A stretch of 38,874 bases of DNA from a virus. The notes below the pieces were generated by a model, which did not search any database, was not told the DNA's origin, and worked only from the letters and a program-made list of their open reading frames with translations. The stretch is taken from the IMG/VR virus record IMGVR_UViG_3300029381_000023; one strand, written 5' to 3'. The position numbers and the translations under genes were made by a program. Positions 1 to 38,874 of this stretch are shown here, piece by piece (position 1 is the stretch's first letter; each line of letters begins with the position of its first letter).

Positions 1-117
1 TGCTTTCCATATAGCATATTTTGTCTATTTAAAGCCATTTGTGGTGCATTTTGAGTTTGCATAGGCATTTCCATCGGCTGAGGTCTATTCATTTGTTGTG
101 CACCATAATATTGGTTT
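1..117. repeat. Window-terminal direct repeat, copy 1 (identical to 38758-38874)
   Basis: Read directly. tgctttccatatagc...caccataatattggttt occurs at both window ends, offset 38757. This implies a circular or permuted replicon opened inside a gene. Confidence 0.95.
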
Positions 118-134
118 AAATATGGATTATACAT
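1..134 (-). CDS. N-terminal end of the wrap-around cassette gene P1 (body at 38451..38874); an upstream start at 134 adds MYNPYLNQYYGAQQ
   Basis: The reading frame stays open across the repeat. ATG at 132-134 is preceded by GAAAGGAAA about 9 nt upstream. ATG at 92 (=38849) has no SD. Full circular gene is 441 nt, 146 aa. Confidence 0.55.
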   Translation of the reverse strand, partial: MYNPYLNQYYGAQQMNRPQPMEMPMQTQNAPQMALNRQNMLYGK

Positions 135-234
135 AAATATCATTTCCTTTCAATGAAAAAGAGAAATAGCAAGCCATAATCTTTTTAAGAATTATTTTAA
201 ACTATCTCTCCTTTCATTAATTAAATTATACAGC

Positions 235-264
235 AAAAAAGAAAGCCATTTTTATTGACTTTCT
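235..264 (-). terminator. Intrinsic terminator closing the late/lysis operon
   Basis: Minus-strand RNA is AGAAAGUCA-AUAAAAA-UGGCUUUCU followed by UUUUU. The stem is 9 bp. Its single mismatch is C.A on the plus strand but G.U on the minus strand. Confidence 0.7.
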
Positions 265-273
265 ATGTGTATT

Positions 274-468
274 TTATAAAATTTTCTTAATTTTTTTCTT
301 TAATTTTTTAATCATAACATCAAGAGTAGGTTCACTAACATTAAGTTCCATCGCCATTTTTGGCCTTGTATAGCCTTTTATTTTCATTTCAAGAAGTTTA
401 CAATATTCTTCATTAAGCATACATTCATCACATATTTTTAGATATTCAGACTTTGATAATTCAAACAT
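274..468 (-). CDS. Small sigma-70 region-4-like / LuxR-type HTH protein (64 aa), candidate phage transcription regulator
   Basis: The pattern ...LLEMKIKGYTRPKMAMELNVSEPTLDVMIKKLKKKI resembles a region-4 HTH. GAAGGA SD present. It is the last gene before the terminator. Confidence 0.55.
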   Translation of the reverse strand: MFELSKSEYLKICDECMLNEEYCKLLEMKIKGYTRPKMAMELNVSEPTLDVMIKKLKKKIKKIL

Positions 469-471
469 AAT

Positions 472-552
472 CTATTTCCTTCTTTTCTTTTGTTTAGATT
501 TTCTGTATTTTCTTGTTGTTGTAGTTTTTCGATATATTCTAATTCTTCCCAT
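472..552 (-). CDS. Micro-ORF, 26 aa, extremely basic (MGRIRIYRKTTTTRKYRKSKQKKRRK)
   Basis: Hand-translated. Its ATG overlaps the stop of the upstream gene as TAATG. It fills the 469-551 gap. No other support. Confidence 0.25.
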   Translation of the reverse strand: MGRIRIYRKTTTTRKYRKSKQKKRRK

Positions 553-821
553 TAATTATTATGAATATGACTATTTTCAATATTATCAACGTCATCAATA
601 TCAATTAATTCTTCTGTAGTGGTAGTTTCAGTGCCAATATCGTTAAGAATATACACTAAATACCCAATTGTTGCAAACCACATTCCCAGAATAACTAAAA
701 TAACTATAAATTGCCTTTTATTTTGGATTTTATAATCCTTTAATAAAGACATTGCTAAACTTTCTTCTTGAATTTCTTTTACTTCTTTTCCCAATTCCAA
801 CACTTCCTCTTTCAAACCCAT
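552..821 (-). CDS. Single-pass membrane protein (89 aa), lysis-module accessory
   Basis: Central TM segment FIVILVILGMWFATIGYLVYIL and an acidic C-terminal tail. Lies downstream of the endolysin. Confidence 0.6.
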   Translation of the reverse strand: MGLKEEVLELGKEVKEIQEESLAMSLLKDYKIQNKRQFIVILVILGMWFATIGYLVYILNDIGTETTTTEELIDIDDVDNIENSHIHNN

Positions 822-823
822 TA

Positions 824-1084
824 TTATTCTCCTTTTTGATGATATTCTTTTATATGATGCTCCAAAGCAATTTCAATTCTTTCATCGATTTCTTTGTCAT
901 AATTATCTAACTTATTGTCGATTTTATCTAGTTTATCTAAAATTTGCTTAATTTGTGTGTCAATCATTCCCCATTTGTAACTATCATTTTGCGTGTCTTT
1001 ATTTGACTTGTCTTTTCTATTTAGTGCAAAACCACTAACAGAAATTACACAACTTATAATTGCAATTGCTAAAGTAATTTCCAT
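824..1084 (-). CDS. N-terminally anchored coiled-coil membrane protein (86 aa), lysis-module accessory
   Basis: TM segment ITLAIAIISCVISVSGFAL followed by heptad-like KQILDKLDKIDNKLDNYDKEIDERI. Its start overlaps the endolysin stop. Confidence 0.6.
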   Translation of the reverse strand: MEITLAIAIISCVISVSGFALNRKDKSNKDTQNDSYKWGMIDTQIKQILDKLDKIDNKLDNYDKEIDERIEIALEHHIKEYHQKGE

Positions 1085-1884
1085 TATTTTTTTTGTGCTT
1101 GTTTAGAGCCATCTTTGTTACATAATACTATATAAGTATTGAAATATCTTCCCCAAACTCGCCCTTCTGATTTTATTATTTCTTGTATAGGAATTTCAAC
1201 TCCTACTTTAAAATTTGCAATTGCATTTTTGTTTTTTGATGTTAATAATGTTTGCGTGTATTTGTCTAAATTTCCGACACGGCAACGATTACTAGATTCT
1301 AAAGTTGTCTTTCTTCTTAATGTTTTTGATACCAAAATTTTATAAGTGCCAGCAGTCCATTCTTCAACTACTTGACCGTTGTTAATTTTATTTGCTTGTT
1401 CAATGATATAATCCATTTTACTTAGTAAATATTCGCCTGGGCATGCTGTATTTGAATACATGCGATGCCAAGTGACATTTTTGCCTTTAATAAGTGTTCC
1501 TAAATTATTTCTTTTAGCAATGTCAGCGACCAATTTAATTAATGAGTTAAGTGCTTTGTCACTCACAGGCCAATTTCCACCAGTTGAACTATTAGAAGTT
1601 TCAATTGTTACAGAGCGACAATTTGCATTCCAATTTGAATTTGTCCACGCAATATCGTTTTCATTTACAAATTGTGCTATTCTACCATCATTTCCAATTC
1701 CATAATGGCTTGAACCTTTTCTGCCAACCCTTTGAAATACCCTTCCTAAAGTTTCAATAGAAGTAACAAAGGCTGTGTGATGAATACAAATTTCTGTTAT
1801 TTTTTTGCAATATTTTGAACGATTTTTTGTATAATTTCCTTTATACGCAGGAATATTTTTGTCCACTAATTTTGAATTGCTCAT
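1084..1884 (-). CDS. Endolysin: N-acetylmuramoyl-L-alanine amidase (Amidase_2/PGRP type) with a C-terminal wall-binding domain
   Basis: Motifs ICIHHTA, SSHYGIGNDGRIAQFV, WHRMYSNTACPG. The C-terminal ~90 aa look SH3-like. Confidence 0.9.
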   Translation of the reverse strand: MSNSKLVDKNIPAYKGNYTKNRSKYCKKITEICIHHTAFVTSIETLGRVFQRVGRKGSSHYGIGNDGRIAQFVNENDIAWTNSNWNANCRSVTIETSNSSTGGNWPVSDKALNSLIKLVADIAKRNNLGTLIKGKNVTWHRMYSNTACPGEYLLSKMDYIIEQANKINNGQVVEEWTAGTYKILVSKTLRRKTTLESSNRCRVGNLDKYTQTLLTSKNKNAIANFKVGVEIPIQEIIKSEGRVWGRYFNTYIVLCNKDGSKQAQKK

Positions 1885-1886
1885 AT

Positions 1887-2177
1887 TTATTCAACCCCTT
1901 TATTATCAGAAGTTTCTTCAATAAATTCTGAACTTTGTTTTAAATTTTTTAAATCAGCAACACCGCCAGCAGTCATTGTTGCCATAAGACATAGACATAA
2001 TGCTTGAAGCAAGTTGCTTTCAATTTTGGTAAAATAACAAATAAGTCCAGCAACAATACCAATTATAACATTTTGAAGTGGTATAAATCTATTTGGTACA
2101 TTGTCAACAAACACTTTTGTGATAGCACCAAATATATAAGTTATTATTGTTAAAATAACCATATATGTTATTTCCAT
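1887..2177 (-). CDS. Holin (96 aa, multi-TM)
   Basis: Hydrophobic segments MVILTIITYIFGAI, IIGIVAGLICYF and LCLCLMATMTAGG with a charged C-terminus. Immediately upstream of the endolysin. Confidence 0.7.
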   Translation of the reverse strand: MEITYMVILTIITYIFGAITKVFVDNVPNRFIPLQNVIIGIVAGLICYFTKIESNLLQALCLCLMATMTAGGVADLKNLKQSSEFIEETSDNKGVE

Positions 2178-2235
2178 AATATCATCTCCTTTTCATAATT
2201 TTAACATATTTTTATGTTTTTGTAAAATTTGCTTG

Positions 2236-3270
2236 TTATTTCCATTTTCCTATTGCATATAGTGTAATCGTAAGACCTACTGCATTAGATGTTGTTCCAC
2301 GTCCAATTCCAATATTTTTATAACTTGAAGTTGTTATAATGGGAACTTCCCATTCCACTTTAAAACATGCACCTTCTTTTAATTTTAAATCAATTAATAC
2401 TTTAGGAAGTTCTTTAAATGTTTGTGGAAAATTTATTGCAGTGGCGTAATTCCCCACGAATAAATTACCCCAAGCAGTATTACAGGCCATTTCAACTTTA
2501 ATCTCTTGATATGTTATCATAGTACCATCTTCGAATTTAACCCAATTTCCATTACTATTGCTTCCACTTTCAATAATGCCATTAATGTAATTACAACTAT
2601 ATGTATTTGTATCACTTGTTGTTTGTGCATTAACCACTTCTGCAACAACCCCAGCACTTTGAAATGCTTTTATGATAAAGTTATTAACTTCGTATGGTTG
2701 TAAGTTATTATGAGGTTGATCCCCACCTGTTTTTCCTTCGTTATCCAACTTTGTTCCATCTGACCCCAAATATAACCTAGCATAAACTCCAGTTTGATTT
2801 GTATATCTAAAAATTCCAGGATGATTATGACTAGGCATTTCGTTTATTGTTAATTGATGTGTTTTTTCTCCACCAGTTTTTCCAATTTCATTAAAATCAG
2901 TGTCACCACCGTCTAGTCCGACAGGAACTCTCCCTTTTAAGTTAGGAAGATTAAAAGTTGTACTTCCATCACCTTCGCCATATTTAGTTCCAATTACCGC
3001 AAATAAATCAGCATATGACGTTCTACTTACAGCACTACCATCGCATATTAACCAATTGGCTGGGGCTGTTTCTTTTCCATAAGCGGTAATACTACCAATT
3101 GGCAAAGTGTCTCCAGTTATACTGCCACCACTACTAATTATTTCTATTCTTTCTTCGCCATAGTCTATAAAAACATTGCCTTCGCCAGTAACAATAAAAT
3201 TCCCATCAACTATCGGTTCATCATTTACTTCTGCTTTAGTATGTTTTCTTATAAAATTAACTTTTGCCAT
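2236..3270 (-). CDS. Tail fibre / receptor-binding protein with a phage tail-collar domain
   Basis: PIGSITAYGKETAPANWLICDGSAVSRTSYADLFAVIGTKYGEGDGSTTFNLPNLKGRVPVG is the tail-collar signature. Start moved to ATG 3270 (GGGAGGA SD 8 nt upstream), just after the upstream stop at 3272. Confidence 0.85.
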   Translation of the reverse strand: MAKVNFIRKHTKAEVNDEPIVDGNFIVTGEGNVFIDYGEERIEIISSGGSITGDTLPIGSITAYGKETAPANWLICDGSAVSRTSYADLFAVIGTKYGEGDGSTTFNLPNLKGRVPVGLDGGDTDFNEIGKTGGEKTHQLTINEMPSHNHPGIFRYTNQTGVYARLYLGSDGTKLDNEGKTGGDQPHNNLQPYEVNNFIIKAFQSAGVVAEVVNAQTTSDTNTYSCNYINGIIESGSNSNGNWVKFEDGTMITYQEIKVEMACNTAWGNLFVGNYATAINFPQTFKELPKVLIDLKLKEGACFKVEWEVPIITTSSYKNIGIGRGTTSNAVGLTITLYAIGKWK

Positions 3271-3271
3271 A

Positions 3272-4045
3272 TTATCTATCCTCCCATTCAAATTGGCTTT
3301 CTTCATTCCAATTTATATAGCTAATCAAATTCCATATATTAATTATATCATCAAATGCTTTTTCTAACAAATCTATGTTTTTATTCCATCTAACAAAGTC
3401 ATCTTCTGAAATTGTTTTTTGGGATAAGCCATTTGTTTCTGCAAAATTATAATTACTTATATTTCCCTTTAAAATCCACGGCTTATAATCAAAACCAATT
3501 GGTGCATAAAATATTTCAGCTACATCATTTATTCCCTCTTCAATATTATCAATATATTGCATGTAAGGAAATTCGTTATCAACCCAAGTTTTTTTTGTAT
3601 AAGCCAATAGTTTATATCTATTATCTTTTATTTTAATAGATTTAAAAGCATCTTCATCACTTTTTATTGATGTTACTTTCGAGTTGCCGTTTGTATTAAA
3701 ACCATTTCTATTTATAATAACATCACTAATAACGCCTAAAACACTTATTTTATTGTCTCCATCTTCTAAATAAATATAATATCTTGTTGGCTTACTTAAA
3801 GTTTTTGAATAATAATACATTTTATATTTATCATCTGTTTCTATTATATTAGTATTTTCATCTTCATTTTCAAAATAAATAAAATTATCAAAATCAAAAT
3901 ACAATTTTTGGTTTCCAAAATAATCCCCAACTTGAAAATTCCTTAAAGTTGTTTCAGTTGTATTAAATTTTTCTCTAAATTTTTTGTGCAACGCCTCAAT
4001 TTTATCTTCAATTTGTTGTAACATTTCTTTTGTTAAATATATCAT
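3272..4045 (-). CDS. Hypothetical baseplate/tail-tip protein (257 aa)
   Basis: Position between the Tal-like protein and the fibre; overlaps the upstream gene. No recognisable motif. Confidence 0.5.
   Translation of the reverse strand: MIYLTKEMLQQIEDKIEALHKKFREKFNTTETTLRNFQVGDYFGNQKLYFDFDNFIYFENEDENTNIIETDDKYKMYYYSKTLSKPTRYYIYLEDGDNKISVLGVISDVIINRNGFNTNGNSKVTSIKSDEDAFKSIKIKDNRYKLLAYTKKTWVDNEFPYMQYIDNIEEGINDVAEIFYAPIGFDYKPWILKGNISNYNFAETNGLSQKTISEDDFVRWNKNIDLLEKAFDDIINIWNLISYINWNEESQFEWEDR
3342..3370 (-). promoter_or_regulatory. Sigma-A-like promoter TTGTTA-N17-TATAAT (the last 3 nt of the spacer, TGA, give TGATATAAT) upstream of the tail-fibre gene
   Basis: -10 at 3342-3347 with the TGA extension. 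-35 at 3365-3370. Lies inside the 3' end of the preceding gene. Confidence 0.35.
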
Positions 4046-5889
4046 AATTCAACTCCTTCAAAATAACTAGATAATCCACCATCAAAAGTATTTGTTATTT
4101 TCGTTATAACGACTATCTTATTTCCAAACTTTGTTTCCAAAGTTACAACAGTTCTGGGATCTATTAATGGGTTACCATTAAAATTTCCCGAAAATTTATA
4201 CTCTTTGTCGTACATTAATATGTCTCGTGCAAAATTTCTCAAATTTACATCACTAGTTTTTTGGAAATCTGTAAAGTCATAAGTTATCTCTTGACCATTT
4301 TCATCTGCATTTTCATTAATATAAGAAATAGTATTTTTATTATAGGCTACCATTTCACCAGATGTTGTTAAATTTAATGTAAATTTTTCTCCAACTGAAC
4401 CATTAAATTTTATATAGCACATTTTTGTATTGCTGTCAATCAATTCGGCAATACCACCATTGCTAGAAGTGTATGTAAACGTAGGGGTCTGGCTAATATT
4501 TTCGCTTTGGAATTTGTCATAATTAAACCAAACATATTCTTCACTATTATTTAAAATATATTTTTTTTCATCTAATAATTTAATTTGTTCACTTGTATTT
4601 TTATATTGTTCAGTAACAAAATTTATTTTTGAAATTTTTTGCCTTAATTCAACTTTAGGTTCTTCTAACATATCATTCAAAGTAATTTTCATATAACGTT
4701 CAATTGGTTGCTTAAATGCATCACCTTCCGAAAAAACATTATTTCTATTAACGAACAAAATGTGTTCACTTCCCAGTATTCCACCTTCATTATCAAAAAT
4801 ACCAGTAGAACCGGCAATTATATTATTCATTAAATTGGCACTTTTAGTATACCAAAATTTAATTGCGGTTACTAATGAAAAATTAAATTTATAAAATGCT
4901 CTAAAAGCAGTATTAAGTTCTGAGGCACTTTTAAAACTATTACTTAGAATTTTACTTGTGCTCCCGCTTTTCAATTCCAGTTTATTTAATATTGCAACCA
5001 TTGATTTACCATTTAAAGTTACATTGCCGTCTACATTCGCATTCCAATTATCTAAATAATAATACCCAAGACTTTTATATTCAGCTCCAGCATTTTCAAC
5101 AAGCACTCCACAAAAAGGTTTTATAATGCAATTTTGTGTAAGATACTTAACTAGTCCTTGAGGATTTAATGGGTCAAAATCACGATTATAATTATTAAGA
5201 TTAATTGTACAATCATTTATCGGAACAGATTGTTTTAAAATATCTATTTCTTCATTTGTAGTAAATGATATTAATTCATCATTTTCATATATATTCGAAA
5301 TACCAAAATCAATTTCAGATATCCTTATTCTTCTGTTTGGATATTCCATAGAAGAAATAGTTAGCTCCATTTTCTTAATAGTGATATCATTTTCGAAAAA
5401 TTGATGAAAAACTTTTTGCCTATTATCTTTTATATTGAATATAGTTTCTTTATCGTTTTTATCAACTATTTTTAATATAAAATCATACGCTATATTATTA
5501 AAAAAATAAATAGTTATTCCAGACGCTTTAACCGGTATTCTATTTTCTTCTGCGACGAGTGGATTGTCGACATCTAAAGTTATTTTTGTGTCTGTTATGT
5601 TTTCGAACAATTTACTACTTATATATCCAGCATTATCTCCGATAACTTTTTTATTGGGAAGAAGAAAACTACCGTCTAGTTCCGTGTAATTTTCTTCTAA
5701 ACTTGCATAGTTTTTATTTTTTCTATAACCATCATTTATTTCATAATAACCACTAAATTCGGCTTGCGTTGGAAAACTAGGGGCATAACTACTATTATCA
5801 GTATCATTATATATAATTTCAACATACCCTTTAATTTCTCTTTCCGTGTTAGTTATAGCTTTGTTAAATTCTTCATTACTTACAGCCAT
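4042..5889 (-). CDS. Tail-associated (Tal-like) minor structural / baseplate protein (615 aa)
   Basis: Size and position two genes after the tape measure. Beta-rich sequence. Confidence 0.6.
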   Translation of the reverse strand: MAVSNEEFNKAITNTEREIKGYVEIIYNDTDNSSYAPSFPTQAEFSGYYEINDGYRKNKNYASLEENYTELDGSFLLPNKKVIGDNAGYISSKLFENITDTKITLDVDNPLVAEENRIPVKASGITIYFFNNIAYDFILKIVDKNDKETIFNIKDNRQKVFHQFFENDITIKKMELTISSMEYPNRRIRISEIDFGISNIYENDELISFTTNEEIDILKQSVPINDCTINLNNYNRDFDPLNPQGLVKYLTQNCIIKPFCGVLVENAGAEYKSLGYYYLDNWNANVDGNVTLNGKSMVAILNKLELKSGSTSKILSNSFKSASELNTAFRAFYKFNFSLVTAIKFWYTKSANLMNNIIAGSTGIFDNEGGILGSEHILFVNRNNVFSEGDAFKQPIERYMKITLNDMLEEPKVELRQKISKINFVTEQYKNTSEQIKLLDEKKYILNNSEEYVWFNYDKFQSENISQTPTFTYTSSNGGIAELIDSNTKMCYIKFNGSVGEKFTLNLTTSGEMVAYNKNTISYINENADENGQEITYDFTDFQKTSDVNLRNFARDILMYDKEYKFSGNFNGNPLIDPRTVVTLETKFGNKIVVITKITNTFDGGLSSYFEGVEL

Positions 5890-5897
5890 ATTTCCTC

Positions 5898-6287
5898 CTA
5901 ATATTCAATAAAGTTCATTTGTACATCTGTTCTAACTGATAGCAAATAAGTTTTTTTGTCAGCATACCTGGTTTTACCATCGAGTGGTCCAGCGTACATT
6001 TTTTTAGTAACTCTATTTCCATAATTATCAGTATACTTTAAATAAACATAATTTTGATTATATATTTTTTGCAAAAGTGCCATTTCAGTGGCATTTAATC
6101 TTGCCCATCCGACAACAACTTTTGCCAAGTTTCTTCTTATTATATCCCTATGAAAACCACCATTTGCGTCTCTATAAGATTTTTCAAGATGAGTATATGT
6201 TGGGCTAAAATTATCTCTATTTGGTGTTGGCACCGCAAACCAATTTTTATTATCATAACTTGCTTCTAAAAATGCCATAAAAATCAA
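5898..6287 (-). CDS. Distal-tail-type protein (129 aa)
   Basis: Directly follows and overlaps the tape measure gene. Assigned by position only. Confidence 0.45.
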   Translation of the reverse strand: MIFMAFLEASYDNKNWFAVPTPNRDNFSPTYTHLEKSYRDANGGFHRDIIRRNLAKVVVGWARLNATEMALLQKIYNQNYVYLKYTDNYGNRVTKKMYAGPLDGKTRYADKKTYLLSVRTDVQMNFIEY

Positions 6288-8575
6288 CTCCTTACAATTT
6301 GTGTATTATCGTTTTGACGTTTTTGTTCGTTTCGATAATCTTGATATGTAGCTTGTGCAAACGATTTACCATTAACATTTAAAATAATAGGCCTATCAGC
6401 CAATTCCGCTATATTTCTATTTAATTCTAACAACAATTGTGTATTAGTACCGTCACCTAATTTTCCTGCCAATTGATTAGCAAAATCATCTATAAATTGG
6501 CTATTTTGTAATGGGAATATTACTTCGGCGCCTTTCTCACCTGCGACATTGCCACCACCAATATTTACACCTGGGCCTGGATTATAGACAACACCTTGCA
6601 AAGGAATGGTTGGTATTATACCACCGTCAGCAAAACCACGGCCACCGCCGCCGCCTCCACCAAAGCCACCACCAGATAAGAAATTACCAAACACTTTGGG
6701 TGCAAATTTCCATATTTTTTTCCAATAACCTAAAGTAAAAATGTTACCAATACTTTCTCCTATGCGAGTAAACGCATTATTATAATCTTTTTCCATTTTT
6801 GAAGTATCAGCCTCTGCTTTAACTTTATAAGTAGCTGTTTTATCTTCTAATTTGGTGTCATTAATTTTTTTGATAGTTTCAGAAATTTCTTCTGTTTTAC
6901 CTTTTTCAGTATCTCTTAATTGAATAATATTATAAAGTTGTTCTTCATTAATTCCTAACTCTTTACTTACCTTTTTAATTTGTTCAGCATAATTTTTAGT
7001 GCTACTTTCAATTTTATCAGTATTGATGCCTTGTTCTTCTAATATAGGTATCATTTTTCTAGCAGTGTTGTATTGATCCACCAAACCTTGTAGTACTTTT
7101 TGTTTTTGTTCCTTACTTAATTTTTCTGTTTCATATTGTTCTTTTATTTTTTCCAATATTTTATCTTGAGACAAAAGATTAAGTTGTACATCTTTAAGAT
7201 ATCGTTTGCTTAGTCCTGTTCTTTTATTTATCCATTTTTGACTTTTTTCATAAGTTTCGTTAATTGTTTTTCTTCTTCCAACTTGGTCTTTTAGTAAATC
7301 ATCAATTGATTTTTCACCACTATATATTTTGTTATAAATTTCATCAGAATTTTTTATTAATCCGTCTTGTTGAGCATTCAATTCATTCAATTCACTTTTT
7401 ATTTTGCCTATTGTTGTAATAATAGTAGTAACTCCAGCCAAAGTTAAACCAATTGTTATTGCTCTTGGAATGCCTCCCAATCCTTTAGCTCCAGTTAATA
7501 AACCAATATTCGATAATATACCACTTATTTTGCTAATACCAAACACAGTTCCGAACATAATACCCAAAGCTTTTAACCAGGTCCAATTTTCTTTTATTGC
7601 TAAGGCTAAGTTTTGTAATTTTTTCACAATTCTATCATCAAGTTCAGGAATTTCAATTAAACCACTTGTTTTATCTCCGCCAGCACTTTCTTGTAAATTA
7701 GTAACTTCGTCAATACCAGTCGCTAATTGTTTTTGTGCGTCTGCTTGCTTTTTTAAAGACTTTGCATTTGCTCTAGCTATATAATCGACCCCAGTTAATG
7801 CTTTTATAAATACATTAAGATATCCCAAGGCTTTTAACAAAGCATTGCTTATTCCTTCTAGTGCTGGTGCTAAAAAAGTACCTAAACCAACCCAAACACT
7901 TTGTAATTTTTGTGCCAATTCAGTATCTTGTGAAAGATAAGCTGAACTTGCTTTACTAACTAAAGCGTACACTGTCTGAATGCCAAATAATGATAATCCG
8001 ACTTTTTTTATTTTGTTAATTAATTTATCAAAGCTTTTATTAGTTTTTTCAACTTGTGGTTCAATGTCAGTGATGCCTTTAACATAAAGTTTTGACCCAG
8101 TTATTTTTTCGTACTCTTTGGCAATATCTTTTATTTTGTTTTTTAACTTTTCTGAATATTCTACATCTTTTTCATCAAATATTTTAGCTTCGCTTATAGT
8201 TTTTTGCATTTCTTCATATTCAGAAAAAGTCTTATATAATTCGTTAGACAATTTTTTTATTTGTTCTTCTTCTTTGCTAATTTCCGTGTTTGTTTCTTGT
8301 TGTTTTTCTACAACTTGTTGTTGTTGTTTTATAGCTTCTTGTTTTTGCCGATTAATATTTTCTTGTTCTTCTCTTAATTCTTTAATTTTTTCAACAGTCT
8401 TATTATATGTTTCTAAGTCTGTTTCTGCTGGATTATCCATAGTAGCAATTTTATTTGCTTTTTTGTCTAATTCATCTATTTTTTTACTTATTTCATCATA
8501 ATCTTTATCAAATTGTTTCGTATCTATTTGAGTTCCAATAACAACTTTTCCATTATAATTATTCATCGCTTTCAC
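6284..8575 (-). CDS. Tape measure protein (763 aa)
   Basis: Long coiled-coil N- and C-terminal regions, central hydrophobic/Gly-rich segments, GGGFGGGGGGGRGFADGG tract. Canonical position after the chaperones. Confidence 0.85.
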   Translation of the reverse strand: MKAMNNYNGKVVIGTQIDTKQFDKDYDEISKKIDELDKKANKIATMDNPAETDLETYNKTVEKIKELREEQENINRQKQEAIKQQQQVVEKQQETNTEISKEEEQIKKLSNELYKTFSEYEEMQKTISEAKIFDEKDVEYSEKLKNKIKDIAKEYEKITGSKLYVKGITDIEPQVEKTNKSFDKLINKIKKVGLSLFGIQTVYALVSKASSAYLSQDTELAQKLQSVWVGLGTFLAPALEGISNALLKALGYLNVFIKALTGVDYIARANAKSLKKQADAQKQLATGIDEVTNLQESAGGDKTSGLIEIPELDDRIVKKLQNLALAIKENWTWLKALGIMFGTVFGISKISGILSNIGLLTGAKGLGGIPRAITIGLTLAGVTTIITTIGKIKSELNELNAQQDGLIKNSDEIYNKIYSGEKSIDDLLKDQVGRRKTINETYEKSQKWINKRTGLSKRYLKDVQLNLLSQDKILEKIKEQYETEKLSKEQKQKVLQGLVDQYNTARKMIPILEEQGINTDKIESSTKNYAEQIKKVSKELGINEEQLYNIIQLRDTEKGKTEEISETIKKINDTKLEDKTATYKVKAEADTSKMEKDYNNAFTRIGESIGNIFTLGYWKKIWKFAPKVFGNFLSGGGFGGGGGGGRGFADGGIIPTIPLQGVVYNPGPGVNIGGGNVAGEKGAEVIFPLQNSQFIDDFANQLAGKLGDGTNTQLLLELNRNIAELADRPIILNVNGKSFAQATYQDYRNEQKRQNDNTQIVRS

Positions 8576-9119
8576 CTCCTATTATTTTATCCCAAAATTT
8601 ATCAATCTCTTCTTGTTCTGGTGTTTTCTTTTCTTTTATTTTTATGGCTAATCTTTTTTGTGCATTGATTAAATCTTGTCTATCTTTTTCGTTGCTTATT
8701 TCGTCTGGGTTTGCTCGCCTTATATTTCTAACTCTATTTAAGACATCATCTTCTTTAAGCCCTTCAATTAAGTCGTTAAATTCCCACCAGCAAATGTTTT
8801 CTTTATTTATATCCATTTGATAGCAAGACCTAAAACTCGCCATAATACGGCCTTTATCTTGTTCATAGTCCATGTCGATATCTTCTTCACTAGTGTTTTC
8901 TTCACGACCACATCGCAAGTAATTAATACATTTTGGAATAGCTAATCCTATAAGTTCAAAAGGAAAATCTTCACCAAGCAGCAAAGTAACAATTGCCAAA
9001 CTTCTTTTAGTATCATTGATTTCATCATCATTGATAGCTCTAAAACATGCCAATGCAACTCTATAATCAGTATTTATTTTATAGTCTTTACCATCGATTT
9101 CCATATATTCTGGGTACAT
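8559..9119 (-). CDS. Phage Gp15-family protein (second tail assembly chaperone-type gene)
   Basis: YKINTDYRVALACFRAINDDEINDTKRSLAIVTLLLGEDFP resembles the Gp15 family of Gram-positive siphoviruses. TAATG junction with the upstream gene. Confidence 0.65.
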   Translation of the reverse strand: MYPEYMEIDGKDYKINTDYRVALACFRAINDDEINDTKRSLAIVTLLLGEDFPFELIGLAIPKCINYLRCGREENTSEEDIDMDYEQDKGRIMASFRSCYQMDINKENICWWEFNDLIEGLKEDDVLNRVRNIRRANPDEISNEKDRQDLINAQKRLAIKIKEKKTPEQEEIDKFWDKIIGGESDE

Positions 9120-9556
9120 TAAATTTTATTCTCCAACATAGGTTTATATTTTTCTATAAGATCCTTTTTAATTTGTTCAACGTTAATAATAATTTTATCA
9201 AGGTGTGGTTCTAATTGTACGAAAAAATCATCAAACATGCCAATTCTATTTGTATTGCCAAATATTTTTTGGCAAGAATTTTCCCCTAGAAAACTATCTA
9301 AAACATCACGCATAGTTTGGCAAAACTCTTTATCAATTTCATATTGTTTTAACATATCTTCAGCTGGGTTTAAATTTTCGTTTTTCAATTTTTCAATTTT
9401 TTCTTTATAAATTTTTTTTTGTTTCTTTAATTCTTCGCTCGCATTAATTAATTTAATAGGCAATTCAATATCTAACAAATCAAATTCAATACATCCCCCT
9501 TTATCATTAACTTCGATTTTATAAACATTGTCCTTTTCAACTCTTAATTTTTCCAT
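9119..9556 (-). CDS. Tail assembly chaperone-type protein (145 aa)
   Basis: Acidic helical protein between the major tail and Gp15-like genes. Confidence 0.55.
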   Translation of the reverse strand: MEKLRVEKDNVYKIEVNDKGGCIEFDLLDIELPIKLINASEELKKQKKIYKEKIEKLKNENLNPAEDMLKQYEIDKEFCQTMRDVLDSFLGENSCQKIFGNTNRIGMFDDFFVQLEPHLDKIIINVEQIKKDLIEKYKPMLENKI

Positions 9557-9570
9557 AATTTTCCTCCTTA

Positions 9571-9599
9571 AAATATAAAAATGAGAGGGTTTTACCCTC
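9571..9599 (-). terminator. Weak hairpin plus U-rich tract after the major tail gene
   Basis: gagggt-ttt-accctc (9585-9599) with an A/T tract on the minus-strand 3' side. Short stem and tight loop. Confidence 0.3.
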
Positions 9600-9622
9600 C
9601 CACCCTTAAAGGCTTTAATTTA

Positions 9623-10123
9623 TTAACCAATTTTTTCAGTAAATGTTGGTGTTTCTCCAGTAAATGTTACGCTTCCTTGAGTAGGGTCTCCATTTAAACC
9701 AATTGTAAATGTGATTGATGGAGTAACACCACCATCACCACCATAACTTTCTACTGAAATTGTACAATTAAATACTTGTGCTTTAAATGAATTTTCAGCA
9801 GTAGCTTTATCGTATTTATCAATTAATAAAGCTTTAGTTTCAGCGTCACTACCAGTTGCCATATTATATCTTAAACCATTGATATAATCATAAATAGCAT
9901 CACCAAAATAACATTTCATATTACCATCGATAGTAACATTATAACTGTCTAAAGTAACTGTTGCATTATCATCAGTAATATAAGTTTCACTAGTTGAATT
10001 TGGATTATAACTATAAGTAGCAGTAGTTGATTTTTTACCATATAGTCCCCAGTTGCTAGTTTGTTCACCTGGTGTAGTGTCAAGATACAACATTATTTCT
10101 TTTCTTTTAACCAATGTAGGCAT
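9623..10123 (-). CDS. Major tail protein (166 aa)
   Basis: Beta-rich protein with a strong GGAGGAGGA SD, positioned between the tail completion genes and the chaperones. Confidence 0.7.
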   Translation of the reverse strand: MPTLVKRKEIMLYLDTTPGEQTSNWGLYGKKSTTATYSYNPNSTSETYITDDNATVTLDSYNVTIDGNMKCYFGDAIYDYINGLRYNMATGSDAETKALLIDKYDKATAENSFKAQVFNCTISVESYGGDGGVTPSITFTIGLNGDPTQGSVTFTGETPTFTEKIG

Positions 10124-10126
10124 TTA

Positions 10127-10330
10127 TTATTCCTCCTCCTTTTTAAATTTTGGTTTATTAACAAATTTTTCAATTTCATTAATTTCTTGTAAAGTTAGAG
10201 GTTCAATAAAGCCTTTTTCATTTAAAATTTTTACCATCTCAAAGTTTTCTTTCGTTGGTTCAATAATTTCATTTTTAAAGATATATTTACCTTTATAATT
10301 GCCATTTTTAACAACTTTTATTGTTTTCAT
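10127..10330 (-). CDS. Hypothetical small protein (67 aa)
   Basis: Tightly packed ORF with a GAGGAGGA SD. Confidence 0.5.
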   Translation of the reverse strand: MKTIKVVKNGNYKGKYIFKNEIIEPTKENFEMVKILNEKGFIEPLTLQEINEIEKFVNKPKFKKEEE

Positions 10331-10332
10331 CT

Positions 10333-10773
10333 TTATTCCTCCTCATATATAATTTGTAATTGAATATCAAATACTGCTGTTTTCATACTTTCATCTGCAT
10401 AATTGAATGTACCAGAATTTAAACATACAATACTTTCTATTCCATCAATTTCAGGCAAAATGCCCTCGTCATTATTAGATTTTATAATACTTTCAAACTC
10501 TTCAAAAAAACCTATGTTTTTTAAATTAATTAATCTATCGCTAGAATATGGGTTACGTGCTCTAAATGAATATACATCACGACAAATTCTACTGCCAGTA
10601 ATATCTTCTTCAATAGTACTAATAGTTGGTATTTTATCAAGCGAATAATTATTAACTTCAATTCCTAAAAAATCAGCATTTATCTTTTTATACTTGCTAT
10701 TTAATTCTTCAAGTATAGTTTCTAAATACTTGCCAAGTTTAGCAATTCTTGTATTTTGAACATCAATAATCAT
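10333..10773 (-). CDS. Tail completion / head-tail joining protein (146 aa)
   Basis: Position in the connector block. Start overlaps the upstream stop. Confidence 0.5.
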   Translation of the reverse strand: MIIDVQNTRIAKLGKYLETILEELNSKYKKINADFLGIEVNNYSLDKIPTISTIEEDITGSRICRDVYSFRARNPYSSDRLINLKNIGFFEEFESIIKSNNDEGILPEIDGIESIVCLNSGTFNYADESMKTAVFDIQLQIIYEEE

Positions 10774-11117
10774 TATTTGCCTCCTTTATCAATAAAATCT
10801 TGTACTTCTTTGACAACATTTTGCATTTCAGCACTTACCATTCTTTTATCCCAATAAGGCCCTGTGCCTGGTGTTGTATAATTAACAACTGTTCTACCAT
10901 TTACTTCGCCTATATATTGAGCATGAGCATATTCTTGTTCATAAGTTATGCTATTACTATCAATAGTAACATTTTCTCTTAATATTTCATTATCTTTAGG
11001 AACATATTTGTCCATATACCTATAACAAGTATTAGTAAAAAATTTTTGTACTTTGCCATTTGGTTCAATACCCAAATTAGCCTTTATTACACTTGTAGGT
11101 TGCATTTTAACAGGCAT
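10773..11117 (-). CDS. Minor capsid / head-tail joining protein (114 aa)
   Basis: NYTTPGTGPYWDKRM resembles 'minor capsid protein' families of Gram-positive siphoviruses. Confidence 0.55.
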   Translation of the reverse strand: MPVKMQPTSVIKANLGIEPNGKVQKFFTNTCYRYMDKYVPKDNEILRENVTIDSNSITYEQEYAHAQYIGEVNGRTVVNYTTPGTGPYWDKRMVSAEMQNVVKEVQDFIDKGGK

Positions 11118-11464
11118 TACTTACCACTCACATGAATATGCTTGTTATTGCCAAATACATTATTATTTAAGGAAGTAATATTGTAATATGGAATGTTTAA
11201 ATCTTTTAAATCATTTTCGCTAATAATGTCTTCATATTTACCTTGAACTAAAATGTCGCCTATTCCAAAATTATTGTAGTCTAGGTTAGGGTTCAAGTCA
11301 TAATATATTCTAATTTGAACATCGTTCGCATTTTCATAACCTTTATTAGTACTTGCACCCTTGCCACCAAACCACCATATATTTTTATAGAAATATTTAA
11401 CCCATTTATAGCCATGGTCTATTTCAACTTTATGATAGACTGTTAAACTTGAATTAACTAACAT
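11117..11464 (-). CDS. Head closure / head-tail adaptor-type protein (115 aa; start trimmed)
   Basis: The track start at 11500 is a TTG lying deep inside the upstream gene. ATG 11464 follows AGAGGTG. Confidence 0.5.
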   Translation of the reverse strand: MLVNSSLTVYHKVEIDHGYKWVKYFYKNIWWFGGKGASTNKGYENANDVQIRIYYDLNPNLDYNNFGIGDILVQGKYEDIISENDLKDLNIPYYNITSLNNNVFGNNKHIHVSGK

Positions 11465-11849
11465 TTGCACCTCTATATAACACAGGAACATCATCAACAA
11501 TTAAATTAGATAAATATGTATCAATAATATCTTCTAATTCACTATTTTTAGCCTCTACAACAGACTTTTGAGGTGTCCTATATGAAATACTATAACCATC
11601 AGTACTTTCACTTGAAATAGCCTTATTTTGTGTGTCATACGAACTATAACTATTTAAAGTTGTAATCATATTATAAACACACAATTTAACTTCTTTATAT
11701 TCTTGCCCTTTATCAACTAATCTTCCAAAGGTTCTTTCATCAATTTTCTTTCTAGCATTATATTCTAATAAATTAAAAGGCATTTCATCAAGAGTTCCAC
11801 CTAGAGTTTTAAACTCTTGATAAGTTAGATATTGTCCTTTAAACTCCAT
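11454..11849 (-). CDS. Head-tail connector protein (131 aa)
   Basis: First connector-block gene after the capsid gene. AAAGGAGG SD. Confidence 0.55.
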   Translation of the reverse strand: MEFKGQYLTYQEFKTLGGTLDEMPFNLLEYNARKKIDERTFGRLVDKGQEYKEVKLCVYNMITTLNSYSSYDTQNKAISSESTDGYSISYRTPQKSVVEAKNSELEDIIDTYLSNLIVDDVPVLYRGANVS

Positions 11850-11867
11850 TTAAAATGCCTCCTTTGA

Positions 11868-11987
11868 TTAATCTTCTTTTCTAAAAGATTTTTTAGGTTC
11901 TTCAACCTTTTTAACTTCTTTTGTTTCTTCCTTTATAGGTGTTTCAACCTTTTCTGTAGGCTTGTGTTCCATTCCTACTACTCTCAT
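11868..11987 (-). CDS. Micro-ORF, 39 aa, Lys/Glu-rich (MRVVGMEHKPTEKVETPIKEETKEVKKVEEPKKSFRKED)
   Basis: Hand-translated. AAGGAGGTG lies 5 nt upstream of the ATG. It fills the gap between the capsid and connector genes. Confidence 0.4.
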   Translation of the reverse strand: MRVVGMEHKPTEKVETPIKEETKEVKKVEEPKKSFRKED

Positions 11988-11999
11988 ATTAACACCTCC

Positions 12000-12881
12000 T
12001 TATGCTGCTTTAAATGAAATATAGATACCAGCAGTTTTATTGTTAAATACATCAACTAGACCATATTTTCTATATTTAGAGATATAAGCGTCAGCGTCTG
12101 CATTTAATTCTGGTGGGATTGCATCTGATACAACGTGTTTATCAAATTTGATAACAGCAGGTTTATGAATAATCATAAAGTTAATATCTTTACCAGTAGT
12201 ATCTTTCTTAAATCCACCTATTTCTTCACCAGTTGATTTTCCATCTAATAGGTCAATTTTAGTATAGAAACGAGTTTGTGGAACTGCAACAGTTTTGGCA
12301 AATTTTCCTAATACTTCTCTTGACTTAGTAGTATCTAATGCCATAACACTATTTAATAATGTTGGTGTAGCATATAAAATTCTATTTTCTGCTGGAACTT
12401 GATCTTCATCCATTTTTGTAACGCCTTTTAATAATGCTGTTAAGAATGCTTCACCATCAGCAAATGTTTCACCATCTGCATTTGATACTGAAATACCAGC
12501 CTTACTAGCAAGTGTTGCAAATGTAAATGCATCTCCTTCTGGTGCTACTTGGTAAGTTTGTAATGAATTTTGAGCGATTAAATAAGTATCTCCCATTGTT
12601 TCCTCATTATCCATTGTGTCTAGAGTGATTTTAGTACCTCTATCATAATTAAATGTAGCAGTTTTCCATTCAACAGTTACACTATTGTCTGTATAACCAC
12701 TATTTCTTGAATAATCTCCTAATCCTGTAACTCCTACTTGTCTATAAAGGATTTCTTTTGCATTTGCACCTTCTCTAGCAAGTGAAGCGGGGCTAGTTAA
12801 ATCATTTGTTAAACTCTCTTTTTGATATTTTTCATCAACTAAGCGAGTATATTTTTTTGCTAATGCGATTGTGTTAGCCAT
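12000..12881 (-). CDS. Major capsid protein (293 aa)
   Basis: Directly follows the scaffold gene and has a strong SD. Size and beta/alpha pattern fit an HK97-fold capsid protein. Confidence 0.85.
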   Translation of the reverse strand: MANTIALAKKYTRLVDEKYQKESLTNDLTSPASLAREGANAKEILYRQVGVTGLGDYSRNSGYTDNSVTVEWKTATFNYDRGTKITLDTMDNEETMGDTYLIAQNSLQTYQVAPEGDAFTFATLASKAGISVSNADGETFADGEAFLTALLKGVTKMDEDQVPAENRILYATPTLLNSVMALDTTKSREVLGKFAKTVAVPQTRFYTKIDLLDGKSTGEEIGGFKKDTTGKDINFMIIHKPAVIKFDKHVVSDAIPPELNADADAYISKYRKYGLVDVFNNKTAGIYISFKAA

Positions 12882-12903
12882 TTTAAATCATTCCTCTCTT
12901 TTT

Positions 12904-13467
12904 TTATTTTTTTGGTTCTAATCCCAATAGTTCCCTATCGTGATTTTCTTTTGCAAGTCCAGTATTAACATCTCCTGTTGCTGGCGTAGAAACACCAGGA
13001 TTTGGATTGCTAAATATTCCTTCCTTGTCTTTTGTTAGTTCCTCAAATAAATCTTTTGCAGATTTTCCAGCATTGTTGCTGTCCTTTAAAGCAGTTTTAA
13101 TGTCGCCTATAATTGCATTTTTTGTGTATTCATTTACGAATTTTTTATCCCCAAATGCACTTGTAATATTTTTTGTTAAAGCGTCATCTTCTGCTTTTGC
13201 TTTTGCTTTTGCCTCGTTTTCTGCTATTGATTTTTTTAAGTTGTCTAACTCTTCTTGAACTTTAGCACTATCAGTTGAAACTTTTTCAAGATTATTAACT
13301 TTTGTTTCGTATTCTGTTATCTTCGTATTACTAGCCTCTAATTTAGATGTTAAGTCATCAATCTTTGCTTTTTCATTTGATATAGATTTTCCGTATTCAG
13401 CCATAATCTTATCAATTGTTTCATCTTCCAATTCTAAACTTTTCAAAAATTCTCTTTTCATATCCAT
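12904..13467 (-). CDS. Scaffolding protein (GP20-type)
   Basis: MKREFLKSLELEDETIDKIMAEYGKSI followed by a long coiled coil is the typical GP20 scaffold N-terminus. Confidence 0.85.
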   Translation of the reverse strand: MDMKREFLKSLELEDETIDKIMAEYGKSISNEKAKIDDLTSKLEASNTKITEYETKVNNLEKVSTDSAKVQEELDNLKKSIAENEAKAKAKAEDDALTKNITSAFGDKKFVNEYTKNAIIGDIKTALKDSNNAGKSAKDLFEELTKDKEGIFSNPNPGVSTPATGDVNTGLAKENHDRELLGLEPKK

Positions 13468-13623
13468 TCCTCCTTACATCATTTTTTCGTGTGATGATCA
13501 CGTAGAAAGTTTGAATTTTAACACGATAACGCTCGTGTAAAGCACTTCTTAGTCATGAAGTTAAGACTTGCACTTAATTAATCTCTTTTAGTCTTCATGA
13601 TGAATAAAAAGAACCTAGATAAT
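13468..13623 (-). promoter_or_regulatory. Structured 156-nt leader between the Com-like ORF and the scaffold gene
   Basis: Inverted repeats tcatgaag/cttcatga (13554-13600) and acacga/tcgtgt (13521-13538), plus an 11-bp palindrome gtgatgatcac (13490-13500). Confidence 0.4.
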
Positions 13624-13752
13624 TTATTTATCTTGGTTCTCTAAACTATGGAACTCTATCAATTTTTTACAATGTCGGCACATTATTGAAATAATACCTT
13701 TGAATTTGCCTTTGAATAACAATTTGCCACACATACAACGATATTCTTTCAT
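13624..13752 (-). CDS. Com-like zinc-ribbon micro-protein (42 aa: MKEYRCMCGKLLFKGKFKGIISIMCRHCKKLIEFHSLENQDK)
   Basis: Hand-translated and below the ORF-track cutoff. C-x-C...KLLFK...C-x2-C matches, from memory, the N-terminal zinc ribbon of phage Mu Com (CKNCNKLLFK...CPRCK). Confidence 0.6.
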   Translation of the reverse strand: MKEYRCMCGKLLFKGKFKGIISIMCRHCKKLIEFHSLENQDK

Positions 13753-13782
13753 TAATTCGCCTGCCTTTATGTCACTAGATAG

Positions 13783-13811
13783 ATTATATCATATTTATTA
13801 AAAAAAATCAA
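13783..13811 (-). promoter_or_regulatory. Promoter TTGATT-N17-TATAAT (TGATATAAT) for the Com-like/scaffold/capsid operon
   Basis: -10 at 13783-13788 with the TGA extension at 13789-13791. -35 at 13806-13811. Confidence 0.6.
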
Positions 13812-13913
13812 ATATATAAAATTAGGAATAATATAATATAAATAATTAATAATATATTTAATAATAATTAATATAAATAGTAATAAATAATATATATTTA
13901 TATTTTCATTTTC

Positions 13914-13946
13914 CATATGTTATTCATATGTTTTACATATCTTTTT
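13914..13946. repeat. Iteron array C: three 11-bp-phased CATAT(G/C) repeats
   Basis: catatgttatt / catatgtttta / catatcttttt start at 13914, 13925 and 13936. The flank 13894-13920 matches 30718-30750. Confidence 0.85.
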
Positions 13947-14053
13947 TTTAATTCCTTGATTTTCCCTTATTTTTCGGCAAATTTTAATTTTTAAAATTAC
14001 TATTTTTAATTTTATGTTTTTGAAAAAAATAATTTTTTTTGCAAAAAAACCAC

Positions 14054-14078
14054 AAAAAAAAACAACCTTTTAAGGTTG
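14054..14078 (-). terminator. Putative intrinsic terminator downstream of the HNH homing endonuclease gene
   Basis: Hairpin caacc-ttttaa-ggttg followed on the minus strand by a run of 9 U (A-run 14054-14062). Confidence 0.45.
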
Positions 14079-14279
14079 CATTTGTGCTTGAAAAAACACA
14101 CTAGATAATTAACAATTAGTATCTTTAATAGATACTGTCTAATGATATAAAGGTTTATGTTATATGCCTATAACACTTTGTGGTGTCCTCCAAGAGAATT
14201 GTAAGCATAGAAACCACACTACTAACTTACTTTATTACCTTTTGCCCCTAGACTTTTATATATCACTAGACACTACCTG

Positions 14280-14786
14280 TTAAAGGTAATTCCATATATA
14301 ACCGTATGCAGTTTTTAATTTTCCTTGACAACATTTGTAAATATTGCTTCTATGATAATTATTATTGCATACAATCTCATCTATATTTTTCCATATTTTT
14401 ATAATATTTTTATTCTTATCTTTTTGAATTATTTTTATGTAAAGTGGTTTTTTCTTATTTATTATTCTTTCTATTCTAGTTCCATAATGCAAATTATAAC
14501 AACCATCACACCATTCTAAATTATCAACACAATTATTTAATTTATTTTCGTCTTTGTGATTAACTTCTGGCAAATTATTAAAATTTTCTAAAAAGTTGTT
14601 AGCGACCACTCTATGAACATAAAAAGTTTTTGGTTTTTTATCAATATAAACAATAAATCGCTCATATCCTTTATTATTGATTGATGTTTTTCTTATTCTA
14701 CCTGTCGTTTTATTTTTTATTTTTCCTAAATTTGATACTTCATAATTAGAATGTTCTTTCATTATTTTCCATACTTCATTTTTCAT
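14280..14786 (-). CDS. HNH homing endonuclease with an N-terminal NUMOD4 motif
   Basis: EVWKIMKEHSNYEVSNLGKIKN (NUMOD4) and YVHRVVANNF...EVNHKDENKLNNCVDNLEW (HNH_3). Confidence 0.9.
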   Translation of the reverse strand: MKNEVWKIMKEHSNYEVSNLGKIKNKTTGRIRKTSINNKGYERFIVYIDKKPKTFYVHRVVANNFLENFNNLPEVNHKDENKLNNCVDNLEWCDGCYNLHYGTRIERIINKKKPLYIKIIQKDKNKNIIKIWKNIDEIVCNNNYHRSNIYKCCQGKLKTAYGYIWNYL

Positions 14787-14813
14787 TTTAATACCTCCCG
14801 TAATAAAGTATTA

Positions 14814-14843
14814 GTGAAGGAGGTGATTACGGCACCTCTTCAC
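14814..14843 (-). promoter_or_regulatory. Leader hairpin pairing an SD-like decoy with an anti-SD upstream of the HNH gene
   Basis: RNA is GUGAAGAGGUG-CCGUAAU-CACCUCCUUCAC. ACCUCC can alternatively pair with the real SD GGGAGGU at 14794-14800. Loop CCGUAAU is complementary to AUUACGG beside the SD. Confidence 0.5.
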
Positions 14844-14849
14844 ATTTTA

Positions 14850-14878
14850 ATTATATCACATTAATTTATTTTTTGCAA
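14850..14878 (-). promoter_or_regulatory. Promoter TTGCAA-N17-TATAAT (TGATATAAT) dedicated to the HNH gene
   Basis: -10 at 14850-14855. -35 at 14873-14878. Exact 17-nt spacer. Confidence 0.65.
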
Positions 14879-15019
14879 TTTTATTTTTGTTTATCTTCAA
14901 TTCACATTTTAAATATTTTAACATAAAAAGCATTAAAAAATAATAATTTTTTTATTTTTTAAAAATTGGTACAGATGACATTCTCTGCTATTGTGTTATC
15001 CATATCAATAAACACATAA

Positions 15020-15499
15020 CTAATCATTATCATTACCTCCTAACAATCTTAATGCTTTTTGATAATCATATATGGTAAACCCTAATTGACAATCACATCT
15101 AACCAATAAAGGCAATAAATGGCACATACCAGAGTCATCATCAATGATTATGAATTTGTTTTTAAAATTATTGTCATCAATCCATTTTTGTATTTCTAGT
15201 CCTCGAGCTTGATATAATATTGGTGTCATACCTATTACTTTAATGCCATGATTAAACCCAGATTTAGTAACAAGGTCTTGTAATTGTTCTAATGTCATGC
15301 CAATACGCCAAGAACTTGAAACAACTATATCGTATGGTATCTTATTATATAATTCATTTAACCAACCAATTGCTTGTTTATTATTTAGCTCGTTACGACC
15401 AACTTTATGTATATTGAAAGACCAAGAACCATCTTTATCTTTCTCCCAATATATGGTTTCTACGACCCCATCAAAATCTAAAAAGACAATGGGTTTCAT
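15020..15499 (-). CDS. HAD-superfamily phosphatase-like protein (159 aa; resembles the HAD domain of 'Swiss-army-knife' RNA repair proteins)
   Basis: IVFLDFDGV (DxDG nucleophile motif), VVSSSWR, FIIIDDD. Confidence 0.7.
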   Translation of the reverse strand: MKPIVFLDFDGVVETIYWEKDKDGSWSFNIHKVGRNELNNKQAIGWLNELYNKIPYDIVVSSSWRIGMTLEQLQDLVTKSGFNHGIKVIGMTPILYQARGLEIQKWIDDNNFKNKFIIIDDDSGMCHLLPLLVRCDCQLGFTIYDYQKALRLLGGNDND

Positions 15500-15513
15500 T
15501 CTTTCACACCCCT

Positions 15514-17199
15514 TTATTTTTCTTTATTTTTAAAGCCTCTTTCTCTGTAATCATTATATATTTCATAATTAATTTTGTGCTTTTTCAATAAATTTATAAC
15601 TTCTTTCGGTTCATCCTGTCTTATATAAACTTTTTTTATATATTTAATTGATTTTAAATTATTACTGAATTTTAACTCATTGTAATATTTAGGTTCGTCT
15701 TTTAGCATCTGCATCAAACTATTAAATTGTCCACTTTTTTGTGAATATTTATTTCCACCATCACCTTTATATAAGAATGTATTTTCGTTCACATATTGTA
15801 ATATTTCTGGCTTAAATTCAATAAATTGTGTGCCATATTTTACTTTTGTATTTAATTCTTTTCCTACCGCTAAACTAGGTGCGATTATTTCATCGTCTTT
15901 TATTATTTCTTCTAAATTTTCAGTAGAATGCCATATAACATTATTTTTATTTGCATATTTTATTTCGGGAGCATTTTTGATTTCTATTTTAGTTCTTTTG
16001 TAACCACTAACACTAGCCCTAGTAGATAACTTGTTAGGTAAACCACTAATATTACATAATTGCTTGTATTTTGTAGTTAATTGAGTAATTCTCGTTTGAC
16101 TTTGCAATACCAACTCATTATCACCACTTGCTCGTGCTAGTATTTGTGTATCTTTTGCTTCACGAATAGCACTTTCAATTCTTCGTTGAAGTTGCGTACC
16201 CTCATACATATTATAAGTCTTGCCATCAAATTCAAATGTTTTATTCTTATTATCAATTATTTCTTGTAATTGCTTATTACTATATTGTGGTTTAGATACG
16301 CCTAAAACTATACTAAATATGTAATGATAGCAGTTATATTCACTTATGCTTCTTCTATCATGCCCCTTAAATTCAGGTTCAAATACCATACCAGTATAAT
16401 CAACTGCTTTTTTGTCATTTTGGAAGTTCTCAAATTCTTCATTACTAAATTGTCGACCTTGCACCAACTCATGATCAGGTGCAGGCATTTCATGTACTGA
16501 CACCTCTACACCATCACTATCAAATTCTTTTCCAAATAGTTGTTGGCTTTCGTTTGATACTTGCCTCATACTATCAAGTATATTCATTCTTATAGAAGTG
16601 TCTAATCTTCTTGAATAACCACTCTCATATTCTATTTTACGAACTCCTGATGATGATAATTGCTTTAAAGTGTTTCTCATACTTTGCTGATATGTTTCTT
16701 TTCCTTGGCTAATTGCAACAACACATTTATCTATTATATACTTGTATGTTTCATCAATATCTAGTAGTAAAGGTTCTCCATTATCTCCTAAAAGCCTAAA
16801 ACCTGTGCTTTTAGCGATGTTTTTAAATTCTGCACCACTTATACTATAAACACTAGAAACAAGTCTCTGGAGTGCTTTATTTTCACTATAAATAGGTGTT
16901 TCAAGTCCTCTTGCTTTATAATACACATCAGCAAAGCCAATATTCTCTTTTGCAACCTTTTCTAGTATTGCTTTCAAGTCTTTAACAGACAATCCACTTA
17001 TTTTAGATAACTCATCTAATAAGTCTTTAACAGTTGTGTCATATTTTAATTGTTGTGCTAAGGAATATGCTTGGCTTGAATTTAAATCCTTAAATTTTTT
17101 TATTGTTTCACCTAAAAATTTTAAAACTTGTGTGTTATAATTTTCAAATCTTTGTTGAAATATCTTTAAAAGTTCCTCTTGTTTATTTTCATTTAACAT
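15514..17199 (-). CDS. Head morphogenesis protein (SPP1 gp7 / Mu F-like, 'minor capsid protein 2' type) with a ~155-aa C-terminal extension
   Basis: VHEMPAPDHELVQGRQFSNEEFENFQ and YEGTQLQRRIESAIREAKDTQILARASGD are typical of the family. Sequence after ~aa 405 is extra. Confidence 0.85.
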   Translation of the reverse strand: MLNENKQEELLKIFQQRFENYNTQVLKFLGETIKKFKDLNSSQAYSLAQQLKYDTTVKDLLDELSKISGLSVKDLKAILEKVAKENIGFADVYYKARGLETPIYSENKALQRLVSSVYSISGAEFKNIAKSTGFRLLGDNGEPLLLDIDETYKYIIDKCVVAISQGKETYQQSMRNTLKQLSSSGVRKIEYESGYSRRLDTSIRMNILDSMRQVSNESQQLFGKEFDSDGVEVSVHEMPAPDHELVQGRQFSNEEFENFQNDKKAVDYTGMVFEPEFKGHDRRSISEYNCYHYIFSIVLGVSKPQYSNKQLQEIIDNKNKTFEFDGKTYNMYEGTQLQRRIESAIREAKDTQILARASGDNELVLQSQTRITQLTTKYKQLCNISGLPNKLSTRASVSGYKRTKIEIKNAPEIKYANKNNVIWHSTENLEEIIKDDEIIAPSLAVGKELNTKVKYGTQFIEFKPEILQYVNENTFLYKGDGGNKYSQKSGQFNSLMQMLKDEPKYYNELKFSNNLKSIKYIKKVYIRQDEPKEVINLLKKHKINYEIYNDYRERGFKNKEK

Positions 17200-17482
17200 T
17201 ATATTCTCCTTTTAATATTTCAATTAATTTTTTGCTTAATCGTGCTGGTAAATAATAATCTTTTATTAATCTTTCATCTCTAGTTCTACCTATAACACAT
17301 TCTTGTTTATGTGTTTCATAAAACATTATTGCCATATGTATTTTTTGTTTTAAGTCGTTATTTTCTTCAAGCAACATAGTTTTATCTTGATAATATGGTA
17401 ATTGTAGAACATCAAAGCATTCTACTGAATTGGGGCAATATATTGTTTTTCTTTTAATACAAGTTTTACAATCTTTACTCAT
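17189..17482 (-). CDS. Hypothetical protein (97 aa) with an N-terminal Cys cluster
   Basis: CKTCIKRKTIYCPNSVEC. GGTGGGAGAG SD. Confidence 0.6.
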   Translation of the reverse strand: MSKDCKTCIKRKTIYCPNSVECFDVLQLPYYQDKTMLLEENNDLKQKIHMAIMFYETHKQECVIGRTRDERLIKDYYLPARLSKKLIEILKGEYNVK

Positions 17483-17484
17483 CT

Positions 17485-17565
17485 TTACTCTCCCACCTTA
17501 TAAGCCATTTGTTCCATTCCTTTTTTAGTTCGCACATACATATTTTCTTTAAGTTCTAATTTCAT
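17485..17565 (-). CDS. Micro-ORF, 26 aa (MKLELKENMYVRTKKGMEQMAYKVGE)
   Basis: Hand-translated. GGAGAT lies 5 nt upstream. It fills the 17483-17575 gap. Confidence 0.25.
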   Translation of the reverse strand: MKLELKENMYVRTKKGMEQMAYKVGE

Positions 17566-17575
17566 TCTTTATCTC

Positions 17576-17839
17576 CTAAAATAATGGCTTTCCAATGTAT
17601 TCTATATTAAAATAATTAGCAAAATACATATCTATAATAGTTATTACATCATCAGTTTTTATGTCATAAAATTCTTTAAACTTTGTTATTTCTCTAAGTA
17701 ATTCTTTTATTTTACCTTTTTCTCTAATTTGAATTGATTTAATCTTTCCATAATCGTAAATAATATCAAGTTTTATTAGTCCATCAAAATCAATATTAAA
17801 ATCTTTGCTATAGTCTTTTTCAAATTTTACCTTTATCAT
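17576..17839 (-). CDS. Hypothetical protein (87 aa)
   Basis: ORF with a GGAGATGA-type SD, tightly packed. Confidence 0.6.
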   Translation of the reverse strand: MIKVKFEKDYSKDFNIDFDGLIKLDIIYDYGKIKSIQIREKGKIKELLREITKFKEFYDIKTDDVITIIDMYFANYFNIEYIGKPLF

Positions 17840-17871
17840 TATTTATCATCTCCTATTATTTTTTCACCCGT

Positions 17872-18327
17872 TCAGTTCTGTTCAGACCCGTTCACTATTT
17901 CTTTGTATTTTTGTAAAATTTCTTTATAAGCTAAAAGTTGAGGAATTACATCTTTTAGAATGTCATAATCTAATTCTGTTTCTTTAATTTTTTGTAATTC
18001 TTTTATCACATCTTCTAAATATTTTATAAACTCCTTTTGTTGAGTTTCCACTTTTTGAACTAAACTATCATATTTTTTGCTATCTTTTATTCTTGATGAA
18101 CAATCTGTTCTATTGCAATAACAATTTTCAAGTCGTTTCTTTAATTCTTGATTTTCTTCTTTAAGTTTGTTATGTTCTTCTTCATCAAAACAATGCGTAG
18201 TGCCAGCCAATTGAGATTTTAATTCTTGATTTTCTTTTTTAAAATAACACAAAGGACAATAAATTTTATTATCAAATCCTTGTGCATGAAAATTGTCAAA
18301 TTCATTTCCACATATTTCACACTTCAT
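17872..18327 (-). CDS. Zinc-ribbon plus coiled-coil protein (151 aa)
   Basis: CEICGN...CPLC, then the repeated segments ENQELKSQL and ENQELKKRL. Confidence 0.6.
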   Translation of the reverse strand: MKCEICGNEFDNFHAQGFDNKIYCPLCYFKKENQELKSQLAGTTHCFDEEEHNKLKEENQELKKRLENCYCNRTDCSSRIKDSKKYDSLVQKVETQQKEFIKYLEDVIKELQKIKETELDYDILKDVIPQLLAYKEILQKYKEIVNGSEQN

Positions 18328-18821
18328 TCTGACACCTCTTTTAATAATTTATTTTCTAACCAATTATCTTGAATTGTAGAAATCCAACCACAATGAACTG
18401 CTTTTATACTACCATCAGGTCTATAAAATTTTTGTGCGTCCCAACCTTTATAAAACTGTATTCCAAAATCTGCTTTACCATTTTTGATGCTATATCTTAA
18501 TACATCACTTACAATAATTATGAAATCAATTTTTTGTGCAACCAAATGTCTTATAAACGCTCTTACTTGACTAAAAGGTGGATTGGTTATTACTAAATCA
18601 TATTTTGAATAATTAATATTTCTCCATTCTTTGTCATCACATTTCACATCGTAATAACAATCTTTTAAATATTTATAAATATTGCTATTTTTATCGTCAC
18701 ATGGGCAAATAATTTTTTTACCTCTTAGATCATACTTATGTAATTCTCTTACACAATCTTTGTACATTGTATAAAATTCATCATCTAAAGTTTTTCTTTT
18801 ACAAGTTTTTATTTGTTGCAT
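18324..18821 (-). CDS. Short adenine-specific DNA methyltransferase-like protein (EcoRI-methylase-like family, NPPF motif)
   Basis: DDEFYT..., KKIICPCDD, DLVITNPPFSQ. Only 165 aa. Confidence 0.65.
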   Translation of the reverse strand: MQQIKTCKRKTLDDEFYTMYKDCVRELHKYDLRGKKIICPCDDKNSNIYKYLKDCYYDVKCDDKEWRNINYSKYDLVITNPPFSQVRAFIRHLVAQKIDFIIIVSDVLRYSIKNGKADFGIQFYKGWDAQKFYRPDGSIKAVHCGWISTIQDNWLENKLLKEVSE

Positions 18822-19102
18822 TCTAACACCTCTTTTAAATAACTATTCACAAATTCAATTGCCATTTTATTAATATTTTCTTGTGAAGCACCTTGATTTT
18901 TTCTGTTTTTAATAAAATTTAATTTATCAATAACTTCTTTTTGTTTTTTTAATTGAGTTTCTAAATTATCTATGTATTCAATTATATATTTAGCATAAAC
19001 ATTTAAATCATAATCTAAATAAGTTGTTTCTTTATTTGCAATAGACTTAAATTTATCATAACTTTCCCCATATATAGTTCTTATTTTTAATTCTTTATCC
19101 AT
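18809..19102 (-). CDS. Hypothetical protein (97 aa)
   Basis: ORF directly after the RHH micro-gene. Helical. Confidence 0.6.
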   Translation of the reverse strand: MDKELKIRTIYGESYDKFKSIANKETTYLDYDLNVYAKYIIEYIDNLETQLKKQKEVIDKLNFIKNRKNQGASQENINKMAIEFVNSYLKEVLECNK

Positions 19103-19107
19103 TATTC

Positions 19108-19257
19108 TTATTTCTCCTTTTTTATTTCTTTAAGTGTTTCTCTCATAAATTGTTCTATTAATGAGGATACACTCTTATTAATCATAATTGCATATATTTG
19201 AAAATCTTTATAAGTTTTTTCATCAATTGTATAACTTCTCGTTACTTTATTCTTCAT
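19108..19257 (-). CDS. Ribbon-helix-helix (CopG/Arc-like) protein, 49 aa
   Basis: Hand-translated: MKNKVTRSYTIDEKTYKDFQIYAIMINKSVSSLIEQFMRETLKEIKKEK, a beta-strand plus two helices. AAGGAGATGG SD. Replaces the track ORF 19254..19445. Confidence 0.65.
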   Translation of the reverse strand: MKNKVTRSYTIDEKTYKDFQIYAIMINKSVSSLIEQFMRETLKEIKKEK

Positions 19258-19281
19258 TTCTTCCATCTCCTTACATATATA

Positions 19282-19310
19282 ATTATATACTTATATATTA
19301 AAAATGTCAA
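19282..19310 (-). promoter_or_regulatory. Perfect-consensus sigma-A promoter TTGACA-N17-TATAAT immediately after the portal gene
   Basis: -35 at 19305-19310. -10 at 19282-19287. Exact 17-nt spacer. Confidence 0.75.
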
Positions 19311-19326
19311 TAAAAAAAGAAAGATT

Positions 19327-20754
19327 TTACTCTTTCTCTTCATTTTCTTTGTTTTTCTCGTCATCTTTGTTATCTTCTTTATCTTTTTGCTTATCTTTGT
19401 TATTATTAGTATCATCTTCTTCATCATCAAGCAACTTATCAACACTAGACATTTCTTCTTCTATTTCTTCAATAGCCTTTTTGCTTTCTTCTAATGTTTC
19501 GTTAGGTATAATCCAATTTCTTAATTCTGCTTTAGAAATAACCCCTTGACTAACTCCTTGAATATAATGATTAAATTCTTCCTGCGTATCAGTCAATAAT
19601 GAATAATCCCAATTAAACGCAAGTTCATAATCACCTAAAGGACTTAAATTATATCTATTTGCTAATACATTACAAGCATAAATAAAGTCTTCCATACCTT
19701 TTTCAAAATTCTTGCGAATATCATTAACTAAAGTAAATGTATCGTACATTGCTCGGCGAATTTCAGTAGCTGTTGCATTTGAACTTTCCATATCTGTTAG
19801 AAAGCCTTTACTAACGCCAATTTCTTTTTCAAGTCTTGTATAAAGCTCTTGCAACCTAGCATAATATGAACTTTCACGAATTGCTGGGCTAAATTCTTGG
19901 AAGAAATCGGTATCAGCGTCACTTTTAAATGTCTTAAATAAGCCATTTCTAGGCAATTTAGAACGTCCTTGGCTATCTTTACCAAACATTCTCTCATCAA
20001 TACCTACAAATGCTTCTTTTAGTGCAAATTCACGTGCTATTTGTTTTAGGCATTCTTTTATCTCGGCAATAGTATGGTCGCAACCAAATGTAATAGGCAC
20101 GCCATATTTATCGTTTCCAATTCTGTTGTTAATTGGTGATTTAGTATAGCCAAATAGAACTCTATCAACATTCATTATTCTCTCTTCTGGATTAATACTA
20201 GCCCATTCAGGGATTAAATTAACATCAATTTCACTTCCTTGCTGATCTGTATATTTTTGCCTCATTATTATTACATTATTTTCAATAGTATAATTTACCC
20301 ATCTAAAATAAGTATCACTTATTGAGCCACTTGTAATTGTCTTTTGCTCTGCTAACAATGTAGCTCCAGTTATTTTTTCACCACTAACTTGGTCTATTGT
20401 AAGTCTGTCTTGTTCTACAAGTGTATATAATAGCTTCCCATTATCAATATACGGAACAATGCAAACCCCACCATAGCCAAGTTGCATTCCAACTATCTTT
20501 TTGCTTCTAGCCATTGCTAGGTTTAATGTATCAGTAAGCATTTCTGTTCTTTTGTTGTTGCCTACTATATTAACTGTACTATCACTTACAGCGAAGTTTG
20601 CTAGTTTGTTAGCAAATATACTCGTAAAATTAATTTCATCAATTGCTCGGTATTCTTGAGCAAATTTGTCATTCATTGTCATTTCGGTATTATTTGTTTC
20701 AGTTTTAACACCAAACAATGTTTTTAAAATCCAATTGAATAAAGTTTTTAACAT
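19327..20754 (-). CDS. Portal protein (475 aa) with an acidic/Lys-rich low-complexity C-terminal tail
   Basis: Follows and overlaps TerL. Size and pattern fit SPP1-type portals. Confidence 0.85.
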   Translation of the reverse strand: MLKTLFNWILKTLFGVKTETNNTEMTMNDKFAQEYRAIDEINFTSIFANKLANFAVSDSTVNIVGNNKRTEMLTDTLNLAMARSKKIVGMQLGYGGVCIVPYIDNGKLLYTLVEQDRLTIDQVSGEKITGATLLAEQKTITSGSISDTYFRWVNYTIENNVIIMRQKYTDQQGSEIDVNLIPEWASINPEERIMNVDRVLFGYTKSPINNRIGNDKYGVPITFGCDHTIAEIKECLKQIAREFALKEAFVGIDERMFGKDSQGRSKLPRNGLFKTFKSDADTDFFQEFSPAIRESSYYARLQELYTRLEKEIGVSKGFLTDMESSNATATEIRRAMYDTFTLVNDIRKNFEKGMEDFIYACNVLANRYNLSPLGDYELAFNWDYSLLTDTQEEFNHYIQGVSQGVISKAELRNWIIPNETLEESKKAIEEIEEEMSSVDKLLDDEEDDTNNNKDKQKDKEDNKDDEKNKENEEKE

Positions 20755-22052
20755 TACATAACCTCCTCATAATTAATTGCATCCATTATTCTTTTCATAT
20801 CACGTTCATACGAATACTCATAAGCATCCATACTATCTATATCAGTAGTAAAATCATCAAGTCTAGTATCTTCCAATTTATTATCATCCCACATAGCAGT
20901 TTTCATAGCTTTAACAAGGCTATCACATTCGCCGTTAAGATATTTCCATATATCAAATGCTAACATCTTGTTTTGAGCCTCTATTCGGTCATTTACAGGA
21001 TATTTTCGGCTGCCTCTAACAGTCGTATTCCATCCACGTTCGCGAACAGCATTATCTAAACTCCTTATGTGTACACTTTCTTCATTATCTGGGTAAACAT
21101 AATCAATGTTGCAGTGGAATTTATTTCTGCAATATTCTATAAATTCTATTTGCTTTTCCAACAATTGTTTACTATCTAATTCATCAGTTATTCTTTGGCT
21201 AGCCATTGCTATTACTTTTGTATAATCATAAGCAATTCTAGTGCAAACAAAGGCTTGACCTGATTTAGTTCCACCATAGTCAATGCCAATTATTGTTTCA
21301 CCTAATGGTAAGTTATCAACCCATTTTTGTTTGCCATTTACTATCTTTAACTCACATTGATAGTTCATTCCATATTTTTCAGGATTATCAGCAAACTTTT
21401 TATAGCATAGTCCTTGAGCATTGCAAGCCCTACCTAAAATATATCTGTCATAATAAATTGTACCAACATATTCTTTACATAAATTATCAACATACACTTT
21501 TGGTAAAAAGGGATTGTCAAACAGAGTATATCTTTGTAAGTAAATATCTGCATCACTTTTTAAAAATTTTTCAAACCAATGCTCTTCGTGTTGTGGATTT
21601 CCTGCAAAATCACAAACACTATATTCGAAAGACAAACGAGATTTTAAAAGTTCAAATACTTCTTCATTAATATCATATACTTCATCAATGTACAAATATT
21701 TAATTCTTGCTCCCCTGAACTTTCTAACTCTTCCAACATTATCAGCACCAATACAATAAACTTTTTCCCCAAATATTCGGCAAGTATTATTACTGGCAAT
21801 ATCAGTAACAACTTTGTTCCCAAAAAGTTCTTGTAAAGGCTCTATAACATTTCTTGTTATTGTTTCTTTTGAAACACCGACAATGAAGTTAAGCCCTTTT
21901 TTGCCTTTTCTTTCTTCAATACGATTAGGAATCACATATAAAGTATCAATATAAGTCTTTCCACATTGTGTTGCTCCAACTTTACCATTCCAACGATGTG
22001 TTGCTTCATTTATGTAGATTGCTTGTTTTTCACTAATTTCTATTTGTTCCAT
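20754..22052 (-). CDS. terL: Terminase large subunit (PBSX/Terminase_3-type)
   Basis: Walker A GATQCGKT, Walker B KYLYIDEV, C-terminal nuclease-type region. Confidence 0.95.
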   Translation of the reverse strand: MEQIEISEKQAIYINEATHRWNGKVGATQCGKTYIDTLYVIPNRIEERKGKKGLNFIVGVSKETITRNVIEPLQELFGNKVVTDIASNNTCRIFGEKVYCIGADNVGRVRKFRGARIKYLYIDEVYDINEEVFELLKSRLSFEYSVCDFAGNPQHEEHWFEKFLKSDADIYLQRYTLFDNPFLPKVYVDNLCKEYVGTIYYDRYILGRACNAQGLCYKKFADNPEKYGMNYQCELKIVNGKQKWVDNLPLGETIIGIDYGGTKSGQAFVCTRIAYDYTKVIAMASQRITDELDSKQLLEKQIEFIEYCRNKFHCNIDYVYPDNEESVHIRSLDNAVRERGWNTTVRGSRKYPVNDRIEAQNKMLAFDIWKYLNGECDSLVKAMKTAMWDDNKLEDTRLDDFTTDIDSMDAYEYSYERDMKRIMDAINYEEVM

Positions 22053-22503
22053 CTGTATATTCCTGTGCTACTTTCCTAATTTTAGCAATAACTTGACTTG
22101 CATTTGCTACAGCATCTTTATCTTCATCTGTTTCAACTCTGTCTTTCCAATTGTTTGGCTTTCTATTTTTAAGCCAAAATATTTGTGCTGTTGTATCTGG
22201 TGGAATATGGACATCTTTTTCTAAAGTATGAACAAACCCATCTCTGTCTAATTTTTCTTCTTTAATTGTTATTGTATATCCTAGTGCTTTTTTAAGTAAG
22301 GCATTTTCTACTTCAAAGTCAATAACTTCTTTTCCTCTTTTTAAGGCGTCGGCTATGTTGACTTCTTTTTTCTTCCAATCATATAAAGTTGTTCTATTTA
22401 TTCCTATATTTTTGGCTATTTGTTCATCTGTCAAGCCGTCTCTAGCCCAACCCTCTAACAATATTAATTTATCATTTCCAAGCCACTTATTGATTTTAGC
22501 CAC
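22033..22503 (-). CDS. terS: Terminase small subunit (HTH-containing)
   Basis: LTDEQIAKNIGINRTTLYDWKKK HTH. GTG start after GAGGTG. Overlaps terL. Confidence 0.8.
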   Translation of the reverse strand: MAKINKWLGNDKLILLEGWARDGLTDEQIAKNIGINRTTLYDWKKKEVNIADALKRGKEVIDFEVENALLKKALGYTITIKEEKLDRDGFVHTLEKDVHIPPDTTAQIFWLKNRKPNNWKDRVETDEDKDAVANASQVIAKIRKVAQEYTDGTNRN

Positions 22504-22532
22504 ATCACCACCTCGCTTTAAATTTCTACAAA

Positions 22533-22561
22533 ATTATATCACAAATATAATAAATTTGCAA
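22533..22561 (-). promoter_or_regulatory. Promoter TTGCAA-N17-TATAAT (TGATATAAT) upstream of terS
   Basis: -10 at 22533-22538. The TGA of the extended -10 is the stop codon of ORF 22539..22799. -35 at 22556-22561. Confidence 0.6.
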
Positions 22562-22799
22562 AATTCTTGTAACCATTGAGATAATCCCATATTAGATTTT
22601 TGCGTGGCAAATTCATGTGCGTATTTGCGTATACATAAAGTTTATACAATTGTTTTTCATATTTTGTCGATGCGTCAAATATGCTTTTTATGTATTCTGC
22701 ATTGTTTACAAAATCTTTGAAAGTATAAAAACACATGTCGGTTTTTATAAAATCATAGTATTCGCATAAGTGCATTATTTCATCTTCCAAATTTCCCAT
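22539..22799 (-). CDS. Hypothetical protein (86 aa)
   Basis: ORF overlapping the HNH gene end. No motif. Confidence 0.55.
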   Translation of the reverse strand: MGNLEDEIMHLCEYYDFIKTDMCFYTFKDFVNNAEYIKSIFDASTKYEKQLYKLYVYANTHMNLPRKNLIWDYLNGYKNFANLLYL

Positions 22800-23214
22800 T
22801 TCTCACTAGCCTCCTCGTATATTGTTCTTTTATTATAGGCGCGCCTTTATTTGTTCGATCAGAACAATGCTCACGTTCAAAATATGTGAGTAAGTCATCA
22901 ATTGCTAACAAATTTTGCGTGTCCAAATAACCCTTTAAATTCTCATCTATCATTTCAGAAGTAATTAAATAAAATATCTCGGGGTCTGCCCGTTCGATGT
23001 TGTGCAAATAATCGTGTGATGTTTTTTGAACTAATATAGCCCCGTTCCAATAATACAATCCTTGACCTAAGCCTTGCTCTTTGCACTCTCTTTTTGGTAT
23101 AATTAAATGATGATAAGATAGTTCGTTTTTTCTCTTCACTGCATATCCCATAAAATCATATCCTAATTTCATTATTCTAAAATCATGTATCATTTCATTT
23201 GTCAAACATTTCAT
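22780..23214 (-). CDS. HNH endonuclease associated with the terminase (144 aa)
   Basis: ELSYHHLIIPK...WNGAILVQKTSHDYLHNIE. It lies two genes upstream of terS, as in cos-type HNH/terminase systems. Confidence 0.75.
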   Translation of the reverse strand: MKCLTNEMIHDFRIMKLGYDFMGYAVKRKNELSYHHLIIPKRECKEQGLGQGLYYWNGAILVQKTSHDYLHNIERADPEIFYLITSEMIDENLKGYLDTQNLLAIDDLLTYFEREHCSDRTNKGAPIIKEQYTRRLVRNGKFGR

Positions 23215-23338
23215 ATATTACCTCCCAAATTTCATCTTTGTGTGTTGATAAAATAACTAAAAAGGAGCATATTAACCCACCGATTAATAATGCCCCTATT
23301 GATAATAAAATATTTAAAAATGTTTCAAGCCAAACCAT
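23195..23338 (-). CDS. Micro-ORF, 47 aa, single TM (MVWLETFLNILLSIGALLIGGLICSFLVILSTHKDEIWEVIYEMFDK)
   Basis: Hand-translated. GGTGGTGG SD. Overlaps the HNH start by 20 nt. Confidence 0.4.
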   Translation of the reverse strand: MVWLETFLNILLSIGALLIGGLICSFLVILSTHKDEIWEVIYEMFDK

Positions 23339-23355
23339 AGCCACCACCTAGTTAG

Positions 23356-23384
23356 ATTATATCATTTTTAGGATAATAATTCAA
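23356..23384 (-). promoter_or_regulatory. Promoter TTGAAT-N17-TATAAT (TGATATAAT)
   Basis: -10 at 23356-23361. -35 at 23379-23384, inside the 3' end of the ERCC4 gene. Confidence 0.55.
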
Positions 23385-23919
23385 GTATCTTTTGCCCTGT
23401 TTCGGATTTAGAACAGAATTTAAAAGACATATCATAATCTTCTTTGTTATCTTCAATGGTATGTAATGCCTTTCTAAGTTGTTCAGGGCTTTGTGGGGGT
23501 CTATATGTTTGTAAACCTTTTTCTTTTGCTTGTCTATAAAGTTCCCACTCATTGTATTCTGCATGATAATTTAATCCTAATTTCCATTTTAAAGTTCGCT
23601 TGTATTGTTCTAATCTTGGGTTTTTCCATTTTGTAATGTCGTCAATGCAAGTAATGTCTTTGCTATGCTCTATAAGTATTATTAAATGTATTCCAGCCTT
23701 TTTGGATCTGATAAGCTCATCTTTAAATCTCTTTTGCGTAACATTTTGCATAATCTCAGCAAGATTTTGTTTTCTGTCAATAACAATTTTAGGGTTATCT
23801 AAAGATTGGTAATCTCCAACATAAAGTTTTGAAGTGTCATAATCAATATTGTTTTCTTCAAAGCATTTAATTATTTTTGTTATTGCCTTTGGTTTTTCTC
23901 GACTATCTATTAAAATCAT
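23368..23919 (-). CDS. ERCC4/Mus81-type structure-specific nuclease (183 aa)
   Basis: ILIDSREK, YVGDY, VIDRKQNLAE (ERK-like motif). Confidence 0.8.
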   Translation of the reverse strand: MILIDSREKPKAITKIIKCFEENNIDYDTSKLYVGDYQSLDNPKIVIDRKQNLAEIMQNVTQKRFKDELIRSKKAGIHLIILIEHSKDITCIDDITKWKNPRLEQYKRTLKWKLGLNYHAEYNEWELYRQAKEKGLQTYRPPQSPEQLRKALHTIEDNKEDYDMSFKFCSKSETGQKILELLS

Positions 23920-24596
23920 TTAATCAACTCCTTTTCATCGATTATGTATTGCCTAATAAATCTATTAGCATATTGTGGATGTATCATACTTCTATTAACT
24001 GTGTTTTCATCATTAATCTTTTTTCTTTTAACTAATTCTAATGGTTCAAATATAAAATTATTTTTTGGGTCACAATTTATAAACCAATATTGTGTAGGCT
24101 TTTTATAATAATCTCCTTCTAAACTTCTATCCATATCAATTATTTTTGGTTCAATGCACCAATAACGATGTAAGTAATGTTGTGTTGAGTAAGGATTTTC
24201 TATTATTAGTGAAATATTTTTATCAACACATATTATTGCCAATTTGGTTATTAATTGATAATTTCTATTTAATTCTTCACTTAATTTAAGGCAATTACTT
24301 AATTTTTTTTTCATATTCCAATCTTTATATCCACTATTGACACCTTTAAAATTCATAATTACTTGTGCCTCAAATCTAACACATGGAAAGAATGCTAATA
24401 TAGTATCTTGTTTATTCATTTTGTCAAAAATACTATTTAATCCTAAATATCCTTTTTCTATTTCATCAAATAAATCTATAACATAATCAGTTTCGTTAAA
24501 ATCATTTAGAATGTCATAATCGTATGCTTTATACCCTAATTTTTTAAATTCATTTTTAAATGTTCCACTTTGTTCAAAAAAACAATGATATTTCAT
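23916..24596 (-). CDS. Minimal C5-cytosine-methyltransferase-like protein (226 aa) with a degenerate SAM motif
   Basis: FFEQSGTF (motif I-like), FFPCVRF (PCQ-like with Cys), IIENPYS (ENV-like). No obvious target-recognition domain. Confidence 0.5.
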   Translation of the reverse strand: MKYHCFFEQSGTFKNEFKKLGYKAYDYDILNDFNETDYVIDLFDEIEKGYLGLNSIFDKMNKQDTILAFFPCVRFEAQVIMNFKGVNSGYKDWNMKKKLSNCLKLSEELNRNYQLITKLAIICVDKNISLIIENPYSTQHYLHRYWCIEPKIIDMDRSLEGDYYKKPTQYWFINCDPKNNFIFEPLELVKRKKINDENTVNRSMIHPQYANRFIRQYIIDEKELIK

Positions 24597-24608
24597 TTAA
24601 TCAACTCC

Positions 24609-25337
24609 TTACATTGTAAATAATGTTTGTTGCCCATTTGCTTGAACATTATTTAATCTATCAACTGCTATTTTGTGCCATTTTGAATTTAATTCTATTC
24701 CTATGTATCTTCGGTTAGTGTTTTTGCAAGCAACACAAGTTGTCCCACTTCCGCAAAAGCAATCCAATACAATATCATTTTCTTGTGTTGTGTGTTTTAT
24801 ATGTCTTTCCACTAAATTTAAAGGTTTTATAGTTGGGTGTTTAAATTTTTCTTTATCACTTTGATTTATAGGGTTTATATACCATTTGCTTTTTAATTCA
24901 TAACCATCATTCAATTTGACGCCTTTTTCTCTAAAGTATAAACAATATTCAATATCTGGTAAAAAAGTATTATTTGTCATAGGTGTTGGATTTGTTTTAT
25001 TCCATGTTAATATTTCAAACATACAATTATTTTGCTTAAAAAAATTTAAAATATCTAATATTTGTTCTTTGCTACACCAAATGAAACAATTTATTTTTTT
25101 AGATATTCTTATAAATTCATTTAAAATTGAATAATTTATTCCTTTTGTTATTTCTTTTAAATCTTCTTGTTTTAATTTTTTTATTCTTTGTGATAATGGG
25201 CTAGTACTACTACCACCATCAGCAAACAAATACGGTATATCTGTATAAATGCAATCTATACTCTTGTCAGGAATACTTTTTATAACTTCATAACAATCGC
25301 CTAAAATTACATTGTTAATCATATCTTCAAATTTCAT
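24609..25337 (-). CDS. DNA methyltransferase, N6A/N4C beta-class (N6_N4_Mtase)
   Basis: IYTDIPYLF (DPPY-type motif IV) upstream of LDCFCGSGTTCVAC (motif I). Confidence 0.9.
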   Translation of the reverse strand: MKFEDMINNVILGDCYEVIKSIPDKSIDCIYTDIPYLFADGGSSTSPLSQRIKKLKQEDLKEITKGINYSILNEFIRISKKINCFIWCSKEQILDILNFFKQNNCMFEILTWNKTNPTPMTNNTFLPDIEYCLYFREKGVKLNDGYELKSKWYINPINQSDKEKFKHPTIKPLNLVERHIKHTTQENDIVLDCFCGSGTTCVACKNTNRRYIGIELNSKWHKIAVDRLNNVQANGQQTLFTM

Positions 25338-25699
25338 TTAATCACCTCATTTTCATAAATATTTCCTATTACTTCTGGGCTTTGATTTTGAAATGGTATG
25401 CAAACGCCATTATATAAATATCCAAAACTTCCATCTTTAAATATAACTTCTACTTTTCTTCTTTTTTCTCCAATTAAAATCAAATCACCTTCGTAAATTT
25501 CTGCACCATTTTTATCTTTTAGTCCTGTATATTGCATTAAATGAATATCTTTATGATAAGGTTCAAAATGTGTCCAATGAGGTTCACATTTATAATCTAC
25601 TTTTTCAGGTTCAATCCACATCGCACAAGCAGTATAATTTTTATCATCTTTAACTTTTTCCCAATCTCCATAAATACCAACAAGTACTTTATAATTCAT
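25334..25699 (-). CDS. YopX-family protein (121 aa)
   Basis: MQYTGLKDKNGAEIYEGDLI...GNIYEN. Confidence 0.8.
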   Translation of the reverse strand: MNYKVLVGIYGDWEKVKDDKNYTACAMWIEPEKVDYKCEPHWTHFEPYHKDIHLMQYTGLKDKNGAEIYEGDLILIGEKRRKVEVIFKDGSFGYLYNGVCIPFQNQSPEVIGNIYENEVIK

Positions 25700-25746
25700 A
25701 TATTTGTATTTATTATCTCAAACTCTAAATTTTATTTCTCTATTCA

Positions 25747-26049
25747 TTATTCCTCCACCTTTACAACTAAATCGGCTTTTATTAAGTCATCAATATATTT
25801 ATTTAATAATTTTTCATCATTATTAATAAAACTTCTAAAAGAATTCTTTGAACTTCTTGACAATTCAATTTTTCTTGTTTCTTTATTAATTTCAACTATG
25901 TCAATTAACATATCTTCTAATTTTTCACTATATTCTACTTCAAACACTTTGCCATAACAAGCATAAGAAACATAGCAGGTATCTCTTCCTTGTAAATATC
26001 CATACTTTTCCAACACATTCAATTCAACATCTTCTCTTATCTTATACAT
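25747..26049 (-). CDS. Hypothetical protein (100 aa)
   Basis: Coding-strand ORF, tightly packed. Confidence 0.6.
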   Translation of the reverse strand: MYKIREDVELNVLEKYGYLQGRDTCYVSYACYGKVFEVEYSEKLEDMLIDIVEINKETRKIELSRSSKNSFRSFINNDEKLLNKYIDDLIKADLVVKVEE

Positions 26050-26053
26050 AATA

Positions 26054-26866
26054 TCAGTCCTTTCTAACTACATTGTTTATTCTTTCTTTTGCTATATTAA
26101 AATAATTTTCATCAAGTTCTATTCCTATAAAATTTCTATTTGTATTCACACAGGCAACACCCGTACTTCCAGATCCCATACAATTGTCAAGTACAGTATC
26201 CCCCTCGTTTGTATACGTTTTGATTAGATACTCAAGAAGCACAACTGGTTTCTGAGTGGGATGTAAATTAGTGTTTATTTCTTTGTTTATTTTTAAAACA
26301 CTTTTTGGGTATCTATAACCATCATCAGCATTTCTTATTCTTATTATTTCGTTACCAATGTGTTCTTTATTTGTTTTAGGATTATTTATTGTTTTTCTTC
26401 TATCAACCTTGCCAAATCTATCATAATCTCTTGTTTCGAAAACTTGTTTTAATTCTTTATCATTCATTTGCTTGATTTCTTCAAATTCTAATACCTTATA
26501 TTTTTGTGGATAATAATTATGTGTTTCTTTACTAAATACACATATATTTTCATGATATTTTAATGGTTGATATTTTGCACTCATAAAATTACTTGCTTTT
26601 TGTTTTTCCCATATCCACTCATATTTAAAATTTTTAATATTACTCATAATTAAACTACTTGTAAATGGTTGACTTCCAAATAAAACAATAGCACCATTAT
26701 CTTTAATAATTCTATTATATTGCTCCCACAATTTATCAAAAGGTATAACTATATCCCATTTACAAGCAGTAGTTCCATAGGGCAAATCACATAATATCAT
26801 GTCTATTGATTTATCAGGTATATTTTTCATTACTTGTAAACAATCGCCTTGTCTTAAATCTATCAT
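26054..26866 (-). CDS. DNA methyltransferase, N6A/N4C beta-class (N6_N4_Mtase)
   Basis: ILCDLPYGT (motif IV) and LDNCMGSGSTGVAC (motif I). Confidence 0.9.
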   Translation of the reverse strand: MIDLRQGDCLQVMKNIPDKSIDMILCDLPYGTTACKWDIVIPFDKLWEQYNRIIKDNGAIVLFGSQPFTSSLIMSNIKNFKYEWIWEKQKASNFMSAKYQPLKYHENICVFSKETHNYYPQKYKVLEFEEIKQMNDKELKQVFETRDYDRFGKVDRRKTINNPKTNKEHIGNEIIRIRNADDGYRYPKSVLKINKEINTNLHPTQKPVVLLEYLIKTYTNEGDTVLDNCMGSGSTGVACVNTNRNFIGIELDENYFNIAKERINNVVRKD

Positions 26867-26884
26867 TATCTATCAGTCCTTTCT

Positions 26885-27190
26885 TTATTCTTCTGGCATT
26901 TCATATATTCTTGCACTTCCGCAAGTAAGAACTACTTCTTCGTTTTTTTCTATGGGAATAAAATCTGAACTAATTAATTCATCTTGTATTTCATCTAATA
27001 TTTTAATGGCTCTTTCTTTTGTTTTGTATGTTCCTAATAATTCATAATTTCCATTAAGTGCGACATTACAAATTGTATACCCTTCATGTTCCCATTCATT
27101 TTTTTTATAAAATGTTTTGCCTTCCATTATTGTTAAAAATCTTGCTTGTAGCAAATTTGTTTTTGCTGTGCTCCTTATCCATAATTCCAT
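26885..27190 (-). CDS. Hypothetical early protein (101 aa)
   Basis: Coding-strand ORF with SD. No domain recognised. Confidence 0.6.
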   Translation of the reverse strand: MELWIRSTAKTNLLQARFLTIMEGKTFYKKNEWEHEGYTICNVALNGNYELLGTYKTKERAIKILDEIQDELISSDFIPIEKNEEVVLTCGSARIYEMPEE

Positions 27191-27205
27191 TCTCTATCAA
27201 CCTTT

Positions 27206-27442
27206 CTATTCCCAACCTAATTCATTTATTTGTTGGTTTATTGCTTGTAATATTTTAACATCAAACCAACCTGCTTTATTTTCTTTTCTATAAACCATTA
27301 CACATTTATGATTAAAATTAAATATTATTTGTGGTGCATAATCTCCACTTTTAGAATAATTAATCTCATCTAATTTTTCTTCAAAATAACCTTTTTGATA
27401 TGTATATCCTAGCTCTTCAAATAACTCTCTAGCACTTTTCAT
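27206..27442 (-). CDS. Hypothetical early protein (78 aa)
   Basis: Coding-strand ORF. ELFEELGY...ELGW pattern, common in Firmicutes phage small proteins (from memory). Confidence 0.6.
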   Translation of the reverse strand: MKSARELFEELGYTYQKGYFEEKLDEINYSKSGDYAPQIIFNFNHKCVMVYRKENKAGWFDVKILQAINQQINELGWE

Positions 27443-27445
27443 ATT

Positions 27446-27670
27446 TTAATCCTCCTTATTTAATTCTTTGTAATCACTTAATATATAACAAGTTAAATTC
27501 ATATCGTATGTATTTATTGTTCTATATTCGCTAAAGTTCGTTGAAACATAAAATTTTTCGTTTTCTTTATTAAATTTATAACAAACATCATTTATTAATA
27601 CCATTTGCCCATCTTTTAATCTTTCATTTGCTACCATAAGTAATAATTCTATTAATCTTAATTTTTTCAT
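27446..27670 (-). CDS. Hypothetical early protein (74 aa)
   Basis: Coding-strand ORF, 3-nt spacing to its neighbours. Confidence 0.55.
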   Translation of the reverse strand: MKKLRLIELLLMVANERLKDGQMVLINDVCYKFNKENEKFYVSTNFSEYRTINTYDMNLTCYILSDYKELNKED

Positions 27671-27673
27671 ATT

Positions 27674-27958
27674 TTAATCATTCTCCTTTATTTTATAACA
27701 AATATTATCACTTTCTCCTGTGGTGTAATTAAAGTGTTTAAAGTGTAGTTCATCTTTACAAAATATAAATTCACTTAAATAGGTATCTTGTAATTGAAGG
27801 TTTATCATTTCTAATAACCTTCCACCATCTATTAATACTTCTTGTTCAAAATTATCTTTAACAAAAATGTTATTATATATTGTTTCATTTTCTTCACTTA
27901 ATCTTGAACTATGATTTATTATTAACAATTTATATTTTGAATAAATATTTATATTCAT
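27674..27958 (-). CDS. Hypothetical early protein (94 aa)
   Basis: Coding-strand ORF, tightly packed. Confidence 0.55.
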   Translation of the reverse strand: MNINIYSKYKLLIINHSSRLSEENETIYNNIFVKDNFEQEVLIDGGRLLEMINLQLQDTYLSEFIFCKDELHFKHFNYTTGESDNICYKIKEND

Positions 27959-27960
27959 TA

Positions 27961-28536
27961 CTATTTCTCCTTTAAGTTTTTAATTTCATCTATTAGTTCG
28001 TTAATTTTAATAGCAAACGCTTTGTCCATGTTTCTTGCAGTCCATTCTCCATTTGGAAATCCTAATGTTTTTTCTCTAATGGTTATTTTTTCTATCTTCT
28101 TTGGCTCTTCAATTATTTCTTTACTTTCAAAGTCAATTATTTGGTCAATAGCATTTTTACATTCTTCTATTATTTCTTCAGTAGTCCATTTTTTGCCGTA
28201 AGTCTTAATACTTTCAGGCATATATTCTTCATAACCACAATAATCGCCACAATGTGCATAATCCCAACCTATAAACCAATTTTCACTTTTAACTCCCATT
28301 AATTCGTTATCACTATATGTTAAGCCACCATTTACATCTATATCGCAACCAATTTTATAAATTTCATCATAGCTCTTTCTATATAATTTGTTTCCTTTAG
28401 GTATTTCAATATATGCAGTTGGATATGTTCCTAAATTCAAAACATAATAGTTATAATTTTTATATTTATCTTTACATAAAAGTTCTGTTTTTCTTTCTTT
28501 CCCATATTCCATTTCTTTAATTTTCATTCTTAACAT
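27961..28536 (-). CDS. Hypothetical protein (191 aa) with a WFIGWDYAHCGDY motif
   Basis: Coding-strand ORF. The motif looks conserved but I cannot name the family. Confidence 0.6.
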   Translation of the reverse strand: MLRMKIKEMEYGKERKTELLCKDKYKNYNYYVLNLGTYPTAYIEIPKGNKLYRKSYDEIYKIGCDIDVNGGLTYSDNELMGVKSENWFIGWDYAHCGDYCGYEEYMPESIKTYGKKWTTEEIIEECKNAIDQIIDFESKEIIEEPKKIEKITIREKTLGFPNGEWTARNMDKAFAIKINELIDEIKNLKEK

Positions 28537-28783
28537 CTCCTTTTGCTTTTTGTATTATAACTTCAATATCATGTATTTTTCCTATATCACAAATACTATT
28601 TTCTATTGAAATGCCATTGCATATCTTTTCTATATCATTTAATGATTGTTCTAAATTTTGATTTTGTTTTAACATTTCTTCAATATCACTGTTTAAATCA
28701 TGTTCAATGCCATTCTCATCTTTAAAATCATATTGTGAACTATAACCATCCAAATAATATTTTAATCTTTCTTTATAATTCAT
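28517..28783 (-). CDS. Hypothetical protein (88 aa)
   Basis: Coding-strand ORF overlapping its neighbours. Confidence 0.55.
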   Translation of the reverse strand: MNYKERLKYYLDGYSSQYDFKDENGIEHDLNSDIEEMLKQNQNLEQSLNDIEKICNGISIENSICDIGKIHDIEVIIQKAKGDVKNEN

Positions 28784-28968
28784 TATTTGTCATCTCCTTT
28801 TTCCTTTATTTTATGTTCTATTTCTTTAATAAAGAATATTATTCCGTCAATTGCATAAGATACATCAGTTTTAATTCTTTTGCCTTTGAAATCACAAATA
28901 TAGCTATCCCCCATTTCTCTATTTTCTAAGTTTTTATATAATTCATATATTTCTTCTAGTGTAATCAT
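28783..28968 (-). CDS. Hypothetical protein (61 aa)
   Basis: Coding-strand ORF. AAAGGAAAAGA SD. Confidence 0.5.
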   Translation of the reverse strand: MITLEEIYELYKNLENREMGDSYICDFKGKRIKTDVSYAIDGIIFFIKEIEHKIKEKGDDK

Positions 28969-29105
28969 TTTCTTTTCCTTTCTTATAATATTGTTTTATT
29001 ACCCATTTATTTCAATTTTAAGCGACTTTTTATTATTTGCGACTAATTATATTATTTTAATATTTTTGTTTGCCTATCGCCATTATTTTTATGTTTTATG
29101 GCATA

Positions 29106-29246
29106 TTACAAATTGCTTCTACTTGTAATAAATAATTTTTTGCTATGTTCTAATTTTATTACCCTTTTTCTAAAAAAATAATAACTGCCAAATTTTTCTT
29201 CCCAACTTTTGCCTGTTTCTAAGTCCGTAATGTTTATGTAATACAT
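29106..29246 (-). CDS. Micro-ORF, 46 aa (MYYINITDLETGKSWEEKFGSYYFFRKRVIKLEHSKKLFITSRSNL)
   Basis: Hand-translated. Its ATG overlaps the helicase stop as TAATG. Confidence 0.3.
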   Translation of the reverse strand: MYYINITDLETGKSWEEKFGSYYFFRKRVIKLEHSKKLFITSRSNL

Positions 29247-30457
29247 TATTTGCCCTCACTTTCATAAAATCTTTGTTTTGGTTTATCAAAAACAACAGGT
29301 ATTCTAACATTTCTTTTGCCACCACGACATTTTGGAACTAACAAACCAATTTCTTTAACATCAACATTATTTTGTTTGTTTTCATCATGTATAAGAATAA
29401 TTGTGTCTGCTGTTTGTTCTATTTCCCCACTGTCTTTTAAATCTTGCATTGTTGGTGTATCACTACCATTTCTATTTATTTGTGCAATTAAGAATATTGT
29501 GCAATCATAGTCTTTAGTAATGTTGTTTAACTCCCTAACTGCTTCTCCAATTCTTTCTCTATCATTTTGCCCTTGTTTGCCAACTATGTAACCTGTGTAG
29601 TCAATAAAAACTATTAAATGTTCTTCTCTTTGTTCTTTGATAATTTTGTTTTTAATTGATTGCACTGTCTTGCTCCCGTTTATAACTTCATATTTAAAAT
29701 TATAAACTCTGTTTGCTGCTTCCATTATTTTTTCGTCTTGAAATTCTGATTGTGGCTTATTAATATCAGAAATTGGAATATTACTTTCAATTCCAAGCAT
29801 TCTTTCATAAACTTCTTCTTCTGTCATTTCCATATTGAAATAAATACTTTTATATTTTTTTGCCAAGTCGCAAAATAAATTTAATGCAAGTGCTGATTTT
29901 CCTTCGCTCGGTCTAGCCCCAATAACATTTATTGTTCTTTTTTTGATTCTTAGCCTTTCATTTAAAAATCTAAATCTGTCAAATTGTATTATCTTTTCAC
30001 GATTTCTAATCATATAGATCATTTCTTCTGGAGTTTTTTTGTTATTTTGTTTTATAACCATAACTTCATTTGAAATTTTATTTATGTTTTCAACTAATTC
30101 ATCAATTTCAATTTGGTTTTTCGCATATTTATTAATTTCCGCTTTAATTAAGTCATCTTTATGTTGGTCGATTAATTTTTGTTGGTATTCATAAAAACTT
30201 GTTGGGGATATTATTAAATCCATTGTTTCTATGTAATAGTCCATAAATCTATCTCTGGCTTTAAAGTCTTTGATGTAGTTCAATAAAATTGTAATATCTA
30301 ATTTTTTCTCAGTTTCCCAAACTTTTTTTAATAATAATATAACTTGTTTATTATAACTATTTTTAAAACAACTCATATCAATAAACAATTCGTTTATAAG
30401 TTCGGGTTTATAAAATATGCAACCAATTATATTTAATTCTAAATCATATTGTTTCAT
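29246..30457 (-). CDS. Replicative DNA helicase, DnaB-type (403 aa)
   Basis: Walker A GARPSEGKSALALN, Walker B LIVFIDYTGY, RecA-like C-terminal domain pattern. Confidence 0.9.
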   Translation of the reverse strand: MKQYDLELNIIGCIFYKPELINELFIDMSCFKNSYNKQVILLLKKVWETEKKLDITILLNYIKDFKARDRFMDYYIETMDLIISPTSFYEYQQKLIDQHKDDLIKAEINKYAKNQIEIDELVENINKISNEVMVIKQNNKKTPEEMIYMIRNREKIIQFDRFRFLNERLRIKKRTINVIGARPSEGKSALALNLFCDLAKKYKSIYFNMEMTEEEVYERMLGIESNIPISDINKPQSEFQDEKIMEAANRVYNFKYEVINGSKTVQSIKNKIIKEQREEHLIVFIDYTGYIVGKQGQNDRERIGEAVRELNNITKDYDCTIFLIAQINRNGSDTPTMQDLKDSGEIEQTADTIILIHDENKQNNVDVKEIGLLVPKCRGGKRNVRIPVVFDKPKQRFYESEGK

Positions 30458-31100
30458 AAATTACTCCTTCTTTTTTATCATTGTTTTCTTTTCTTGGTGG
30501 ATAAAATTCACGATAACCATTTTTTAAAGAAGTTTTTATAATTTGTTCTTGTTCTTTTACATTATAGGGTTTTAAAAACAAAATCAATTCATCTATAATA
30601 TTTTGATTATTAGGTATTTTTATACTTTTTCTATAATTAAAATATTCTAATAATAAATTAATTATATTATCTAATTTATTATTTTTAATATAAGAATTAA
30701 TAAAAGAAATATTATTAATATTTATATTTTCATTTTCATTTTCCATATGTTTAACATATGAAAAACATATGTTTTCAAAAGTTATCTTATTTTTTCTATT
30801 TTCACTTCTCGATTTTGAATATTTTTTTCTTTTATCAATTTCCTTTTGAAGCCTTATATTATAGTACTTTCCGTCATTATCTTTTGTAAATTTTTCAAAG
30901 ATATCTTTATCATATCTTTTACATATGTTTAACATATCTTTTTCTGATAAATGTCCTTTTTGATGTTGTATACACAATAATTTTATGTATTTTCCTAATT
31001 GAACATCACTCATAAACATAGTTCCTGTAAGAAAATCGCTAGAATAAAATAAGAATGCTGGGTCTTTGTTTTCATATTCTTCTTTTGCTTCATTTTCCAT
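30444..31100 (-). CDS. Replication-associated protein, DUF1376 (YdaU)-like N-terminus (218 aa; start trimmed)
   Basis: PAFLFYSSDFLTGTMFMSDVQLGKYIKLLCIQHQKGHL fits the DUF1376 pattern. ATG 31100 has AAGGAG 7 nt upstream. The track start at 31139 overlaps a better micro-ORF. Confidence 0.65.
   Translation of the reverse strand: MENEAKEEYENKDPAFLFYSSDFLTGTMFMSDVQLGKYIKLLCIQHQKGHLSEKDMLNICKRYDKDIFEKFTKDNDGKYYNIRLQKEIDKRKKYSKSRSENRKNKITFENICFSYVKHMENENENININNISFINSYIKNNKLDNIINLLLEYFNYRKSIKIPNNQNIIDELILFLKPYNVKEQEQIIKTSLKNGYREFYPPRKENNDKKEGVIYETI
30744..30776. repeat. Iteron array A: three 11-bp-phased CATATG repeats inside the replication gene
   Basis: catatgtttaa / catatgaaaaa / catatgttttc start at 30744, 30755 and 30766. 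Confidence 0.9.
30900..30943. repeat. Iteron array B: four tandem 11-mers (g/c)atat(c/g)ttt..
   Basis: gatatctttat / catatctttta / catatgtttaa / catatcttttt start at 30900, 30911, 30922 and 30933. Confidence 0.9.
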
Positions 31101-31101
31101 T

Positions 31102-31272
31102 TTAAAACTCCTTTTCTTCAAATTGCAAAAATTCAACATGATAATTGCTTATTGCTATAATATAATTAAGAAATTTAATTGCTTCCTTATAATTATCTTC
31201 AAAATGAAACACCAATTCATTTTGAGTTAAACTTTCTTCAATATCATCTTTAATTACCACATTATAATACAT
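31102..31272 (-). CDS. Small ORF, 56 aa (MYYNVVIKDDIEESLTQNELVFHFEDNYKEAIKFLNYIIAISNYHVEFLQFEEKEF)
   Basis: Hand-translated. GGAGAA SD 5 nt upstream. It abuts the AbrB-like stop and ends 1 nt before ATG 31100. Confidence 0.45.
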   Translation of the reverse strand: MYYNVVIKDDIEESLTQNELVFHFEDNYKEAIKFLNYIIAISNYHVEFLQFEEKEF

Positions 31273-31274
31273 TT

Positions 31275-31436
31275 TTATTCTCCTTTCTTTGTTTTAATTG
31301 GTATTAATTTGATATAGTCTTTGTAAATTTCCATATAAAATTTATTACCCCATTTATCGATAATTTGTTGTGGTATTCTCATTTTGTTTGTTGTTGTTTC
31401 TGCATTTTTTTGCAATCTTATAATTGGTTGTTCCAT
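31275..31436 (-). CDS. AbrB/SpoVT-like DNA-binding protein (53 aa; start trimmed)
   Basis: MRIPQQIIDKWGNKFYMEIYKDYIKLIPIK is a swapped-hairpin-type pattern. ATG 31436 follows AGGAGGTG. The track's N-terminal extension covers a promoter. Confidence 0.6.
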   Translation of the reverse strand: MEQPIIRLQKNAETTTNKMRIPQQIIDKWGNKFYMEIYKDYIKLIPIKTKKGE

Positions 31437-31466
31437 TTTTACACCTCCTATCTTTAACCTATTTAA

Positions 31467-31495
31467 ATTATAGCACCCATTTAAAACCAAGTCAA
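31467..31495 (-). promoter_or_regulatory. Near-consensus promoter TTGACT-N17-TATAAT (spacer ends TGC, an extended -10 TGn) for the AbrB-like/replication operon
   Basis: -35 at 31490-31495. -10 at 31467-31472. Exact 17-nt spacer. Confidence 0.75.
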
Positions 31496-31506
31496 TACCC
31501 AAAAAC

Positions 31507-31537
31507 AACAAAAAAAGAAGAATTTTACATCTTCTTT
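31507..31537 (-). terminator. Intrinsic terminator after the SSB-like gene
   Basis: aaagaaga-attttaca-tcttcttt (31514-31537), an 8-bp stem with a U-rich tract on the minus strand. Confidence 0.5.
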
Positions 31538-31548
31538 ATTTTTCTAAA

Positions 31549-32139
31549 TTAGAACGGAAGCATATCGTTAGTAACTTCAATTTCATCACTTGAATTGCTA
31601 TTTCCGTTGCTTTTTATATAATCTTCATATTCGGTATAAGATCCATCAAGCATTTTTACTTGAGTAGGTTCTTTAATATCTTTCATTTTATCAAGGCTTC
31701 TAAATTTATTTAATTTAGCACTTATTCCGATTTTTCCATCTTGCGTTTGGTATTGTTCCCATTGATATACACAACATATTTTTTTGCCACGAAGTTTTGT
31801 TTCATCCCAATCCCAAGTATAACCTGGATTTGAATTTTCAATGCTTGTTATAAATCCCTTTAGATAACTTAAATTTTGTTCTTCAAGTGATAAATATTTT
31901 GTAGAATTGTTATTCCAGCGTCTATCTACATTAGTGTTTTTATCATACATTTCTTTGAAATAACCTTTGTATTCTCCACTTGCAATATCAACCATTACTT
32001 TTAAAGTGGTTTTTCCACTATCTTTGTTAAAATTTTCGCAAGCATTTATTATAACACATTCATAAACTCCTGCTGGAAATGGTGTAAAATCATCCATTCC
32101 CTTTGCTTCAATTTCGCTCCAATTTTCAATTTTTTTCAT
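31549..32139 (-). CDS. ssDNA-binding-type protein (DUF669-like) with an SSB-style acidic C-terminal tip
   Basis: Ends ...SSDEIEVTNDMLPF (compare the bacterial SSB tip DDDIPF). Neighbours a Sak4-like recombinase gene. Confidence 0.6.
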   Translation of the reverse strand: MKKIENWSEIEAKGMDDFTPFPAGVYECVIINACENFNKDSGKTTLKVMVDIASGEYKGYFKEMYDKNTNVDRRWNNNSTKYLSLEEQNLSYLKGFITSIENSNPGYTWDWDETKLRGKKICCVYQWEQYQTQDGKIGISAKLNKFRSLDKMKDIKEPTQVKMLDGSYTEYEDYIKSNGNSNSSDEIEVTNDMLPF

Positions 32140-32816
32140 TATTTTCCTTCCTCAACTTTCTTTCCTTCTTTATAATATTGCCAGCTATAACCGCCAGCTC
32201 TTTTAGTATTGCCTAAGCAACATCTACTTATGTTTTTTATTCCTGTTAGCGTTTCTGCTTCAACTATTGAATTATATATTTTATTTTCTTCTACACACAA
32301 AACTTTTTTTCTTTTGGGAGATTTTTTCCCCTTTTTGGCAATGCTCATTTTTTGACATGAAATTTTATCCATTTTTTTGCCTTTGTTCCATGGCTTTTTT
32401 CCAAACATAGGATTTTTTTCTCCTAAATTTTTATTTCTCAATATTTCTTTTATTTCATTACTTACTTTATGAGTTTTGCCAGTAGAAGCATTTCTCAGTT
32501 TTTCTTTAGTTAAATTGCTAACACTATTTGCATATCCTCCATTTGCAATATTATAACCATAATTGGGATTATTGCTTTTCAAAAAGGATATTAAGCTTTG
32601 TTCTTTATTTTCTGCTTCCTCTTTAGTTAAATTGGTTAATACTATAATATGTTTTATATTATTCCAACCATATTTTTCTATTGCTCTATTAAATAAAATA
32701 CAGCCTTTGTAATTTTTGCCGTTCCCCCATCTTCTTTCTGGAATATTTTTAGTTATTCCAACATAATTTTTATCATTAGGGCAAACGTGAACATAAAGAG
32801 TATAGCCTTTTTCCAA
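32139..32816 (-). CDS. GIY-YIG homing endonuclease with NUMOD3-type repeats and a C-terminal DNA-binding domain
   Basis: YTLYVHVCPNDKNYVGITKNIPERRW (GIY..YIG), KEEAENKEQ...YNIANGG, repeated HKVSNEIKE/GKKPWNKGKK modules. TTG start 6 nt after AGGAGGTG. Confidence 0.9.
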   Translation of the reverse strand: MEKGYTLYVHVCPNDKNYVGITKNIPERRWGNGKNYKGCILFNRAIEKYGWNNIKHIIVLTNLTKEEAENKEQSLISFLKSNNPNYGYNIANGGYANSVSNLTKEKLRNASTGKTHKVSNEIKEILRNKNLGEKNPMFGKKPWNKGKKMDKISCQKMSIAKKGKKSPKRKKVLCVEENKIYNSIVEAETLTGIKNISRCCLGNTKRAGGYSWQYYKEGKKVEEGK

Positions 32817-32848
32817 TACTCACACCTCCTTTTGCCATTTATTTAAGC

Positions 32849-32926
32849 AAAAAGGACTTATACAAGCACTGGTATTTATGTCGAGTAAGCACCAATGCTT
32901 ATATAAATCCTTTTTACTTACTCGAC
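32849..32926 (-). promoter_or_regulatory. Leader with two interleaved hairpins (a 25-bp terminator-like stem and a 10-bp 5' stem) upstream of the GIY-YIG gene
   Basis: 32849-32873 pairs with 32891-32915: 22 Watson-Crick pairs plus 3 positions that are C.A on the plus strand but G.U on the minus strand. 32880-32889 pairs with 32917-32926. A U5 run follows the long stem on the minus strand. Confidence 0.6.
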
Positions 32927-32932
32927 AATATA

Positions 32933-32961
32933 ATTATATCATATTTTTAATATTCTTTCAA
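32933..32961 (-). promoter_or_regulatory. Promoter TTGAAA-N17-TATAAT (TGATATAAT) dedicated to the GIY-YIG gene
   Basis: -10 at 32933-32938. -35 at 32956-32961, inside the 3' end of the upstream gene. Confidence 0.65.
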
Positions 32962-34362
32962 TACTTTAATAACTTCATATAAATCATTATCAATATATTG
33001 TTCATCATCATAACTTCCCATAGGTGTTCTTGCTGTGCTGTTTGGAGATTTAGTTTCAAAAACATATTTTCCATCATTATTTTTAGCAATTAAAACTGTA
33101 TCAAAGTATTTTTCAAGACCAATTTTATTTAATTTTTTTCCATTTGTTAATAATCTTGTAAATCCCTCATCATCAGTTTGCGTATGCCCTATAAAGATAA
33201 CTGTTATATCATCTCTTAAATCTGGAACAATATTTATTAAATTGAATATACAACTTGCTAAATCAATCCATTTATCAAAGTTTTTGTCTTTGCTTCTTCT
33301 CATTTCATCAGCAATCATTATTGAATTGATAGTATCAATAACTATATAGTGAATATCTTCTCTTTTTTCACTAATTCCTTGCATACATTTTGCAATTAAT
33401 TCTCCATCATTGGTTTTAAAATAATTTTTATTTTCTTCATTAAAATCATTTTTCCAACCTTTATAATTTAATCCCTTTTTATCACAATCTATGTAATATA
33501 ATTCATTTTTGGGTATATTTCTAAGTGATACTGTTTTACCACTTGCTGGTTCACCCATAACCAAAATCATTTTAGCCATTTTATTAGTCCTCCTTAATTC
33601 TAATATTTTTTTAACTTCTTTCATTAAATATGGTGTTTCAATAAGTTCATATTTTTCAATATTTTCACTCATATAAACAATCATTGTTTTATAAATTTTA
33701 ATGTTAGTATATTTTTCAATAAGATATTTATAAATACTTAATTGTAAATAGTAGTGATTTAAACTATCATCTTTTATGTTTTGCAATGGAATAAGCATTT
33801 TTTTAGTGTATCTTCGATTTTTTTCATCATCATTGTATCCTTTGAGAATACTATTTGTTTTATAATCTATAAGCCAAACATTGCCATCTTTGTCCAAGAA
33901 CAAATGGTCTATTGCCGAACAAATATCATATTCTTCGCTTCCTACTAATTGTTCATCTTGAATATGTATAAATTTATCTTTAAAATCTCTATAAAAATTA
34001 TTTGCTTGTCCTTGTATTTTAACGCATGCTGAATAATATTTATGGTCATTATTAAAATCTAACCATTCACACTTTTCCCCACTCCAGATGCCTTGTGCAA
34101 AATTATGGCAATAACTACCTTTGGCACATGCAAATTTGTTTTTATATTCCCATTCTTCAAGAACTTCACTAACACTTTTATTATCTCTTATTGCCACTTT
34201 TTCAGCAATTGCTTGTTGGTCAAATGGATTACTATATTCTTCAATTAATCTCGTAACACTAATTCCAACTCTTTTACCATTACATTCATAATGATGATCT
34301 TCTTCAAAAAATTTAAACTTATCAAATACCCTTAATTCTTGTTTAACTTCTTCAAGCGTCAT
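32947..34362 (-). CDS. Fusion protein: N-terminal PD-(D/E)XK (RecB/Cas4-like) nuclease and C-terminal Sak4-like AAA_24 ATPase
   Basis: AIDHLFLDKDGNVWLIDYKTN...YYLQLSIYKY (D..DxK..QxxxY), then ILVMGEPASGKT Walker A and IVIDTINS Walker B. Confidence 0.8.
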   Translation of the reverse strand: MTLEEVKQELRVFDKFKFFEEDHHYECNGKRVGISVTRLIEEYSNPFDQQAIAEKVAIRDNKSVSEVLEEWEYKNKFACAKGSYCHNFAQGIWSGEKCEWLDFNNDHKYYSACVKIQGQANNFYRDFKDKFIHIQDEQLVGSEEYDICSAIDHLFLDKDGNVWLIDYKTNSILKGYNDDEKNRRYTKKMLIPLQNIKDDSLNHYYLQLSIYKYLIEKYTNIKIYKTMIVYMSENIEKYELIETPYLMKEVKKILELRRTNKMAKMILVMGEPASGKTVSLRNIPKNELYYIDCDKKGLNYKGWKNDFNEENKNYFKTNDGELIAKCMQGISEKREDIHYIVIDTINSIMIADEMRRSKDKNFDKWIDLASCIFNLINIVPDLRDDITVIFIGHTQTDDEGFTRLLTNGKKLNKIGLEKYFDTVLIAKNNDGKYVFETKSPNSTARTPMGSYDDEQYIDNDLYEVIKVLKEY

Positions 34363-34363
34363 C

Positions 34364-34486
34364 TTACTTTTTCCTTTCAGTTAAAATCATTCTTATGTAA
34401 GCACTCAATGAAAGTCCTTTTGCTTTTGCTTCTTCTTCAAGTTGCTTTTTTAAACTTTCATCAGTTTTAACATGTATTAATATCAT
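34364..34486 (-). CDS. Ribbon-helix-helix (CopG/MetJ-like) micro-protein, 40 aa
   Basis: Hand-translated: MILIHVKTDESLKKQLEEEAKAKGLSLSAYIRMILTERKK. AAAGGAGGAAAA SD. Stop lies 1 nt before the next ATG. Confidence 0.6.
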   Translation of the reverse strand: MILIHVKTDESLKKQLEEEAKAKGLSLSAYIRMILTERKK

Positions 34487-34516
34487 TTTTCCTCCTTTCA
34501 ATTATATATAATTATG

Positions 34517-34744
34517 CTACTTTTTACTATAATATTTTTTCTTTTTGTTTATAATATATTTCATATATGCTTTTTGGTCTAAAATTTTTTTACAACAATT
34601 GCAACACCCAGTTCTTTCTAAAAACACTTTCTTATTTCTGTACCCACATTCTGGACATTGAACAAATTGTGCTAAAAATTCTTCTCTATCGATTTTCTTT
34701 TCTTTTTTTGTTGGTATATAATCCTTAAAATCCCATTTATCCAT
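34517..34744 (-). CDS. Zinc-ribbon protein (75 aa)
   Basis: CPECGYRNKK...CCNCCKK. Confidence 0.6.
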   Translation of the reverse strand: MDKWDFKDYIPTKKEKKIDREEFLAQFVQCPECGYRNKKVFLERTGCCNCCKKILDQKAYMKYIINKKKKYYSKK

Positions 34745-34761
34745 AATGTTTCAAGCCTTTT

Positions 34762-35001
34762 TTAAAATCTATCATCATAAGCATCGCCAGTGTAATCACT
34801 CATTGGTCGACTTACATAATTATCTTCAACATCTTGTTTAAAATCATCATATTCTTCTTGCAAAACATCATATTCGCAAACTAAGTCATCCACCATACAA
34901 ATTAAATCTTCAATAGTAACTAATCCCCCTTTAGATTTATAATCAAATCCAGTTATTTTTTTAACTTTCTCAATAAGTTTTTCATTAATTTCTAAATACA
35001 T
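34762..35001 (-). CDS. Acidic hypothetical protein (79 aa)
   Basis: Coding-strand ORF, Asp/Glu/Tyr-rich C-terminus. Confidence 0.55.
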   Translation of the reverse strand: MYLEINEKLIEKVKKITGFDYKSKGGLVTIEDLICMVDDLVCEYDVLQEEYDDFKQDVEDNYVSRPMSDYTGDAYDDRF

Positions 35002-35002
35002 T

Positions 35003-35257
35003 TTAATCCTCTCCTTTTATTATTTCTTTTAAATCTTTTATTTTGGCTCTAAGTTTTTTATTTTCTTTTTTTAGCCTATCATTTTCGGCTGTTTCACCTA
35101 ATTTTTTCATAAACTCTTTGTATAATTCATCTTTAATTGAGTTTTCTAAAGTTTCAACTTGATTTTCCAAAGTGTTTATTTTTTTGTTTAATTTAACAGT
35201 GTCAAATATTTTTATACTACCTCCAAATTCTTGAATAAATAACCATTTGACCAACAA
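35003..35257 (-). CDS. Coiled-coil hypothetical protein (84 aa; start uncertain)
   Basis: Heptad-like LENQVETLENSIKDELYKEF...LKKENKKLRAKIKDLKE. The 5' 41 nt overlap the upstream gene. Confidence 0.5.
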   Translation of the reverse strand: MLVKWLFIQEFGGSIKIFDTVKLNKKINTLENQVETLENSIKDELYKEFMKKLGETAENDRLKKENKKLRAKIKDLKEIIKGED

Positions 35258-35408
35258 TTAACCAAAACCAACTAATTATACTAACTGCTACATAAAAGTT
35301 GCTAGAACGGGCTAAAAAGCCCCAATAATCAAGTTTTATGTAAATAACCAAACTCAATATTAATAACAATATTGTCAAAACCACCTTAACCCATTTTCTT
35401 AATTTCAT
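35217..35408 (-). CDS. Small two-TM membrane protein (63 aa; start trimmed), first gene of the early operon
   Basis: MKLRKWVKVVLTILLLILSLVIYI... ATG 35408 lies 9 nt after AGGAGG. The track's GTG 35450 would lie in the promoter region. Confidence 0.55.
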   Translation of the reverse strand: MKLRKWVKVVLTILLLILSLVIYIKLDYWGFLARSSNFYVAVSIISWFWLIVGQMVIYSRIWR

Positions 35409-35440
35409 TTTTTTCATCCTCCTTTCGTATGTATGTATAT

Positions 35441-35469
35441 ATACTAACACTTTTTTGCTACATTGTCAA
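35441..35469 (-). promoter_or_regulatory. Early promoter TTGACA-N17-TAGTAT
   Basis: -35 at 35464-35469. -10 at 35441-35446. About 25 nt upstream of the SD of the first early gene. Confidence 0.55.
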
Positions 35470-35473
35470 TACC

Positions 35474-35520
35474 TTTTGTATACTCTTTTTATACTTTTTG
35501 TATATTTGCGCTTTTGCATA
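35474..35520. repeat. Operator-like direct repeats TTTTG(T/C)ATA x3 just upstream of the early -35
   Basis: ttttgtata at 35474 and 35496 (22 bp apart) and ttttgcata at 35512. Includes the inverted pair gtata/tatac. Confidence 0.5.
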
Positions 35521-35542
35521 AAAAAACAGACTTTTTAGTCTG
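35520..35542 (-). terminator. Intrinsic terminator
   Basis: Minus-strand RNA is CAGACU-AAAA-AGUCUG followed by UUUUUUU. Confidence 0.55.
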
Positions 35543-35625
35543 CCTAAAAACCCAAAAGATAAAAATGAAAAAAGCATTGCCTTTGAAAGGGGGCTGGGTT
35601 TTTAATGCTAGGGTGAAATCTAGCT
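35520..35625 (-). ncRNA. Candidate ~100-nt phage sRNA bounded by its own promoter and terminator
   Basis: Lies between promoter 35632-35660 and terminator 35520-35542. Internal pairings: AAAAACCCA/UGGGUUUUU, AGCAUU/AAUGCU, GCUAG/CUAGC. The only ORF lacks an SD. Confidence 0.4.
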
Positions 35626-35631
35626 AATAAT

Positions 35632-35660
35632 AATATATCACTTATAAATAAAATTGTCAA
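35632..35660 (-). promoter_or_regulatory. Promoter TTGACA-N17-TATATT (spacer ends TGA) immediately after the tRNA
   Basis: -35 at 35655-35660. -10 at 35632-35637. Exact 17-nt spacer. Confidence 0.65.
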
Positions 35661-35661
35661 T

Positions 35662-35736
35662 TGGACAAGGTGGTGGGATTTGAACCCACGTATACATTAT
35701 TTGCAGTAATGCTCCTAGCCACTTGGATACACCTTG
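35662..35736 (-). tRNA. tRNA-Cys: tRNA-Cys (anticodon GCA), CCA-encoded
   Basis: Folded by hand: acceptor CAAGGUG/CACCUUG, D arm UCCA-AGUGGCU-AGGA, anticodon arm CAUUA-CUGCAAA-UAAUG, variable loop UAUAC, T arm GUGGG-UUCAAAU-CCCAC, discriminator U73, 3' CCA. Confidence 0.9.
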
Positions 35737-35757
35737 ATAAAGAAGAAATTAATCTTC

Positions 35758-36114
35758 TTATTTAACAATCCAGCAATACTCGGCTTGTCTTTCGCGACAA
35801 TCGAAACTATCATAAATAACACCATATTTAGAACAAACAATATGCCCAGTCATTGTTATAAGAATAACATTGTCGTTGTATTTTGCTGATACTTCTCCGA
35901 CCGATAAATTATATGTGGGTACTCTTTCATATCGTTCGTCTAAAAAATCAAGTATAAAATCTCTATCGTCTAACATAGTTCCTTTTAACCTTGCTTTGTT
36001 GCTTAAATATTGGTATGTATCATCCCAACTATTGCCTGTTGCAAGGCTTATTGACCTTATTACACAATCGTTCTCGAATAAGCCTAAAGCATTGTTATTA
36101 TAAAATTTATACAT
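35758..36114 (-). CDS. Cassette protein P7 (118 aa): candidate papain/transglutaminase-fold Cys-His-Asp enzyme
   Basis: ENDCVIRSISLATG (Cys17), MTGHIVC (His91), VIYDSFD (Asp). TAATG junction with P6. The fold assignment is a guess from spacing. Confidence 0.6.
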   Translation of the reverse strand: MYKFYNNNALGLFENDCVIRSISLATGNSWDDTYQYLSNKARLKGTMLDDRDFILDFLDERYERVPTYNLSVGEVSAKYNDNVILITMTGHIVCSKYGVIYDSFDCRERQAEYCWIVK

Positions 36115-36650
36115 TACATTTCACTTATCTTACGTGCAGTTTTTCTAACCTTTTCGATTTTATCTTGGCTATCGGCTTCTTGCATTATTAAATAAGTAAA
36201 ATCTTCAAGGCTTTGTAACATTTTATCAAAAGATTTTTCTGTTTCTCTATCATTTCCATAAGTATCTCTACCCTCAGAATAATCACCGTAGTGTTCGCCC
36301 ATTTCTTCAATCATGTCATATCCGCGATAGCGACCTCTTCCAGTTCCAGGTACACCTCTTCTTCCGTATGAACCATCCATATATCTTCCACGGCTATCTC
36401 TTGAACGGCCACCATTATAACTATCGTCCATAAAATAATCTCTTCCTCTATACATACTTTCTTCCTCCTTTTCTTTCCAGTATTTTTCATTTTCAATATC
36501 TTTATGAATATCTATTAATTTGTATAAAAGTTCTACATTTGCAGTTTGCAAACCATTTTCGGTTATTTGTTTTATTATTCTTTCAACTTCAGATTTTGTT
36601 TTTATTAAAACATCTTCTTTAGTTTCTTCAATTTTGTTCTCTTCTTCCAT
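36114..36650 (-). CDS. Cassette protein P6 (178 aa): helical ends flanking an Arg/Gly/Tyr/Asp-rich disordered core
   Basis: YRGRDYFMDDSYNGGRSRDSRGRYMDGSYGRRGVPGTGRGRYRGYD. Strong GGAAGGAGG SD. Confidence 0.7.
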   Translation of the reverse strand: MEEENKIEETKEDVLIKTKSEVERIIKQITENGLQTANVELLYKLIDIHKDIENEKYWKEKEEESMYRGRDYFMDDSYNGGRSRDSRGRYMDGSYGRRGVPGTGRGRYRGYDMIEEMGEHYGDYSEGRDTYGNDRETEKSFDKMLQSLEDFTYLIMQEADSQDKIEKVRKTARKISEM

Positions 36651-36831
36651 CTGAAATGCCTCCTTCCTTTAATAATCGTATTATCTCCTCATATTGCTTA
36701 TCTTGTTTATTTAAATGATTTTCTAATTTTTCAATTTGTTTGTCATTCAAGTTTAAGTTTTCAACGCCAATAATAAAAGATAATATATTTATTAAATTGA
36801 ATAAATACTCATTATTGTTTTCAGTATTCAT
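36628..36831 (-). CDS. Cassette protein P5 (67 aa): hydrophobic N-terminal segment plus a charged helix
   Basis: LFNLINILSFIIGV then KQIEKLENHLNKQDKQYEEIIRLLKE. TAATG junction with P4 and a 23-nt overlap with P6. Confidence 0.6.
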   Translation of the reverse strand: MNTENNNEYLFNLINILSFIIGVENLNLNDKQIEKLENHLNKQDKQYEEIIRLLKEGGISDGRREQN

Positions 36832-37289
36832 TATGATCTTTTGCTAATTCTAAAGTTAGCATTTTGATATAAAGGTATTTGTGTAGCAGTTGGTGTTCCG
36901 GTTGCAGTTGTACCAGTTAAAACACTAGGTACTGATTGTACTGTTAAAGTGGCTTCACCTCTGCAACAAATTGGCACTGTTTTAGTAAATGCAACATTTA
37001 CATAATCACCAGCAGTTGCTATATCAGCGATAACAGTTGTTCCTGGCAATAGAACTCCGTCCATATATAAACCTAAAGCAACTTGTCCAGCGGTTGCACT
37101 TGTTACATTTGCGTTAAAAGTAACATCATAGTTTCCACCATTTAAAATCTTATAAAGTGGTGAACCTTGTGAATGTTGAAGAAAACCATAGCAATTAGCA
37201 CATCTTGTTCTTATACAATCCATAGAAAATGTTAAAGGGCTAGAATTTGAAGCAAGTAAAACTGGTGTTTCTTGATAACTTTGTATCAT
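36831..37289 (-). CDS. Cassette protein P4 (152 aa): C1q/TNF-like jelly-roll resembling the BclA C-terminal domain; 5 Cys
   Basis: YKILNGGNYDVTFNANVTSATAGQVALGLYMDGVLLPGTTVIADIATAGDYVNVAFTKTV...EATLTVQSV strand pattern. Thr-rich TGTTATGTPTATQ. Confidence 0.7.
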   Translation of the reverse strand: MIQSYQETPVLLASNSSPLTFSMDCIRTRCANCYGFLQHSQGSPLYKILNGGNYDVTFNANVTSATAGQVALGLYMDGVLLPGTTVIADIATAGDYVNVAFTKTVPICCRGEATLTVQSVPSVLTGTTATGTPTATQIPLYQNANFRISKRS

Positions 37290-37316
37290 AATATCATTCC
37301 TTTCTTATAAATTATT

Positions 37317-37345
37317 TAAAAAAGAGATAGGGCTTTCCTATCTCT
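37317..37345 (-). terminator. Strong intrinsic terminator in the middle of the cassette (between P3 and P4)
   Basis: agagatagg-gcttt-cctatctct, a 9-bp stem, followed on the minus strand by UUUUUU. Confidence 0.8.
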
Positions 37346-37390
37346 AAAAATAGTAAGCACTTGTAATCAAGTTCCTGTAATCAGGTCTTA

Positions 37391-38155
37391 CTAAAAATTT
37401 CCACATCCGCATCCGCTTGTTACTTGATAATTATAGCAGCAATTAGGGTTTGGCACTATGTAACTAGGGGATGGGCAAGGTTTTAATTCACTTAATAAAT
37501 AAGCATTTTGTGCTGATTGACTAGCAGACAATCTTAATGCGTTAATTTCATTTTGTTGAGCAGTAATTTGAGCATTTTTGTCCTCAATTCTATTAGCGAC
37601 TATTTCATCATGTAAAGCACGATAGTTAGCATTGACAGTATCAACTATATCTCTAGTATTCATATTCATTGTGTTTTGTAAAGCACAAGTATTAGTTGCT
37701 AGATTGTAGTTAACCCCTTGAATATCGCTTCTTAAATTACAACAACAACTTGCTAAATCACTTGATAAGTTATTAATAGCATTTCTAGTTTCATAACCAT
37801 TTGCCATAATTGAATTATTAACGCCAGCAAAACCATTTAATAGGCTTGTATTCATAGCATAGAAACCATCACATATTCCATTTTGAATATATCTTGATTG
37901 TGCTGTTAAATCATTGAAACCATCGCTTAGTTGTCTTTGAATTGTGGCAAAATCAGAAGCAAGTACATAATTATCGGTAGCACCTGAACCATTACCACCA
38001 CCAAAGCCATTACCATTTCTACCCCAGCCCATAAAGGCAAAGATTAAAAAAATAATAACCCACCAACTACCATTATCTCCAAAACCATCATTGTTTCCAT
38101 TTCTTCCAGATAATAGAGCAACATCAGAAGCAGTTAATCCACTTTCTCCTCTCAT
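37391..38155 (-). CDS. Cassette protein P3 (254 aa): Gly/Asn-rich, one TM, Asn-rich helical region with a CCC motif, coiled coil, Cys-rich C-terminus
   Basis: WWVIIFLIFAFMGWG TM flanked by GNNDGFGDNG and GNGFGGGNGSG. Also SCCCN, NAQITAQQNEINALRL, and the C-terminus KPCPSPSYIVPNPNCCYNYQVTSGCGCGNF. 10 Cys in total. Confidence 0.75.
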   Translation of the reverse strand: MRGESGLTASDVALLSGRNGNNDGFGDNGSWWVIIFLIFAFMGWGRNGNGFGGGNGSGATDNYVLASDFATIQRQLSDGFNDLTAQSRYIQNGICDGFYAMNTSLLNGFAGVNNSIMANGYETRNAINNLSSDLASCCCNLRSDIQGVNYNLATNTCALQNTMNMNTRDIVDTVNANYRALHDEIVANRIEDKNAQITAQQNEINALRLSASQSAQNAYLLSELKPCPSPSYIVPNPNCCYNYQVTSGCGCGNF

Positions 38156-38222
38156 ATAAATTCTCCTTTCTTTATATTTAAAATACTTGGGAATTGCAAA
38201 ATTATATTAAAAACCAAATATT

Positions 38223-38447
38223 TTATTTAAACATTTCTTTGAAATTATTAAATTCTTGGTCAAAATCTTTTCCTTGACTTTTCATATAATTTCTAGCAAA
38301 ATTTTCAACACCTTTTGTGTCGCCTTTGTTTGCCATATCAATTAAATTTTTAAATATGGGATTGTTATTTTGAGATAGCATTTTCATTGCCATATCTTTT
38401 GGATTACCAATTCCCATCATGCCTTTTATCATATTTAAAGGGTTCAT
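38223..38447 (-). CDS. Cassette protein P2 (74 aa): Met/Asn-rich helical protein
   Basis: MNPLNMIKGMMGIGNPKDMAMKMLSQNNNP... GGAGGA SD. 3-nt gap to P1. Confidence 0.65.
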   Translation of the reverse strand: MNPLNMIKGMMGIGNPKDMAMKMLSQNNNPIFKNLIDMANKGDTKGVENFARNYMKSQGKDFDQEFNNFKEMFK

Positions 38448-38450
38448 AAA

Positions 38451-38874
38451 TTAATCCTCCTTTTTAGTTTTTAATTTGTTTTTAATATCTTTTAACTCTT
38501 TTTTTAAATCTTCTAAATCGTCTTTTAAATCATCAATTTCACTAAAATCTAATTTTTCAAGTCTTTTGTCTATATCTTCAATGGTTGCAAATTTCATGTC
38601 TTCTTTTTGCATTTTAGGTTCATAAATAGTTATTTTGCTTGTTCCGTCTTGTTGTAACTGTTTTGTTACTATTGCACTACCATTAGCAAGTGGGAAGTAG
38701 CTTACAGAACCATCTAATGGTATATCAATAGCTTTTACTACTTCTAAACTATCAACTTGCTTTCCATATAGCATATTTTGTCTATTTAAAGCCATTTGTG
38801 GTGCATTTTGAGTTTGCATAGGCATTTCCATCGGCTGAGGTCTATTCATTTGTTGTGCACCATAATATTGGTTT
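38451..38874 (-). CDS. Cassette protein P1 (body; the N-terminus continues at 118-134 on the circle, 146 aa in total): Q/M/P/N/Y-rich N-terminus, small beta domain, charged coiled coil
   Basis: (MYNPYLNQYYGAQQ)MNRPQPMEMPMQTQNAPQM..., then VDSLEVVKAIDIPLDGSVSYFPLANGSAIVTKQLQQDGTSKITIYEP, then DDLKDDLEDLKKELKDIKNKLK. Confidence 0.7.
   Translation of the reverse strand, partial: NQYYGAQQMNRPQPMEMPMQTQNAPQMALNRQNMLYGKQVDSLEVVKAIDIPLDGSVSYFPLANGSAIVTKQLQQDGTSKITIYEPKMQKEDMKFATIEDIDKRLEKLDFSEIDDLKDDLEDLKKELKDIKNKLKTKKED
38758..38874. repeat. Window-terminal direct repeat, copy 2 (identical to 1-117)
   Basis: Same 117 nt as bases 1-117. Confidence 0.95.

Follow-up and report, generated by a model that had tools for sequence, protein, structure and literature searches.

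What does a coherent unit of seven genes with no known function do for the phage that carries it? The question is raised by IMG/VR virus record IMGVR_UViG_3300029381_000023, a stretch of 38,874 nucleotides that was analyzed whole (the window). The initial annotation had described seven open reading frames (P1 to P7), all of which are present in the ORF list on the minus strand (Table 1). Its reading of their arrangement also holds: P4/P5 and P6/P7 share TAATG junctions, P5 and P6 overlap by 23 nt, and a tRNA-Cys is located 21 nt after P7. The window edge cuts P1, however, as the first 117 bases are identical to the last 117. This terminal repeat is an assembly overlap, and the genome is circular, with a length of 38,757 bp. 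Full-length P1 starts at position 134, has 146 aa, and is 100% identical to P0232 (146 aa). The same gene order is found elsewhere, and the cassette is one copy of a widespread, undescribed gut-phage module.

Table 1. Positions of the module's genes and of the signals predicted around them, in window coordinates
Feature	Position	Strand	Basis or remark
Intrinsic terminator of late structure-lysis operon	240..264	-	9-bp stem and T run; 1 site versus 0.2 expected
TATAAT box, candidate -10 of module's promoter	225..230	-	9 nt after terminator stem
Conserved 5′ leader hairpin	150..220	-	SD-like 5′ arm GAAAGGAG... predicted to pair with CUCUUUUUC
P1, 5′ end	1..134	-	True start codon 134-132; bases 1-117 duplicated at 38758-38874
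P1, in-window ORF	38849-38451	-	ORF list; remainder of gene 38451..38874
P2	38447-38223	-	74-aa Met-rich helical protein, conserved NP motifs
P3	38155-37391	-	Hallmark fibrous protein
Intrinsic terminator/attenuator between P3 and P4	37323..37345	-	Terminator scan
P4	37289-36831	-	Free-standing BclA-C/C1q/TNF-type jelly-roll protein, conserved CC motif
P5	36831-36628	-	Clade-specific small protein, 67 aa
P6	36650-36114	-	Two conserved helical ends with R/G/Y/D-rich disordered linker between
P7	36114-35758	-	Small papain-like Cys17-His91-Asp102 protein
tRNA-Cys (GCA)	35736-35662	-	U73, encoded CCA end; conserved but hypervariable slot of module
Terminator-like hairpin after tRNA-Cys, end of unit	35524..35545	-	Terminator scan

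Recurrence of the cassette order in other phage genomes, a check that the initial annotation had proposed, was found in about 160 loci (two sets of 80) picked by P3 only. Nearly all of them have P1-P2-P3-P4-P6, mostly together with P7, in collinear order on a single strand. Such repetition across so many independent loci puts the arrangement far beyond chance. P2/P3 are immediately preceded by a P1 family member in 76/80 and 74/80 loci, and P6 is found in 50/80 and 67/80. The type A layout is P1-P2-P3-P4-(P5)-P6-P7-tRNA-Cys; in such modules P2 is always between P1 and P3, and P5 is present in just 6 and 7 loci of the two sets, those of the window clade plus a few relatives. The full, identical seven-gene set occurs in another backbone (L004/L005), and the module is found in unrelated phage backbones. 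The module or its hallmark P3 was seen in Butyrivibrio fibrisolvens phage Ceridwen, Bacteroides uniformis phage C3_41T2LP, six crAss-like genomes, a Methanomassiliicoccales virus, and a prophage region of a 557-kb Prevotella scaffold. Carriers also include C. perfringens phages (CPD1, XP41-N3, and HMD-PC1, which, like Ceridwen and C3_41T2LP, are cultured) and span 38-kb phages, contigs of 100 to 160 kb, and crAss-like phages.

The module is sited inside the late structure-lysis block or at its far end. In the window, it is co-oriented with the late genes and directly follows the holin/endolysin genes. Lysis or tail genes lie upstream of it in many lineages; for a large share, recognizable lysins or holins are within 4.5 kb on that side. 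In Dulem virus 35, it has the gene for an SPP1-gp7-like head protein on one side and the scaffold/major capsid genes on the other, and 4 of 39 lineages have it next to Phage_min_cap2. The P3 homologue of crAss-like genomes is found among structural genes, between or beside a holin and an L,D-carboxypeptidase/transpeptidase lysin, or beside a LysB/FtsL-like gene.

Both terminators predicted earlier, one closing the late operon and one following P3, are present. With the hairpin after the tRNA, the unit has terminators before, within, and after it, along with a conserved candidate −10 box and a leader hairpin, so that it may be a moron, an accessory unit with its own promoter and terminator inside or beside a late operon. 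A (T/G)ATAAT box lies in the same place in 6 of the 10 aligned sequences (the window, L006, L007, L008, L084, and L087), and the sequence upstream of it differs among those six; in the window, this box is a candidate −10 element of the module promoter. The scan also called a promoter at 153-126, which was discarded as it overlaps the P1 start codon. The leader hairpin has a predicted stability of −23.7 kcal/mol (z = −3.6), which none of 200 shuffles reached, and its CUCUUUUUC arm lies a short way upstream of the true ribosome-binding site of P1. Equivalent hairpins with compensatory changes occur in L006, L084, L087, and L088 (z = −2.9 to −3.7); in L004 the hairpin forms, but no better than in shuffles (z = −1.1).

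The hallmark of the module, P3, is an undescribed fibrous protein. Its family comprises 1,705 clusters at 50% identity, with homologues of 140 to 330 aa that have conserved ends and no fusions, and others have annotated some of them as “viral fiber” or “spike.” The CCC motif is invariant (residues 137 to 139 in the window), the C terminus carries a GCGC tail (GCGCG in the window), and the N/Q-rich stalk varies in its number of heptad-like inserts. The window protein also has the motifs SQxAQ and P-x-P-S-Y. Near the N terminus is a Gly-flanked hydrophobic core of 14 aa (residues 31 to 44), which had been taken for a transmembrane segment. That assignment was not sustained: the core has only 11 to 15 residues (median, 13), hydropathy over 19 residues is 1.35, and the Gly-rich flanks contain 0.64 and 0.33 K+R per 15 residues. 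Judged by these properties, the core is not a canonical membrane anchor.

The suggestion that P4 resembles BclA-C and C1q was upheld at the profile level. PF18573 (BclA_C) is matched by 11 of 28 P4 relatives (best E = 9.6e-9), and two also match C1q; window P4 itself scores 21.2 bits (E = 2.8e-4), under the Pfam cutoff of 38 bits. The best solved match of the family profile is 9H38 (E = 1.5e-4), the F-BclA C-terminal domain from the endospore appendage tip of B. thuringiensis, with weaker hits to BclA (E = 0.26 to 0.85). These profile comparisons place the P4 family with the BclA-C/C1q/TNF-type jelly-roll folds. Like the C-terminal domains of BclA and F-BclA (PF18573; 1WCK and 9H38), P4 has about 140 aa and is all-beta. 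Those domains form TNF/C1q-like trimers that tip exosporium hairs and endospore appendages, and by analogy P4 would be expected to be a trimeric knob ending a fibrous stalk. Unlike BclA, P4 forms a polypeptide of its own, lacks both a collagen stalk (GXY repeats were found in neither P4 nor P3) and an exosporium-targeting N terminus, is phage encoded, including in phages of non-sporulating hosts, and carries a conserved CC motif.

P7 had been proposed to be a papain- or transglutaminase-fold enzyme. The papain-type Cys-His-Asp triad and fold stood, whereas no resemblance to transglutaminase, or to sortase, was found. Across sets of 14 and 65 sequences, residues D16, C17, H91, and D102 never vary. 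The AF2 model (pLDDT, 95.4; pTM, 0.88) shows a papain-like fold in which C17 opens helix 17-26, H91 opens strand 91-96, and D102 closes strand 99-102. The protein shares with clan CA peptidases (C39 leader peptidases and Josephin/UfSP-type deconjugases) the Cys at a helix N terminus, the preceding Asp, the His and Asp on neighboring strands, and a size of about 120 aa; the spacing of Cys17, His91, and Asp102 resembles that of the ComA C39 domain. Unlike known clan CA peptidases, P7 has no significant match in Pfam or NCBIfam (including C39, NlpC/P60, CHAP, and Tgl) or, by sequence profile, in the PDB (best E = 0.17, spurious). A Foldseek search of the PDB with the model yielded no solved relative (best E = 0.3; TM ≤ 0.45), and deubiquitinase-type papain folds predominate among the weak neighbors (Josephin-2 [TM, 0.45], UfSP, a tegument DUB, and PLpro). 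P7 falls into a very large family of its own that is restricted to phages, and its fold is common in unrelated phages.

The link between module and tRNA-Cys is real and conserved, as the tRNA follows P7 at the module's 3′ end in 26 of 47 P7-ending modules, in low-GC phages. In the window it scores 57 bits in Rfam and is the sole tRNA of the phage. Its identity is always Cys, while its sequence has been repeatedly replaced, even between near-identical phages; both P7 alleles and tRNA sequences have been swapped between modules that are otherwise 95% identical. As with other phage-encoded tRNAs, the gene looks functional, with U73 and CCA, but unlike them it goes with a single protein module and not with a tRNA cluster. 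The description of the cassette as Cys rich does not hold for the whole (1.93% Cys versus 1.59% in the rest of the phage) and survives for P3 (3.9%), P4 (3.3%), and P7 (3.4%), the only enriched proteins.

Among the remaining proteins, the domains assigned to P1 hold: a disordered Y/P/Q/M-rich N terminus, a small three-stranded beta unit, and C-terminal helices. P2 is Met rich, as noted earlier (10 of 74 residues), and P6 has no match in Pfam or the PDB. In all lineages, P1 (Tyr/Pro/Gln-rich) and P6 (Arg/Gly/Tyr-rich) have low-complexity regions of complementary composition. By hydropathy and reading of the translations, P1, P2, P4, P6, and P7 lack a strongly hydrophobic N terminus of the signal-peptide or lipoprotein type.

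The module probably builds a stalk-and-knob protein fiber. Our preferred reading, to which we assign a probability of only about 0.38, is that it is a late, high-copy accessory fiber, probably on the virion. P3 would form a trimeric fiber whose N/Q-rich stalk differs in length between phages, and a P4 trimer would form the knob on its Pro/Cys-rich C terminus. The attachment or insertion end would be the short hydrophobic N terminus of P3 with its Gly flanks, which the Met-rich helical P2 may hold soluble; the half-disordered P1 and P6 could be adaptors or assembly partners, and P7 may trim or mature a component. The 5′ hairpin and the post-P3 terminator would delimit a P1-P3 message, and such a message, with a dedicated tRNA-Cys, is consistent with, though no proof of, high output of Cys-motif proteins. 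Assembly would most likely take place late in infection and in the cytoplasm; a cytoplasmic site is suggested by the partner proteins, in which hydropathy and inspection revealed no strongly hydrophobic N terminus.

The synteny, the fibrous character of P3, the putative P4 knob, the late/structural context, and the features consistent with high output all argue for such a fiber. Viruses use stalk-and-knob attachment fibers, as in PRD1 P5, the Sf6 tail needle with its TNF-like knob, the adenovirus fiber, and T4 fibritin. The module may share their architecture of a trimeric stalk, a jelly-roll head, and a stalk length that varies between relatives; however, it matches none of them in sequence or structure, splits stalk and knob into two genes, and adds the Gly-flanked hydrophobic N terminus, invariant Cys motifs, a protease, a tRNA, and three obligate partners. 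Several observations weigh against the fiber reading. The cassette proteins matched no solved phage-particle protein and no structurally labeled PHROG. In the window, a lysis cassette and terminator separate the module from the virion genes, and this separation, with the module's own start signals, makes it look more like a moron. Virion fibers do not usually have a Gly-flanked hydrophobic N terminus or a pair of half-disordered partners, and the virion types that the module serves differ widely, which is awkward for a part that docks to a specific capsid or tail.

The main rival, which we consider unlikely, is a membrane-active accessory to exit or lysis: the Gly-rich hydrophobic N terminus of P3 would insert into the cytoplasmic membrane, and P3, with its coiled-coil stalk, would perturb or fuse membranes at the end of infection as spanins and class I fusion proteins do, while the remaining proteins assemble P3 or keep it inactive. 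Its closeness to lysis genes in the window, in many lineages, and in crAss-like genomes fits this role, but for a module at the end of the late operon such adjacency is partly automatic. The P3 profile gives dozens of weak influenza HA2 matches that begin at the fusion peptide (E = 0.07 to 0.8), and the flanks of the hydrophobic core are uncharged, as in fusion peptides; however, none of the HA2 matches is significant (best E = 0.068; most 0.1 to 0.8). P3 resembles HA2 and the spanins Rz/Rz1 in having a Gly-rich hydrophobic N-terminal peptide followed by a long coiled coil, a Cys/Pro-rich C-terminal end, and, in several lineages, holin/endolysin neighbors. Unlike them, it has no second membrane anchor and occurs equally in phages of monoderm hosts (C. 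perfringens and Butyrivibrio), where there is no outer membrane to fuse. The core is too short for a standard anchor, and P3 lacks the N-terminal transmembrane helix of the inner-membrane subunit of two-component spanins. By inspection, no lipobox-type N terminus was found among the neighboring ORF translations, and no spanin lipoprotein partner was seen among the module ORFs or the crAss-like and Bacteroides-phage neighbors. The TNF-like knob, the variable-length stalk, and the dedicated tRNA are likewise foreign to known lysis systems. A role directed at the membrane or envelope, in a broader sense, is possible.

The initial annotation had favored a host surface layer, either spore coat/exosporium-like or an exclusion barrier, cross-linked through Cys, Tyr, and P7. 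The endospore-appendage relative of P4, the invariant Cys motifs of P3 and P4, the triad of P7, and the moron-like start and stop signals are in keeping with such a layer, which we nevertheless regard as improbable. The spore-coat version is not supported by the hosts: carriers of the module or P3 include phages of non-sporulating and diderm bacteria and an archaeal virus, and a spore-specific role is unlikely because Bacteroides and crAss-like phages have P3 homologues as well. An extracellular layer formed before lysis is hard to envisage because P1, P2, P4, P6, and P7 show no export-type N terminus by hydropathy and inspection. In addition, the scan of window ORFs turned up no lysogeny gene, P7 matches no cross-linking transglutaminase or sortase, and the PADLOC anti-phage defense models gave only coiled-coil noise (E ≥ 0.007).

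Just as improbable, in our view, is a self-assembling material independent of the virion, in which P1 and P6 would condense with P3 and P4 into a matrix or aggregate, either in the cell or released at lysis to embed or clump the progeny. The complementary low-complexity regions, the regulatory features that fit high output, and the portability of the module across unrelated virion types would suit such a material, but tailed phages offer no precedent, composition alone is weak evidence, and the folded parts (jelly roll, coiled coil, and protease) suggest a defined complex. Least probable is a counterdefense island, in which P7 would be a DUB-type deconjugating protease acting against a host ubiquitin-like defense and the tRNA-Cys would substitute for a host tRNA cut by a defense nuclease: replacement of this kind would explain the rapid tRNA turnover, and the allele swapping, the deubiquitinase-type neighbors, and the wide spread of the P7 fold agree with it, but no structural match of P7 is significant, we know of no tRNA-Cys-specific nuclease, and the always-attached five-gene structural core is left unexplained.

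Under the preferred reading of an accessory fiber, the structure would leave the cell on the virion, as a head, neck, or side fiber serving reversible adhesion. The module itself is self-contained and accessory, and it has moved as a unit between the backbones of gut tailed phages.

The window is a tailed-phage genome of low GC content (~28%) in which every ORF accepted as a gene lies on the minus strand. The same 117 nt stand at both ends of the window, at 1-117 and, as an exact direct repeat, at 38758-38874, so the contig represents a circular genome of 38,757 bp, with the repeat as an assembly overlap. ORF translation placed the seven cassette genes, P1 to P7, exactly where the initial annotation had put them, and the TAATG junctions at P4/P5 and P6/P7, the 23-nt overlap of P5 with P6, the terminator between P3 and P4, and the tRNA-Cys(GCA) 21 nt downstream of P7 were all present as described. 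The extent of P1 had to be revised, as the assembly overlap cuts its 5′ end; the true start lies at 134 and gives a protein of 146 aa, identical at full length to a protein on 38.9-kb metagenome contigs. A terminator separates the cassette from the late operon of tail-fiber gene, holin, endolysin, and three small ORFs (see the table). Among the latter, the ORFs at 552-821 and 824-1084 each contain a strongly hydrophobic segment, and that at 274-468 has a weak HNH-endonuclease-like match; the three may be extra holin- or antiholin-type genes. Past the tRNA-Cys, small early genes are followed by recombination, replication, and methylase genes. The window ORFs scanned included neither an integrase nor a repressor. 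The replication block contains a homing-endonuclease-like gene (listed region 32139-32816), and three genes for DNA methyltransferases are clustered (26054-26866, 24609-25337, and 23916-24596).

A TATAAT box is located 9 nt past the stem of the late terminator and is kept in 6 of 10 aligned sequences despite differing upstream sequence. Another promoter, called by the scan at 153-126, was rejected, as it overlaps the true P1 start. A long hairpin forms in the P1 leader (-23.7 kcal/mol; z, -3.6); its SD-like GAAAGGAG pairs with CUCUUUUUC, a pyrimidine run, directly before the real ribosome-binding site. The hairpin recurs with compensatory changes in four of five relatives (z, -2.9 to -3.7), while the leader of the fifth, the different-backbone locus L004, folds no better than shuffled sequences; these are single-sequence folds, used because the divergent leaders align poorly and RNAalifold found no consensus. 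The hairpin matches no Rfam family and may be an mRNA stabilizer or a translational control element. The leader is followed by P1 to P3, a terminator, the translationally coupled P4 to P7, the tRNA, and a second terminator, a layout consistent with an abundant P1-P3 message and a lower output of P4-P7.

Coordinates of features in the window and in homologous loci (L-numbers) of other phage genomes and contigs
Feature	Locus and position	Strand	Remark
Holin	window 2177-1887	minus	late operon end, after tail-fiber gene
Endolysin	window 1884-1084	minus	late operon end, after holin
Three small ORFs	window 274-1084	minus	after endolysin, before late terminator
Late-operon terminator	window 264-240	minus	closes tail-fiber/holin/endolysin/small-ORF operon
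P1 leader hairpin	window 150-220	minus	
Leader hairpin in relatives	L006 ~5176-5235; L084 ~526-600; L087 ~7006-7090; L088 ~6458-6514		
tRNA-Cys slot after P7	window 35662-35736; L004 12510-12586; L008 8407-8481; 24 further loci		
P3-adjoining protein trio	L164 6547-7718; L165 4847-7622; L082 5626-6959		crAss-like/Bacteroides phages
AgrB-like protein	L004 12920-14167	minus	
AgrB-like protein	L005 9798-11024; several other loci		in the other loci, ORFs within ~4.5 kb of module

The cassette is a conserved, mobile module. In the metagenome protein collection, its hallmark fibrous protein, P3, has more than 7,700 relatives; the 120 best-ranked share at least 87% identity and lie on contigs of ~38 to 40 kb, so the window phage is common. 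The identical seven genes also occur in a different backbone (L004 and L005) that has another tail; there, an M23 lysin precedes the module and convergent replication genes follow it. For synteny, loci were fetched by P3 alone (71 from IMG/VR and 80 from genomes or MAGs), and their ORFs were searched with iterated P1-P7 profiles; the first set held 80 loci, including GenBank and contig loci, and the second set held 80. Across these P3-chosen loci, the module genes were always on one strand and in two orders only. Type A, P1-P2-P3-P4-(P5)-P6-P7, is that of low-GC phages, including the window; type B, P7-P1-x-P3-P4-P6, is that of phages with 37 to 61% GC. P1 was detected in 76/80 and 74/80 loci (first and second sets) and P6 in 50/80 and 67/80, counts open to low-complexity drift of the profiles, over which the constant positions of the matches argue for true homology. 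The corresponding counts were 54/80 and 56/80 for P2, 58/80 and 57/80 for P4, 27/80 and 56/80 for P7, and 6/80 and 7/80 for P5. Together with the two gene orders, these counts define a core of five genes, with P7 as a regular sixth member and P5 as a clade-specific extra.

At 50% identity, the P3 family comprises 1,705 clusters with an E value of ≤1e-3 (775 with ≤1e-10), all of them stand-alone proteins of ~140 to 330 aa. Cultured carriers are six C. perfringens phages, Butyrivibrio phage Ceridwen, and Bacteroides uniformis phage C3_41T2LP (profile E value, 1.5e-42). P3 was also found in a Methanomassiliicoccales virus and in six crAss-like genomes, whose records label it "spike protein/glycoprotein." Full modules lie on contigs binned with Bacilli, "Mollicutes," Clostridia, Gastranaerophilales, Alloprevotella, Prevotella (a 557-kb scaffold), Paludibacteraceae, Anaerovibrio, and Collinsella, host labels that are uncertain in that binning can be wrong.

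Upstream of the module, lysis families are frequent (Amidase_2/3, M23, CHAP, M15, NlpC/P60, ELLD, holin families, and XhlA) and tail proteins are also common, with an SPP1-gp7-like head protein in a minority of loci; downstream, convergent replication or nucleotide-metabolism genes are frequent. In Dulem virus 35, the module stands between a gp7-like gene and the scaffold and major capsid genes, and in crAss-like genomes, P3 is found within or next to the holin-lysin cluster and adjoins head or tail genes. The module therefore belongs to the block of late genes and usually stands last in it. Beside P3, crAss-like and Bacteroides phages encode a beta-rich protein carrying K-C-C or K-C-G-C, a protein that combines a beta domain and a coiled coil, and a small R/Y/D/E-rich protein; by eye, our impression is that these resemble P4, P1, and P6 in kind, without detectable homology, and hhalign of P1, P4, and P6 against the genes adjoining P3 in crAss cr1_1 found none. 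AgrB-like (PF04647) proteins, unexpected in phages, recur near the module (5 of the 136 ORFs lying upstream in one set, 2 + 1 in the other set; best E value, 3.9e-9). Matches to sigma-70 region 4 occur among the four ORFs upstream of the module in ~6 of 46 nonredundant loci, mostly on contigs of 70 to 160 kb; the candidate carriers are ORFs of ~220 to 230 aa in several IMG/VR loci (e.g., L033, L034, L040, L066, and L068). A crAss gene adjoining P3 is also annotated as sigma factor-like.

In the family alignment, P3 begins with a short conserved segment, G-L/Y-S/T-x-x-D-I/V-A-A, followed by N-x-D-G-F-G-G. The hydrophobic core of 11 to 15 residues is capped by Trp (window version, WWVIIFLIFAFMGW) and flanked on each side by 5 to 8 Gly per 15 residues, with Lys and Arg nearly absent. 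An N/Q-rich helical region follows, read as a stalk from sequence and hydropathy, and its length varies by extra heptad-like units. Also conserved are a nearly invariant CCC, T-C, S-Q-x-A-Q-N-A, P-x-P-A/S-Y, and a C-terminal G-C-G-C. P3 has no relatives in Pfam, NCBIfam, or PDB; the only matches of its profile are many subthreshold ones to influenza HA2 that start at the fusion peptide (E values, 0.07 to 0.8) and that probably explain the crAss "spike" annotation. In crAss cr52_1 (L081, 4545-5468), the standard code splits the P3 homologue by an in-frame stop into 4545-5216 and 5304-5468; in the record it is a single CDS, as would be expected if this phage recodes a stop codon in its late genes.

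Only two parts of the module can be assigned to known fold families, the P4 jelly roll and the papain-like P7, and neither falls confidently in a curated family. The proposed C1q/BclA-like nature of P4 was supported at the profile level, where its family groups with the BclA-C/C1q/TNF jelly rolls; the window protein itself scores under the Pfam threshold for BclA_C. The best solved match of the P4 profile is PDB 9H38, a domain from the tip of the F-type endospore appendage in B. thuringiensis (PMC12357932). For P7, suggested to be a papain/transglutaminase-fold enzyme, the Cys-His-Asp papain-like arrangement stood: in the predicted model (pLDDT 95.4), Cys17 is placed at the start of a helix, with His91 and Asp102 on neighboring strands, and all three are invariant in family alignments. 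A solved neighbor was not found, as no match of the model to solved structures was significant (best E value, 0.3), and deconjugase-type papain folds predominate in the weak match list. The P7 family has at least ~8,000 clusters at 90% identity, and unrelated phages encode many uncharacterized look-alikes. Two P7 alleles, ~46% identical, are exchanged between otherwise ~95%-identical modules (loci compared: window 35758-36114, L006/L007/L009 8024-8383, L008, and L086); a C-P-D-C motif, almost invariant across the wider family, is missing from the window allele.

P1 has a disordered Y/P/Q/M-rich N terminus, a three-stranded beta unit, and C-terminal helices, and its model (pLDDT 64) had no fold match in Foldseek (best E value, 0.27). 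P2 is helical and Met-rich (10/74), with conserved NP motifs; its PDB profile matches were to de novo designed helical proteins and were not significant. P6 consists of two conserved helical ends and an R/G/Y/D-rich linker of variable length. By hydropathy and reading of the N termini, none of P1, P2, P4, P6, and P7 has an exported-type N terminus. Nucleotide searches of the cassette region against GenBank phages gave no match, and Pfam, NCBIfam, and PADLOC with all seven proteins gave only a weak BclA_C match. PHROGs returned families of unknown function only, PDB sequence profile searches with P1, P2, P3, P6, and P7 returned nothing significant, and the literature on the module, carrier-phage proteomics, and crAss lysis genes yielded no functional data. 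In the libraries and papers searched, we found no description of P1, P2, P3, P5, P6, the leader hairpin, the module gene order, or the module-linked tRNA-Cys.

Across 143 loci with enough downstream sequence, we found 52 tRNAs, 29 of them tRNA-Cys; 27 of these 29 were located 11 to 274 nt 3′ of the module on the same strand. The tRNA-Cys follows 26 of 47 modules ending in P7, all 26 being type A modules of phages with 26 to 36% GC. The module tRNA-Cys sequences are nearly unrelated (41 to 71% identity), even where the flanking proteins are 95 to 99% identical: between the window and L008, P3, P6, and P7 share 95%, 96%, and 97% identity and the tRNA 53%, and tRNA identity is independent of that of the three proteins. 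The GCA anticodon, U73, and the encoded CCA are kept in all of them, so the slot has been refilled again and again, always by a tRNA-Cys, and selection is for a tRNA-Cys at this position and not for one particular sequence. The window tRNA-Cys has an unusual first pair, C1-G72. A simple need of a Cys-rich cassette was rejected as stated (Cys, 1.93% versus 1.59% in the rest of the phage), and Cys content fails to explain the tRNA, as P3 and P4 Cys counts are equal in modules with and without it. An attP remnant is a weakened candidate, since the window ORFs scanned include no integrase and integrase is not among the common flanking families. P3 in the window has a TGT-TGT-TGT run and a GCGCG tail, and the tRNA-Cys might simply be explained by very high P3 expression in hosts that we assume to have few tRNA-Cys genes.

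For the function of the module, all of which we infer, the best single reading is that it builds a particle-associated accessory fiber, to which we give a tentative probability of roughly 0.38. The folded parts would make a stalk-and-knob fiber from P3, fibrous and of variable length with conserved ends, and a TNF/C1q-type domain; such domains form trimeric heads in BclA hairs and viral attachment fibers, and P4 would be a domain of that kind. Association with the particle is favored because the module is co-oriented with the late genes and placed among head genes in some lineages and because its features fit high output and partners that are apparently not exported. Against a particle-associated fiber stand the absence of a match to any solved particle protein, the odd, hydrophobic, glycine-flanked N terminus of P3, the module's apparently separate transcription unit after the lysis genes, and its portability across very different virions.

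The main rival, which we consider unlikely, is a membrane-active accessory to exit: the P3 N terminus is fusion-peptide-like and crAss-like phages carry the gene in a lysis neighborhood, but the same module serves monoderm hosts, and neither knob nor tRNA has a role in that model. More doubtful still is a categorically different membrane machine, in which P3 and P4 would jointly correspond to a class I viral spike but be encoded by two genes. The receptor-binding head would be the P4 jelly roll, and P3 would supply the glycine-rich fusion-peptide-like end and the coiled-coil stalk; P2 would keep P3 soluble, P7 would prime it, and the dedicated, constantly replaced tRNA-Cys would be needed for spike production. 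Tailed phages of monoderm and diderm gut bacteria would thereby insert into or fuse membranes, at exit or entry. To our knowledge, no membrane-active machine of this kind is known in Caudoviricetes. The spore-coat, surface-layer, or exclusion-barrier function proposed in the initial annotation is improbable and survives mostly as a generic action on the envelope; a spore-specific role is ruled out by the host range of the isolates, MAG labels aside, the cultured carriers including phages of non-sporulating and diderm hosts (Butyrivibrio and Bacteroides). A virion-independent matrix is just as improbable, and a counter-defense island is very improbable.

The cassette is one of the more widespread uncharacterized gene sets of gut phages; its carriers include phages of Bacillota and Bacteroidota as well as crAss-like phages, and its proteins are all unnamed. 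An accessory adhesion fiber, if that is what it builds, would be relevant to host finding by gut phages or to their persistence in mucus. An action on membranes could instead make it a missing step of phage exit, also in Bacteroides phages, whose genes for disrupting the outer membrane are poorly defined. The tRNA-Cys, whose identity is kept while its sequence is replaced, is a rare example of a tRNA gene linked to a single protein module, and through it the question of why phages carry lone tRNAs can be approached directly by experiment. As cultured carriers exist, the fiber, membrane, and tRNA questions are all testable.

What the first reader, a model, noticed from the sequence alone, without database searches (positions are those of the whole stretch)
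37391..38155. P3 is a membrane-anchored Gly/Asn-rich protein with a CCC motif and a CC/CGCG C-terminal tail
The architecture, read directly, is as follows. An N-terminal GRNGNNDGFGDNG is followed by the TM segment WWVIIFLIFAFMGWG and then GRNGNGFGGGNGSG. Next comes ~110 aa of Asn-rich helix containing GICDGFYAMNT and SCCCN, then the heptad-like NAQITAQQNEINALRLSASQSAQ. The protein ends KPCPSPSYIVPNPNCCYNYQVTSGCGCGNF. It has 10 Cys in 254 aa, in a genome that otherwise appears to use Cys sparingly. The gene is closed by the strongest terminator in the window, which suggests it is made in excess over P4-P7. I believe similar 'GLCDGFYA...CCC...coiled coil...P-rich' hypothetical proteins exist in Firmicutes genomes, but I cannot name a family.
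Basis: partly seen in the sequence, partly recalled or inferred. Interest (0 to 1): 0.65.

Follow-up and report, generated by a model that had tools for sequence, protein, structure and literature searches.

The report
Membrane-anchored cysteine-rich rod from gut phages
This gene encodes a membrane-anchored, cysteine-rich rod-shaped protein; it is the core of an uncharacterised gene cassette that carries its own cysteine tRNA and is shared by thousands of gut phages of very different microbes, and its function is unknown.

Summary
The ORF is real. It lies on the minus strand at 37391-38155 and encodes 254 aa, exactly as quoted. The window is a complete 38.8-kb tailed-phage genome with a 117-nt terminal repeat.

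P3 matches only PHROG 16490 (unknown function, E=7.5e-49), and that family is very large. It occurs in phages of Firmicutes, in crAss-like and other Bacteroides phages, and in Methanomassiliicoccales viruses.

AlphaFold gives a short transmembrane helix between disordered Gly-rich linkers. Then comes one unbroken helix of about 155 residues (about 23 nm), with 3.6-3.67 (hendecad) periodicity rather than heptad. A disordered Pro/Cys tail ends the protein.

P3 sits in a syntenic late-gene cassette: two small membrane proteins, an HTH protein, then P1, P2, P3, a terminator, P4, (P5), P6, P7 and tRNA-Cys. The terminator after P3 is conserved with compensatory changes. A tRNA-Cys follows P7 in the window and in 23 of 41 testable related loci. 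P4 is BclA_C-like and P7 has a possible papain-like fold.

Holin, spanin, tail-fibre and defence-system memberships all fail or remain untestable.

Best reading (about 0.4): an abundant late protein anchored in the host membrane, the backbone of a Cys-dependent assembly, probably with the rod on the cytoplasmic side. Its biological role is not established.

The parts
37391..38155 (-). P3 coding sequence (254 aa plus stop), a member of PHROG 16490
   Evidence: ORF. phrog_16490 E=7.5e-49 over residues 5-252. More than 7,750 homologues.
38163..38168 (-). Shine-Dalgarno sequence AAGGAG, 7 nt upstream of the P3 ATG
   Evidence: Read directly.
38066..38155 (-). Acidic N-terminal tail (aa 1-30) with the conserved short helix LTASDVALLSG, followed by a Gly/Asn-rich stretch
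   Evidence: AF2 helix 9-16. Family consensus. Lowest entropy among 120 close relatives, 0.03. D/E 3.1 against K/R 0.6 per protein.
38024..38065 (-). Transmembrane helix WWVIIFLIFAFMGW (aa 31-44), with Trp at both ends
   Evidence: Kyte-Doolittle maximum is at this position in 119 of 150 representatives. AF2 helix 32-41. Conserved in crAss-like and archaeal-virus homologues.
37952..38023 (-). Disordered Gly/Asn-rich linker (aa 45-68)
   Evidence: pLDDT below 50 for residues 42-69. Most variable segment among close relatives.
37484..37951 (-). Single unbroken alpha-helix (aa 69-224, about 23 nm), a hendecad-type coiled-coil rod
   Evidence: AF2 helix H69-224, with pLDDT above 90 for residues 140-220. 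Hydrophobic periodicity 3.6-3.67, not 3.5.
37739..37747 (-). Near-invariant Cys-Cys-Cys triplet (aa 137-139) inside the rod
   Evidence: At least 90% conserved in 102 diverse sequences and invariant in 13. Present, sometimes twice, in crAss-like and archaeal homologues.
37394..37483 (-). Pro/Cys-rich tail KPCPSPSYIVPNPNCCYNYQVTSGCGCGNF (aa 225-254)
   Evidence: P228, P230, P237, C249 and C251 are at least 90% conserved. Low pLDDT. Absent from the archaeal-virus homologues.
37317..37345 (-). Intrinsic terminator after P3: AGAGATAGG-AAAGC-CCTATCTCT plus T6
   Evidence: -12.6 kcal/mol. Hairpin plus T-run found in 43 of 50 loci. Compensatory changes in 7 of 8 pairs.
38451..38874 (-). P1, the first gene of the P1-P3 unit: Q/Y/P/M-rich N-terminus, a conserved beta-rich core and a C-terminal coiled coil. 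The true start is at window position 134, across the 117-nt terminal repeat, giving 146 aa.
   Evidence: Syntenic in 36 loci. No Pfam, PDB or source name.
38223..38447 (-). P2, a 74-aa protein always found between P1 and P3
36831..37289 (-). P4, a 152-aa BclA_C-like (C1q/TNF-like) protein with 5 Cys, downstream of the terminator
   Evidence: BclA_C E=2.8e-4, below the Pfam cut-off. 17 of 27 family members hit BclA_C and no other family. Replaced by an unrelated Cys-rich protein of about 140 aa in 13 loci.
36628..36831 (-). P5, a 67-aa protein present in a subset of cassettes
36114..36650 (-). P6, 178 aa, with helical ends and a central Arg/Gly/Tyr-rich low-complexity region
   Evidence: phrog_28802, unknown function. 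Syntenic. Consensus.
35758..36114 (-). P7, 118 aa, with invariant Asp16-Cys17, His91 and Asp102; a possible minimal papain-like fold
   Evidence: Alignments. AF2 pLDDT 93, with Cys17 at a helix N-terminus. Only weak papain-like PDB matches. 17 uncharacterised phage proteins match at E<1e-3 in BFVD.
35662..35736 (-). tRNA-Cys (GCA), the only tRNA in the genome, 22 nt after P7
   Evidence: A tRNA-Cys lies downstream of P7 (13-851 nt; within 100 nt in 15) in 23 of 41 testable loci, and in 4 further close relatives.
824..1084 (-). s824, 86 aa: an N-terminal transmembrane helix then a basic stretch and a coiled coil. It overlaps the endolysin stop codon by 1 nt and travels with the cassette in other phages.
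   Evidence: phrog_1863, unknown function.
552..821 (-). s552, 89 aa: an N-terminal coiled coil, a basic stretch, a transmembrane helix and an acidic tail
274..468 (-). Small HTH protein (sigma-70 region-4 / LuxR-like) that precedes P1 in many loci
   Evidence: GerE E=1.1e-3. sigma70-ECF E=2.7e-3. Synteny.
240..264 (-). Terminator-like hairpin between the HTH gene and P1
   Evidence: -8.8 kcal/mol.

Best explanation
P3 is an abundant late phage protein anchored in the infected cell's cytoplasmic membrane. It is the backbone of a self-contained accessory cassette that depends on cysteine.

Shown:
- It has one Trp-bordered transmembrane helix tethered by disordered Gly/Asn linkers on both sides.
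- It has a single helix of about 155 residues (about 23 nm) with hendecad periodicity.
- It has a near-invariant CCC triplet in the rod and a Pro/Cys tail.
- It always lies in the same gene order (HTH, P1, P2, P3, terminator, P4 or an alternative Cys-rich protein, P6, P7), inside late operons next to lysis or head genes.
- A conserved terminator follows it.
- A tRNA-Cys is attached to the cassette in more than half of the loci.

Inferred:
- The rods form parallel homo-oligomers.
- The Cys layers (CCC, and CxC in the tail) lock the oligomer or bind metal, and couple it to the Cys-rich beta-proteins encoded downstream.
- Topology is N-out/C-in, so the rod and all the signal-peptide-less partners (P1, P2, P4-P7) meet on the cytoplasmic face, together with the cytoplasmic coiled coils of s824 and s552.
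- P1-P3 are made in structural amounts, and P4-P7 in lower amounts by read-through.
- The papain-like P7 processes or cross-links a cassette protein.

The anchor is the same whatever the capsid type, tail type or host phylum. The target is therefore the lipid bilayer, not a virion part or a wall component. The role is most likely a late, membrane-level step connected with envelope breakdown or release, but the exact biological role is not established.
For: - Gene reality and family size.
- Architecture conserved in 150 representatives and in crAss-like and archaeal-virus homologues.
- Structure model. Periodicity.
- Anchor conservation: lowest entropy among close relatives, and the same GAWWIIILFLF-type segment in phages whose major capsid proteins share only 25-47% identity, and in crAss-like phages.
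- Synteny in about 46 loci.
- Late-operon context. After the endolysin in the window. Between the tail fibre and the holin in L006/L007. Between the MuF-like minor head protein and the scaffold/capsid genes in 11 loci. Next to lysis-type genes in crAss-like phages.
- Terminator conserved with covariation.
- tRNA-Cys linkage.
- Cys-rich partners.
- Topology: acidic N-tail statistics, and the charge patterns of s824 and s552 read.
- No signal peptide was visible in P1, P2 or P4-P7 by reading.
- P7 model and conserved Cys/His/Asp.
Against: - There is no experimental datum for any family member, and no characterised homologue.
- Topology rests only on charge bias. The 20 residues after the transmembrane helix are nearly neutral, so N-in/C-out is not excluded.
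- A C1q/TNF-like partner (P4) and Cys-rich beta-proteins are typical of extracellular or virion structures.
- Insertion between head genes in many phages also fits a virion component.
- The oligomeric state was not modelled; only a monomer prediction was possible.
- P3 tail subtypes do not co-vary with P4 versus the alternative P4, so a direct tail-P4 contact is unsupported.
- P7's papain-like assignment is weak in the PDB search (best E=0.45, TM at most 0.46).
- In crAss-like and archaeal viruses only P3 itself is detectable by HMM.
Confidence: 0.4

Rival explanations
1. Virion fibre or decoration. P3 is the stalk of a head (or neck) fibre, and trimeric P4 (BclA_C-like) is its knob, joined through their Cys-rich segments. 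The hydrophobic N-terminus is an assembly tether, or is removed by P7.
For: - The cassette lies between the minor head protein and the scaffold/capsid genes in 11 loci and in Dulem virus 35.
- P4 is BclA_C-like.
- No cassette protein has a signal peptide, as is usual for virion proteins.
- High expression is implied by the terminator and the tRNA-Cys.
- Distribution is gut-wide and independent of host.
- crAss annotators called it 'viral fiber'.
Against: - The anchor is a canonical Trp-bordered transmembrane helix. It is conserved regardless of capsid or tail type, which argues against a capsid-specific attachment.
- The terminator between P3 and P4 implies unequal amounts, unlike a 3:3 stalk-knob complex.
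- In 13 loci P4 is replaced by an unrelated protein, without any change in the P3 tail type.
- Foldseek and PDB sequence searches find no fibre homologue.
- The cassette also carries two further small membrane proteins.
Confidence: 0.2
2. Lysis accessory of the spanin or fusogen type. P3 is N-in/C-out, and its rod spans the periplasm or wall. After holin and endolysin have acted, its hydrophobic and Gly-rich segments and its Pro/Cys tip destabilise or fuse envelope layers.
For: - Architecture resembles an i-spanin (N-terminal transmembrane helix plus long coiled coil), with a Pro/Cys tail reminiscent of the o-spanin Rz1 (established knowledge of lambda Rz/Rz1).
- It is adjacent to holin and endolysin in the window and in L006, L007, L019, L038, CPD1, Ceridwen and cr116_1.
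- The crAss neighbour is annotated LysB/FtsL-like.
- The rod length of about 23 nm is about the periplasm width.
- The best, though non-significant, PDB profile hits are influenza HA2 residues 6-113, E=0.016.
Against: - It is present in phages of monoderm hosts such as C. perfringens and Butyrivibrio, and relatives carry a LysM endolysin. It is also present in viruses of wall-less archaea.
- No lipoprotein partner ORF was seen: the one small ORF nested in P3 (37927-38040) has no cysteine, hence no lipobox; no systematic scan was run.
- The acidic N-tail disfavours N-in.
- Many carrier phages place the cassette far from lysis genes.
- The cassette is accessory: absent from many related phages, and no match in the phage collection came from a PhiCrAss001 record.
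- The HA2 match is below significance.
Confidence: 0.15
3. Superinfection-exclusion or membrane-shielding protein. P3 coats the membrane so that incoming phage DNA cannot enter, or so that progeny do not adsorb to debris.
For: - It is a bitopic membrane protein encoded by an accessory, horizontally mobile cassette.
- The short exposed N-tail is the most conserved part.
Against: - The context is late-operon and structural-level in phages where no integrase was seen on reading the ORFs.
- A 7-10-gene cassette with a tRNA is far larger than known Sie systems.
- There is no PADLOC hit.
- No hypervariable surface was found that would suggest an arms race.
Confidence: 0.07
4. Precursor of a ribosomal Cys-rich peptide or bacteriocin. 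P7 would be a C39-like leader peptidase and s824 a holin-like exporter, as in the uviA-uviB-bcn loci of C. perfringens.
For: - The tail CCYNYQVTSGCGCGNF is Cys-rich and resembles a RiPP core.
- P7 gives weak fold matches to a double-glycine peptidase (6mpz, TMq 0.46) and to a phage 'Peptidase C39' protein (E=0.05).
- A small sigma-like HTH protein and a BhlA-like-architecture membrane protein are present in the cassette.
Against: - There is no modification enzyme in the cassette.
- There is no Gly-Gly site before the tail.
- A conserved 220-aa 'leader' with a transmembrane helix and rod is unlike any known precursor.
- No BhlA or XhlA Pfam match was found for s824 or s552.
- The archaeal homologues lack the tail but keep the rod.
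Confidence: 0.03

Closest known systems
PHROG phrog_16490 (PHROGs v4, 'unknown function')
   Same: Full-length profile match: E=7.5e-49, residues 5-252 against profile positions 5-276 of 286. GenBank annotators of the Methanomassiliicoccales viruses tagged their homologues with the same PHROG.
   Different: It is a catalogue entry only. It carries no function, structure or gene context, and a full-text search for the identifier found no paper.
Two-component spanin of phage lambda (i-spanin Rz with o-spanin Rz1) and P2 LysB
   Same: An N-terminal membrane helix followed by a long coiled coil, Cys residues, and a Pro-rich C-terminal element like Rz1. Late expression, often beside holin and endolysin. 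Rod length close to the periplasm width.
   Different: No sequence or profile similarity. No lipoprotein partner seen (only the one ORF nested in P3 was read; it has no cysteine). The acidic N-tail predicts the opposite topology. It is found in phages of monoderm bacteria and wall-less archaea. It is embedded in a 7-10-gene cassette with a tRNA-Cys.
Bacillus phage phi29 p16.7 (membrane anchor, coiled coil and C-terminal functional domain that organises a viral process at the membrane; from established knowledge, not tested here)
   Same: The same design logic: an N-terminal transmembrane helix, a coiled-coil oligomer, and a functional tip on the cytoplasmic side.
   Different: p16.7 is an early protein of about 130 aa with a DNA-binding domain and no Cys motifs. 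P3 is late, twice as long, acidic, and Cys/Pro-tipped. No homology is detectable.
Class I viral fusion subunits (influenza HA2, coronavirus S2 HR1)
   Same: A Gly-rich hydrophobic segment followed by a long Asn/Gln-rich coiled coil. The best PDB profile hits are HA2 residues 6-113, which explains the 'spike protein/glycoprotein' labels in crAss records.
   Different: The E-values (0.016-0.2) are not significant. There is no second heptad repeat, no C-terminal membrane anchor and no receptor-binding subunit. Periodicity is hendecad.
Cys-rich spore-surface assemblies of Firmicutes: BclA/ExsFA exosporium nap, Ena endospore appendages, CotY/ExsY/CdeC layers
   Same: The partner P4 carries a BclA_C-like domain. 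Several Cys-rich, Gly/Tyr/Gln-rich proteins are made without signal peptides. A papain-like enzyme sits in the set, as the transglutaminase Tgl does in spore coats.
   Different: No collagen repeats and no exosporium-targeting leader. There is no sequence match for P3 itself. The genes are phage-borne, and they occur in phages of non-sporulating Bacteroides and of archaea.
Hendecad (11-residue) coiled-coil rods such as trimeric-autotransporter stalks and tetrabrachion
   Same: 3.6-3.67 periodicity with many core-compatible Asn residues over about 155 residues, predicted as one straight helix.
   Different: No beta-barrel anchor or head domains. The anchor is an N-terminal transmembrane helix. 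The oligomer state is untested.

Membership tests
PHROG phrog_16490 | Significant full-length match to the family profile HMM | tested here: met
   E=7.5e-49, 167.9 bits, residues 5-252.
Holin | Match to a holin profile (Pfam or PHROG lysis category) | tested here: not met
   P3 has no Pfam hit and only unknown-function PHROGs. The window's holin is a different gene, 1887-2177, matching Phage_holin_5_2 and phrog_1299.
Holin | Small protein (usually under 150 aa) with a highly charged, basic C-terminus after the last transmembrane helix | tested here: not met
   254 aa. 210 residues after the transmembrane helix carry net negative charge (2 K, 11 R, 14 D, 6 E) and end in a Cys/Gly tail.
i-spanin (Rz/LysB type) | N-terminal transmembrane helix with N-in/C-out topology and a periplasmic coiled coil | tested here: inconclusive
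   The transmembrane helix and coiled coil are present. The N-tail is acidic (D/E 3.1 against K/R 0.6), which disfavours N-in. No experimental topology is available.
i-spanin (Rz/LysB type) | A cognate o-spanin lipoprotein gene (lipobox) embedded in, overlapping or adjacent to the gene | tested here: not met
   The only ORF nested in P3 (37927-38040, 37 aa) has no Cys and so no lipobox. The neighbours P2 and P4 have no signal peptide or lipobox (read directly).
i-spanin (Rz/LysB type) | Restricted to phages of diderm hosts | tested here: not met
   Homologues occur in isolated phages of Clostridium perfringens and Butyrivibrio, and in Methanomassiliicoccales viruses.
Tail or head fibre | Sequence or fold similarity to a known fibre protein | tested here: not met
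   The PDB sequence search, PDB profile search and Foldseek found no fibre. The window's tail fibre is 2236-3306 (Collar and Gp10_C domains).
Tail or head fibre | Presence in purified virions | not testable with these tools
   No proteomic data were found for any carrier phage.
Class I viral fusion protein (HA2-like) | Significant profile match | tested here: not met
   The best HA2 hit has E=0.016 at 18 bits, with many similar sub-threshold hits driven by composition.
Known anti-phage defence or superinfection systems (PADLOC) | Match of any cassette protein to a PADLOC model | tested here: not met
   There were no hits for P3, P2, P4, P5, P6, P7, s824, s552 or the HTH protein. P1 gave only coiled-coil noise.
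BclA family (applies to neighbour P4, not to P3) | BclA_C domain above the Pfam gathering score | tested here: inconclusive
   The window's P4 scores 21.2 bits against a cut-off of 38. 17 of 27 family members hit BclA_C, with best E=5e-7 and no competing family.
BclA family (applies to neighbour P4, not to P3) | Collagen-like GXX repeats and an N-terminal exosporium leader | tested here: not met
   P4 is 152 aa with no GXX repeat region (sequence).
Peptidase C39 / papain-like hydrolase (applies to neighbour P7) | Cys at a helix N-terminus plus a downstream His and Asp, in a papain-like alpha+beta fold | tested here: inconclusive
   D16-C17, H91 and D102 are invariant. The AF2 model has pLDDT 93 with C17 at the start of helix 17-26. 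PDB fold hits are only weak: Tae4 E=1.0, 6mpz TMq 0.46. There is no Pfam hit.

The most novel reading that the evidence does not exclude
The cassette builds a previously undescribed phage-encoded structure. This would be a cysteine- and possibly transglutaminase-cross-linked protein layer or spike array on a lipid membrane, analogous to a spore coat or exosporium, or to a cornified envelope. P3 would be the membrane-anchored rod. P4 or the alternative P4 would be cap proteins. P1 and P6 would be low-complexity matrix proteins. P7 would be the cross-linking or processing enzyme, and the tRNA-Cys would supply the translational demand. Such a layer could wrap or package progeny (membrane-coated or occluded virions, or hardened cell ghosts) for survival in the gut. 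That would explain why the cassette is shared by siphoviruses, crAss-like phages and archaeal viruses whatever the host envelope.
Probability: 0.12. Interest if true: 0.9.

Novelty: categorically new. Interest (0 to 1): 0.72.

Why it matters
P3 is not a curiosity of one genome. It represents one of the large unannotated protein families of gut viromes: 1,705 clusters at 50% identity, and more than 7,750 sequences in the first 8,000 candidates scored. It crosses the deepest host boundaries known for a phage accessory gene, namely Firmicutes, Bacteroidota (crAss-like phages) and methanogenic archaea.

Here it is placed for the first time in a defined, testable unit: a syntenic late cassette with its own regulator-like gene, a conserved internal terminator and a dedicated tRNA-Cys. 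A tRNA tied to one amino acid of one cassette is a rare, direct genomic sign that those residues and high expression matter.

Several carrier phages are in culture (six C. perfringens phages, Butyrivibrio phage Ceridwen and Bacteroides phage C3_41T2LP). The question 'what does this widespread dark-matter module do?' can therefore be addressed directly by deletion, fractionation and virion proteomics.

If the cassette builds a cross-linked membrane-associated structure, it would add a new class of phage-encoded assembly. If it turns out to be a lysis accessory or a fibre, it would still annotate thousands of genes.

Tried and rejected
- Pfam, NCBIfam and PADLOC scans of P3 and all its neighbours found nothing beyond coiled-coil noise, apart from BclA_C for P4.
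- PDB sequence and profile searches for P3, P1, P4, P6 and P7, and for two crAss neighbours, gave no significant hit.
- A Foldseek search of the P3 model against the PDB gave 0 hits, because the model is one long helix.
It was redone with database homologues.
- The first genome scan, using the 102-sequence alignment, failed for lack of a conserved block. It was redone with 13 sequences.
- The idea that s824 and s552 are BhlA- or XhlA-family lysis proteins got no Pfam support even at E<=5. Only the architecture resembles them.
- The idea that the ORF-less gaps of about 700 nt between P2 and P3 in some relatives are group I introns got no Rfam hit at gathering threshold.
- The idea that the P3 tail type co-varies with P4 versus the alternative P4, which would suggest direct contact, found no pattern.
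- The idea of a double-glycine leader at the P3 N-terminus was rejected on reading: the spacing of hydrophobic residues does not fit the -4/-7/-12 rule and there is no GG at the helix end.
- A type IV pilin-like signal was rejected: the leader is acidic and 30 aa long, and the hydrophobic segment is only about 14 aa.
- Literature searches for the PHROG id, for the isolated carrier phages and for crAss 'spike protein' annotations found no functional or proteomic data.
- A profile search with P1 returned only unnamed proteins.
Full report
**Observation.** The ORF is on the minus strand at 37391-38155 and encodes 254 aa. An AAGGAG ribosome-binding site lies 7 nt upstream. It has 10 Cys (residues 95, 137-139, 157, 227, 239, 240, 249, 251), 36 Asn and 26 Gly. 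That is 3.9% Cys against a genome mean of 1.62%, which ranks it only 7th of 63 ORFs.

**The window.** It is a 28%-GC tailed-phage genome with all genes on one strand. The recognisable genes are:
- terminase, 20754-22052
- portal, 19327-20754
- MuF-like minor capsid protein, 15514-17199
- scaffold, 12904-13467
- major capsid protein, 12000-12881
- tape measure, 6284-8575
- Collar-domain fibre, 2236-3306
- holin, 1887-2177
- Amidase_2 endolysin, 1084-1884
- DnaB, 29246-30457

The first and last 117 nt are identical, so the window is a complete genome of 38,757 bp. The P-gene cluster is therefore contiguous with the three genes that follow the endolysin. P1 really starts at position 134 and runs across the repeat, giving 146 aa.

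**Family.**
- P3 has no Pfam, NCBIfam, PADLOC or PDB match.
- It matches PHROG 16490, 'unknown function', over its full length (E=7.5e-49).
- The family is very large. At least 7,753 proteins match at E<=1e-3 among the first 8,000 candidates. 1,705 representatives of 50%-identity clusters match, 775 of them at E<=1e-10.
- In the phage collection it occurs in human, lemur and rodent faecal phages, six isolated C. perfringens phages and Butyrivibrio phage Ceridwen.
- It also occurs in many crAss-like phages, where it is labelled 'spike protein/glycoprotein' or 'outer capsid protein/viral fiber'.
- Further carriers are Bacteroides phage C3_41T2LP and two viruses assigned to Methanomassiliicoccales.
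- All 46 hits in the species-representative genome collection are gut metagenome-assembled contigs, mostly of phage size.

**Anatomy.**
- Across 102 diverse sequences, the near-invariant positions are the Gly/Trp residues around the hydrophobic segment, the CCC triplet, S212/Q216, three prolines of the tail and C249/C251.
- AlphaFold2 with this alignment (mean pLDDT 74.5) gives a short helix at 9-16, a helix at 32-41 (the hydrophobic segment) and disordered Gly-rich linkers at 19-26 and 42-69.
- It then gives one uninterrupted helix from 69 to 224, with pLDDT above 90 for residues 140-220, and a disordered tail.
- At 1.5 Å per residue the rod is about 23 nm long.
- Family-averaged hydrophobicity peaks at a 3.6-3.67-residue period and has almost no power at 3.5. 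The rod is therefore hendecad-type rather than heptad, and the CCC triplet falls inside it.
- The hydrophobic segment (consensus GAWWIIILFLFAFxGWG) has Trp at both ends, as membrane-spanning helices often do.
- crAss-like and archaeal-virus homologues keep the N-terminal helix, the Gly-rich flanks, the hydrophobic segment and the CCC triplet. The archaeal ones lack the Pro/Cys tail.
- Among 120 close relatives the N-tail and the hydrophobic segment are the most conserved parts (entropy 0.03-0.04). The linker at 45-68 is the most variable.
- The anchor is the same in phages whose capsid proteins share only 25-47% identity, and in crAss-like phages. It therefore most likely targets a lipid bilayer rather than a particular capsid.

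**Topology (inferred).** In 119 representatives the N-tail carries 3.1 D/E against 0.6 K/R. The 20 residues after the helix are nearly neutral, often with an Arg right after the helix. This weakly favours N-out/C-in. The cassette's two small membrane proteins point the same way when read. In s824 a transmembrane helix at the extreme N-terminus is followed by NRKDKSNK and a coiled coil. In s552 a coiled coil and KIQNKRQ precede the helix, and an acidic tail follows it. Both coiled coils are therefore cytoplasmic. None of P1, P2 and P4-P7 shows a signal peptide.

**Context: a conserved cassette.**
- BLAST and HMM mapping of the window's proteins onto 49 related loci shows the same order and strand almost everywhere: P1, P2, P3, P4 (or an alternative), (P5), P6, P7.
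- The cluster is often preceded by the s824, s552 and small HTH genes.
- In the window and its closest relatives the cassette follows the lysis genes. Relatives keep it even though their endolysin is a GH25-LysM enzyme instead of an Amidase_2.
- In L006 and L007 it lies between the tail fibre and the holin.
- In 11 loci, including Dulem virus 35 (L001), it lies within the head-gene region: after the MuF-like minor head protein and/or just upstream of the scaffold or major capsid gene.
- In crAss-like phages P3 lies beside genes annotated as lysis regulator, sigma-like protein and endolysin, and upstream of capsid genes.
- By eye, the crAss neighbours include a Cys-containing beta-rich protein, a beta-plus-coiled-coil protein and Arg/Tyr/Asp-rich proteins that resemble P4, P1 and P6. 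HMMs detect only P3 there.
- The cassette is therefore an accessory, mobile, late-operon module.

**Cassette partners.**
- P4 is BclA_C-like. 17 of 27 members hit that Pfam family and no other, with best E=5e-7. The window protein is below the cut-off.
- In 13 loci P4 is replaced by an unrelated protein of about 140 aa with 5-11 Cys and no Pfam match.
- P7 has invariant Asp-Cys, His and Asp and a confident model (pLDDT 93) with the Cys at a helix N-terminus.
- Its PDB fold matches are only weak, and many of them have papain-like folds: Tae4, deubiquitinases and a double-glycine peptidase (TMq 0.46).
- Against predicted viral structures it matches 17 uncharacterised phage proteins at E<1e-3.
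- P1, P2, P5 and P6 have no informative match.

**Two regulatory and translational signatures.**
- First, the hairpin plus T-run after P3 (-12.6 kcal/mol) recurs at the same place in 43 of 50 loci. In an alignment of 26 distinct versions, 7 of 8 stem pairs show compensatory changes. It is not the most stable hairpin in the window: the one after the tail-tube gene reaches -19.2 kcal/mol. It is, however, a conserved terminator or attenuator that separates P1-P3 from P4-P7.
- Second, the only tRNA in the genome is tRNA-Cys(GCA), 22 nt after P7. A tRNA-Cys lies downstream of P7 (13-851 nt; within 100 nt in 15) in 23 of 41 related loci with enough flanking sequence, in a 24th near a contig end, and in four further close relatives. 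It is almost always the only tRNA present. These loci share descent, so they are not independent events. Even so, retention of this tRNA with a cassette whose proteins are Cys-rich argues that the cysteines and high expression are functionally central.

**What it is not.**
- Holin: wrong size and charge, and no profile match. The holin is another gene.
- Spanin: no lipoprotein partner was seen (only the one ORF nested in P3 was read), hosts include monoderms and wall-less archaea, and the charge bias is against N-in.
- Tail or head fibre: no homology, and the anchor is a generic membrane helix. Presence in virions cannot be tested here.
- Class I fusion protein: the best PDB profile hits are influenza HA2 residues 6-113, but at E=0.016-0.2. 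This is a compositional resemblance that explains the crAss 'spike' labels.
- Defence system: no PADLOC hit.
- RiPP precursor: no modification enzyme and no cleavage motif.

**Best explanation (confidence about 0.4).** P3 is an abundant late protein, anchored in the host cytoplasmic membrane by a flexibly tethered helix. It oligomerises through a hendecad rod about 23 nm long. It uses its Cys layers and Pro/Cys tail to lock the oligomer or bind metal, and to engage the other cassette proteins. This most likely happens on the cytoplasmic face, in a late step tied to the envelope.

The architecture, synteny, terminator and tRNA linkage are shown. Oligomer state, topology, partners and biological role are inferred.

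The rivals are a virion fibre with a P4 knob (0.2), a spanin- or fusogen-like lysis accessory (0.15), superinfection exclusion (0.07) and a peptide precursor (0.03).

**Novelty.** The family is catalogued (PHROG 16490) but uncharacterised. No paper was found. The cassette as a unit, with its conserved terminator and tRNA-Cys and its spread across phages of three host phyla or domains, fits no described system. It could still collapse into a known functional class once tested. Several carrier phages are in culture, so the decisive experiments are feasible.

Noticed in passing
window 35662-35736 (-), and L004-L058 just after the P7 homologues: The only tRNA in the genome is tRNA-Cys(GCA), 22 nt after P7. 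The same tRNA follows P7 in 23 of 41 testable related loci and in 4 close relatives, usually as the only tRNA there. It appears to be part of the Cys-rich cassette.
   Followed up: yes
window 1-117 and 38758-38874: A 117-nt perfect terminal direct repeat shows that the window is a complete circular or terminally redundant phage genome of 38,757 bp. Gene P1 spans the junction, with its true start at position 134 on the minus strand.
   Followed up: yes
L034 7447-7944; L048 7266-7886; L005 6762-7217; L047 8739-9815: Homing-endonuclease-like ORFs (HNH- and LAGLIDADG-looking) are inserted inside or next to P3 in several relatives. In L034 and L048 the P3 reading frame is split, leaving only a transmembrane-less C-terminal part in one ORF. 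This suggests introns, inteins or free-standing homing genes that target this conserved gene.
   Followed up: partly
L005 5094-5841; L017 3386-4081; L022 7276-7938: Stretches of about 700 nt without a convincing ORF separate P2 from P3 in some relatives, against 67 nt in the window. There is no Rfam family at gathering threshold, and their nature is unexplained.
   Followed up: partly
window 1084-1884, compared with L055-L058 324-1298: Close relatives (95% identical P3) carry a GH25-LysM endolysin where the window has an Amidase_2 endolysin. The flanking fibre gene and the cassette are unchanged, so this is a clean lysin module swap.
   Followed up: no
window 9576-9608 (-): The most stable terminator-like hairpin in the window (15 pairs, -19.2 kcal/mol) follows the putative tail-tube gene (9623-10123). 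This parallels the terminator after P3.
   Followed up: no
window 26054-26866 (-) (positions 12079-12846 of the 14000-38874 query): One of the window's two DNA methyltransferase-like genes shares 77% nucleotide identity over about 770 nt with the methyltransferase genes of Staphylococcus epidermidis myoviruses (Twillingate and the BE06 group). It also shares about 80% over 210 nt with Flavobacterium phage genes. This suggests recent horizontal transfer.
   Followed up: no
window 35758-36114 (P7): The P7 fold (a small Cys-His-Asp alpha+beta domain, phrog_3754) recurs in uncharacterised proteins of many unrelated phages, including Pseudomonas ITTPL, Enterococcus vipetofem, Sphingomonas Kharn, PhiJL001 Gp45 and Sinorhizobium phiM9. 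It is a widespread unannotated phage enzyme-like family in its own right.
   Followed up: partly
L050 2522-3547 (cr52_1); L053 4152-5186 (vir215); L054 3634-5496 (vir335): In one crAss-like phage (cr52_1) and one archaeal virus (vir215), the P3 homologue lies just downstream of a diversity-generating-retroelement-like pair: a reverse transcriptase plus a tail-protein target. In vir335 only the tail-protein gene (phrog_5302) lies upstream. This may be coincidental clustering at the end of the tail module.
   Followed up: no
window 14280-14786 (-) and 32139-32816 (-): Two ORFs look, on reading alone, like free-standing homing endonucleases (HNH/NUMOD-like and GIY-YIG-like). One is inserted in the structural region and one in the replication region. 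They were not checked with profiles.
   Followed up: no
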